DNA of 64,000 nt from Botryllus schlosseri (lineage: Eukaryota): positions 1 through 64,000 of the forward strand of contig CM119372.1 of NCBI GenBank assembly GCA_051294905.1, given 5' to 3'. Shown piece after piece: positions 1-64,000 of the stretch (position 1 is its first letter; each line of letters begins with the position of its first letter). The notes beneath the pieces were generated by a model, which was not told the DNA's origin, did no database searches, and saw only the letters and a list, made by a program, of their open reading frames with translations. Position numbers and translations under genes: made by a program.

Positions 1-152
1 CTAACCCTAACCCTAACCCTAACCCTAACCCTAACCCTAACCCTAACCCTAACCCTAACCCTAACCCCTAACCCTAACCCTAACCCTAACCCTAACCCTA
101 ACCCAACCCTAACCCTAACCCTAACCCTAACCCTAACCCCCTAACCCTAACC

Positions 153-185
<33 letters not shown>

Positions 186-3100
186 CCCTAACCCTAACCC
201 TAACCCTAACCCTAACCCTAACCCTAACCCCTAACCCTAACCCTAACCCTAACCCTAACCCTAACCCTAACCCTAACCCCTAACCCTAACCCTAACCCTA
301 CCCTAACCCTAACCCTAACCCTAACCCTAACCCTAACCCTAACCCTAACCCTAACCCTAACCCCTAACCCTAACCCTAACCCTAACCCTAACCCTAACCC
401 TAACCCTAACCCTAACCCTAACCTAACCCTAACCCTAACCCTAACCCTAACCCTAACCCTAACCCTAACCAAGACGCACGGCAACAACCTAACCCTAACC
501 CTAACCCTAACCCTAACCCTAACCCTAACCCTAACCCTAACCCTAACCCTAACCCTAACCCTAACCCTAACCCTAACCCTAACCCTAACCCTAACCCTAA
601 CCCTAACCCTAACCCTAACCCTAACCCTAACCCTAACCCTAACCCTAACCCTAACCCTAACCCTAACCCTAACCCTAACCCTAACCCTAACCCTAACCCT
701 AACCCTAACCCTAACCCTAACCCTAACCCTAACCCTAACCCTAACCCTAACCCTAACCCTAACCCTAACCCTAACCCTAACCCTAACCCTAACCCTAACC
801 CTAACCCTAACCCTAACCCTAACCCTAACCCTAACCCTAACCCTAACCCTAACCCTAACCCTAACCCTAACCCTAACCCTAACCCTAACCCTAACCCTAA
901 CCCTAACCCTAACCCTAACCCTAACCCTAACCCTAACCCTAACCCTAACCCTAACCCTAACCCTAACCCTAACCCTAACCCTAACCCTAACCCTAACCCT
1001 AACCCTAACCCTAACCCTAACCCTAACCCTAACCCTAACCCTAACCCTAACCCTAACCCTAACCCTAACCCTAACCCTAACCCTAACCCTAACCCTAACC
1101 CTAACCCTAACCCTAACCCTAACCCTAACCCTAACCCTAACCCTAACCCTAACCCTAACCCTAACCCTAACCCTAACCCTAACCCTAACCCTAACCCTAA
1201 CCCTAACCCTAACCCTAACCCTAACCCTAACCCTAACCCTAACCCTAACCCTAACCCTAACCCTAACCCTAACCCTAACCCTAACCCTAACCCTAACCCT
1301 AACCCTAACCCTAACCCTAACCCTAACCCTAACCCTAACCCTAACCCTAACCCTAACCCTAACCCTAACCCTAACCCTAACCCTAACCCTAACCCTAACC
1401 CTAACCCTAACCCTAACCCTAACCCTAACCCTAACCCTAACCCTAACCCTAACCCTAACCCTAACCCTAACCCTAACCCTAACCCTAACCCTAACCCTAA
1501 CCCTAACCCTAACCCTAACCCTAACCCTAACCCTAACCCTAACCCTAACCCTAACCCTAACCCTAACCCTAACCCTAACCCTAACCCTAACCCTAACCCT
1601 AACCCTAACCCTAACCCTAACCCTAACCCTAACCCTAACCCTAACCCTAACCCTAACCCTAACCCTAACCCTAACCCTAACCCTAACCCTAACCCTAACC
1701 CTAACCCTAACCCTAACCCTAACCCTAACCCTAACCCTAACCCTAACCCTAACCCTAACCCTAACCCTAACCCTAACCCTAACCCTAACCCTAACCCTAA
1801 CCCTAACCCTAACCCTAACCCTAACCCTAACCCTAACCCTAACCCTAACCCTAACCCTAACCCTAACCCTAACCCTAACCCTAACCCTAACCCTAACCCT
1901 AACCCTAACCCTAACCCTAACCCTAACCCTAACCCTAACCCTAACCCTAACCCTAACCCTAACCCTAACCCTAACCCTAACCCTAACCCTAACCCTAACC
2001 CTAACCCTAACCCTAACCCTAACCCTAACCCTAACCCTAACCCTAACCCTAACCCTAACCCTAACCCTAACCCTAACCCTAACCCTAACCCTAACCCTAA
2101 CCCTAACCCTAACCCTAACCCTAACCCTAACCCTAACCCTAACCCTAACCCTAACCCTAACCCTAACCCTAACCCTAACCCTAACCCTAACCCTAACCCT
2201 AACCCTAACCCTAACCCTAACCCTAACCCTAACCCTAACCCTAACCCTAACCCTAACCCTAACCCTAACCCTAACCCTAACCCTAACCCTAACCCTAACC
2301 CTAACCCTAACCCTAACCCTAACCCTAACCCTAACCCTAACCCTAACCCTAACCCTAACCCTAACCCTAACCCTAACCCTAACCCTAACCCTAACCCTAA
2401 CCCTAACCCTAACCCTAACCCTAACCCTAACCCTAACCCTAACCCTAACCCTAACCCTAACCCTAACCCTAACCCTAACCCTAACCCTAACCCTAACCCT
2501 AACCCTAACCCTAACCCTAACCCTAACCCTAACCCTAACCCTAACCCTAACCCTAACCCTAACCCTAACCCTAACCCTAACCCTAACCCTAACCCTAACC
2601 CTAACCCTAACCCTAACCCTAACCCTAACCCTAACCCTAACCCTAACCCTAACCCTAACCCTAACCCTAACCCTAACCCTAACCCTAACCCTAACCCTAA
2701 CCCTAACCCTAACCCTAACCCTAACCCTAACCCTAACCCTAACCCTAACCCTAACCCTAACCCTAACCCTAACCCTAACCCTAACCCTAACCCTAACCCT
2801 AACCCTAACCCTAACCCTAACCCTAACCCTAACCCTAACCCTAACCCTAACCCTAACCCTAACCCTAACCCTAACCCTAACCCTAACCCTAACCCTAACC
2901 CTAACCCTAACCCTAACCCTAACCCTAACCCTAACCCTAACCCTAACCCTAACCCTAACCCTAACCCTAACCCTAACCCTAACCCTAACCCTAACCCTAA
3001 CCCTAACCCTAACCCTAACCCTAACCCTAACCCTAACCCTAACCCTAACCCTAACCCTAACCCTAACCCTAACCCTAACCCTAACCCTAACCCTAACCCT

Positions 3101-3733
3101 AACCCTAACCCTAACCCTAACCCTAACCCTAACCCTAACCCTAACCCTAACCCTAACCCTAACCCTAACCCTAACCCTAACCCTAACCCTAACCCTAACC
3201 CTAACCCTAACCCTAACCCTAACCCTAACCCTAACCCTAACCCTAACCCTAACCCTAACCCTAACCCTAACCCTAACCCTAACCCTAACCCTAACCCTAA
3301 CCCTAACCCTAACCCTAACCCTAACCCTAACCCTAACCCTAACCCTAACCCTAACCCTAACCCTAACCCTAACCCTAACCCTAACCCTAACCCTAACCCT
3401 AACCCTAACCCTAACCCTAACCCTAACCCTAACCCTAACCCTAACCCTAACCCTAACCCTAACCCTAACCCTAACCCTAACCCTAACCCTAACCCTAACC
3501 CTAACCCTAACCCTAACCCTAACCCTAACCCTAACCCTAACCCTAACCCTAACCCTAACCCTAACCCTAACCCTAACCCTAACCCTAACCCTAACCCTAA
3601 CCCTAACCCTAACCCTAACCCTAACCCTAACCCTAACCCTAACCCTAACCCTAACCCTAACCCTAACCCTAACCCTAACCCTAACCCTAACCCTAACCCT
3701 AACCCTAACCCTAACCCTAACCCTAACCCTAAC
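1..3733 (+). repeat. Telomere, (CCCTAA)n C-strand; left chromosome end
   Basis: Essentially perfect CCCTAA from 488 to 3733; scattered single-base indel variants in 1-470; non-telomeric insert at 471-487. Confidence 0.99.
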
Positions 3734-5070
3734 GTGGCGACTTGTCATGACTCGTGGCGACTTGTCATGACTCGTGGCGACTTGTCATGACTCGTGGCGA
3801 CTTGTCATGACTCGTGGCGACTTGTCATGACTCGTGGCGACTTGTCATGACTCGTGGCGACTCGTGGCGACTTGACTTGACTTGACTTGACTTGACTTGA
3901 CTTGACTTGACTTGACTTGACTTGACTTGACTTGACTTGACTTGACTTGACTTGACTTGACTTGACTTGACTTGACTTGACTTGACTTGACTTGACTTGA
4001 CTTGACTTGACTTGACTCGTGGCTACTTGTCATGACTCGTGGCGACTTGTCATGACTCGTGGCGACTTGTCATAACTCGTGGCGACTTGTCATGACTCGT
4101 GGCGACTTGTCATGACTCGTGGCGACTTGTCATGACTCGTGGCGACTTGTCATGACTCGAGGCGACTTGTCATGACTCGTGGCGACTTGTCATGACTCGT
4201 GGCGACTTGTCATGACTCTTGGCGACTTGTCATGACTCGTGGCGACTTGTCATGACTCGTGGCGACTTGTCATGACTCGTGGCGACTTGTCATGACTCGT
4301 GGCGACTTGTCATGACTCGTGGCGACTTGTCATGACTCGTGGCGACTTGTCATGACTCGTGGCGACTCGTGGCGACTTGACTTGACTTGACTTGACTTGA
4401 CTTGACTTGACTTGACTTGACTTGACTTGACTTGACTTGACTTGACTTGACTTGACTTGACTTGACTTGACTTGACTTGACTCGTGGCTACTTGTCATGA
4501 CTCGTGGCGACTTGTCATGACTCGTGGCGACTTGTCATGACTCGTGGCTTGACTTGACTTGACTTGACTCGTGACTTGACTTGACTTGACTTGTCTTGTG
4601 ATGACTTGACTTGTCTTGACTTGACTTGACTTGACTTGACTTGACTTGACTTGACTTGACTTGTGGTGGGTGGGTATGGGGTATTATGGCGCTCAGCAAC
4701 TAAGGCTTTGTGCGCCAGGTCTGAGTGGGAGGGTTGATTGGGGGTTATATTCCCCTTCCGGTCAATATCACAGTCGAGTCGAGTCGAGTCGAGTCGAGTC
4801 GAGTCGAGTCGAGTCGAGTCGAGTCGAGTCGAGTCGAGTCGAGTCGAGTCGAGTCGACTCGACTCGACTTGACTTGACTTGACTTGACTTGACTTGACTT
4901 GACTTGACTTGACTTGACTTGACTTGACTTGTCTTGTGATGACTTGACTTGTCTTGACTTGACTTGACTTGACTTGACTTGACTTGACTTGACTTGACTT
5001 GTCTTGTGATGACTTGACTTGTCTTGTCATGACTCGTGACTTGTCTTGTCATGACTCGTGGCGACTTGTC
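3734..5070. repeat. Telomere-adjacent compound array: 20-bp unit CTCGTGGCGACTTGTCATGA interleaved with (GACTT)n and (GAGTC)n
   Basis: Directly visible tandem units; unique ~110-bp insert at 4663-4771; (GAGTC)n block at ~4772-4855. Confidence 0.95.
4663..4771 (-). mobile_element. Possible 5'-truncated 3' end of a non-LTR retrotransposon inside the microsatellite
   Basis: Minus strand reads GGCGCACAAAGCCTTAGTTGCTGAGCGCC (GGCGC/GCGCC stem) followed by a C/A-rich tail (CCCATACCCACCCACCAC), resembling I/Nimb/RTE-type 3' ends as I recall them. Confidence 0.4.
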
Positions 5071-5303
5071 TTAATTTAGACCTGGCTTAAGGTCAGTGAG
5101 TGACTTGGCCGAGACGCCAGGCGACGGCGGTCTTAATTCGGTTTCAAATGTCAATTTGGCGCCGCGCTCGGCCAAGTCCATTAGTTGCGAGTAATTACTG
5201 TCTACTTCGTCGCTGTAGCGAGTTCAACACGGAACCGAGGCCAGATTGTTATTGTTTTGAGTTGCTCGTGGATGAATGAAAGGAGATCAGTGGAGGATTA
5301 TGG

Positions 5304-5552
5304 ATGGAATTGCTGGAGTTGTTGGAATTTACTGACGATGATGATGAACAGTACAGACTGCCAAGAAAGTATCTCGCAGATGTTCAGAACCCCTTCGAAA
5401 GGTATTCTAACAACGAGTTCAGACTGCGATTCCGGTTTTCAAAAAACGCAACTCACTATCTTTTTGGGCTGTTGAAAGATGATGAAGAATTGACCTGCAG
5501 AGATCATGCTCTTCCGCCACTACTACAACTAACTTGCGCCTTACGGTTTTTT
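5304..5552 (+). pseudogene. N-terminal fragment of a PIF/Harbinger (HARBI1-like) transposase
   Basis: NPFERYSNNEFRLRFRFSK...HALPPLLQLTCALRFF fits the HARBI1-family N-terminus (F-R-x-R-F-R-x-S-K ... Q-L-x-x-A-L-R-F); similarity stops before the DDE core. Confidence 0.8.
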
Positions 5553-6167
5553 GACCAAGAGAGTGAACGCATCATTAATAACTAGGGCTGGGCACAGTGA
5601 TTCGAGTACTCGAATCTGAATCGAGCAATTATTTTCATGATTCGAGTCGAGTAGCAAAAGACGATTTTTTCGAGTACTGGAATTATACTCTCCTCGCTGC
5701 TGAAAGTTATTTTATCACCGAGAATTATGGTTTTGATACTATTTTCCACTGCGAAAGCCTTGAAAACCTTGATTTACCGTATCGCAGCATACGAAACATA
5801 GTACAAAGCTACTAAGGTTACTGGAAAAAAACATTTCCGAAGTCATGATCCTCCCACGACATTGTCACCAAGTGCAATGAAAGCGGTAGTGTCGTAGAAA
5901 TACCGAAGTATCTTCAATGTGATGGATATCAGGCAAGAGGCAATATATTCTTTGCGGTGGCATAAAAGGTATATATTTGAACTTTGACATACTGCATCTT
6001 GCTGTTACGTCATAATGAGTGATACTCGAATACTCGACTCGACTCGAAGCATATTACGTGATTCAGAATCGAATCACTCTGGTACTCGATTTTGCCCAGC
6101 CCTATTAATAACACGCATCGTCGATATGCATGACGTCATAACTAGTCATAGATGGCGCCCCGTTACA
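5553..6167 (-). mobile_element. Possible truncated LTR (hosting the 5583-6104 element) that cuts the first satellite unit
   Basis: Minus strand from 6167 begins TGTAACGGGGCGCCATCTATG, an LTR-like start, right at the abrupt start of the satellite; no partner LTR or TSD seen. Confidence 0.35.
5583..6104. mobile_element. Non-autonomous hAT element (522 bp)
   Basis: TIRs TAGGGCTGGGCA / TGCCCAGCCCTA; perfect 8-bp TSD TTAATAAC (5575-5582, 6105-6112); TCGA-rich subterminal repeats. Confidence 0.9.
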
Positions 6168-9100
6168 ATATCTCATTAAAATCGAATTGAAATCGGACAT
6201 TTTCGAAATTTCGATAATCCGGACACAATGATGGCCCCAGATCGACCCTTGGGACGTCGACTTGAATAATAATTTTGGTATTGATGGAATCGGCTAGACT
6301 AGTAGAATCCATTTCAAAACGAATTAGGCTTCGGACTCTACATATATCTCATTAGAATCGAATTGAAATCGGACATTTTCGAAATTTCGATAATCCGGAC
6401 ACAATGATGGCCCCAGGTCGACCCTTGGGACGTCGACTTGAATAATAATTTTGGTATTGATGGAATCGGCTAGACTAGTAGAATCCATTTCAAAACGAAT
6501 TAGGCTTCGGACTCTACATATATCTCATTAGAATCGAATTGAAATCGGACATTTTCGAAATTTCGATAATCCGGACACACTTATGGCCCCAGATCAACCC
6601 TTGGGACGTCGACTTGAATAATAATTTTGGGATTGATGGAATTGGTTAGACTAGTAGAATCCATTTCAAAACGAATTAGGCTTCGGACTCTACATATATC
6701 TCATTAGAATCGAATTGAAATCGGACATTTTCGAAATTTCGATAATCCGGACACACTTATGGCCCCAGTTCGACCCTTGGGACGTCGACTTGAATAATAA
6801 TTTTGGGATTGATGGAATTGGCTAGACTAGTAGAATCCATTTCAAAACGAATTAGGCTTCGGACTCTACATATATCTCATTAGAATCGAATTGAAATCGG
6901 ACATTTTCGAAATTTCGATAATCCGGACACACTTATGGCCCCAGTTCGACCCTTGGGACGACGACTTGAATAATAATTTTGGGATTGATGGAATCGGCTA
7001 GACTAGTAGAATCCATTTCAAAACGAATTAGGCTTCGGACTCTACATATATCTCATTAGAATCGAATTGAAATCGGACATTTTCGAAATTTCGATAATCC
7101 GGACACAATTATGGCCCCAGATCGACCCTTGGGACGTCGACTTGAATAATAATTTTGGTCTCGATAGAAGCGGCGAGACTAGTAGAATCCATTTCAAAAC
7201 GAATTAGGCTTCGGACTCTACATATATCTCATTAGAATCGAATTGAAATCGGCCATTTTCGAAATTTCGATAATCCGGACACAATGATGGCCCCAGATCA
7301 ACCCTTGGGACGTCGACTTGAATATAAATTTTGGGATTGATGGAATTGGCTAGACTAGTAGAATCCATTTCAAAACGAATTAGGCTTCGGACTCTACATA
7401 TATCTCATTAGAATCGAATTGAAATCGGACATTTTCGAAATTTCGATAATCCGGACACACTTATGGCGCCAGTTCGACCCTTGGGACGTCGACTTGAATA
7501 ATAATTTTGGTATTGATGGAATTGGCTAGACTATTAGAATCCATTTCAAAACGAATTAGGCTTCGGACTCTACATATATCTCATTAGAATCGAATTGAAA
7601 TCGGACATTTTCGAGATTTCGATAATCCGGACACACTTATGGCCCCAGATCAACCCTTGGGACGTCGACTTGAATAATAATTTTGGGATTGATGGAATTG
7701 GTTAGACTAGTAGAATCCATTTCAAAACGAATTAGGCTTCGGACTTTACATATATCTCATTAGAATCGAATTGAAATCGGACATTTTCGAAATTTCGATA
7801 ATCCGGACACACTTATGGCCCCAGTTCGACCCTTGGGACGTCGACTTGAATAATAATTTTGGGATTGATGGAATTGGCTAGACTAGTAGAATCCATTTCA
7901 AAACGAATTAGGCTTCGGACTCTACATATATCTCATTAGAATCGAATTGAAATCGGACATTTTCGAAATTTCGATAATCCGGACACACTTATGGCCCCAG
8001 TTCGACCCTTGGGACGACGACTTGAATAATAATTTTGGGATTGATGGAATCGGCTAGACTAGTAGAATCCATTTCAAAACGAATTAGGCTTCGGACTCTA
8101 CATATATCTCATTAGAATCGAATTGAAATCGGACATTTTCGAAATTTCGATAATCCGGACACAATTATGGCCCCAGATCGACCCTTGGGACGTCGACTTG
8201 AATAATAATTTTGGTCTCGATAGAAGCGGCGAGACTAGTAGAATCCATTTCAAAACGAATTAGGCTTCGGACTCTACATATATCTCATTAGAATCGAATT
8301 GAAATCGGCCATTTTCGAAATTTCGATAATCCGGACACAATGATGGCCCCAGATCAACCCTTGGGACGTCGACTTGAATATAAATTTTGGGATTGATGGA
8401 ATTGGCTAGACTAGTAGAATCCATTTCAAAACGAATTAGGCTTCGGACTCTACATATATCTCATTAGAATCGAATTGAAATCGGACATTTTCGAAATTTC
8501 GATAATCCGGACACACTTATGGCCCCAGTTCGACCCTTGGGACGTCGACTTGAATAATAATTTTGGTATTGATGGAATTGGCTAGACTATTAGAATCCAT
8601 TTCAAAACGAATTAGGCTTCGGACTCTACATATATCTCATTAGAATCGAATTGAAATCGGACATTTTCGAGATTTCGATAATCCGGACACACTTATGGCC
8701 CCAGATCAACCCTTGGGACGTCGACTTGAATAATAATTTTGGTCTCGATAGAAGCGGCGAGACTAGTAGAATCTATTTCAAAACGAATTAGGCTTCGGAC
8801 TCTACATATATCTCATTAGAATCGAATTGAAATCGGACATTTTCGAAATTTCGATAACCCGGACACACTTATGGCCCCAGTTCGACCCTTGGGACGTCGA
8901 CTTGAATAATAATTTTGGTATTGATGGAATCGGCTAGACTATTAGAATCCATTTCAAAACGAATTAGTCTTCGGACTCTACATATATCTCATTAGAATCG
9001 AATTGAAATCGGACATTTTCGAAACTTCGATAATCCGGACACACTTATGGCCCCAGTTCGACCCTTGGGACGATGACTTGAATAATAATTTTGGGATTGA

Positions 9101-12100
9101 TGGAATCGGCTAAACCAGTAGAATCCATTTCAAAACGAATTAGGCTTCGGACTCTACATATATCTCATTAGAATCGAATTGAAATCGGACATTTTCGAAA
9201 TTTCGATAATCCGGACACAATTATGGCCCCAGATCGACCCTTGGGACGTCGACTTGAATAATAATTTTGGTCTCGATAGAAGCGGCGAGACTAGTAGAAT
9301 CCATTTCAAAACGAATTAGGCTTCGGACTCTACATATATCTCATTAGAATCGAATTGAAATCGGACATTTTCGAAATTTCGATAATCCGGACACACTTAT
9401 GGCCCCAGTTCGACCCTTGGGACGTCGACTTGAATAATAATTTTGGGATTGATGGAATTGGCTAGACTAGTAGAATCCATTTCAAAACGAATTAGGCTTC
9501 GGACTCTACATATATCTCATTAGAATCGAATTGAAATCGGACATTTTCGAAATTTCGATAATCCGGACACACTTATGGCCCCAGTTCGACCCTTGGGACG
9601 ACGACTTGAATAATAATTTTGGGATTGATGGAATCGGCTAGACTAGTAGAATCCATTTCAAAACGAATTAGGCTTCGGACTCTACATATATCTCATTAGA
9701 ATCGAATTGAAATCGGACATTTTCGAAATTTCGATAATCCGGACACAATTATGGCCCCAGATCGACCCTTGGGACGTCGACTTGAATAATAATTTTGGTC
9801 TCGATAGAAGCGGCGAGACTAGTAGAATCCATTTCAAAACGAATTAGGCTTCGGACTCTACATATATCTCATTAGAATCGAATTGAAATCGGCCATTTTC
9901 GAAATTTCGATAATCCGGACACAATGATGGCCCCAGATCAACCCTTGGGACGTCGACTTGAATATAAATTTTGGGATTGATGGAATTGGCTAGACTAGTA
10001 GAATCCATTTCAAAACGAATTAGGCTTCGGACTCTACATATATCTCATTAGAATCGAATTGAAATCGGACATTTTCGAAATTTCGATATTCCGGACACAC
10101 TTATGGCCCCAGTTCGACCCTTGGGACGTCGACTTGAATAATAATTTTGGTATTGATGGAATTGGCTAGACTATTAGAATCCATTTCAAAACGAATTAGG
10201 CTTCGGACTCTACATATATCTCATTAGAATCGAATTGAAATCGGACATTTTCGAGATTTCGATAATCCGGACACACTTATGGCCCCAGATCAACCCTTGG
10301 GACGTCGACTTGAATAATAATTTTGGTCTCGATAGAAGCGGCGAGACTAGTAGAATCTATTTCAAAACGAATTAGGCTTCGGACTCTACATATATCTCAT
10401 TAGAATCGAATTGAAATCGGACATTTTCGAAATTTCGATAATCCGGACACACTTATGGCCCCAGTTCGACCCTTGGGACGTCGACTTGAATAATAATTTT
10501 GGTATTGATGGAATCGGCTAGACTATTAGAATCCATTTCAAAACGAATTAGTCTTCGGACTCTACATATATCTCATTAGAATCGAATTGAAATCGGACAT
10601 TTTCGAAACTTCGATAATCCGGACACACTTATGGCCCCAGTTCGACCCTTGGGACGATGACTTGAATAATAATTTTGGGATTGATGGAATCGGCTAAACC
10701 AGTAGAATCCATTTCAAAACGAATTAGGCTTCGGACTCTACATATATCTCATTAGAATCGAATTGAAATCGGACATTTTTGAAATTTCGATAATCCGGAC
10801 ACAATTATGGCCCCAGATCGACCCTTGGGACGTCGACTTGAATAATAATTTTGGTATTGATGGAATCGGCTAGACTATTAGAATCCATTTCAAAACGAAT
10901 TAGTCTTCGGACTCTACATATATCTCATTAGAATCGAATTGAAATCGGACATTTTCGAAACTTCGATAATCCGGACACACTTATGGCCCCAGTTCGACCC
11001 TTGGGACGATGACTTGAATAATAATTTTGGGATTGATGGAATCGGCTAAACCAGTAGAATCCATTTCAAAACGAATTAGGCTTCGGACTCTACATATATC
11101 TCATTAGAATCGAATTGAAATCGGACATTTTCGAAATTTCGATAATCCGGACACACTTATGGCCCCAGTTCGACCCTTGGGACGTCGACTTGAATAATAA
11201 TTTTGGGATTGATGGAATTGGCTAGACTAGTAGAATCCATTTCAAAACGAATTAGGCTTCGGACTCTACATATATCTCATTAGAATCGAATTGAAATCGG
11301 ACATTTTCGAAATTTCGATAATCCGGACACACTTATGGCCCCAGTTCGACCCTTGGGACGACGACTTGAATAATAATTTTGGGATTGATGGAATCGGCTA
11401 GACTAGTAGAATCCATTTCAAAACGAATTAGGCTTCGGACTCTACATATATCTCATTAGAATCGAATTGAAATCGGACATTTTCGAAATTTCGATAATCC
11501 GGACACAATTATGGCCCCAGATCGACCCTTGGGACGTCGACTTGAATAATAATTTTGGTCTCGATAGAAGCGGCGAGACTAGTAGAATCCATTTCAAAAC
11601 GAATTAGGCTTCGGACTCTACATATATCTCATTAGAATCGAATTGAAATCGGCCATTTTCGAAATTTCGATAATCCGGACACAATGATGGCCCCAGATCA
11701 ACCCTTGGGACGTCGACTTGAATATAAATTTTGGGATTGATGGAATTGGCTAGACTAGTAGAATCCATTTCAAAACGAATTAGGCTTCGGACTCTACATA
11801 TATCTCATTAGAATCGAATTGAAATCGGACATTTTCGAAATTTCGATAATCCGGACACACTTATGGCCCCAGTTCGACCCTTGGGACGTCGACTTGAATA
11901 ATAATTTTGGTATTGATGGAATTGGCTAGACTATTAGAATCCATTTCAAAACGAATTAGGCTTCGGACTCTACATATATCTCATTAGAATCGAATTGAAA
12001 TCGGACATTTTCGAGATTTCGATAATCCGGACACACTTATGGCCCCAGATCAACCCTTGGGACGTCGACTTGAATAATAATTTTGGTCTCGATAGAAGCG

Positions 12101-14657
12101 GCGAGACTAGTAGAATCTATTTCAAAACGAATTAGGCTTCGGACTCTACATATATCTCATTAGAATCGAATTGAAATCGGACATTTTCGAAATTTCGATA
12201 ATCCGGACACACTTATGGCCCCAGTTCGACCCTTGGGACGTCGACTTGAATAATAATTTTGGTATTGATGGAATCGGCTAGACTATTAGAATCCATTTCA
12301 AAACGAATTAGTCTTCGGACTCTACATATATCTCATTAGAATCGAATTGAAATCGGACATTTTCGAAACTTCGATAATCCGGACACACTTATGGCCCCAG
12401 TTCGACCCTTGGGACGATGACTTGAATAATAATTTTGGGATTGATGGAATCGGCTAAACCAGTAGAATCCATTTCAAAACGAATTAGGCTTCGGACTCTA
12501 CATATATCTCATTAGAATCGAATTGAAATCGGACATTTTTGAAATTTCGATAATCCGGACACAATTATGGCCCCAGATCGACCCTTGGGACGTCGACTTG
12601 AATAATAATTTTGGTCTCGATAGAAGCGGCGAGACTAGTAGAATCCATTTCAAAACGAATTAGGCTTCGGACTCTACATATATCTCATTAGAATCGAATT
12701 GAAATCGGCCATTTTCGAAATTTCGATAATCCGGACACAATGATGGCCCCAGATCAACCCTTGGGACGTCGACTTGAATATAAATTTTGGGATTGATGGA
12801 ATTGGCTAGACTAGTAGAATCCATTTCAAAACGAATTAGGCTTCGGACTCTACATATATCTCATTAGAATCGAATTGAAATCGGACATTTTCGAAATTTC
12901 GATAATCCGGACACACTTATGGCCCCAGTTCGACCCTTGGGACGTCGACTTGAATAATAATTTTGGTATTGATGGAATTGGCTAGACTATTAGAATCCAT
13001 TTCAAAACGAATTAGGCTTCGGACTCTACATATATCTCATTAGAATCGAATTGAAATCGGACATTTTCGAGATTTCGATAATCCGGACACACTTATGGCC
13101 CCAGATCAACCCTTGGGACGTCGACTTGAATAATAATTTTGGTCTCGATAGAAGCGGCGAGACTAGTAGAATCTATTTCAAAACGAATTAGGCTTCGGAC
13201 TCTACATATATCTCATTAGAATCGAATTGAAATCGGACATTTTCGAAATTTCGATAATCCGGACACACTTATGGCCCCAGTTCGACCCTTGGGACGTCGA
13301 CTTGAATAATAATTTTGGTATTGATGGAATCGGCTAGACTAGTAGAATCCATTTCAAAACGAATTAGGCTTCGGACTCTACATATATCTCATTAGAATCG
13401 AATTGAAATCGGACATTTTCGAAATTTTGATAATCCGGACACAATTATGGCCCCCGTTTGACCCTTGGGACGTCGACTAGAATAATAATTTGGGTATTGA
13501 TGGAATTGGCGAGACTAGTAGAATCCATTTCAAAAAGAATTAAGCTCCGGACTCAACATATATCTCATTAGAATCGAATTGAAATCGGACATTTTCGAAA
13601 TTTCGATAATCCGGACACAATTATGGCCCCAGATCGACCCTTGGGACGTCGACTTGAATAATAATTTTGGTCTCGATAGAAGCGGCGAGACTAGTAGAAT
13701 CTATTTCAAAACGAATTAGGCTTCGGACTCTACATATATCTCATTAGAATCGAATTGAAATCGGACATTTTCGAAATTTCGATAATCCGGACACACTTAT
13801 GGCCCCAGTTCGACCCTTGGGACGTCGACTTGAATAATAATTTTGGTATTGATGGAATCGGCTAGACTAGTAGAATCCATTTCAAAACGAATTAGGCTTC
13901 GGACTCTACATATATCTCATTAGAATCGAATTGAAATCGGACATTTTCGAGATTTTGATAATCCGGACACACTTATGGCCCCAGATCAACCCTTGGGACG
14001 TCGACTCGAATAATAATTTTGGTCTCGATAGAAGCGGCGAGACTAGTAGAATCTATTTCAAAACGAATTAGGCTTCGGACTCTACATATATCTCATTAGA
14101 ATCGAATTGAAATCGGACATTTTCGAAATTTCGATAATCCGGACACACTTATGGCCCCAGTTCGACCCTTGGGGCGTCGACTTGAATAATAATTTTGGTA
14201 TTGATGGAATCGGCTAGACTATTAGAATCCATTTCAAAACGAATTAGGCTTCGGACTCTACATATATCTCATTAGAATCGAATTGAAATCGGACATTTTC
14301 GAGATTTCGATAATCCGGACACACTTATGGCCCCAGATCAACCCTTGGGACGTCGACTTGAATAATAATTTTGGTCTCGATAGAAGCGGCGAGACTAGTA
14401 GAATCTATTTCAAAACGAATTAGGCTTCGGACTCTACATATATCTCATTAGAATCGAATTGAAATCGGACATTTTCGAAATTTCGATAATCCGGACACAC
14501 TTATGGCCCCAGTTCGACCCTTGGGACGTCGACTTGAATAATAATTTTGGTATTGATGGAATCGGCTAGACTAGTAGAATCCATTTCAAAAAGAATTAAG
14601 CTCCGGACTCAACATATATCTCATTAGAATCGAATTGAAATCGGACATTTTTGAAAT
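6168..14657 (+). repeat. 176-bp satellite array, about 48 units, with higher-order variant pattern
   Basis: CATATATCTC recurs at 6341, 6517, 6693 (period 176); high unit identity. Confidence 0.98.
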
Positions 14658-16541
14658 GGGACGTCGGCTAGAAGGATAATTTTACCACATATTGGTGCTT
14701 CTTCTGTTTAAAAGGAACTCGCCCAAAGTTGCGAAAAGTTTCGGAATTCTGAAAAACTCTTCTGCAATTTCGGGTCTTCAACGTTTGGATTGTTCGGTTA
14801 TTGATGAAAATGTCGTAATCCTAAAGGGCGAAATTTTTCACGAACATTGCGAAGAAAGATAAAAACCAGGGGGCACCATTTTTGTCCGAAGCAAAATCAT
14901 AATGGACAATTTGAAAACTTCTGAAATTTTTGAGGAAGGATCAAATCCAGCCTGCACAAAAAATGAATATTATTCTTCGGATTTCGCCGTCGAAATTTTG
15001 CATGTTTCATGTGTCGGATCGGTGCCACATCAGGTCTTTTGCTCAGATATTTGACTATATAGGCATGCTAAAATGGAAGATATTCAAAACTACGCGGTGT
15101 ACGAAAAATATAGTGCTTGTTACAAAAGTGTGGCGGTAACATGGTTTTCCTTGCTGTCATAACGTCGGGCGTCAACGATGTCAAAACTACTCTCTGTGCA
15201 GATAAAGCAGGACACGGATAAATCATTGAAATTCTCAGGTATTACGCTTGTCGCTTATATATTTAAAATAATCGAGATTAATAGGACACGTACGGGCACA
15301 TGTGGGCAAAGTAGAAGTTGAATTTGCTCTATGTAAAAACTACTCAAATAAATAAGTTTTCAGCAAAACCTGGAAATTGACATATACAGACGAGGCAGAG
15401 CTGAGTCTGCGTTGCTATACGTCCCATGCAGAAGATATATATTTTCAACAGGATAGCGATTCGACCGCAATATCTGAACCACGCAAGTGCTATATAGATT
15501 AATATGCCGAGACTTTCGTAGATCTGTTGTATAGTGATCTCTCCATATATATTTCGCGCGAAGCAGACTAAAATTTTTGTCTCTCAGCGAAAACTGGTCC
15601 TCAATTTTTCCACCTTGGTCTCTTTCTTCCTCTTATCCAGTGGTTCGTAACCTTTTTTTTAGACACGCCCACCTTTATGATAGTGAAAAATATCGCGCTA
15701 CCTTATCATAATATCTCAAAATCCAACCGGGATGCTAGCAACCCCAAAATATTGTTTGATCGCATGGAAGGTTATGACTGTCGATGAGAGAATTAAAAAA
15801 TATTAAATTATGTCTATATATTGAGAAACACGCGTGAATTGGAGGTAAATCACGCAGAGCGCGAAAAATCTTTTCAGTTGGCCGCTTCCTCGTGCCACAA
15901 GGTTGAGAACCACTGTTCTTATCAGATGTAGGTTACATATTACTTCTTTTACGTATAGATGAGAGAGTCGTACTCGAAAGTCGAAATGAGTAAGGAGAAT
16001 GCTGACTCTCGAATCTATAAAAAGCTTAATGTTCCTTGCGAGATAGCGCAATGTTGATCGAGTTCCGTGCCCACTATCTTATAGGTTACGTTATAATTTG
16101 ACGAAAGAGATAGAAATATATACATCTTTTTTATATATCAAATCAATGAATGTTTCAATTATTTCAGAAACGATCTTAAAAGACCGCGTCTCCCAATCGC
16201 ATATAGCTCGGAGGATGATGATATAACCACGGAAAAGGCAAAAAATCCATGGGAAAGCGCTGCAAAATGCCGGAAATTTCATTTCATCAACGGTTATCCA
16301 CGAGAGAGTTCCGATTTTCACGACATTTGAAGCACCGATCCGCGATATTTTATCGGAGGAACAAAGCAAGGAAATTTTTGAGCACGATAGCATTTGCGTA
16401 AGCTCGCTAACCAACTCAAATCAGGGGGAACAACACGTTTGTCGCTACGGGCTTTTTTGCTATCAAAAATCATGACAGGTTGAAAATGCATAGCTAAATC
16501 AGATATGGGAATCCAATGACGCATTATCGGTGTGTAAGTAG

Positions 16542-17548
16542 CAGAGGTGGTCAAAGTAGTCAAGAAAGCTACTCCAGTAGAAGTAGAAGTAGGAACGAAA
16601 AAATATATTCAAGTACGAGTAGAAGTACTTCTTCCATAAGACACCCAAAACTACTTGAAGTAGAAGTAGAATTGACTGACTTTAAAAGTACTCAAGTAAG
16701 TAAGTAGTTGTGAAAACGATCCTAATTCGTTCACATGGATTGTAAAAAGGTGCAAATTGAGCTATGCGAAAGGTTACGAGCTTGATTCATATTGAGGCAT
16801 ACCAAAAGGTATCCAATTTTCGATTTCCTAAGTATTCGTCCACATCATTGGACGAAAATGATAGTATTGATATGGAAATGCGATGCGAATCCTCTGTTTT
16901 CTCGAACAGCACGTTTTAGAAAACAGCATGGTATGGCGCCATCCCCCATTTTAGAAGGCCCGTAGTTTAGTCGAAGAGCAATACGGAGAAGTTGTATAGG
17001 ATTAGTAAACGTTAATAAAAAATATGGTGGAGCGTAAAAAGGCCATATTGTGTAGCTTTATTTCCGGAAATTATAGGCATATCAAAGTATATAATACTGG
17101 GAATTGAAAGTGAAACAAAAATAGGCCTATTACTTCTAAAAGCGGAACACGTTTTTCACGCCTTTAGTCCAGAAAGTTTCAGAGGTGGTATGCTAAAACA
17201 ACTCTAAAACTAACAACAAAAAGTCAGAGGCCTCTTTTCCAGGTTAGGACGCGTCATGGACATGCTAGATTACGATACAAAAAGTAAATGCTAGATTGCA
17301 AAATAGCGGTTTCAAACGTTATGATGAGCCATATATACTGTGATGAATTATTTCAAATGGGCGAAGGGCGACAATGTGGTGTGAACGCAGAGATATCTAG
17401 ATATCTAGTTCGATATATCCCTGTGTGAACAAAATATTACGAAGTAGAAGTAGAAAAAATCAGATCTACTTGAGTAAGTAACAGAAGTAGAGGAAAACTA
17501 CTTGAGTGCTTCGAAAAAGTAGAAGTACTTCGTTACTGACCACCTCTG
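16542..17548. mobile_element. Non-autonomous hAT element with AGTAGA subterminal repeats
   Basis: TIRs CAGAGGTGGTCA / TGACCACCTCTG; TSD GTAAGTAG / GTAGGTAG (1 mismatch). Confidence 0.85.
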
Positions 17549-18012
17549 GTAGGTAGCCTACGTCAAGTCGAGACTTTGCTTTCTGAGGAAGTTTGCGAAT
17601 AAATCAAATGCAGCCGGCAGAATATATCCGCGACCAGGGGAATTAACATTCGAGGTAATCAACCCTGGCGTTATTGCAGAAAACTGTGATGTGATAAAAT
17701 TTTTGAAACCAGATTTCGAAGTCCATTCATACTTTTGACTTGTAATTTTGATTCAAAAAATAATCAAACAAACCATGGTGAAAATAAACACAACTATACA
17801 AAGACGCTGAAGAACTCGCAAGGATGTTAATCAATGCTGATAATAGATTGATGAATAGAAAAGCCAGAATTTTGAATGTACCTTCCCGTACTTGTTATCA
17901 TCATTTTGTACAATGTACATTGTACATCGTACATTATTACAATTCGAAAAAATGATAAAATTTGCTATGGTCTTGTTTTATTGGTCCGTCCGTATCATTG
18001 GTGAAAGCATTT

Positions 18013-19392
18013 TAGCCGATTCCATCAATCCCAAAATTATTATTCAAGTCGACGTCCCAAGGGTCGATCTGGGGCCATAATTGTGTCCGGATTATCGAAA
18101 TCTCGAAAATGTCCGATTTCAATTCGATTCTAATGAGATATATGTAGAGTCCGAAGCCTAATTCGTTTTGAAATGGATTCTACTAGTCTAGCCGATTCCA
18201 TCAATACCAAAATTATTATTCAAGTCGTCGTCCCAAGGGTCGATCTGGGGCCATAATTGTGTCCGGATTATCGAAATTTCGAAAATGTCTGATTTCAATT
18301 CGATTCTAATGAGATATATGTAGAGTCTAAAGCCTAATTCGTTTTGAAATGGATTCTACTAGTCTAGCCGATTCCATCAATTCCAAAATTATTATTCAAG
18401 TCGACGTCCCAAGGGTCGAACTGGGGCCATAAGTGTGTCCGGATTATCAAAATTTCGAAAATGTCCGATTTCAATTCGATTCTAATGAGATATATGTAGA
18501 GTCCGAAGCCTAACTCGTTATGAAATGGATTCTACCAGTCTAGCCGATTCCATCAATCCCAAAATTATTATTCAAGTCGACGTCCCAAGGGTCGAACTGG
18601 GGCCATAAGTGTGTCCGGATTATCGAAATTTCGAAAATGTCCGATTTCAATTCGATTCTAATGAGATATATGTAGAGTCCGAAGCCTAATTCGTTTTGAA
18701 ATGGATTTTACTAGTCTAGCCGATTCCATCAATCCCAAAATTATTATTCAAGTCGACGTCCCAAGGGTCGAACTGGGGCCATCATTGTGTCCGGATTATC
18801 GAAATTTCGAAAATGTCCGATTTCAATTCGATTCTAATGAGATATATGTAGAGTCCGAAGCCTAATTCGTTTTGAAATGGATTCTACTAGTCTAGCCGAT
18901 TCCATCAATACCAAAATTATTATTCAAGTCGACGTCCCAAGGGTCGATCTGGGGCCATAATTGTGTCCGGATTATCGAAATTTCGAAAATATCCGATTTC
19001 AATTCGATTCTAATGAGATATATGTAGAGTCCGAAGCCTAATTCGTTTTGAAATGGATTTTACTAGTCTAGCCGATTCCATCAATCCCAAAATTATTATT
19101 CAAGTCGACGTCCCAAGGGTCGAACTGGGGCCATCATTGTGTCCGGATTATCGAAATTTCGAAAATGTCCGATTTCAATTCGATTCTAATGAGATATATG
19201 TAGAGTCCGAAGCCTAATTCGTTTTGAAATAGATTCTACTAGTCTCGCCGCTTCTATCGAGACCAAAATTATTATTCAAGTCGACGTCCCAAGGGTTGAT
19301 CTGGGGCCATAAGTGTGTCCGGATTATCGAAATTTCGAAAATGTCCGATTTCAATTCGATTTTAATGAGATATATGTAGAGTCCGAAGCCTA
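18013..19392 (-). repeat. Inverted array of the same 176-bp satellite, about 8 units
   Basis: Units are reverse complements of those at 6168-14657. Confidence 0.97.
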
Positions 19393-20126
19393 AATCCTTT
19401 AAATAAGTGTTCTACTATTCGTCGTGATCATATTTTCGGGTAAATGATGATTCTTCGTAGCAACCGCCTGTGTGAAACCATTCCCGCACTCTTCGAAATA
19501 TATTTATACCTAAGGATTGTCGATAGACATGGTCTGTTGAGCGTTATCATCGACACATTTCTGACGATATCTTTGCAAAATATTCAGTCAAACGGCTGTG
19601 TAGTAGGTATCTATTCGTCTTCTTAAAATTGGTTTTTCGTCATAATACCTGGAATTACACCCGAAAACAGTCGTTTACGTGCATGCAGAAGGCGTCGTGG
19701 TGAGCGGACGCGTTTTCAGCGCTCCCGTTATGTAGCTATGATAATTATCGAAAATCCGGAATTCTAGAAGACAAGAAGTCGATTTATCCAGTTAGATAGA
19801 CAGAATTTTCACCAACCAAATTGATACACCAACGATACAGCAAGAAATCGGTTGAAGACGCTAAAAGTTTGATGAACTGGATATATCATTGGAAATAGGA
19901 TATCAAGACTGAACAGAACTGTGGTTGCTACATCGGGAATTTACCATTGGCCGCAATACTTCACCAACCGTCAGACAATCAATACCGATTTGGACCCAGC
20001 TTCGCCAACCGTTGGACAAAATACGTAGCAATTTTGAACCGAAACTCAACTTGATATTATTCATCTAAAAGGTTTGGTGCTAATATATTTCGATATATGC
20101 GACTGTAAAATCGCTATATTGTAGCG

Positions 20127-23100
20127 CTCTTCGCCCACATAATTGGATCAAGCCAGTGTTGCGTGACGCAAATCGAACTGAGCGAACGCATAAGTATCTC
20201 CATTCACTGACAAAACAACATGGAAATTTGGGTCAACTCGGAATCATGACGAATAAGAATAGTTTCCCACTGATCAGAAAGTGTAACTCAATATCGATCA
20301 ACGAGACGGCTTCAATTCTGCAAGCCCCGAAGGGTAAACAAATTAGTTTGATTCATACAAATATCAGAGGATTGCAATCTAATTCCCACCATGATGAGTT
20401 AAAAGACCTTATCGCTGATCTGAAGCTACCTACCCTCGTAGCAATTTCAGAAATAAACTTTTCAACCAAACCCACGCAAAATGTTGATATATCGGGATAC
20501 AACTTCGAGTATACTCCGGCACCGAAGTCAAAGAAACCTTACGGAGGTGTTGGTCTTTACATTGAAGAAAACATTCCATACGAAATTTGCACGGACTACG
20601 ATCTGAATGTCAAAGATTGCGAAGAGTTATGGCTGGAAGTTGATCACCCAATTGGAATTCACAAATCTTTTCTTGTGGCCGTATTATACCGTCATCCCAC
20701 GAAAAACATGAACCAATTCGCAAAAGCGTTGGAGCACTCACTGGACAAAGTCAACAGCGACAAAAAGATGTGTTTCATTGCGGGAGATATCAACATAAAC
20801 CTTCTAAAACACAAAGGCAACGCATACTCCAACGCCATCAAATCCGCCGGTCTTTACCAAATGATCACCGAGCCTACGCGCATAACCGATAAGTCAAGGA
20901 CTTTGATCGACCACATATATACCAACTCGCGCGACATGGAAATCATTCCATTTGTCATTTCGGCAAAAATCAGTGACCACAACCATATTGGTTTTCTATC
21001 ACAAGAACAACAAAGGACGCCCCCTGAAACATATCACCTCTGCAGACGACGAGAGTTAGTGGACGAAGAAGCGCTCGATGATGCCGCATTCAATCAATTT
21101 AAAACATCAGCCATCCCCCACATCTCGATAAACAACTTTGACGATAAATTTGTAGAGTTTATGTCTGCTATCAAATCACTGCTGGAACAATTTGCACCTC
21201 TACAGCGCCTTTCGAGAAGTCAAAGAAAATTGAAGCGAAATCCGTGGATGACCACAAAGCTGATTCAACTTATCCGTAAACGTAACCGGTGGCATAACCG
21301 ATTAGACACCAAGAACTGCCCAGAACATGAACGAGAAAGATTTCGACGTTTCAGGAATCGCACCGTGCATCTCATTTCCAAGGCAAAAGCAAAGTACAAT
21401 GAGAGATTTTTCAACAGACACATAAAGGACACTCGAAAAACATGGTCAGGACTTAACTCTCTCCTACATCGAAAAAAAGGCCATAAGTCTGTTTCGGATA
21501 TTGTGAATTCGGACACCGGAAACAAACTTTCAGACCCGGCGGCCATCGCGAATCACTTCAATGAATATTTTTGTAACGTAGGCCCAAATATTGCTTCTTC
21601 TATTACAAAACCTGTGTCGGCCAGGTCTGAGGTGAGATCGATATCCCAGTCAATTGTGCTTGAACCTACGACCAAATACGAAGTAGAAGTAGCCATCCAC
21701 AAACTGAAATCGCACAAGGCCGACGGCTATGACCAAATCCCATCATGGTTTTTAAAAATGATAAGCATGCATATCAGTCAATATATGGCCCATTTTTTCA
21801 ACTTCATGATAGAAAATGGAGTCTACCCAAGCTATCTAAAAAAAGCCAGAGTAGTCCCTGTACACAAAGCTGGGGATAGAACTAATGTCACCAACTACCG
21901 TCCGATATCCGTTCTCCCATGCATCGGGGTTGTATTCGAAAAGTTGCTCCTCTCCCGCCTGTCCTCATTCCTCGCCAAAATGTCTGTCATTTCCCCTCAA
22001 CAATTTGGCTTCCGAAACAAACACCAAACCGCACATGCCCTCCTAACAGTGGCCGAACAGTATTATGATATCTCAGAGAAGCGAAATGTGGGATGTAGCA
22101 TTTTTCTCGATCTAAAAAAAGCGTTTGACTGCGTAGATCATAAAATTCTCATCTCGAAATTGGCGCGCTACGGACTTCGGGGCCCACAACTTGAGCTCAT
22201 GAAAAGTTACCTCACTGGACGCCAACAAATGGTTGCGATCTCAGACACCTTGTCCTCTCCTCACCTGGTGACCTGTGGTGTGCCCCAAGGCTCAGTACTT
22301 GGACCGGTCCTTTTCACCTTATATGTCAACGACATTTTTGAAACCTCTTCATTGAACACCACACTTTTCGCTGATGATACTCACCTCCTCTCTTCAGCAT
22401 CTTCGACGGCAGAGCTGGATGCCCTGACTGGTGACCAAATGCCCAAAGTCCATGAGTGGACGGCCCAGAACAACCTCTGCATAAACGCCTCGAAATCGCA
22501 ATTGCTGACAGTAAATTCAAAAAATAACCTAACCGTTAATATCGCTGGTCAGCCCGTTTCCAACACAGATAATGCCAAATATCTCGGGGTTTTACTGGAC
22601 TCGAACATGTCCTGGAAGAGTCATATTCAGTCCCTAGAAATTAAATTATCACCGAAGTGCGGCCTGTTCTACAGCCTTAGGCGCTTCATGCCAGCATGGG
22701 TTCTTCTGATACTCTTTAAATCCTTAATCCAATCGAAGTTACACTATGGCATCCTCTGTTGGGGGGCTGCCAGTAAAACTGCACTCAAGCCACTGCAAAA
22801 ACTACAACATAAAGTACTCCGAATCATAGCTAGGGCCCCAAAGGGGCCTGGCCGCCCATCCAACAAGTCGCTGCTGAAGAGATTCGGCGTCCTAAACATA
22901 GAAGATATGCGGAAACTAGAAATCGCCAAGTTTATGTATCAGTTCCACTGCGGTCGTTGCCCCGAATATTTCAATGACTTCTTTACCTCGGAATCAAAAG
23001 CGCACAAGTACAACACACGCGCGTCCACGTCGTCCAAATATCATATGATCGACCGAAAAGATCATCGCTCTATCAAATATGCCGGACCTGATGTGTGGAA

Positions 23101-23454
23101 CAGTATCCCGCCGGCCATCCGACAGTCGACGAGCATGTCCACATTCAAGTCGAAATACAAGCAATTACTACTAAATAAATACAGTCCATCCTCAAGATTA
23201 CCGGACCACGACTGACCTATCGATCTCGCTTCCCATGACATGCCGCCCTATTTATTGTCGCTTTCTTTTTCTATACTATCTTCTTTACTTTCATTCAGTG
23301 TGCATGCCTCCTCTTTATATCGCCTAGGCCAAGGTAGGTGTCAGATTCCATAGACTGCTCCTTGTCGCTTCGACACCTTCCTGTCTTTTCATTGTATCGC
23401 ATTTTTTGTGGTGTATTGAACTGATAAAATTGCTAATAAACCAATGATGATGAT
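20127..23454 (+). mobile_element. CR1/L2-group LINE with intact ORF2, 3' UTR, AATAAA and (TGA)n tail
   Basis: AATAAA at 23435-23440 then ATGATGATGAT; 3' end confirmed by sister copies near 41537 and 60391; 5' limit inferred from CTCTTCGCCCACAT, also present at 40787. Confidence 0.9.
20246..23215 (+). CDS. LINE ORF2: AP endonuclease + reverse transcriptase (989 aa from first ATG; frame open from 20156)
   Basis: Endonuclease motifs NIRGL, GGVGLY, YRHP, GDININL, PTRIT..LIDH, SDH; RT motifs NYRPIS, QFGFR, DLKKAFD, GVPQGSVLGP, FADD, KYLG; no stops. Confidence 0.97.
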   Translation: MTNKNSFPLIRKCNSISINETASILQAPKGKQISLIHTNIRGLQSNSHHDELKDLIADLKLPTLVAISEINFSTKPTQNVDISGYNFEYTPAPKSKKPYGGVGLYIEENIPYEICTDYDLNVKDCEELWLEVDHPIGIHKSFLVAVLYRHPTKNMNQFAKALEHSLDKVNSDKKMCFIAGDININLLKHKGNAYSNAIKSAGLYQMITEPTRITDKSRTLIDHIYTNSRDMEIIPFVISAKISDHNHIGFLSQEQQRTPPETYHLCRRRELVDEEALDDAAFNQFKTSAIPHISINNFDDKFVEFMSAIKSLLEQFAPLQRLSRSQRKLKRNPWMTTKLIQLIRKRNRWHNRLDTKNCPEHERERFRRFRNRTVHLISKAKAKYNERFFNRHIKDTRKTWSGLNSLLHRKKGHKSVSDIVNSDTGNKLSDPAAIANHFNEYFCNVGPNIASSITKPVSARSEVRSISQSIVLEPTTKYEVEVAIHKLKSHKADGYDQIPSWFLKMISMHISQYMAHFFNFMIENGVYPSYLKKARVVPVHKAGDRTNVTNYRPISVLPCIGVVFEKLLLSRLSSFLAKMSVISPQQFGFRNKHQTAHALLTVAEQYYDISEKRNVGCSIFLDLKKAFDCVDHKILISKLARYGLRGPQLELMKSYLTGRQQMVAISDTLSSPHLVTCGVPQGSVLGPVLFTLYVNDIFETSSLNTTLFADDTHLLSSASSTAELDALTGDQMPKVHEWTAQNNLCINASKSQLLTVNSKNNLTVNIAGQPVSNTDNAKYLGVLLDSNMSWKSHIQSLEIKLSPKCGLFYSLRRFMPAWVLLILFKSLIQSKLHYGILCWGAASKTALKPLQKLQHKVLRIIARAPKGPGRPSNKSLLKRFGVLNIEDMRKLEIAKFMYQFHCGRCPEYFNDFFTSESKAHKYNTRASTSSKYHMIDRKDHRSIKYAGPDVWNSIPPAIRQSTSMSTFKSKYKQLLLNKYSPSSRLPDHD

Positions 23455-23710
23455 TGTCATTGAATACATCACCAAGAAATAGTATGGCAAGAGGTTCCAG
23501 AATATGTCGATGTAATTTCCAAAGCACAAAACGTAATGACACCCGAGTATATTTCCATGATTCACCCGATCATCGATTCTCGCCAAAAATTCTAATAGAA
23601 TCACAGTGGTCATGTGCCATATTAACCGATGTTCCCCATGACCACTCATCAGCATCATTACCTTAACGGATTCGCATCGCTGACTATTGTTTACCCACGG
23701 CACATAGGCA

Positions 23711-23900
23711 GGGGAGATAGCGTAGTGGTAACGATAAGCGTCTACCAATCTGACGGACCCGATTCGATTCCTGTCGGAGGTTTATCCGTTCTTACGGCAA
23801 CAAAAAGGTCGCGGCTTCAAAAAGATCAACATCGATAAGAACTGTGACATCGGGTACTCTAGGCCGAGGTGGATGTTAGAGTAGAGGATCGCTACTGATG
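23711..23900 (+). mobile_element. tRNA-derived SINE (head and part of body)
   Basis: A-box-like TAGCGTAGTGG and degenerate B-box GATTCGATTCC (23761-23771) at tRNA spacing; imperfect cloverleaf; 3' limit approximate. Confidence 0.6.
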
Positions 23901-24728
23901 CGTGTCGTTCGACATCCTCCTATCTGTTCATAGCATTGTGTCTTATTGCATTGTACATTGTTTGTGACTTGTTCAGATGAAAAATATAACCCAACGATAT
24001 TAATATATATTATTATTCACAATATAAATAGTCCAACGGTAGGGCACATCTTTACGCCTTGCCTGAAATATCACATCCCCTCTCTCGTAACCACAGTCAT
24101 ATCATATTCGTAACTGAATCGATTGGGGCCAGCGATCGCGGGTTATAGTGGTCCTGGGGAACATTGCTTGATACTATATGGTGCGGGTATGGAAGAAGTG
24201 CTGATGTGTCCTGTGTGCCTCAGGGCTCTGGCTATCCATTTGACCTGAAATCCGTTCAGTATACGAACACCCCTGCAGCATTCCCCTGTAAATCCCACTA
24301 TATAACGGTATGACATCAACTTGTCACGTTTGTGATAAAAACATTGTTCCAAACTGCCTGAAAGCAATATACAATGATCTAATCTGATTTGCCAAGCTAT
24401 ACATCAGAAAAACGGTCAGTATCCTTCAACAACCAGCACAACAGTTACCAGCACTGGTGACTTCAGCCTACCCCCTAGCTGGCTTGGATATCTGCAGGCC
24501 GTGTTATTTTTGGCATTTCAAGAGCCATATGCCAAAACTGCCAAAAGTAAAAATTTGAAAATGCCAAAAATAAGCAATTTTTGGCATTTGCCAAAAATAA
24601 CACGGCCTGCCAAATAGTGTATTTCGTTGATGGTGTTGTGTTAACAGGGCCGCGTTACAAGCGAGAAGAGCGTTTGTGAAAGGCAGGTTTCTTAATCTGG
24701 GTCCAACCCACCCATTAGGGGTGAAAGC

Positions 24729-26856
24729 CAGTGTTGCCAACTCCGGATGGAAGAAAATCGCTAAAACTGGTGTCAAAAATCGCTAGATAGCGCTAAATAT
24801 TGAGAAAAAAGCGCTAAAAAATAGCGCTAAATCTGCAAAAGGTGTTAAATTGAACCATTATATCGATATATTCTTCTCAGCTATATTTTACTCGTCTGGG
24901 GCCAAAGTCACTTATCATATTTATAGTTCATAATACGTAATAGTCATATCTAAGCGGGACAAAACGGCAGTCATTTCGATAAAGCAGATCGCTTTGCGCA
25001 ACGATCGCTATACCGTGAACACTGACCAGGTTTGCAGGCATAACCGCTCACTATATCAGCGTGCCTTACTCGATGCGTCCGTGAATACGTGATGCGATGT
25101 ACCGTGGTTATGCGCTTGACTTCTTCTCTAAACTGTGTTGGAGTTGGCCTACTTGAACACGACATGCGACTTGACACACGTGGACACGACATGCGACTTG
25201 ACCCGTCACAACACGACGTTGAAACGGTTTGTTTTCCACTATAAGTAGAGACCTTAAGAAAATAATCCGAGGACCAACCCGGTGTATGAAATGTAATTAA
25301 TCTGGCCTTAAACGAATGACCAGACATTGGAGCGACCTCAAAACAGTCCCCAAAGTCTGGAAATCGGCATTGATAAGAACAATCGCTAGACGAAATGGGT
25401 CATTGTTATGTTCATTGTGTTGCGACGGTGCCATTGTTGGAGCAATAATGCCGGTTTTCAGACTTTGAGGGCTGTTTCGGGGTGCATGGTTCCATTGTCC
25501 GGACAAGATTTTATTTTGTATTTTCGAAATCACTGCGACACTATCTTTCGATTATGGCCATTGGCCAATTATATTAAACTTCAGCGTTCAAGTCGCCAGT
25601 TTTAGCACTGCCAACTATGCTACTTTTAGATTACTCAGCAAGAAGAGACACTGTTTGCTAATGCGTAACCGCCAGGAGTTGCGTATCTACTACTATCTAT
25701 CGGCAGGTAGTAATCTATAATTATTAGGGCAATTTTTTTTTGACATGTCAAAAAAAGTCAAAATTAGGTCAAAATTGTAGCGTTAGGTCAAAATTTGTCA
25801 AAATTGTTTACAAAGTCAAACATTTTTTGACCTCTGCATTTCGTTTGTATCGTAGATTTTGCGCTGTCGGTGAACTTATCATTTGATATTTTACAGCTTG
25901 TAGCCTACTTTATAGGCCTGCCGTTGTAAACGGACCATCGTCTGCTCATTGTGAATCATAAATGGTCAAATGAAACAAATAGTGACATGGTTTTATGGTC
26001 AACGTACCGCAATATCCTAGCTGAAGCAAGACTGCTTGGACATTGCATGGTTCTTATATCAAGAAGCGCAAGCTGAAAAATTGTGATATAGACAACATTG
26101 TCAGAATGAAGCAACACGGTTTGTCACCAGCAGTGTGCACACAACTTGAGTGTTGTCAGCCAACAAATGCTGCTGTTGAACGTTCTTTCTCCGTTCTTGG
26201 CAAGCTACGTAGTAAGGACAGACACTTTCTACCCGAGAATGTAGGATAGGATCTTTCGTTGTACTACAACAAATTTTAATTATTTCCACCAGAATACGTA
26301 ATGTAACTACTGGAATTCTTCATAGGGCCCGATTTCGTTAAAATACTAGTTTTTCATGTAAAAATCTGTCAGTTTTTGAGCCAAAAACGTTTTTTCAGGC
26401 CAATCTACTTTGTAAGGACAGACAGTTCCAACCAGAAATGAAGATAAGTAGTACAATTTTAACATTATATGCGAAAACACCTAATTTGCATACGTGAGGT
26501 CAAAATTTGGTCAAATTTCAGTTTTTTTTAGGTCAAAAAAGGTCAAAATTCAGATTTTTTAGGTCAAAATTCAGATTTTTTAGGTCAAAATCTTCAGTTT
26601 TTTAGGTCAAAAAAAAATTGCCCTAATAATTATATATCATCGGAGTCCGCACTCTGGTGACCGGTATAGCCAATGCAGTTGTCAGCCAGAACTGATCTTT
26701 AGTGGTTATTTTCGGTAAAAAAGCGCTAAATAATCGCTAAATACTTCTTCAAAAATCGCTAGATTTATCGCTAGGCGCTAGATCCATATTTTTTGGCGCT
26801 AAACCGGATGAAAAATCGCTAGATCTAGCGCGAAAATCGCTAAATTGGCAACACTG
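24729..26856. mobile_element. Nested non-autonomous DNA transposon, CAGTGTTGCCAA TIRs (Tip100-like)
   Basis: CAGTGTTGCCAA / TTGGCAACACTG; flanks GGTGAAAGC / GCTGAAAGC; CGCTA subterminal repeats. Confidence 0.85.
25725..26625 (+). mobile_element. Nested hAT-derived element (TAGGGCAATTTT TIRs)
   Basis: Perfect TSD ATAATTAT; retains PTNAAVERSFSVLGKL (hAT dimerisation-type motif); near-identical inverted copy at 45479-46357. Confidence 0.92.
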
Positions 26857-27499
26857 GCTGAAAGCATGGTGTCCTAAATGGTGTGGGCACAGCGTGATTG
26901 AACGGCTGACTGCATTTGGTGATCTCCCGATCCCTTCGCTACAGCCTGGTTCTGAATTATATATACTTTCCTTTGTATTTATCTATACCATGTGTATTAT
27001 CAATGTTCATGGACCGAATAAATTCTCTCTCTCTCTCTACGTCATACTTTCCATTTGTCCAAATGCAATTTTACGACCATTTTTGACCGGCTTGTCGAGC
27101 GTAAATTTGATAAAACGGGTATCAATGAGAAGCTGCCGCAGTACTGATTATTAAAATATAAATTATATTCTGCTCATGGAACTGGAACCCCCAAAATCAA
27201 CCACGATTTTTGCATTGTGATCGAGTTGAACATTGTGACGCAACAAACAGTCTGGCTATTTCTGAGCTGCATAGTCTCGTTTTGCCAGACAGTCTTGTTG
27301 CGTCAATGTTCTTAAACAAGCTAACCTTCCCAGGACTCTTCCATGCGAGTTGGTAATATTAAAGCCACCTGAAGTGACAAAAGTCCTCCGAAAATATATC
27401 GGTAGACTGGAGGAGAAATGATAGTCGGGCTACTAAATAGAATGTGTTGAGAGACAACACAGGAAACTCCTAGAAAAGGATCGGGAAGAAAATTCTTTC

Positions 27500-27754
27500 C
27501 ACGATGAGATCGATGGCACTGGCGTAGCGATCTCTTTTCATGATGCATGGAAGCCGGTTCGGCCCTCCAAAGATTTTGAAGCTCTGAAAACCTTTTGTGG
27601 ATGACTGGCAACATTCTTTCCCTAAACGGCTACTGCTGAAGCCGATATTTCCCAGATGCGCTGGGCGAGAAATGAATTTAGGAGAAACTTAGCTGACCTG
27701 AGTTTGGAAGCACTGTTACAGTGCAAACGATTTAAGTCTATTCAACAGCTGTAA
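27500..27754 (+). pseudogene. hAT-like transposase C-terminal remnant
   Basis: Hand translation: SFHDAWKPVRPSKDFEALKTFCG*LATFFP*TATAEADISQMRWARNEFRRNLADLSLEALLQCKRFKSIQQL*, with two internal stops. Confidence 0.75.
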
Positions 27755-29040
27755 CAATCAGCTGTTGAGCGTGTTTGTTAGGCTTTTCTTTCTTTTTTTT
27801 TCCTATTGGCACCGTTTCCGATGGATGCTGCACATTTTGTGGTTTCGTTTGATATTATTAACCTATGAAATCGGTAGGTTTTTTCTTCTTCTTATTGTTT
27901 GTTGGCACTGATTATACGTGAATGCTGCACATTTTGTGGTTTCTTTTGACAAACTAGCCCGAATAAAGCGTTTTTGTGACTAATTCAAGGCTGAAACTAT
28001 ATATTTAGAGGACGATGCCAAAACTGCCAAAAATAAAAATCGAAAAATGCCAAAAATAAGTTAGTTTTGGCAGTTTTGGCATATGCCAAAAATAACACGG
28101 CCTGGATATCTGTCTTAACTAAGCGCACGCTGGAGGGGAAATCCCCTCAAGTCACAGTTTTGAAACCGACTTCAGCCTGAGGGGTGTAGCTTAAGCCCGA
28201 CGACGGGATTAAGTACTGATTGATTGCAGTGATTTGATTTGCAGTCAATATATTTATTACAATCTTTCTGTTTTGTGCAGTATAGTGCTTTAAGGAGTGT
28301 TCTATAGGAATTTATTAGATTTGTGTAATGAATATTTATTACAATCTTTCTGGTTTGTGCAGAATAGTGCTTTAAGGAGTGTTCTATAGGAATTAATTAG
28401 ATATGTGTCATGTGGTCATGATTCGTTATCTGATGCCTATAAATAACGTTAAAACTATAGTCGGCGGACCCCAGTTGAAGAACCCTTGCTTTGTGGATTG
28501 TTCCTATGATGTAAATTTGACATTTGTCGGTACATTTTAATACAGTTGTTAGTCATCATACAAATTGGTCAAGGAAAAGTGAACGATGGGTGAAACAGAA
28601 GTTTTGTGCGACTCACTCATGAACTGGGTAAGCATATATTTCACACCGACTTGATAACTTTCAGAAAGTTCTCGCCATATCCGTGAGTGTCAACATTCGG
28701 GTATGAACCTGCACTGTAACAGGAATGTCACATTATAGCGTGTTGGAAAATTTCAAATGATTTACCCCATCCTTTATTAATCCTCCATAGTGGAATCGAT
28801 GGCAACGGCACGCACAACGTCACGCGAGCATTTATATATGATCAGTTGATCACGCCGATTAATGAATTGTGCTGACATCACAAAGCGATACCAGAGTCCA
28901 GATCCAGAATAAGGCGCTTGCGCTTTACAATGAACTCAAGCAAGCGTGGCATTTGCGTAACAGCGAATATGCGGCGTAGCCTCAGTCCGGCGTATACCAG
29001 GTCTGTTTTAGCCCATTGTGTCGTTTAATAAGTAATTCAG

Positions 29041-29107
29041 AATTGAATCAGAGCGCACGGAATCGGATCTTGTTCGAGCCATTCACCATTTTATGGTCGA
29101 CTATTGG
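29041..29107 (+). CDS. HOOK: Candidate first coding exon of the HOOK gene
   Basis: IESERTESDLVRAIHHFMVDYW then GTGACT; ends in W at phase 0, in frame with the next exon (cf. HOOK3 ...LLTW|IQTF); start codon unresolved. Confidence 0.5.
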
Positions 29108-29513
29108 GTGACTATTGCAAAACGTGGGAAATCAAGGGGGGGAAATGGGAAGTCAAAGAATGGAAATCTACTCATTGAGAACTGTTAACGAATGGACAGG
29201 GCTGTCAAAATCAGAAAACATGGCAATACAGACAGAAGTAAAATATAGCATCCTGGATCTTTTTTAGACTATTAACTGTGCAAAATTTTGGATTTTCAGA
29301 GCGATAATGTGACTTTTACATGTTACGAAATTAAAGTGGCTTTTTCTCAAAATTTTCTTATTTTTCGTACCTTGAAAGTTATGAATCCTGTTTGAGGCAG
29401 AAAAATTCATCCAATCGAAGTGAAAATTTGCAGGTATATGTCTTGGGATGCTTCCACGAATGAAACTGTTCATTTTATTTTATAAGTGAAGGGTCCCTCC
29501 CATTAGGTTACAC

Positions 29514-30669
29514 CAGGGGTCACCAACCTTTTTGCACCCGAGAGCTACTTTTTGATACTGATTGATGCAACGGGCACCATTTACTCCCGCCGTTTATCCT
29601 CCTGAATTCCCACTTCGATATTCATAGGGCAGTAATCACATTACAGTAAGACTTCTTTCCAAGACAGTCTTGTAAAATCAAAACATCTCATTTCAACTAG
29701 CTCTTCACTGGCATTTATTAAGAAATTATGAATTACTTAGCACCATAGCACCTATTTGTATAAATAATGCAACAGTCAACTCAAATTTGGACTGGACAGT
29801 GGACATCTTGTTATCTCTATTTATATCAGTCAGTGGGAAGGCTGGCATTGCATGTTATCAGCTATTGCGCTGTACTCTGGTATGTAACTTGAAACTGCTA
29901 CTCTGAGTGGGTCTTCCAGATGTGCATCAGTGAGGCGTGTTCTGTGCTTGTTTTTGATAAAGTTCATGTCCGAGAAGGCTGATTCACAACGATAAGTTGA
30001 ACCAAACATGCTTGGAACCTTCATAGCTGCTGCGCATACACCACTGTACTTTTCCGTGTCAACAAGGATTGGGGCATTGTTAAGTCAGAATGACCTTGGT
30101 AGGTAGGCCTATATGTTGCCAAAGAGTCTCGAAAGGATTTGATTGACAAGCGAATCCCCTTGTCGAGCATTATACGGGGCAATAACAACTATTACTGAAA
30201 ATGAGAAACACGGCTATCTGCTACCGAATAGTAATGCCATTTGCTCATGTGTCATTGTTCTGGTCTGGATGTCCACTGTCCAGCTTCACCACCGACATTT
30301 CAAGAAGACCGTGGATAGCATTCCACCATATGTCACCTGTATAGGTAGTGCTCAGTGCTCAGTCTTCGATATCTTGTGATTCGATTAGGCTACATGTTGG
30401 TATATTACTAGTTGTAATTGGGGATATTTGCTATCATCATTTTAAGTGTTTATATATATGTATTGTCATTTCCAAGTCACATGTTATAGTGTGATTTAAA
30501 CAACAATAGCTAAATCACTCAATTTATCTATTTAAAAGCTCACTGGTGATAATCTGACGAATAATGGCTAATGCTGCTATTCGATCTATTTTCAGAACAG
30601 GCTCGCGGGCACCACATCAGGTCCTCGCGGGCTACCTGGTGCCCGCGGGCACCGGGTTGGTGACCCCTG
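29514..30669 (-). mobile_element. hAT-Charlie non-autonomous element with transposase C-terminus
   Basis: TIRs CAGGGGTCACCAACC / GGTTGGTGACCCCTG; perfect TSD GGTTACAC; MFGSTYRCESAFSDMNFIKNKHRTRLTD in ORF 29830-30024 (-). Confidence 0.93.
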
Positions 30670-31566
30670 GGTTACACTAACTCAAAAATTTGCAAAATTT
30701 TTTTTTTTTCAATTTTCAAATTTTCTTTTCAAAGAATAACCCTTGTTGAAAAAAAAGAGTTTCATCCGGATATTTGAGGTAATTTGAATCTATTATAAGC
30801 ACCAAGAAAAAATTTCACTCAGAAATTTTGCCAGAAAAAAATTCACAAAAAAATAGTTTGAAAAATCATAAAATCGGATGAAAGTCAAAAAAACGTCAAC
30901 CATTTTTCACCAAATTTTCACCAAAGTTCGAATGTCCAACACAGCACCTTGTGTCAAAATTTCAGAAAGATTGCTTCATTAGTATCAAAGTTATGGTTAT
31001 AAATGAGTGATTTTCCAATTCGAGGGGTTAGCATAGCCCCATAAGCAATAGAGTGTAAAGGCATACAAAAAAACTACATTGTCCAAAGTTACCTCACATG
31101 CACTCATGCAGGCCCTGCAGAGGTAACTTTGGACACAGATAATTTACAAAAATAAGGTACTTATTTTTTACCATGAAGATTTTCGATTAGGTAATTCTAA
31201 TCTTCTTTGCTCCACAACCCCTGAAAAACAGAAAACTTACCTCTCCTACACCCTAGCATTTCCAAGATACAAAGCGGAATTGTTGAAAATTGTCCTAAGT
31301 TACCCCGGTTTACGGATATGGAATAATGTTGCTATGGTATGGAAAATGGTCAAGTATGGTATGGAACAATTGGGCGGGTATGGAGTATGGAAAATTCCCA
31401 TTCCATACCATACCATGCCCTGCCGGTACCGTACTCTGTAAAATCATATCTCACTACTCTACTCGAATCATTGTGCCCAGCCCTAAATGAATATTCCTAA
31501 TTGCTCTTTGCAATGGAAATGATTCTGAGCGGACTTGACATATTCATCTGTGCTTTTTAATTTCAG

Positions 31567-31652
31567 CTTTCACAATTTGATGTTCCTGCCCCGCACCAAC
31601 ACTATTTAGAGATGACAGATGGAGTGGCAATAGCGCAAATACTCAACCAAAT
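31567..31652 (+). CDS. HOOK: HOOK microtubule/dynein adaptor, coding exon (86 nt)
   Basis: tttcag|LSQFDVPAPHQHYLEMTDGVAIAQILNQ(I)|gtgagt; cf. HOOK3 IQTFNVDAPCQTVEDLTNGVVMAQVLQKI. Confidence 0.9.
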
Positions 31653-33407
31653 GTGAGTTTTTGTTTTTGTTCCACGCTTTGTTTCATTTAGAGTCCTTGC
31701 AGGGACCCATTCATCAAAGAAACACCCATGCTGTGTGATTTCTTATGATTAGAACCATGCTCTGATGTCATGGGAATTGCTGGTATTTTTTATAGCTACC
31801 GTAATCGGTGATGCCAGTGGCATAGACTGGGTTGAATCGGAGAACCTTCTTCTACCCCCTTTCCCAGCTCTACCCCCTTTTAAACCCTCCTAATGTCTCT
31901 CTCTCCCTTATTCTGAAAACATCGGTGTATTGTTTCTCAGGGTTGTAATGACTCGAGTCATTTTCTTAAAATACGGAAATGACTCGACCCTGTTGTTTCT
32001 TCACGCCATGGTTGTACAGCGTAGTTGGACAAACTATAGCCCGCGGGCCGCATGCGTCCCGCAACACCGTTTTGTGCAGCCTGCGGATGCCTCAAACATT
32101 TTTAAAATATTGAAAAATGCGTTCTAAAATCTAATTATTGCAGCGACTGAACGTTTTCTAATATATTTCGACATGAAAATAATAGTCTTTGTATGTTTAT
32201 TTTCTATTTGAAGCACCATATCCCCACCTCAAAGCCCACGCATTTTGAAGGGTCTCAATTGCTAAATATCACAGAAAGTCAAAACGAAAGTGACATAATT
32301 TGGTTCTCGAGTTTGATTTTTAGGTGGCAACACCAGCAAGTTTATTGCTTTCAGGGCTCTGCTTGAAAAAAAGGATTTGCGCTGTGTTTTTGTTCTCGAT
32401 ATATGTACAAGTTCTTTTTTTTATAATACCTCTTCCTATACCTATACCTAACGTAGTTAACGGAAACATGGTTATGATGCTAGCAGCATTGTGTGTCCTG
32501 GAGTTAAAGTAGAATCAGCAAATCTATGAACAGCTTGCTGCTCAAAGATTTGGATTTCTATCCTTTTCTAAGAATCGGCACAGCCGAATTTCATCCCTAA
32601 TTTTGACAAACTTGTTACTAAGTATGATCAGCTCAGATATTATCTCCATACATTGGCGCTGAACTCAGGTAGGCCGAGCATAACTAGGAATTTTTTTTTT
32701 GGTAGGCCTATGCAGCATACCCAGAATTCCGTTACGCAAGTAGCTAGATGAACCTGAATTGTGTAATTCAGAAAAAGCGCAATGCATTTCCGTTACGTTC
32801 TGTCGCTTATGTGAGCAATTTAACCAATTGATCGAATTTCAGTTATTAGAAGATAATTGGAAGATACGTCACGACTTCCATAATTAAGAGGCCAATTTCT
32901 ACTGAGGCCAATACATAGGCTCCGACTTACGAGGTGGCAAGCTTGCGCAGTAGGGGTGTTCGAATATGATCTTTTTTCTGAAATTGCACTGGCTACTTGA
33001 TAAAATTGTTAGGTTACTTAGTATAAGCTTACGCACCAAATTTGGTTTAATTCCAGCTCGTAGCCGCATTGCTACAGGAGAAAAAAATTTTTTATATATT
33101 ATATCAAAACAAATATGAAAAATTTCAAAATTTCCTCTTCGCCGCATGAAATTGTTAGGTTTTTTATCTAAACGATGCTCACCAAATTTGGCTCAATTCC
33201 AACCAGTGGATGTAGAGTTATTGCCGTGGAAAAATTTTGGTATTGAATAAAATAATGGTTACGGTGGCCGATTCTTTAATTATTCATTATAGCTGTGCCT
33301 ACCCCCCATCGTAAATGCTATTTTATTCAAATCCAAATTTTTCGACGGCAATAACTCCGTTCGGACTCTGGCTATGATGTTGCCCAAAGTATTTTTTGTC
33401 TTTCCAG

Positions 33408-33480
33408 TGATCCAGACTTTTTCAACGAAACGTGGTTGACGCGAATCAAGCAAAATGTCAGCGACAATTTCAGACTCAAG
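33408..33480 (+). CDS. HOOK: HOOK coding exon (73 nt)
   Basis: ttccag|DPDFFNETWLTRIKQNVSDNFRLK|gtttga; phase matches previous exon; cf. DPAYFDENWLNRIKTEVGDNWRLK. Confidence 0.93.
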
Positions 33481-33571
33481 GTTTGATTTTGTATAGTTCA
33501 TTACGAGCTGCGTTTTTTCTGAATTGTGTGATTCGGCCGTCAACAGTATATAATCTATACTCTTCATTTAG

Positions 33572-33622
33572 ACAAACAATTTGAAGAAGGTCCGAAATCA
33601 GATGATTGAATATTTTCGCGAG
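33572..33622 (+). CDS. HOOK: HOOK coding exon (51 nt)
   Basis: tttag|TNNLKKVRNQMIEYFRE|gtcagt; cf. ISNLKKILKGILDYNHE. Confidence 0.9.
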
Positions 33623-34378
33623 GTCAGTATTTGCTTCGTCCATAGGTTGCGGCCCAAAGTGAGGATCTGAATCTTCGAGTCGAGTGTCCGAGTATCGTTC
33701 ATCCTGATGCCATAAAACTAGAACAGTGGTTCCCAAAATGTGGTACGTGTGGGAGTATCTCAAGTGGTACGCCCAGGAATGCATATTTCAAATGACTGTT
33801 CACTAATATGCTGAGACCGACAATTTCAAATCTGAAAAGTTTTGGAAACAGTTTGACCATACCGCACTATATTTTATTTTTTTCAACGAACCCCAACTAA
33901 ACATCCCTCAACGGCAATATGTTTTTATCAGCGGGCTATCGGGAAGCCACCAAGTAAATTGAGTTGGCACAATAGGATGTTCCATCTTGGACGGGGGCAT
34001 ACTGTTGATGGGAGCCCTGAGATTTTAGTAGTTCATGAAGCAAAACTGCCTCATGATTTCTCTAATCGAAGAAAATACAAATGAGGTCATCAATCATTTT
34101 GCAAATTTCGAGGTATCGCGGACCCCCGGTTGAGAAGCACTATTCTACATGTCTTGTGTGCTGTGATGCGACTATACGACTATTCAAGGTTTACAGTCGT
34201 CTACAGTGAAAAATAGTATCTAGTTGATAAATGAACTCTCAGTGGCGATGAGCAAACCATACTTGGGCAAATAATCTCTCACTGCTCGACTTGAATCATT
34301 AAAATGAATATTCGATTCAGATTCTAGTAATCGCTACTCGTGATTCAAAATCCTTTTCTAAGAAGATATGTTTGGTAG

Positions 34379-34511
34379 GTGACTGGAAATGAGCTAGTTG
34401 GCTTCCAACTGCCGGATATCCCCGCCATCTCGGAACAGTCAGACAAACAACAACTGGGTCGACTGCTTCAGTTAATTCTAGGTGTCGTTGTGAATTGCTC
34501 AAGAAAACATC
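34379..34511 (+). CDS. HOOK: HOOK coding exon (133 nt)
   Basis: gtag|VTGNELVGFQLPDIPAISEQSDKQQLGRLLQLILGVVVNCSRKH|gtaagt; Hook-domain LGRxLQLILGxxVNC motif. Confidence 0.95.
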
Positions 34512-35233
34512 GTAAGTAATCTATGTTTATTGCTCTACATTTGAGTATGCGACTTTTTACCTTCTGAACTAACTCTAAATCTATCCTGACATTAATCACG
34601 ACACGTATGACATACATGCCCACATGCTGACAGGCAGAATAACTTGTTTTTCAAATTTCACTGGCTACCCATGTAATTGTTAAGTTGTCTAAAATACGAT
34701 GTGTAACAAATTCGGCTGACTTCTGACCCGTAGAAACAAAATGATCTGAAGAAAAAAAAACAGTATTTACGGTGCACAATTCTATCGTTTACCTATGACG
34801 AGAAATTGTTGCTAGATATGTTTTAACGTGATTTAATGCTTACTAGCATGTCTTACTATTTATAATTGGCTTGGTATCACAAGTACTGACATATTTGACA
34901 TGAATTCGAGACAAATTGTGTTGAAAAATGACAATTTTCGGCACATCAAAAATTAAGGGTAATTAATGAAGTTAAATGTAGAATTCTACAGGTTGAAATT
35001 GGGCCTATTTTGAGCAACCTAACAATGTAATCGGATGGCCAGTAACATTGGAAATTAAAATTTTAGTAGTTGCGAATTTTGAAATGTGAATATTTGTAGC
35101 TTTAGTTCCAGTTGCCATTTCTGAAAAGTGAGTATCTCTAGCTTTAATTGCGAATTTTGAATGGTGAGTCATTCTAGTTGAAAATCCAGTAGTATGTCCA
35201 AGTCTGCCGCTAGTCCAATTGTAACACTTGCAG

Positions 35234-35298
35234 AGTACATCGAAGAAATCATGCAATTGGACGAGGACGTGCAGCATGTCGTCATGACAGCAATCCAG
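35234..35298 (+). CDS. HOOK: HOOK coding exon (65 nt)
   Basis: ttgcag|(Q)YIEEIMQLDEDVQHVVMTAIQ|gtatgt; VQHVVMTAIQ matches vertebrate HOOK as recalled. Confidence 0.95.
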
Positions 35299-35410
35299 GT
35301 ATGTCCGGGACAATTTTTTCCGACCACTTGTTATTCTTGGGGCTGGACAAAAGCCAGCACCTGAGGCATATACGACTCGGAGTCGAGTATCACATGTTAT
35401 CACATAAGAC

Positions 35411-35589
35411 CAAGGTTGTAATGACTCGAGTCAGGATTTTCTGATGACTCGGACTCGAGCCTCCGCTCGCTGACTTGGACTCTGACTTGACTCGGTGGTG
35501 AACTGAAAAAGACTCAACTTAACTCGAGTAAAAGCTATAAAGCGACATTGACTTGTGACTCGGAGCCTTGTGACTTGGTTACAACCCTG
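35411..35589. mobile_element. Short hAT MITE, same family as 51614-53687
   Basis: CAAGGTTGTAA / TTACAACCCTG; TSD CATAAGAC / CATAAGAG; GACTC repeats. Confidence 0.8.
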
Positions 35590-36007
35590 CATAAGAGCGA
35601 ACAATTGATGTGAAAAGTTCCAATATGTACCTTTTATGTGTAGTTTAAACTTACAATGATAGTTCAAGGTTGCAATAAAGATAAGTCGGTATTGAAACGT
35701 GGAACTTGAACTATTTCACTTTTTCAAATCCGAGTTGATTCTCATAAGCATGAGAATAGAAAAGATCTGTTGAGCGAGTTTTCTTCGCTTTGCACGTTAC
35801 AGTTCTCCTGTAGCCTTTTTATGAAAGCAGAAATGAGATAAGAATTCAAATGATAGCGTAAAAACATTTCACGAATTCGAATGAAATTAGAATGCCGTGA
35901 TTTTTCTCTAATTAGCCCAGTTAGAAGACTAGAATGATCCAGTAGTCCAAGTCTGCCCTACTGTGCCCACTGTTAGTTCCTCTACCAAGCCATAATCTTT
36001 TTTTCAG

Positions 36008-36166
36008 GAACTGATGCAGCACTATGTCCCCTGTGGCTCTGACCAGGTCGACTCTGCCGGGACCAGTGAGGCGTCGCAGGAATTGCAAATGCTACATCGC
36101 AAGGTCAAAGAAATCGAGGCGGAGAGAGAGGAAATCGCCCAACGATGCCACAAGCTCGAGAACCAG
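36008..36166 (+). CDS. HOOK: HOOK coding exon (159 nt), start of coiled coil; last HOOK exon I can find
   Basis: tttcag|ELMQHYV...KEIEAEREEIAQRCHKLENQ|gtttag; cf. KEEIAQRCHELDMQ. Confidence 0.93.
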
Positions 36167-36357
36167 GTTTAGAGCCAGTATATTCTCTCTGTCTTTCTCT
36201 CTCTCACTTTCCCTTTCTCTTCCATCAGTTAACGATGGTGTTTTCCGAACGCTCCTCTTTAAGAGAAGAATGCTCTCTTCTATTTGATCAGGTCCATTTT
36301 TTCTCTCCTTCTCTCTAAAAATCAGCTATTCTGTTCTCTGCGACAGACTTTTACAAT

Positions 36358-36849
36358 AAGGTTGTTCAAAAATAAACTTTTTCTTCAGATTTCTCTGGCT
36401 ACTTGATAAAATTGTTAGGTTAGTGAAAACAACGCTGCACACCGACCTTGGCTCAATTCCAGCCAGTAGAAGCGAAGTTATCGCAGTAGAAAAATTTCCA
36501 ATTCAATGATTTTATAATAAATAATGAAAGAGTTAGTCACCGTAAATACTATTTTATTAAAATCCAAATTTTTCTACCGCAATAACTTCGCTTCTAGTGG
36601 TTGGTATTGAGCCAAATTTGGTGTGCATCATCACTATTGATAGCATAACAATTATATGAGGTCGACAGAAAAATTTTGAAAAGTTACTTTTTGTTCTTTA
36701 ATGATAAACTCAAAATTTTCTAACGCAAGAAAATCGCTTCTACTGGTTCGAATTGAGTTAAAGTTGGTGCGCAGCGTTGTTTTCACCAACCTAACAATTC
36801 TATCAAGTAGCCAATGAAATCTGAAAAAAAGTTCTTTTTGAACAGCCGT
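36358..36849. mobile_element. MITE with long imperfect inverted arms; relatives at ~52484-52971, ~32950-33400, ~34650-34750
   Basis: GGTTGTTCAAAAA / TTTTTGAACAGCC ends; shared GGCTACTTGATAAAATTGTTA motif. Confidence 0.7.
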
Positions 36850-38027
36850 ATTGTACAAACTACCAATGCAGTTTTTTCAGGGTCAACTAACTACTGATTT
36901 TTTAATAGTTCTACTCGTAGTTGCGCACTTTGAAAATCTTGTAGCCAGGGCATGTGTTTTGGAGTCGAAATCCCACCCCTTTCCGCCGATCTGTTCCGAT
37001 TTCGATACATTAAAAATAAATGAGATGCTTCGGGGGTGAAGTGTGTTGGATCGGTTCTAGTTGGGGAATTTCGGATTTTAAAATGTCATTCGTTCTAGTT
37101 GTTGTTCTAGTTTTATATCCGGTAGTTTGTACAAGTGTATGCTCTGCCCTCTAAATATGATGGGTCTCAGATTAAAGTGGAGTGTGTGAAAAACATTTTG
37201 CAGCAGCCACTTTTCTTAGAAGACGTGATTGAACTGCTATACTAAACAATAGATGACTAACGTAATGGTTAGTGCTGTTCATAAATGAAAAGTGTTTTCA
37301 AAATTGGTAGGTCAACTACAAAATACACTGCACAGGCACCCCTTTTGGCTCAATTACAACCCACAGAACAGGGGCGGGCAACAAGACGGGATTTTGAGAT
37401 GCCCGACGCCTGTGAGTCTATAGTCTATACTAAGGGCTTCTACATGCGGCCAGAGTTCAAAGAACTTGTTGAAAACTTTGCTTCACCACAGATGACTCAT
37501 TCACTTCTACAGCTATTGAAGTACATTACATTAATAAATTCATTCAATACTGTTTTTGGTCTCCATGCTTAAACTTGAAGTTTACATTAAATATGATTTA
37601 TTCCTTGTATAGCCGGAGAAATCCGTGAATAATGTATAGATTCAGGAATCCGGCACGCCAAATACTTCATTTTTCCAAATCTGACCCGCCTACCGGAGAA
37701 GTTGCGCGCCCCTGCTGTAGAGGCATTTATAAAAGAAAATAGTTTTGGATTTATTTGATCAAAATGCACAAGAAAAAAGTCATCAAACCTGATCTTAAAC
37801 GAAAGCTACTATTGCACTAATAGAAAATTTTCTCCGGTCATGGCACTGTAAACGCCCTCAAAGTCATGAAACGGGCGCTGCACTGTTGCTGGTTGCAGGG
37901 AATGAATTTCGGTAAGTAGCGAGTATTACAGACATCAAGGACAAGAATATATTATGTCATCTCTCCAGTTTTGACCAGAAAACCACCTGAACTACTACAA
38001 GTAGGCTATTTATTCATGACTGACCAC

Positions 38028-39644
38028 TAGGGTTGTCCAAAATTTGGGAAATCTTGAAAAGTCTCCGTGATTGTGTCTCATTCTATTGATTATTGATAAA
38101 AAACAACAATTAGCCTGAAAGAAGCCTACAGAAATGCCGTTAAGATTTCGGTCAAAGCGTTTGAAAGTAGCTGCTCAAGAATGGGCGTGCCACCGACCAT
38201 AGAACGACGAGAAGACTAGTAATCAAACAACAACGGCTCTTGATTGGCTAATCGTCTATGCTTCAATGATCACGCCAGCAGCAGCTTGCTGATTAGGTGT
38301 TCAAGAAGTCTGCTACCGGCGGGCATTCTGAGTGCGCATTGTTAGTATTTTGGCAGGTGGTGATTTAAAATTGATTCAGGACATGTTGAGTTACGAAATA
38401 CATGATGAACAAACAACACCTGCTTCACAGAAGCTTTTACAGCATGACTGCTTTAGTGTGAAGGAAACGGCTGAAGCCTACATGCCGTGTTTTCATCGAG
38501 ATAAAGCAAAGGCGCTTATGCAAGTGTTGAGCGAATTCACCGTTTCAGTACGCATCCATCATCAGTGAATACAAATATATATAGCTTAACAATGACACTA
38601 TACTTTGTGTGATCTTATTGGGCTGAAGCTGTAGTATATAGGTGACGTTTTGAATGCTCTAGGGATTGGCGGAATCAGCCGGTTATGCTTGGCACTTATC
38701 AGATGCTTACAGCAAATTGAATGCACTTGCAGGCGTTGTTTAAGTCATTACTGAAAACGCAGAAAAGAGGTGGTAATGTACGCAAACTCGTACAGGCTAT
38801 GCTGGATATGGCATCTCAAAGTCCTTATTGATCCCGCTGAGAAGAGGTGAGAAGAAGAGCACAGACTATGCTGCTATAGTATCCAGCATAGTTTGGATAT
38901 CGTATCCAGCATAGCCTGTGCTTACCTTACACCTCTTTTCTGCAGCATCAGTAAGGACTTTGACAACTCTTATAAGTGAATTCAATTTGCTGTAAGTATA
39001 ACTGCCGAGCATAACCGGCCCTAGAACCTTCAGAACTTAAACTATATACTACAACTTGGGTCCAATAAGATCACACAAATTAGTCAAGCTTTATATTTGT
39101 ATTCACTGATGATGGATCCCTTCTTAAACGGGGAATTCGTTCACCACTTGCATAAGCACCTTTGCTTTTCCTCGTAAAAAACACGGCATGTAGGCTATAG
39201 CCGCTTCCTTCACAATAAAGCAGTCATGCTGTAAAAGGTTTTGTGAAGCAGATGTTGTTTGTTCATCATGTATTTCGGAACTCAACATGTCCTGAATTAA
39301 TATGAAATCATCACCTGCCAAAATACTAACAATGCGGACTCAGAATCCACGCCGGTAACAGACTTCTTGAACACCTAATCAGCAAGCTGCTGCATGCCGT
39401 GATCATTGAAGCATAGCCGATTAGCCAATCAATAGCCGTGGTTGTTTGATTATTAGTCTTCTCGCCGTTCTATGGTCGGTGACACGCCCATTCTTGAGCA
39501 GCTACTTTCAAACGTTTTGACCGAAATCTTAATGGGATTTCTGTAAGCTTCTTTCAGGCTAATTGTTGTTTTTTATCAATAACCTATAGAATGAGACACA
39601 ATCACGGAGACTTTTTAAGATTTTCCAAATTTTGGACAACCCTA
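38028..39644. mobile_element. Palindromic hAT-type element (1617 bp, ~750-780 bp inverted arms)
   Basis: TAGGGTTGTCCAAAA / TTTTGGACAACCCTA; perfect TSD CTGACCAC; ORFs 38332(+) and 39321(-) are mirror copies. Confidence 0.92.
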
Positions 39645-41336
39645 CTGACCACCACTGCAAACCATGGTGATTCAGTTACGGTTAGCATGTGTCAGTTGTT
39701 TTGTGAAACTTCTAGGGTCGCCGTATGTCAGCCGTATAGCGAAATTCTTAGCTATAAAAGTGCCACAACACAGAAATTCAAAATACGAATTTGTTGCGTG
39801 ACATTGAAATGCAGTTTATTATTATGTGGTGATGCGGTGTGTCTCCACTCTACCTGGGCTGCAAGGTGTTTGAAATCAGGCTGATATGACGTCAAAGCAG
39901 GACTCAGCAGTTCCTTTTCAAGTGCTAATGAACATGTAAGGAAGATTTCTGCTCGGTAATCTTATCAGAAGCGTAGGGATTCATATTATCAAGTCGGAGC
40001 GCTCAAAATCGCATTTTATATTAAGTAATTAGTGATGATGTGTAGAATTTTGATATTAATAATATTATCCGGAGAATATAGCCTTGTATAGACATCATAG
40101 TTTTCGCATTTATGTTTAATCTGAATAGGAATTTAAATACATAGTCCTAAATACACATAATAGAAAATCTGTCGATTCTAGCCAAGGTAAGTTTTGACGC
40201 GGCAATCATAAGTCGTAAAATGTGGAAACTGCAGAAACCGTAACTTGTACACATAAAATCAAGTTTAAAACATGGACGGATGATATTAGTCCTAAATACA
40301 CATAATACAATATCTGAGAAAAGTATCAAGATGCGGCAATCAATGCAGCGATGATATAGCAATGGATGGATGATGTGGCACTATAGGCGTGGCGCTTGAT
40401 GATGTGGCACAGATGACGTAGCAGATGAATGTACCCTTAGGGCATGAAAATGGGCGTGGCAATTAGGATGACGTGGCGCTCTCTGATTGGTCTGCGCCAA
40501 ACCCAGCTCATCCTACTACTATGACCTCACACTAGCAAAGCTTCGTCTATCGACTAGAGGTGGTCACGATCCGATTCAGGAGTATATGGTTGTTTGATAT
40601 AAGTTTGTAACCAGGGCCACATTTTTTCAGCCCCTTCCCGCGAAAACAAACACTGGTCTAGGGCCCACCGTGGGGTAATCGATGCAGCTTCTGGTGGCTT
40701 ACTATATGAATCTGGTCCTTAATTGATTTCAATGAATTATGTCAATAATATTGGTTCTTCCATATATTACTATATAATTTGATCCTCTCTTCGCCCACAT
40801 GATCAGAGTTAGCGGTAGAGCTGGTGGAGGATTATGACTTCGAAAATGCAAGAGCGTAATTGTACATCGTTAAGTCATGTTCGTCGCACCTTTAAGATTA
40901 TATATCAGCTTAATGCCTGTGCGCACTGCACCAGTGAGCTATATGAACAACGCACATCCGTTGGTTTCCAACCTTTTATGGTTTAACATCTTCGCGAACC
41001 CTAGAATAAAGGCAAACTACTCCCAGGTTTAGAACCAATATCTTTGAAAAAATCATCCAAACGGCCGAAACCGACTTTATGAATATACCGTTATCTAGTC
41101 ATTGTGATTACAATTAGACTTATTTCTGTAGATGAATTTTATTTTTATTATTTTTCGATCGCAGTTTTTGCGAGTGCGGTAGTCCCCATATTAAACCAAC
41201 ATATATGATACTAAATCGCGCGCAGGGCGAAGAAAAATTTCATGTAGCATAAATCTGCCCCAAAATAATATTGTTTATGTCGATTTAAGATAAAATATTG
41301 AGCATACTTCAAAATTCCGGACATTTAGGCATATTT

Positions 41337-42523
41337 TAGTCTATGGAATCGAACACCCACCTTGGCCTAAGGCGATGTAAAGACGATGCATCTACACTGA
41401 ATGAATAGTCAAGAAGATAATATAGAAAAAAGCAAGCGACAAGAAATGGTGTGGCATGTCATGGCAGGCGAGATCGATAGGTCAGGTCGTGGTCCAGTGA
41501 TCTTGCGGATGGACTATAGTATTTATTTAGTAGTAGTCATCATCATCATCATCATCATCATTGGTTTATTAGCAATTTTATCAGTTCAATACACCACAAA
41601 AATGCGATACAATGAACAGACAGGAAGATGTCGAAGCGACAAGGAGTAGTCTATGGAATCTGACACCCACCTTGGCCTAGGCGATGTAAAGAGGAGGCAT
41701 GCACACTGAATGAAAGTAAAGAAGATAGTACAGAAAAAGAATGCGACAAGAAATAGGGCGGCATGTCATGGGAAGCGAGATCGATAGGTCGGTCGTGGTC
41801 CGGTAATCTTGAGGATGGACTGTAGTTGCCTGTATTTCGACTTGAATGTGGACATGCTCGTCGACTGTCGGATGGCCGGCGGGATACTGTCCCACAAATC
41901 AGAACCGGCATATTTGATAGAGTAGACGCTGAAAAATGTTGTCAGTTAGACCAATGATATAGGCCAACAAATGGTTGCAATCTCAAACACCTTGTCCTCT
42001 CCTCACCTGGTGACCTGTGGTGTACCTAGAGGCTCAGTACTTGAACCGGTCCTCTTCACCTAATATGTCAACGACATTTATGAAACCTCCTCATTGAACA
42101 CCACACTGTTCGCTGATGATACTCACCTCCTCTCTTCCGCATCTTCGACTGCAGAGATAAATGCCCTGACTAGTGACCAAATGCTCAAAGTGCATGAGTG
42201 GACGCCTCAAAATTCGGTGTCTTAAACATAGAAGATATGCGGATGCTAGAAATCGCCAAGTTTATGTATCATTTCCACTGCGGTCATCGCCCGAATATTT
42301 CAATGACTTTTTTAACTCAGAATCAAAAGCGCACAAGTACAGCGCACGCGCATCCCCGTCGTCCAAATATCATATGATCGACAAAAAAGATCATCGCTCT
42401 ATCAAATATGCCGAACCTGATGCGTGGAACAGTATCCCGTCGGCCATCCGACAGTCGACAGACGAGCACGTCCACATTCAGTCGAAATACAAGAAATTAC
42501 TGCTAAATGAATACTAGTTCATC
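41337..42523. mobile_element. Cluster of fragments of the same LINE family as 20127-23454
   Basis: ~41337-41536 (-, diverged 3' UTR), ~41537-41922 (-, 3' end with (TGA)n tail), ~41965-42204 and ~42209-42523 (+, RT pieces with stop and deletion). Confidence 0.9.
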
Positions 42524-43703
42524 ATTTTTGAGATTTTGTCCTCGAGAATTTTGGTTAGAAATAGGGCCAAAGTTGGGCTGGAAAGTTGATCATTTTTTAG
42601 TCAATCACCTGATTTTGTGAAAGAAAAACTGTATTTTGGCGCTGAGCGACAAAGTTGACTTTATTTTTTACTCAACCGACCACGAATTAGGAAAAATTTA
42701 CCATTTTTGCAGGATTTTCCTCCGGTTTTGCAACTTTGAAAATTTTGAAAAGTGTCCTCTTTTCAGATTTCCAAAATATGGTTACCCTATAGCGAAGGAG
42801 CATATGCCGCGGTCCATGGCTTTCGCTGAAAATGCCGCCCGAAGTTTCAATCTTTTCCACTATATTGACTGAAAATCTTGTTGTGTTTACTAAAATAAGT
42901 AAAAGGTCATCACTACTCACTTCGTCTCGACACCGGCATTATACTCAACTTTTCAAGTGCCAAGTGGCTTCTACGCCACCGAGGGTTTATGACCGTTCTT
43001 CGTATATACACGGCCGTCAGTAGCTGCACAAGTGCACATCTCTTGACGATAATAATTTGTTTATCTGAACTGTCTACGTCTAAGTATATAGTACCATAAG
43101 CAGGGCCGTAACAGCACTTCGTCAGCCCCCTACCCCAAAAAAACGTTGGTTTTGGGCCCCCCTAAGGGTGGTAAATCGGACTTATGGGGGGCTGCGCCCC
43201 CTCAGACCCCCCTCCGACCATGCGCTATTTACATTGGGTATACGCTGTTTCTTCATTGGGTGTCCGTTTAGTGAGTCTGCTTTGCTTGCCTAATCGCGCA
43301 AAGCACGAAAAATTTGTACAATTCATGACTTAATCGGTCAATATGACGCTGTTTATACATTGGGTGTCCGTTTAGTGAGTCAGCTTTGCCTGCTTAATCG
43401 CGCGAAGCGCGAGAAATTTCTATAATTCATGACCGAATTGGTCAATATGATCGGTATTGCTTATATATTGCTAGCAATTTTTATCCTCTCTCTGTGTGGT
43501 GTTAGTAATCATTGTTGATGTAATCATTACGCTGCCTTATATTGCACCCGCTGTCGTGGGTATGGCCATTCCTTATTTGCCGAGTTGCTGTTAGTTGTAC
43601 GTCTCGCTAATATTAAAGTAGTATTGGACTCGACGTTCTGCGTTCCTGGTCATTGGATATTGGGTCTAAGTCAGGACAGTCTACTTTAATATTTTCTTGA
43701 AGC

Positions 43704-45347
43704 ATGGCCGAAAGACTGAGCTCGCCAGATCGATTGAGCATCGATCCAGAGGATTCCAGGGCACCAACATTGTTTCGCCACTGGAAGCGACAGCTCACTG
43801 AACATTTCACGGAGCTCGAGGAGCGTCGGAAGGAGAATGACCCTCAAGTGAACAAGCTCAGAGTTTTGATCCGTGCCGTGAGCTCCGAAGTCTACGGTTA
43901 CATTGCCGATGCTACAACGTTCGACGCCGCCATGAAGTCGCTTGGGGAAAGGTTCGAGAAGACTATCAACACTGTCTATGCAAGACACCTGTTGGTGAGT
44001 CGGCATAGGAAAAGTGGGGAATCGATCGCGGCGTTTCATCAGACGCTCGTGGAACTCGCTCGCAACTGCGAGTTCACTGCGGTTTCTGCGGCAGAGCACC
44101 GAAATGAAGCCCTGCGCGATGCATTCGTGAATGGGCTGAATATACCGTTCATACAGCAGCGCCTGTTGGAGAAGAGTGATCTGAAGATTGATTCGGCGCT
44201 AGAATTAGCACAGACCTTGGATCAAGCTGCAAAGTATTCGGCTGATGTGTCTGCTAATAGTAATCTAGCGATGGCGAGAAATCCTGATTACTCGAGTTCT
44301 ACCTTCACGGAGTCGCAATCGTCACGAAGCCCTTCTGGTCGAGATTCTGATGGCGATAAAGTCGCTGCAGTTCGTAGAAGAAAACATCAGAAGCGGAAGA
44401 AAAAGAAATGTCGGTATTGCGGGGAACGCAAGCACGACGGTAAAGGCTGCCCTGCGTACAAGGCTCGTTGTCATAACTGCGGGCGTAAAGGACATTACGC
44501 AAAAGTGTGCGAGTCAAAGCCGCAGACGGAGTCGCCTACGTCGGCAGCTGTTCATGCCTCTGCCGACTTGCAGCGTCGCGCTGTTCTAGCGGGCGCCCCG
44601 ACGTGCCTAGGTAAGGCTGTCGTACCCATCTATTTGAGGAGGAGAAAGTTGAAATCCCTGTTCGACACCGGAGCTGCTATTAACTTCATTGACGCGCGGC
44701 GAGCGCGGAAGTTGGGGCTGAGGTGGAGAGGCGGATCATCGTCGGCTGATCTTGCGGTAAAGAACACATCTGCAGAAATCTTGGGTTTCGTGTGGACAGA
44801 TTTCACTTGTTGCGGTCGGCGCTACCGAAGCATAAAGTTCGCCGTTATGAAGGACCTTTGTGCTGATGTTATCATCGGACATACGTTCATGGAGAAACAT
44901 CGCTCAATAATATTTCCGATGGGAGGGGATCTTCCACCACTGAATGTAAAGGAGTTGGCAGACGCCGGCGAAAAGTGTCTTGGTGATGATAATCGGGCGA
45001 AATCTGTTGCCACCACAGACCCTACTGTGTCTGTTGCAGCTGCCAACGGTCTGGAAGAACCGAGATTATTTGAATTCATGACTCCGGATTGTCGCCCTAT
45101 TGCTACGCGCTCACGAAACGACAGCGAGGATGACAAGTCGTTTATTGACGCGGAGATCAAGAGGATGCTCGAATCGGGTACAATTGAACATAGTCGTTCG
45201 CCTTGGAGAGCCCAACTTGTTGTAGTAAAGAGTAACCGTAAAAAGAGGTTGGCTGTGGACTACTCTACAACGGTAAATCGTTTCACGTGCCCAGATGCGT
45301 ATCCGTTACCTCGTATCGAAGATCTCGTTAACAAAGTTGCCCTAGAC
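43704..45347 (+). CDS. Gypsy gag-pol 5' part: Gag with two Cys/His knuckles, aspartic protease, RT N-terminus
   Basis: CRYCGERKHDGKGC, CHNCGRKGHYAKVC, LFDTGA, SPWRAQ, RLAVDY, DAYPLPRI; frame runs into an insertion after KVALD. Confidence 0.95.
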
Positions 45348-45478
45348 CAGTGGTTCCCAACCGGTGGGGAATTCCCCACTGGTGGGGAATTCAATGGTTT
45401 CTGGTGGGGAATAGACGCATTTGTTCAAAATTATATACAGGACAGTCTACATATTCACGGAGACACATACGTAATTAC

Positions 45479-46357
45479 TAGGGCAATTTTTTTTTGACCT
45501 AAAAAACGGAAGATTTTGACCTAAAAAATCTAAATTTTGACCTTTTTTGACCTAAAAAAACTGAAATTTGACCAAATTTTGACCTCACATATGCAAATTA
45601 GGTATTTTCGCATATAATGTTAAAATTGTACCACTTATCTTCATTTCTGGTTGGAGCTGTCTGTCCTTACAAAGTAGATTGGCCTGAAAAAACGTTTTTG
45701 GCTCAAAAACTTACAGATTTTTACATGAAAAACTAGTATTTTAACGAAATCTGGCCCTATGAAGAATTCCATTAGTTACATTACGTATTCTGGTGGAAAT
45801 AATTAAAATTTCTTGTAGTACAACGAAAGATCCTTTCCTACATTCTCGGGTAGAAAGAGTCTGTCCTTACTACGTAGCTTGCCAAGAACGGAGAAAGAAC
45901 GTTCAACAGCAGCATTTGCTGGATGACAACACTCAAGTTGTGTGCACACTGCTGGTGACAAACCGCGTTGCTTCATTCTGACAATGTTGTCTATATCACA
46001 ATTTTTCAGCTTGCGCTTCTTGATATAAGATCCATGCAATGTCCAAGCAGTCTTGCTTCAGCTAGGATATTGCGGTGCGTTGACCATAAAACAATGTCAC
46101 TATTTGTTTCATTTGACCATTTATGATTCACAATGAGCAGACGATGGTCCGTTTACAACGGTAGGCCTATAAAGTAGGCTACAAGCTGTAAAATATCAAA
46201 TGATAAGTTCACCGACAGCGCAAAATCTACGATACAAACGAAATGCTGAGGTCAAAAAATGTTTGACTTTGTAAACAATTTTGACAAATTTTGACCTAAC
46301 GCTACAATTTTGACCTAATTTTGACTTTTTTTGACATGTCAAAAAAAAATTGCCCTA
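45479..46357 (-). mobile_element. Second copy of the TAGGGCAATTTT hAT-derived element
   Basis: Perfect TSD GTAATTAC; reverse complement of 25725-26625 with few differences. Confidence 0.93.
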
Positions 46358-46648
46358 GTAATTACCGTTACCAGTTAACTGCTCTGGAATGTATGTATCG
46401 AAAATTATATTGCGTGTTGTTCACAATAGGCCCACCTCATTTTTAACTCTGGATGGCCGATGATGGCGTCACAAACGCATCCAGCACGACTAGTTTGACC
46501 TGAAATAACGCTTTCTCGAAATTTTGAGGTTCACTGGTATCAGTTCACAATACGTTTTATGTTGCAGTTATAGGCGATTGTCTTGCGTACTCGTGTGGTT
46601 GTGTGTCTTGTGTAGTCTGTGATGACAAAAGTGTTGGGTAGTGGGGAA

Positions 46649-47660
46649 CAGGACCGTAACTGCCGCACCCCAAACCCCCCAAGTGGGGGGAGGGGCGAGC
46701 TCGAAGGGGCCCAAAATTATTTCGTGAATTAAAATAAATTACAGAGTATCTTTTGGAAATTTATGTCACTTTTTCAAAATATTTTTGCGCTGGGGGCGCG
46801 ATTAATGTTGCCGAATATCTTGATTATTGGGTACCCGTCCCCCACGAAAATACGTAGAAGTTATTGAAATGGAGACTTCGTCGTCGGCCGTTACTGGGCC
46901 TCGATGCACCAAGACATATGAAGTTATAGGCCATGTACCATACGACTCTGAGAAGTGTGCCAGCACGATCAGCAGCGAGAAGAGCATGACCGAGAAGGAA
47001 TGCCCTTATGGTGACAGAATAGAATACTTCGATATATATACAATACACGTATACGCTTAATTGTCTATAGGCGGCTAAAAGGCTGGCGCCAAATGTTCCA
47101 GTCTTGGCGATCTGAACCCCAGAGGACCAATTATTTGCCAGTAAAGCAATACCAATTCGAAATCGTGTGTGCCTTTTAGTGTTGGCGATTTCCATATCTT
47201 TTGAAATAGCAGATATATATAGGAGGTCACAAAAGAGCATAATGTAACGAAGTCAATATACCAACGGGTCCGTCCGAAGATGTTTAATACTTATTTAGGG
47301 GCCTTACCTTTTCCAACACACCTCACTTAGCTCTACCGGTAAATCTGATTACGTGAGCAGAGAGTTGATAAAAAATCGATAGCAAAATATAGGCTATGCA
47401 ATTCCCGATCATATTGACCGATTCAAACATGAATTATATAATTTTTTCGCGCTTCGAGCGTTTAGTCGGAATAAGGCGACGCTCGAAACCGTAGACCCAA
47501 TGTAGCTGATAAGTAACGGGTGGAAAGCGTACAGGCTCAGGGGGCTGAGGGGGTTCTATGGGGCATCGGTCCCAGAAGTTGTGTTTATAACCCTGTGAGG
47601 GGCCCAAGACCAACGTTTTTTTTGGGGGGGGGTGACTGACGAAGTGCTATTACGGTCCAG
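46649..47660. mobile_element. Diverged relative of the CAGGGCCGTAAC family, nested in the Charlie MITE
   Basis: CAGGACCGTAAC / ATTACGGTCCAG (mismatched TIRs); TSD GTGGGGAA; internal sequence is inverted and homologous to ~50400-51160. Confidence 0.85.
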
Positions 47661-47734
47661 GTGGGGAATGAAGGCTCGGAATAAATCTGAAGTGGGGAAT
47701 GAAGACAAAAAGGTTGGGAACCACTGCCCTAGAC

Positions 47735-49882
47735 AAATGGTATAGCAGCATCGATCTGAAAGAGGCATACCACCAGCTGAAAATTCGTGATGACGAAAAG
47801 ATTTACACTGCATTTGAAGCCAACGGGAAACTCTATCAGTTCCGGCGCGTTCCTTTTGGAGTAACCAATGGCGTGGCAGCGTTTCAGCGGGTGATGGATA
47901 AATTCATCGAGAATAATAACTTGAAGAAAGTCTACGCATATCTGGATGACTTGACAGTTACTGGGGCGACGAGAGACGAACACGATGAGAACTTACGAAA
48001 ATTGCTAGATGCAGCGGCCGAGATAGGACTGCATATCAACGAAGAGAAAAGTAAGTTTGCTCAAACTAGTTTGAATATCCTTGGTTACGAGCTCTCTCGT
48101 GGAAAAGTAAGTCCTGATCGAGAGCGAATGAAACCTTTGATCGAGATGAAAGAACCGACAACACCAAAAGAGTTAGCAAGAATCAAAGGTTTGTTTGCTT
48201 ACTATGCTCGCTGGATACCTGATTTCTCTACTCGTATCCGACCCTTAAACGTGAGTGAGCTGCCTCTGGATTCAGAGGCTATCAAGGCTTTCATGAGATT
48301 GAAGGATGATCTCGCTAAAGCTAGTCTTTGTGCAATCCGCGATGATTTGCCGTTTCAGGTTGAAACCGATGCATCGGATGTGGGCATAGCCGGCGTTTTG
48401 GCGCAGGGTGGTCGCCCTGTTGCATTCATGGCGAGAACACTAAGCAGACACGAGCGGAACTACCCTGCAATCGAAAAAGAAGCTCTAGCTATTATCGAAG
48501 CGATCCGGAAATGGGAACACTTCTTGAAGGGTCGTCACTTCACATTAACTACTGATCAGAAGTCCGTATCGTTCATTTTTGACAAGAGAAACCGAGGGAA
48601 GATCAAGAATACGAAACTTACAGCGTGGCGGTTGGAACTTGGACAGATGTATTACGATATATGTCACAGACCAGGTAGGCTGAACATTGTTCCTGATGCA
48701 TTGTCTAGACATGTCGCAGCGAGCATCCCAACGACTATGCAACTCCAAGAAATTCATGACGCTCTAGGTCATCCTGGCATGGCTCGACTGGTTCATTTTG
48801 TTCGAAATAGAAACCTTCCTTACACCACCGAGGAAGTCAAGGCTATATGTAGAAACTGCAGGGTCTGTGCAGAACTGAAGCCAAGGTTCTTCAAAAGAAA
48901 TCCTATTCCATTGGTAAAGGCGTCGAAACCCTGGGAACGGCTGTCCATGGATTTTAAAGGCCCAGTAAAAGGTCAGTTTCCTCATGTTCTTATAGTAGTT
49001 GATGAATATAGCAGATTCCCGTTTGCCTTCCCGTGTAAAACGACAACGTCGGAGGCTGTAATTGAATGCCTTGAGGATCTCTTCAGTTTATTTGGGTTTC
49101 CAGAATTTGTTCACAGCGATCGGGGATCGTGTTTCACCAGTAAAGAAATGAAGCAATTCCTGGCTGAAAGAGGCATTGCATTCAGTAACTCGACGCCGTA
49201 TCATCCACAAGGCAACAGCCAATGCGAACGCATAAATCAGACTGTATGGAGAACTGTCAAATTACTCCTGCGTTCTCGAAACTTGCCTGAAAACAAGTGG
49301 ACTGATGTTTTGAGTCAAGCATTGCATTCCGTTAGATCTCTTTTGTGTACATCGACTAACGCGACGCCGCACGAGCGGTTTTTCTCTTTCAGCAGACGCT
49401 CTATGTGTGGGGAAAGCTTGCCGGAGTGGCTATCGTTTGGACGACCGGCACTTCTGCGACGATTCGTGAGGAGGAAAGGAGACCCTCTCGTCGACGAAGT
49501 GACCATACTGGAAGCGAACAAAACCTATGCCAAAATACGCCTACCAAACGGTAACGAAGGAACTGTATCTACTTCTGATCTTGCCCCATGTCCAACAGGT
49601 GCAGACTTGGAGCATGGTTCCAGAGTGCAGAATGACGATGGTGAAAGAAGGGAGATGACGAAACTTGACGGTACAGCATTGGCTGACGCAGATGACGATC
49701 CTGTTAGCGATGAACCCGAAAGCCTGCGTCGCGAACATCAAGGACCGAATTCGCCATCAAATGACGGAGCCGCCGAAAGGGACGAGACCGTTCGATCTGA
49801 AACTCCGACGCTACGGAGATCATCAAGAATCCGAAAGGCTCCCGATCGCTATGGCCAATCCGTTTCTATAATGCACTTGTAA
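47735..49882 (+). CDS. Gypsy pol 3' part: RT, RNase H, integrase
   Basis: IDLKEAYHQ, VPFGVTN, YLDD, ETDAS, EKEAL, TDQ; HxxxxHPG..CxxC; MDF, HSDRG, GNSQCER. Removing the insertion and one TSD restores a single 1263-aa ORF. Confidence 0.96.
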   Translation, partial: KWYSSIDLKEAYHQLKIRDDEKIYTAFEANGKLYQFRRVPFGVTNGVAAFQRVMDKFIENNNLKKVYAYLDDLTVTGATRDEHDENLRKLLDAAAEIGLHINEEKSKFAQTSLNILGYELSRGKVSPDRERMKPLIEMKEPTTPKELARIKGLFAYYARWIPDFSTRIRPLNVSELPLDSEAIKAFMRLKDDLAKASLCAIRDDLPFQVETDASDVGIAGVLAQGGRPVAFMARTLSRHERNYPAIEKEALAIIEAIRKWEHFLKGRHFTLTTDQKSVSFIFDKRNRGKIKNTKLTAWRLELGQMYYDICHRPGRLNIVPDALSRHVAASIPTTMQLQEIHDALGHPGMARLVHFVRNRNLPYTTEEVKAICRNCRVCAELKPRFFKRNPIPLVKASKPWERLSMDFKGPVKGQFPHVLIVVDEYSRFPFAFPCKTTTSEAVIECLEDLFSLFGFPEFVHSDRGSCFTSKEMKQFLAERGIAFSNSTPYHPQGNSQCERINQTVWRTVKLLLRSRNLPENKWTDVLSQALHSVRSLLCTSTNATPHERFFSFSRRSMCGESLPEWLSFGRPALLRRFVRRKGDPLVDEVTILEANKTYAKIRLPNGNEGTVSTSDLAPCPTGADLEHGSRVQNDDGERREMTKLDGTALADADDDPVSDEPESLRREHQGPNSPSNDGAAERDETVRSETPTLRRSSRIRKAPDRYGQSVSIMHL

Positions 49883-51613
49883 CGATATTCATTTCGTATT
49901 GTATATTATTTTGGCGGGGGAGAATGTGGTGTTAGTAATCATTGTTGATGTAATCATTACGCTGCCTTATATTGCACCCGCTGTCGTGGGTATGGCCATT
50001 CCTTATTTGCCGAGTTGCTGTTAGTTGTACGTCTCGCTAATATTAAAGTAGTATTGGACTCGACGTTCTGCGTTCCTGGTCATTGGATATTGGGTCTAAG
50101 TCAGGACACTCTGCTTCCGTAATCTGATTTACCGGTAGAGCTAAGTAAGGTGTGCTTGAAAAGGTAGGACCCCTCAATAATAATTGAACATCTCCGGGTG
50201 TATACTCGTTGTCAGGAACGAAACAGCACTTCGTCAGGCCCCCAAAAAACTACTTGGGCTCCCATAGGGTGATGAACCGACCCCTTCCCAATCACGTCGT
50301 TCGCTTTTGCCACGAAATTACAGTTGTACTGTTCAGTTAGCCAGAGCCAAGCGCGAAGATTTCTGATAATTCACGATAAAATCGGCCAATAAGATCGGGA
50401 ATTGCATATATATTATGCTATCAATTTCTTGTCCTCTCTACTCACGTAATTAGATTTACCGGTAGAGCTGAGTGAGGTGTCTTTGAAACTGTAGAGCCCG
50501 TAAATAATAATTAAACATCTTCTGACGGGCGGACTCGCTGGTATGACTTCGTTACATGATGTTATTTTGTGACCTGCTGTCTGCTATATCAAAAAATATA
50601 GGATCGCCCAAACGTACTAAACTAATCGATCACACGATTTTAAATTGGTATTTCTTCACTGGCATCTAATTTTTCTTTGCGGGATGGTATTTGTCTTGTG
50701 AGGTTCAGATTACTAAGACAGGAACATTCGGCGCCAGTCATTTAGGCGCCTATGGACAAATAAACCTATATGTATTTCGTATATATAACGTAGTTTTCGG
50801 TCACCATAAGGGCAGTCCTTTTCGGCCAAGGTTTCTCGCTGTCGATCGTTCTGGCACACTTCTTGGAGTCGCGTGTTGGATGGCCTAAAACTATATATGT
50901 CTTGGTGCGTCGTGGCGCGGTAATGGTCAACGCCGATATGCCCATTTCTATAAATCTTACGTATTTTTCCTTGGGGGAAGAGTACCCAATTATCAAAACA
51001 TTTGGCAACTTGAAATCGCACGCATCGCGAAAAAGTTGCGTAAAGTTTCAAAAAAATATTTTATAATTTATGCTAATTCACCAAAAAATTTGGGGCCCCC
51101 TTTCGAGCTCGCCCCCCCCCCCCCAAATGGGGGGTTTGGGGTGCGGCAGTTACGGCCCTGACCGTAAGCAGTTACCTTTCTCTGAACATTAATTATGCGG
51201 TATAGCGACTGCCTAGCCAATTCACGAACATACCTATAACCAGGGCATGTTATGGTATGGTATGGTATGGAGGTATGGTATGGTATGGATCGATATTTTG
51301 GTATGGAATATGGAACAATGCAAGTATGGTATGGAATGGAAGATTTTAATCTATGGTATGGAACGGCATTTCCATACTTCCATACTTAGGTGTTTCATAC
51401 ATTTTATCGTGATCTGTGCAAGCTTCATGAAGCGTACGTTGATCGCTGTTCACGGAATACGATCGCTTTTGTTATGTGTGAACGTGAACTATTGAATGCT
51501 GTGTAGGAACAAATACACGATTGTGCAACGGTTTTAGGAGCACTTGGAATGACATGATTTTGTGACGTAATAATGACAACAGTAATGTTGATCCGATATT
51601 CTATTGAGTCTAG

Positions 51614-53687
51614 CAGGGTTGTAATGACTCGAGTCATGACTCGACTCGAGTTAGACTCGAGTCACGATTTTTTTGTGACTCGACTTGACTCGAGTCATTT
51701 TCTTGAAATGGGAAAATGACTCGACTCGACTCGAGTCAATATTTGGATTGACTCGACTTGTACTCGAGTCATTACGCATGACTCGACCCAAGTCATTGAC
51801 TTGGTTTATTTTATATGACTCGAAGACGAAGAAATTTGCGAATCGTAACGGCTAGATAAACGCATCTGACGAATTCTGACCACATCGCTATTTGTCACCA
51901 CTGCTTTCGTTGCACTAGTCTGATATCAGATAGGCCGCCGTAAAAACAACAGACAATGGTACATAGTAGCAATGCATTGTACAAAATCATCCAGTGATGA
52001 AGAGGTAATAAATCCTCCCCAATCAAAGTACCGTACTCAAGACTTTTCAATTATACAAGCATAGAATCGAAGCAAAATTCAATTAGAAGCAATGCAATGA
52101 CTCAGATGGTCAAGTACTTGAAAGAGACTGATAACCTCATGTGTAGATTTGAAGGCGATGATTATTTGCATTTTTGGGCGACTAGAAAGAATGAGTATCC
52201 AACGCTCTTCAGTGAGGTTCAAAAATGCTTGTGAATTCCTGCATCTAGTGTACCAGTGGAAAGTGTATTCAGTAAATGTGGATTTATTCTAAGGCCACGC
52301 CGCTTTAATATATCTGAGGATTTCCTCTCCACTTTGGTATTTTTGAAGTGTAACTCAGCATTGATTTGAACTGCTGTCTGTGAAAACACACAATACCCTC
52401 CGTCCATTAGACGTTTTATTAGGTATATGCATTGTGCACGTGAGTAATAATGAATGGCTAATGTTGTGTGATGTTTGTACAGTAGGGCTGTTCAAAAATA
52501 ACTTCTTTTTTATTTTACTTGATGGCTACTTGATAAAATTGTTACGTTGCATTAAAAGAACACTGAATCTGGTTAAATTTTAAAAAGTAGAAGCAATGAT
52601 ATGAAAAGAGAAAATTTTGGATTTGAAAATTGATGGAGTATTTTTAGTGAGAAATTATTTCATATAATATAATTACATACTAGTGGTAAGCCGACTATTT
52701 TTTCATATCCAAAATATCCTACTCCGATAACTTCGCTTCTTCTTGTTGGAATAGAGCAAAATTTGCTATGAATCATATTTTTACACAATCTAACAATATC
52801 ATGAGGTAGCCAGTAAAATTGGAAAATCTCAATTCGTAATTAATCCAAAATTTTCTCCCAGAGCATTACTTTCTACCGGTCGGAATTGAGCCTAATTTAA
52901 GTTTTTTTAGGCAATCTAACTATTCTAAGAAGTATAGCCAGAAAATTGGAAAAAATGTTTTTAACAGCCCCAATTATTTCTCCAATGCTGTAACTGCGAT
53001 GTAATCTGTAATGCAATTGGGAAAACCTTTAGTAATATCAAAAGGTATCTGTTTTTTGTCACTGCACATAGCTACATGCACGCTTTTACAGCATGTTGGC
53101 CTGGTGAAAATACCGCTACATAAACATGCATCTGTTGATTCTCTATCACCGCTTATTTGTCGACATGAATTCGTAGGTTCTCTATCAGATAGTATGTAGA
53201 CTTGAATTCGTTGGTTCACAATCAGCTATTTGTGAGCTGTCGTCGATGTGGTCGTAATAAAAACTGAATGCTTATATTTGTGATGTATCAGACTAACAAG
53301 ACAGATATTTGATTTTAAGTTCTAAGATTAGTAAAGTTATCATAGTGGCGGCCTGTGTCGTCTATCTGTAGTATCGGTAAATGAGGTCAGGAACTGTTCG
53401 TAGTCTAACTAAATAAACATGTGCTAAGACTCTTGTAGGGACAAAATAAGCATGTTAGGCAAACAAGGAATTCGATATCACCCAAGCAGGATTGAAAACA
53501 TTGGATGAACTTGACTTCAATACTGTGACTTGGACTCGGACTCGAGTCATAACACTATGCCTCGGACTTGACCCCGTAAATGGTGACTTGGACTCGGTGT
53601 TGAATTGAAAATGACATGACTCGAATCAAAACCACAAAAGTAAGATTGACTCGTGACTCGGAACCATGTGACTTGGTTACAACCCTG
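51614..53687 (+). mobile_element. Deleted hAT-Ac type element with GACTC subterminal repeats and dimerisation-domain remnant
   Basis: CAGGGTTGTAA / TTACAACCCTG; perfect TSD GAGTCTAG; IPASSVPVESVFSKCGFILRPRR...LVFLKCN at ~52235-52353. Confidence 0.92.
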
Positions 53688-54206
53688 GAGTCTAGACACG
53701 ACGTCTCCGAGCAAAGTCTATCGTGTGATGCAATAATTGGTAATGTGGGCTACTCCAACTACCTCATTCCTTGAGTGACGACAGCTTACAAGCAATCATG
53801 ATGCTCAATGTGATTGATGATTACATTTCTTCTGAAATATTGTCCGCACATTTATACTATTTACATAGCGAGATATCTTATTGATCATATTTCAAACGAT
53901 CTCACATTAGGAGTATAGATCAGGGAGTGGGGTAGATATAGTTGGAAATTTTCACCACGCTAACCTCAACCAAATACTGTACTAATAATCACGCAGATCG
54001 CTGCAGTATTGATCGCCTGTAATAGCTCGGACATTTTTTGGGTGCGCCTACCCTGTAAAAATAATCATGAGTGTACCCATAGTCTAGACCTGGTCCCACC
54101 TGGGTCATGTCGACATGGAAAAGGCCCATGATAACTTGTCGACATCCATGTTCCTACCCATGTGCTAATAATGATTCAAATTGACCTTTCACCTCTACTA
54201 ATGTAC

Positions 54207-56767
54207 CAGACATGGGGTGATTACTTTATGAATGTAATCGATTGCGATTACGATTACTTCGGAATCACGCGATTACGATTACGATTACGATTACAGCAAA
54301 ATCAGGAAGTAGTCGATTACGATTACGATTACATTGGAAAAGTAATCACGATTACTCACGATTACATTTGTTTTGCTTAGGACTATAATCTTAAATGATA
54401 TATTGGAAGAAAATACAAGGATTGCGATGAAAAGGCTTAATGAGATATCAACTTTCTTCATACATCATGCGTCATTTGCTTATTACGTCATAATATACCA
54501 ATTGCCCAACTTTATAGTGGATGATTTATCGCATCCAACGATTTGCATTATTGCCAGGTCTTTACCTGCCGCACCCCAAATTCCTTAATAGGGTGGGGAT
54601 CGTGCTCGAAGGAGACTCAAAAGTATTTCGTAAACCAACATAAATTATAGAGTATTTTCGAGAATTTAATTAATTCTTGAAAATGTTCTTTGAGCTTTGA
54701 GATTCAAATGTCTCTAGTACAGGGATCACCAACGCGGACCAAATGAGTCACCCGCGGTCGTTGTAGTAGTGGTGGCTTTTCGGGTGGGTGAGGTGGGCGG
54801 TCGCCGGGGGGCCCTCATGGTCGAAGGGCTCCTCTATTTGGATTATGAGCTTTTTTCAAGGATAATAACGGATAAGCATGGAATTCCGTGTAAAGCAAGA
54901 ATAGGATTCCGTACAGATGTGTCAATCATCATCAAATCTCTGCATTTGTTCGAAAAGTCCAGTATCCCGATAATCATCACGTCTCTGCATGCGGTAGAAT
55001 TACTTAGTTTTAATGTAGTCTATCCTTGCCCACATGAAAAAATAGACATGGCCGAATCCAGCACCTGGCCAAACCTTGATAGATAGATAATAATGGCAGA
55101 TGCGAAAGGGGGGTCTGGGGGGCGAAGCCCCCCATGAGTTATGGATAGATACTTATAGGGGGGCCGGTAAGTCTCGCCTTCTGCGCGCACTGCAGCAACG
55201 CAACTGAGCTTGGAGGAGCTGGTGTGAGTCCCTGCGAGTGAGCGTTTTTTGTTCTTGGTAAGGGGCGGAAACCCGGCCCAGTGCTCTGATTGTCGGTAGA
55301 TAGCTGGGTTTGAAATGCATGCCTCTTTCCCTCAAGAAAAAACATACATAGGGTATTTTATGGGAACAGGCATTTCAGAGCCGGTCATTACCGCGCGACG
55401 ATCTCGCAACACACCAAAAGACATATGCAGGCTCGGCCAACACGCAACTCCACGGGATGTGATACCAAAGAAATACCTTGGCCGAAACTTGGGGTATTCG
55501 TCCATTGTCAATAGCCGCGCTGGGTGGGCGTGACTAATAACTCCTGTCCTTCCAATCTGGGCCCACAATGCAAATGTCACTCGGCGCATCCACAAAGGAA
55601 TAAAGCCATGACAATTTGTGTGTGTGTCTCACAAAAGATATTCTTTTAGTCTGCTACGTTTGGGTGGTACAATATCTTTTGATTATACAACGGACTGGAG
55701 GTCGCGAATTAACAACATACCAGATGCTATAAATATGAATCACGTGCCCCAGCTTTACAGGTAAATCCGACACTCGGGGCTCAGATAGGTTATATATGAA
55801 TAGTAATATAATGCAATTACCAATATTATTGACGAAATTCAGTTTTGAAAATTGACCAACGGTTGGACAGGGGAATTGCTGTTTTGGCTGAATTGCTGAT
55901 TCTAGCTACAACCCACGCTAACATGTCAGGCTATATAAGCGGATGGTTATGGCGGCAGGTCCAAATGCTAAGTAACGAACTGTGAAATAACGATTGACGC
56001 CCGTTTCAAGTAGTTATATGAGAATAAGATATAGTTAACATAAAAATTCTGCCTTCAACGTAATACACATACAGCGAGCTGCTGTTACGAGAAACGGCTA
56101 AGCACGGCTCGGTTATGATATATATCAGCAGCTGTTTATTTGTAATGCTTCGTTGTGGAAACTGCAATGTTTTATTCGACGAGTACAAAATTCCGAATCT
56201 TCGTCAGGTGCACGTGCGTACGTAGGCCTCCTGCTCGCCAAGCAGCAATGGTAAACTGCGCTTAACTAAGCACAACCAAACATCAATACATAAGTTACTA
56301 TTTGCAACTATAGGCAGAGTGGTGATCAATATCCTGCTGCGAGGTAGCGGCTTCTGTAGTGTATTCATAACCTGATATACACCACGGGAGGTGTTACAAT
56401 CACACTGCAATGTCCATCGCATGTCTGTTTATTATGTGCGGATACTTCTTACGCAATGACGAGCGGAGCTAATACTTCTGACGTAATAATGAGTCAGTGG
56501 CATTTGAAAACAGACGTTTGTGTTATCGCTAACGTGGTATATTATCTCATTCTTGTTCACGAATATTCAGTTTATGTCATAGTCCTTGTACAAACAAAAA
56601 GTAATCGTTCTTTCACAAAAAAATCGATTAGATATGGGAAGTAGTCGATTACGATTACGATTACTTCGGATTTTTTTCGAATGTAATCGATTGCGATTAT
56701 GATTACTTCAAAATGCTGTAATCGTCGTAATCGATTACGATTACTAATCGCGATTACCCCATGTCTG
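54207..56767. mobile_element. Non-autonomous hAT element with GATTAC subterminal repeats and mixed internal sequence
   Basis: CAGACATGGGGT / ACCCCATGTCTG; perfect TSD TAATGTAC. Confidence 0.9.
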
Positions 56768-56788
56768 TAATGTACACATACCCTGTGG

Positions 56789-59700
56789 TTAGATGTATTT
56801 AGCTGTATTTGACATCTGGAATGTTTGCAAGAAAATCTGCGAAAAGTTTAATGAACTCGCTGATGCTGGCGCAAACTTGATATTGAAAACGCAATATGTC
56901 GCCAATGTATGATGGAAACTCATTATTCCATCGACAGATTCCCCATCGAAATGGATTGTCCACTTTTTCTGAAGAGTATCGAACTTCATCGTCAGGTAGA
57001 CATTCTTCGGATCCTATAATGAATATAAATGTCATTACCATTCATGCACTATTCAAGGCACACGGGTTGATAGAATACAGATGAATAGTTTCCGAGGTGG
57101 TTTAAGGTTGTATCCATCACAGCCAGTTAAGATGACAAAAATCTATTACCACCTCATTACATTAATTGACCTTGTCTACGAATTGTCTCGGTATGTCCAA
57201 AATCTACTTTTAACTTGACAATATCAAGTATGCACATGCACAGTCTTCCATTACTTTACCTGTGCACCACTATACTATTTGATGCTACGACCTACGACCC
57301 AATTATTAATAAATGGATGGATTAATGCACGGATGGGCGGTAAATCCAGGATTTGAAAACTTGTATTTTGGTGACGGAGTTCAACTTTGGTGATTGTGAC
57401 CCGGCCAAAGGTTGTTTGTGTCTTTTCTGGGAATTCCGAAAACAGAACTACTCACTTTTTCAAATCAGCAAGTAAAACTAAAACTAGGACTAATCAATCA
57501 CCTTATAAAATTCAAAACTAGAATTGCAACTAAAATTACTCAATTTTCAAAATCCACCAATATAACTATAACTTACAACTATACCTAGAACTTATTAAAA
57601 TTCGATATTAGAACTAGTACTAGCAACCTTTTAAAATCAGTAAGCTTACGAACTAAATCACAATCAGTGGTTTTTGACTGGTTTTCCCGCGAGGCAATGG
57701 TGCACACTAAACTCACATTGTTTGTAGGGCTGGGCATAATGATTCGAGCACTTGAATCTGAATTGAGTATTATTATTATTATTGTAGTATTGTCTTGTAG
57801 TATTATTGAGCAAACAAGTTTTGGCCATTATCAACAACTCAACTTATCCACAATCAGGAACCTGTCGAAGCGTTCATTGAAAACGGTGGGGATGTCGACC
57901 ACCCAGTCCAATTTCTGATTACCTGAATGAGAAGTGAGAGATCAGCTCAAGTGAAACACTCGAGAAAAAAAAAAACGTTTTAAAAATTAAATAGATTCAG
58001 TTACAAAAATTAAATGAATGCAGCTTTACTGTTTGTGTAGTGTGAACTGCAAATATGGACGTGGCAAAAAAATATGCAAATTTTAACATTCCCTTAGGAG
58101 GGACCAGACAGTTTTTAAAATTGGCAACTTGAAATAGCCTATTTCTATAATATCCTACCAAGAAGTAATGACCTTTATAAATCCGCAACTAACGAACTAT
58201 AATACATCGAACTCAGCCATGGGCAAAGTGAGGCCCGCTATTTTGAGAAGCACGCGTGGCCATTTCTTGGAATTAAAAACATAATACCTACTTTTGAATA
58301 TTGCTGCGTGGAATAAAACCATAAACTGGATAAACTGAGCTGGAACGGAAATTGATTTACTTTGAAGCCTGCTCAATAATATATCGCGATTACATAGCCT
58401 ACGTCCCTCCCAAGCTTGTATGCGTAATACAGATTTAAAATGAAGTCAATATAGCAAAGTAAGTCGTAACAATTAGTCACAATAAGTTACTTCTTCCATA
58501 TAGTTTGGTTCAAACCTTCTTTGTTGCCATTGTCAGTGCGCGTTTTTACTGAGACCTCATCATACATATAGGGTGAATGGGCATATCATAAAAAGAATGT
58601 CAGAAGCTGAAATGCAAAGAAGGTATGGAGCACTAAACACAGGGCCGCAACTGCCGCTTCCCAGACCCCTCAAATGGAGAGGGCCCGAGCTCGAAGCAGC
58701 AAAAATTACTTCGTAAATGGACATAAATCCTATAATTTATGAAACTTCATTCAAATTTTCTTCGTGCGATATATAGTGACTAGATGTTTTGATAATAATA
58801 TGGTTACCACTCTACCCGCAGCTAATTTATAGAGATCAGCATTTCGGCGTCAGCCGTTAGCGCGTCAGGACACACCAAGACGTTGACAATGACATTTCGG
58901 CTAACATGTGACTCTGGGAAGTGTGCTGCAAAAAAACTCAACGCCGAGGAAACTTTGACCAAAAGTACCGCCACATGTCGGCCGAAACCGATATATATAT
59001 GTCAATTTAATCAAGTCGCAACTGTTAGGATATAGCCTACCTTTTAATGCCTTGATATTAAAACCTGGATTACAGAGAATTCAAAATGTATCATGTTTAA
59101 CATTATCTTGAATTAGGAGGGAAAATAAATATAAATTTTCATTTCGTTAATTAACCGTACTTTTCTCATAAGGCTATCTAATATCAACACATCCGCGGAG
59201 ACGTATTTAACAATGTAATTCACTGCTTTCCATTTATAAATAAAATCAATACACTGGAGAATATAACTGAACATGTTGGCTCGGCACGCCAACTATTTTC
59301 TATTACTGAAGTGGCCTGCAGCGAAAAATAATTGCCCACCCCTAATCTAACTAGATCTGTGGAATCACTCAGGTAGGCTATTCGATTTTAACCCACCCTC
59401 GCGATGACATGTGTTTTTCAGTTATTGAGCACCTACACAACTGCGAAGCTGGAACAAGAATTATTTCCCGAAACCCGCTAAAATTTGAACTAACTAAAAT
59501 TTGAACTAATCATTTTTCACAATCCGCAACTGGAACTACTCGACAGATATTGACCGCCAACTAACTAAATTTGCAAAAGTCTCTTACTTACCCATAACTT
59601 TTTGTATTTCTATCGGAATTTCTAGCGGTTGCAGGAGACTGAGTGTAGAGCTCCAAGTCTTTTCCAAAATCTTCGAGGTCAAGTCAACATCCAAACAGGC

Positions 59701-61440
59701 TTGATTCAGGCAACATATTTTCACTTCTTCCAAAATCTGAACATTGTGACAGATTTACATCATAGCTAATTAATTAAGTTAGTGTGCAGGAGTTTTTAGT
59801 ACTATCAGTAGTCTCAATTTAAGCACAAGTCGGGCTTGTGGTCGACGATATGTCACAGCTATCGTAAATTATTTCAGCAATATATATATGTAGTTTGTTT
59901 TGTACTATCATAGCATTCTGAAAAACGAACTCTTTGTGGGCTTGTTGCAAAGTCGCAGGTTGACTCGATCATGGCAATGCTGTGTTTGAAACCACTGCGT
60001 TAGGCTGTACCTACCAAGGGAGCATGGGTCAAAACTGGGTATATCTTCAATCTCCATCAGTATTCTTGCTGATGTTCCATTTACGACACTGTCGCGGCGT
60101 GATTTAAAAGTTCTTCTCATTCTATCTTGCAGCATCTCTTCATCTGGCACCCTCCATTTCCACTCTGACTTATTTCCTTTTGATGCTCGTCGACGCTAAG
60201 TTCGTCTTCGGAAGGGTATAGATGTTTTGACTTTGCTAATAGCTTTCTCTGCACAAGTATAGAAGAGTCACGATAATACTTGGCTTAGCCATGGAAATAT
60301 CTCTTCAGCACAGAAATAGCAACGTGCTTGTAACAAATCGATTGCAAGGTTGAAATTAAAGGGGCACCACTCTAAATATGATGTGGTCTCTCATCATCAT
60401 CATCATCATCATTGGTTTATTAGCAATTTTATCAGTTCAATACAACACAAAAACGCGATACAATGAAAAGAAAGGAAGATGTCGAAGCGACTAGGAGTTG
60501 TCTATGGAATCGGACACCCACCTTGGCCTAGGCGATGTAAAGAGGGGGCATGCACACTGAATGAAAGTAAAGAAGATAGCATAGAAAAAGGAAGCGACAA
60601 GAAATAGGGCAGCATGTCATGGGAAGCGAGATCGATAGGTCAGTCGTGGTCCTGTAATCTTGAGGATGGACTGTATTTATCTCAAGAGATAATCTATAAA
60701 AAACTCCAATTATGATAAATCCAATTACCCTAAATATAATTATTTTACTGCATTTTGATTTAATACAGTGTTCAGTATAACAAGTAGATTTAATTTCTTA
60801 GCCGTTTTTTTATCTGGACCATACAGTGAAAATGTGACGTTAGTCAAAATAACCCCATGGGATATCATCACCAAAACCAGAGACAATTTGAAAAAACCAA
60901 GGTCATATTTGGAATCAGTGTTCTTCGGAACTCCGAAACAACTCTTCCAATATGCGTTAAGAGTGTAATCCTAGTATAGTAGCCTACCAATTTATTTGTG
61001 GTAACAATTACTTACTTTCATCGTCTGTCAAGATTCGTCATATTACTCCTTTATCTTGAATTGTCGAGAGATCTTACGAGGCAAATGCCTCGTCGTAATA
61101 TAGAAGTTGAATATACTATCCCCGATATTACTCCGAAATACAGTTCTCACAGTTTCAGCTATCTCAGATCTGTGATCCACCGTAATCACTCGTTCGTGAT
61201 CTCCAGCAGCCTCATTTTCAATGTCACAAATATCACAGGAGTAATATTACAAACAACTGCAGTATGTATATCTGTAAAATACAAATTTACATTAGTTCTT
61301 CATGTTTCTAGGGTTTTCAAATCTTGAATCAAAGGCTCGAGTATAGCATGATATGCTATATTTTTTAAAGCTGGAGTTTTTTCAATCACCTCGGGATGAA
61401 TATTCCTCCAGTTGGATAAATACTTCACTTTAATATTGCC
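56789..61440 (-). pseudogene. Decayed EnSpm/CACTA(CMC)-like element: transposase scrap plus spliced SAMD3-like accessory gene pieces
   Basis: ILEPLIQDLKTLET (~61300-61345); frameshifted QLLYYDEAF..DLSTIQDKG (~61040-61110); MRRTFKSRRDSVVNG (~60075-60120); LATYCVFNIKFAPASASSLNFSQ (~56840-56910). Recognised from recalled motifs only. Confidence 0.55.
60391..60680 (-). mobile_element. 5'-truncated 3' end of the CR1/L2 family
   Basis: Reverse complement of ~23175-23454 with (TGA)n tail. Confidence 0.93.
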
Positions 61441-61589
61441 CAGTATGGTACAAAATAAAAGCGAGGGAGCTTGTGTAACGTCTAGAACTACTAACGCATT
61501 ACCAACTTCCACATAATCTACAACTACAAACAAACGGATACGCAGTAAACTTTGATCACTATTTGCAGCCGTTCGGCAGTTCTGAGGAA

Positions 61590-64000
61590 GGTTGGTTCGA
61601 TTGGTTTGAAATAAGGACAAATATGTTAGAAATGAGGTGAGTCTCATGTCAGAAATGAGGATAGTCATGTCAGAAATGAGGATAGTCATGTCAGAAATAA
61701 GGATAGTCGCTATATTCACTATAAAGTCAGTTACAGTACCAGGCACGACTTTCTAGTGCTGCTAACCCAGTCCGAACACATCCCAGACATGATGTCCAAA
61801 CACGCCCCAGACACGATGTCCGGGTATCAACACAGGCCGAACACGCCCAAGACACCATGTCCGAATGGCAACACAGGCCGAAAACACCCCAGACATGATG
61901 TCTGAACACGCCCCAGATACGATGTCCGGGTATCAACACGGGCCGAACACGCCCAAAAGACACCATGTCCGAATGGCAACACGGACCGAACACGCCCCAG
62001 ACACGATGTCCGAGTGTCAACTCAGATCCGAAAACAACCCAGACACCATGCTTGAATGGCCGAACATGCCCCAGACACGATGTCCGATTGGCAGCACAGG
62101 CCGAACACACCACAGACATGATGTCCAAACACGCCCCAGATACGATGTCCGGGTATCAACACAGGCCGAACACGCCCTAGACATCATGTGTGAATGGCAG
62201 TACAGGCCGAACACCCCCCCCCCCCCCAGACATGATGTCCGAACACGCCCCAGATACGTTGTCCGGGTATCAACACGGCCGAACACACCCAAGACACCAT
62301 GTCCGAATGGCAGCTCAGATCCGAAAACAACCCAGACACCATGCTTGAATGGCCGAACATGCCCCAGACACGATGTCCGATTGGCAGCACAGGCCGAACA
62401 CACCACAGACATGATGTCCAAACACGCCCCAGATACGATGTCCGGGTATCAACACAGGCCGAACACGCCCTAGACATCATGTGTGAATGGCAGTACAGGC
62501 CGAACACCCCCCCCCCCCAAGACATGATGTCCGAACACGCCCCAGATACGTTGTCCGGGTATCAACACGGCCGAACACACCCAAGACACCATGTCCGAAT
62601 GGCAGCACAGGCCGAACACACCCCAGACATAATGTGTGAATGGCATCATAGGCCGACCACATCCCAGACATGATGTCCAAAGTCGCCGCAGACACAATGT
62701 CCGAACACAGCCGAGACACCATGTTTGAATGGCAGTACAGGCCGAACACCCCCCCCCCCAGACATGATGTCCGAACACGCCCCAGATACGTTGTCCGGGT
62801 ATCAACACGGGCCGAACACACCCAAGACACCATGTCCGAATGGCAGCACAGGCCGAACACACCCCAGACATAATGTGTGAATGGCATTAGGCCGACCACA
62901 TCCCAGACATGATGTCCGAAGTCGCCGCAGACACAATGTCCGAACACAGCCGAGACACCATGTTTGAATGGCCGAACATGCCCCAGACACGATGTCCGAT
63001 TGGCAGCACAGGCCGAACACACCCCAGACATGATGTCCAAACACGCTCCAGATACGATGATCGGGTATCAACACAGGCCGAACACGCCCAAGACACCATG
63101 TCCGAATGGCAACACAGGCCGATAACACCCCAGACATGATGTCCGAATACGCCCCAGATACGAAGTCCGGGTATCAACACGGGCCGAACACGCCCAAGAC
63201 ACCATGTCCGAATGGCAACACAGGCCGAACACACCCCAGACACGATGTCCGAGTGTCAACTCAGATCCGAAAACAACCCAGACACCATGCTTGAATGGCC
63301 GAGCATGCCCCAGACACGATGTCCGATTGGCAGCACAGGCCGAACACAACCCATACATGGTGTCGGAACGCCCCAGACACGATGTGCTATTGGCAACACA
63401 GTCCCAACACCCCCCAGACACGATGTTAATAAGGTTGGTCGTGTTTGAAATAAGGTCAGTCTAGTGTTTGAAATAAGGATAGTCATGTTAGAAATAAGGA
63501 TAGCCATGTTTGATATAGGGACAGTCATGTTTGAAATAAGGATAGTCTCATGTCAGAAATGAGGATAGTCATGTCAGAAATGAGGATAGTCATGTCAGAA
63601 ATAAGGATAGTCGCTATATTCACTATAAAGTCAGTTACAGTACCAGGCACGACTTTCTAGTGCTAACCCAGTCCGAACACATCCCACACATGATGTCCGA
63701 ACACGCGCCAGATACGATGTCCGGGTATCAACACGGCCGAACACACCCAAGACACCATGTCCGAATGGCAGCACAGGCCGAACACACCCCAGACATAATG
63801 TGTGAATGGCATTAGGCCGACCACATCCCAGACATGATGTCCGAAGTCGCCGCAGACACAATGTCCGAACACAGCCGAGACACCATGTTTGAATGGCCGA
63901 ACATGCCCCAGACACGATGTCCGATTGGCAGCACAGGCCGAACACACCCCAGACATGATGTCCAAACACGCTCCAGATACGATGATCGGGTATCAACACA
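61590..64000. repeat. Compound tandem repeat: ~1.9 kb unit = 21-bp repeats + short unique linker + minisatellite built on CCGAACACxCCCAGACAxGATGT
   Basis: Block starting GTCTCATGTCAGAAATGAGG recurs at 61641 and 63545 (1904 apart); second unit runs off the window. Confidence 0.9.

What the first reader, a model, noticed from the sequence alone, without database searches (positions are those of the whole stretch)
43609..43693. Gypsy element with no tRNA primer site but a perfect complement to its own LTR: self-priming and/or polyA occlusion
Seen: after the 5' LTR (ends 43678) there is no TGG-type PBS, and the Gag ATG follows at 43704. Instead CTACTTTAATATT (43681-43693) is the exact reverse complement of AATATTAAAGTAG inside the LTR (43609-43621), which contains ATTAAA, the only polyA-like hexamer I see in the LTR. 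A second stem with G-U pairs (TTGGACTC / GGGTCTAA) lies inside that loop. Known: S. pombe Tf1 and the Tf1/sushi group prime reverse transcription by annealing the RNA 5' end to the PBS position. Inference: this element lacks a chromodomain (C-terminus RRSSRIRKAPDRY, two Gag knuckles, Mag-like), so it may represent tRNA-independent priming in a different animal Gypsy lineage. The same duplex could hide the polyA signal in the 5' LTR only.
Basis: partly seen in the sequence, partly recalled or inferred. Interest (0 to 1): 0.75.

Follow-up and report, generated by a model that had tools for sequence, protein, structure and literature searches.

The report
Self-priming signature in animal Gypsy retrotransposon
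This young jumping gene has no tRNA docking site; the spot where DNA copying must start is an exact mirror of a stretch of its own terminal repeat that holds its poly(A) signal, and many distant animal relatives keep the same pairing with different letters, so the group likely starts copying itself with a piece of its own RNA.

Summary
Confirmed. The element has identical 184-bp LTRs (43495-43678, 49925-50108) and a 5-bp target duplication; a 2.4-kb DNA-transposon insertion splits its RT. No TGG follows the 5' LTR until +27. 43681-43693 is the exact complement of 43609-43621 and starts 2 nt after the terminal CA; 0 of 3000 LTR shuffles reach 12 nt. In relatives (about 45-62% identical in Pol) 20 of 22 families pair at least 10 nt with their own LTR, against 24 of 506 cross-pairings. 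The start is fixed at +2/+3, changes are compensatory, and 236 of 242 pairs are Watson-Crick, as expected if the primer site is recopied from the primer. Three RNA reads put the family's poly(A) tail 16 nt after ATTAAA, so the duplex does cover a used signal. Best reading: Tf1-like self-priming in a chromodomain-less animal clade. Poly(A) occlusion is at most secondary. The window element is a register-shifted variant. One relative (L019) shows TGG instead. The scan noted this clade before on other DNA.

The parts
43490..43494 (+). left target-site duplication CTCTG
   Evidence: empty-site reads break at 43494
43495..43678 (+). 5' LTR, 184 bp, TG...CA
   Evidence: identical to 3' LTR
43609..43621 (+). 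candidate self-primer (predicted 5' end of R), AATATTAAAGTAG
   Evidence: exact complement of 43681-43693; start site not measured
43612..43617 (+). poly(A) signal ATTAAA inside the candidate primer
   Evidence: only hexamer variant in the LTR; tail 16 nt downstream in 3 reads
43632..43634 (+). R/U5 boundary: poly(A) addition site of family transcripts (used in the 3' LTR; equivalent 50062-50064)
   Evidence: loose ends AG + A-run behind 43631 in 3 reads of run X24; no read depth past 43644; the DNA here is not A-rich
43679..43680 (+). 2-nt spacer GT between LTR end and primer site
   Evidence: mirrored by AA (49923-49924) between polypurine tract and 3' LTR
43681..43693 (+). primer-binding-site position, CTACTTTAATATT, no tRNA-type TGG
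43704..45347 (+). gag (two CCHC knuckles), protease and start of RT
45348..47726 (.). DNA-transposon insertion in RT with terminal inverted repeats and 8-bp duplication CCCTAGAC (45340-45347, 47727-47734); hAT-like (label recalled)
47735..49882 (+). rest of RT, RNase H, integrase; no chromodomain
49913..49922 (+). polypurine tract GGCGGGGGAG
49925..50108 (+). 3' LTR
50109..50113 (+). right target-site duplication CTCTG

Best explanation
The 13 bases just after the left LTR are the exact complement of a stretch of that LTR, and the element likely uses this pairing to prime reverse transcription with its own RNA instead of a tRNA. Predicted steps: transcription starts at or near 43609; the first ~13 nt fold onto 43681-43693; the RNA is cut after 43621, by analogy with Tf1 by the element's RT/RNase H; the new 3' end is extended through GT and U5; the 12 nt of R left between the cut and the poly(A) site (43622-43633) serve the first strand transfer; plus-strand synthesis then copies the primer back into the primer site, which would keep the two arms exactly complementary while their sequence drifts. 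Shown: the anatomy, the complementarity, its conservation with changed letters, and the poly(A) site of family transcripts. Inferred: start site, cleavage, priming and recopying. The duplex also covers the poly(A) signal in the 5' LTR, a likely side benefit rather than the main job.
For: No TGG until +27. 13-nt match, not reached in 3000 shuffles, 2 nt from the CA end, the distance of a primer site and the same as the AA at the polypurine-tract end. Duplex probability 0.92-1.0 for 12 of 13 pairs whichever 5' end is folded. Relatives: 20 of 22 families pair at least 10 nt with their own LTR (21 of 23 with the window; mean 13.4) against 24 of 506 cross-pairings (mean 5.7); no permutation of 100,000 came near (308 vs max 198). 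The 3' arm starts at +2 (+3 in L028 and the window) while the loop varies from 23 to 60 nt; positions +7 to +10 and +12 show two to four different Watson-Crick pair types. 236 of 242 cells at +2..+12 are Watson-Crick and 1 is G-U, against 11 G-U in 68 pairs of the hairpin next to the arm, as templated copying predicts. In most relatives the arm reads as an 11-mer from (A/T)G(T/C) to TAAA, the length of the Tf1 primer (11 nt, PMC7175516, passages). Poly(A) tail after 43633 puts the arm inside the transcribed end repeat with room for strand transfer. A family contig spanning both arms has only 2 differences over 214 nt (X1 record 5), so the geometry is not peculiar to this copy.
Against: No start site, cleavage product or strong-stop cDNA was seen. 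Only 12 nt of R would remain for strand transfer, which is short. The window element departs from the clade register: its TTTAA lies at +7, not +2, and it lacks the distal G-C pair (21 of 22 relatives) and the RCCT...AGGY hairpin right after the arm. L019, inside the clade, shows CA-A-TGG, and L036 shows no signature; L011 and L057 have broken duplexes (8 and 7 nt). For part of the relatives the LTR end was set from the CA-N-TTT motif itself, which is partly circular; the families are related and are not independent draws; the G-U contrast compares with a helix that was chosen allowing G-U. No host tRNA set was available for a direct test of tRNA halves.
Confidence: 0.78

Rival explanations
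1. The duplex mainly hides the poly(A) signal in the 5' LTR so that full-length RNA is made; priming uses something else, such as a tRNA fragment or other cellular RNA.
For: ATTAAA is a used signal (3 tailed reads) and is fully paired in the 5' context; 13 of 22 relatives have AATAAA or ATTAAA at the arm's 3' end; the 3' arm lies outside the LTR, so the pairing exists at the 5' end only.
Against: Occlusion does not need a start fixed at +2/+3 or pure Watson-Crick pairing. 9 of 22 families lack a canonical hexamer at the arm, and 4 of 22 have a canonical hexamer further downstream, outside the duplex. The hexamer is also predicted partly paired in the 3' LTR (unpaired 0, 0.01, 0.05, 0.25, 1, 1). 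It leaves the element without a primer site.
Confidence: 0.08
2. The primer is the element's own R sequence but comes in trans from short RNAs cut near the poly(A) site by host machinery and trimmed to the duplex edge, not from an RT/RNase H cut in cis.
For: The primer coincides with the poly(A) signal in most families; duplex length varies from 10 to 19 nt between families.
Against: The mapped poly(A) cut (43633) is 12 nt from the needed 3' end (43621); in this element the helix is predicted to run on past a bulge into the LTR-terminal CA, so trimming would stop out of register; the cis duplex would outcompete a trans primer.
Confidence: 0.07
3. A tRNA half or other cellular small RNA primes, and the LTR arm is a captured copy of it or a structural partner.
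For: Half-tRNA priming is known in Copia lineages (PMC6317226, passages); relatives share a loose consensus ATTTAnnnnRCT; L019 has a TGG site.
Against: The site differs between families and follows each family's own LTR; the window's site is unlike the others; no Rfam match in 43400-43900 at E 1.
Confidence: 0.05
4. Chance inverted repeat in an AT-rich stretch.
For: The arm is AT-rich; folding z is weak for a wider window (-1.03).
Against: 0 of 3000 shuffles reach 12 nt; conserved with changed letters in 20 of 22 families.
Confidence: 0.02

Closest known systems
Tf1/Tf2 of Schizosaccharomyces pombe, Tj1, and the Tf1/sushi group (self-primed Ty3/Gypsy chromoviruses)
   Same: No tRNA site; the sequence just after the 5' LTR pairs with a short stretch of the LTR. 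Tf1 uses its first 11 nt, cut by RNase H between bases 11 and 12 (PMC7175516, passages); most relatives here show an 11-nt core. Extra helices lie next to the duplex.
   Different: No chromodomain (0 of 11 proteins); Gag with two CCHC knuckles; LTR of about 160-255 bp and a leader of a few tens of bases. The primer carries the poly(A) signal. The neighbouring helix in most relatives is a local RCCT...AGGY hairpin, not the two PBS-adjacent duplexes of the Tf1 'pretzel' (PMC10085805, passages). Mechanism untested here.
Plant Tcn1 (chromovirus) and TAR/Houba/Osr-1 (Copia) lineages, predicted self-priming
   Same: Meet the same sequence criterion: at least 10 nt of complement to the LTR starting 0-5 nt after it (PMC6317226, passages).
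   Different: Other lineages and hosts; they show that self-priming was already proposed outside Tf1/sushi, in Copia.
Cigr-1 clade / Mag lineage of animal Gypsy elements
   Same: Closest named proteins are from Ciona intestinalis (61% over RT-RNase H-integrase). Cigr-1 is the Ciona reference element, listed with 'Mag' in supplement 1 of PMC6238403 (row seen), and its clade is also reported in molluscs and annelids.
   Different: I could not compare with the Cigr-1 or Mag sequences; that the Ciona protein is Cigr-1 is a recalled guess. The two papers that list the clade do not mention a PBS in their main text (0 hits).

Membership tests
Ty3/Gypsy LTR retrotransposon | LTRs with TG...CA, target duplication, polypurine tract | tested here: met
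Ty3/Gypsy LTR retrotransposon | domain order Gag-PR-RT-RNase H-IN | tested here: met
   best solved-structure match is Ty3 Gag-Pol
Self-primed LTR elements (works like Tf1) | no tRNA-type TGG site after the 5' LTR | tested here: met
   first TGG at +27
Self-primed LTR elements (works like Tf1) | at least 10 nt complement to own LTR starting 0-5 nt after it | tested here: met
   13 nt from +3; 20 of 22 related families
Self-primed LTR elements (works like Tf1) | primer is the 5' end of the transcript | tested here: inconclusive
   run X24 gave 3'-end reads only, run X21 gave 0 reads
Self-primed LTR elements (works like Tf1) | RT/RNase H cut frees the primer; cDNA starts from it | not testable with these tools
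   needs biochemistry or strong-stop cDNA
Self-primed LTR elements (works like Tf1) | three-duplex 'pretzel' around the primer duplex | tested here: inconclusive
   window: one PBS-adjacent helix predicted on the LTR side (ATTG/CAGT), none stable on the other; relatives: local hairpin after the arm in 17 of 22, against 7-12 of 22 at shifted starts
Tf1/sushi group (chromoviruses) | chromodomain at the integrase C-terminus (usual, not universal) | tested here: not met
   no Pfam chromo match at E 0.1 in the window's C-terminal 227 aa or in 10 full-length relatives
Tf1/sushi group (chromoviruses) | RT-RNase H-IN tree placement with Tf1, sushi-ichi | not testable with these tools
   no reference sequences could be fetched; the tree has only clade members and four unnamed Gypsy outgroups at 27-29% identity
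Cigr-1 clade / Mag lineage | tree placement with Cigr-1, Mag, SURL references | not testable with these tools
   references not available; window element groups with Ciona intestinalis proteins, FastTree support 1.0
Cigr-1 clade / Mag lineage | Gag with two CCHC knuckles, no chromodomain (recalled as Mag-type) | tested here: met
   the feature is not unique to Mag
tRNA-primed Gypsy elements | site complementary to a tRNA 3' end (TGG...) | tested here: not met
   tRNA halves not tested, no host tRNA genes at hand

The most novel reading that the evidence does not exclude
A large clade of compact, chromodomain-less animal Gypsy elements (named relatives in tunicate, coral, crustacean, nematode and spider) evolved self-priming independently of Tf1/sushi. 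Its primer is the first 11-19 nt of R and usually holds the poly(A) signal, so one duplex both primes and shields the 5' signal. Because the primer site is recopied from the primer each cycle, the pair can change letters and even slide, as this element's duplex has slid 4-5 nt across the signal; L019 may mark a switch between self- and tRNA-priming inside the clade.
Probability: 0.6. Interest if true: 0.7.

Novelty: new variant of a known kind. Interest (0 to 1): 0.55.

Why it matters
Self-priming has been shown in fission-yeast Tf1 and predicted for its chromovirus relatives and some plant Copia lineages. A second, widespread animal Gypsy clade would make it a recurrent solution, would explain why primer-site searches come up blank for these elements, and would free them from tRNA supply and from silencing by tRNA fragments (inference). 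The predicted R is only about 25 nt, with start, cut (43621/22) and poly(A) site (43633) all named to the base, so the mechanism is directly testable with 5'-end mapping and short RNAs.

Tried and rejected
No whole genome is held for this window, so other copies and host tRNAs could not be scanned. Viral contig scans found no relatives. ARAGORN found no tRNA gene in the window and printed none for the loci, so tRNA halves were not compared. No RNA holder was on record in the run index; raw RNA run X21 gave 0 laid reads, which is no test; no 5' end pile-up was seen in any run. Rfam gave nothing. A Gag profile against solved structures matched zinc knuckles only and did not help with clade. Supplements of PMC6238403 held no protein motifs to place the clade (one PDF unreadable, one file cut, one pptx unseen). 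Nine paper searches listed no paper on self-priming in a chromodomain-less animal Gypsy clade; subscription papers (Butler 2001, Simmen and Bird 2000, Lin and Levin 1997), Repbase and GyDB entries were not seen and may already note it. Rows left out of the family count: L006, L007, L008, L009, L013, L017, L023, L029, L030, L070 as close kin of kept rows (L029 has one mismatch in the site; L008/L070 and L009 are mutated copies of the L072 family); L019 (14 nt of LTR only, TGG site) and L036 (no LTR recognised); the other 52 of 86 loci lack the 5' end. A sequence look-up in earlier findings gave nothing.

Full report
Anatomy. The finding lies at the left end of a complete, young Ty3/Gypsy element. 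The LTRs (43495-43678, 49925-50108) are identical over 184 bp, run TG...CA and are flanked by CTCTG. Reads of the repeat into which the element inserted break off at 43494. One reading frame starts at 43704 (Gag with two CCHC knuckles, protease, RT) and continues as RT, RNase H and integrase to 49882; a 2,379-bp insertion with terminal inverted repeats and an 8-bp duplication splits RT at 45348-47726. A polypurine tract and AA precede the 3' LTR. The window starts in TTAGGG repeats (one search shows their translation), and the closest named proteins are from Ciona intestinalis (61%), so the host is likely an invertebrate animal; no genome is held.

The observation. After the terminal CA come GT and CTACTTTAATATT, the exact complement of 43609-43621; the first TGG is at +27. 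In 3000 dinucleotide shuffles of the LTR the best match was 11 nt, once. The segment 43609-43696 folds at z -3.99, a wider one at z -1.03. Twelve of the 13 pairs have probability 0.92-1.0 in five folding windows.

Relatives. A profile of 50 homologous polyproteins fetched 80 metagenome loci and 6 MAG-contig loci. Thirty-four held a Gag start with some upstream sequence, or a collapsed LTR-leader junction. Thirty-two show CA, one base, then a TTTA-like start; they collapse to 22 families. The two exceptions are L036 (no LTR recognised) and L019 (CA-A-TGGTCCTCC, only 14 nt of LTR held). For L006, L008, L012, L070 and L084 the LTR end is fixed by both LTRs and a 5-bp duplication, and for L004, L011, L033, L057 and L066 by the end of the LTR pair; for the others I set it from the motif, which is partly circular. 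Twenty of 22 families pair at least 10 nt with their own LTR; the misses, L011 and L057, are old copies (LTRs 94-95% identical) with one or two mismatches in a longer duplex. Cross-pairing one family's site with another's LTR gives at least 10 nt in 24 of 506 cases; the summed self score of 308 compares with a maximum of 198 in 100,000 permutations. Families are related, so this is not a strict probability. The pairing starts at +2 (L028 at +3; L003 at +2 with one G-U) although 23-60 nt separate the arm from the LTR end. Several positions carry two to four Watson-Crick pair types. At +2..+12, 236 of 242 cells are Watson-Crick, 1 is G-U and 5 are mismatches. A hairpin RCCT...AGGY starts at the first base after the arm in 17 of 22 families (7-12 at shifted starts) and holds 11 G-U in 68 pairs (that helix was picked allowing G-U). 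So one helix looks selected as RNA structure and the other looks copied, which is what plus-strand copying of the primer into the primer site would give (inference from the standard LTR replication scheme).

This element within the clade. In a FastTree of RT-RNase H-integrase stretches the window element falls in a subclade (support 1.0) with the Ciona protein and with L022, L066 and L076, all of the common +2 register; four other Gypsy ORFs from the flanks, 27-29% identical, served as outgroup. It is therefore a derived variant: its TTTAA sits at +7, the LTR arm runs on past TAAA through GTAG, the spacer is GT (as in L028), and the distal G-C pair seen in 21 of 22 relatives and the adjacent hairpin are absent. 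A family contig covering both arms differs at 2 of 214 positions, so this is the family's form. An alternative reading is that the cut falls after TAAA as in relatives and GTAG/CTAC is an accessory helix; that would leave 6 extra bases on the cDNA end, and the unbroken Watson-Crick run from +3 speaks against it.

RNA evidence. In single-cell run X24 (about 3% read; 76 reads laid), sense reads cover the LTR up to 43644 and none beyond; 20 enter the LTR from sequence like the region before the 3' LTR; 3 end behind 43631 in AG plus an A-run. AG are the letters most family contigs carry at 43632-43633, and the DNA beyond is not A-rich. So family transcripts are polyadenylated 16 nt after ATTAAA. 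The reads need not come from this copy, and three reads is thin. They say nothing on the start site; run X21 gave no reads.

Mechanism. With a start near 43609, R is about 25 nt: 13 nt of primer and 12 nt for strand transfer, then 45 nt of U5. In Tf1 the first 11 bases pair with the primer site and RNase H cuts between bases 11 and 12 (PMC7175516, passages; PMC4600332 and PMC5341516, passages), within a three-duplex structure (PMC10085805, passages). I take the same route as most likely here (0.78). Occlusion of the poly(A) signal follows from the geometry but is not the conserved core: 13 of 22 families have AATAAA/ATTAAA at the arm, 4 have one outside the duplex, and in this element the hexamer is also predicted partly paired in the 3' LTR.

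Known systems. Self-priming is described for Tf1/sushi and predicted for plant Tcn1 and Copia TAR/Houba/Osr-1 (PMC6317226, passages); bivalve TRIMs and fungal GalEa lack a tRNA site but have internal hairpins instead (PMC6934838, passages). This clade has no chromodomain (0 of 11 proteins). I could not fetch Tf1, sushi, Mag or Cigr-1 sequences, so its formal name and its separation from Tf1/sushi are not shown by a tree. Clade surveys (PMC6238403 passages and supplement rows, PMC8556966, PMC3670739 and PMC3601003 passages) give names but no primer data in what I saw. Nine searches of the open library listed nothing on self-priming in such a clade; closed papers and database entries may. Earlier notes of this scan report the same kind of clade in this and other genomes; I did not use them as support.

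Verdict. Real feature; likely self-priming; new variant of a known kind; interest 0.55. What this window adds is a mapped poly(A) site inside the predicted short R, the contrast between a copied and a selected helix, and a register-shifted member.

Noticed in passing
L019:9-25: A clade member from soil reads CA-A-TGGTCCTCC before Gag, like a tRNA-type site (resembles tRNA-Tyr, recalled); may mark a switch of priming mode within the clade.
   Followed up: partly
relatives, first 15-40 nt after the LTR arm (e.g. L004:2102-2115, L072, L010, L081): Conserved hairpin RCCT...AGGY with G-U and compensatory pairs starts exactly at the predicted cut; a candidate cleavage determinant. Absent in the window element.
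   Followed up: partly
L010, L019, L021, L028, L083, L085, upstream of the LTR arm: A pyrimidine tract ending in YAG, like a splice acceptor, lies 5-30 nt upstream of the arm in several families; could be a U-rich poly(A) enhancer or a splice or trans-splice site.
   Followed up: no
window 45348-47726: Non-coding DNA transposon with CAGTGGTTCCCAAC ends and an 8-bp duplication, itself a mosaic of repeats also found at 43100-43460 and 50100-51170.
   Followed up: partly
window 43440-43494 and 50109-50200: The retrotransposon inserted into a high-copy repeat; empty-site reads and contigs are abundant.
   Followed up: partly
window 43559-43653, X1 record 4: A diverged family contig has other letters at 43610 and 43612 inside the LTR arm; its primer site was not visible, so compensation could not be checked.
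   Followed up: no
L016:2150-2330: The leader just after the 18-nt duplex repeats about 17 nt of U3 directly.
   Followed up: no
window 224-3748: Long TTAGGG array; the window appears to lie at a chromosome end.
   Followed up: no
window 20156-23215: Intact-looking 1019-aa endonuclease-RT ORF of a non-LTR retrotransposon (CR1/L2-like by eye); a fragment of the same kind at 42173-42517.
   Followed up: no
window 38025-39647: Long imperfect inverted repeat (arms of about 750 bp), likely a foldback element.
   Followed up: no
L081-L086: Animal retrotransposon contigs sit in bacterial MAG records, likely host contamination.
   Followed up: no
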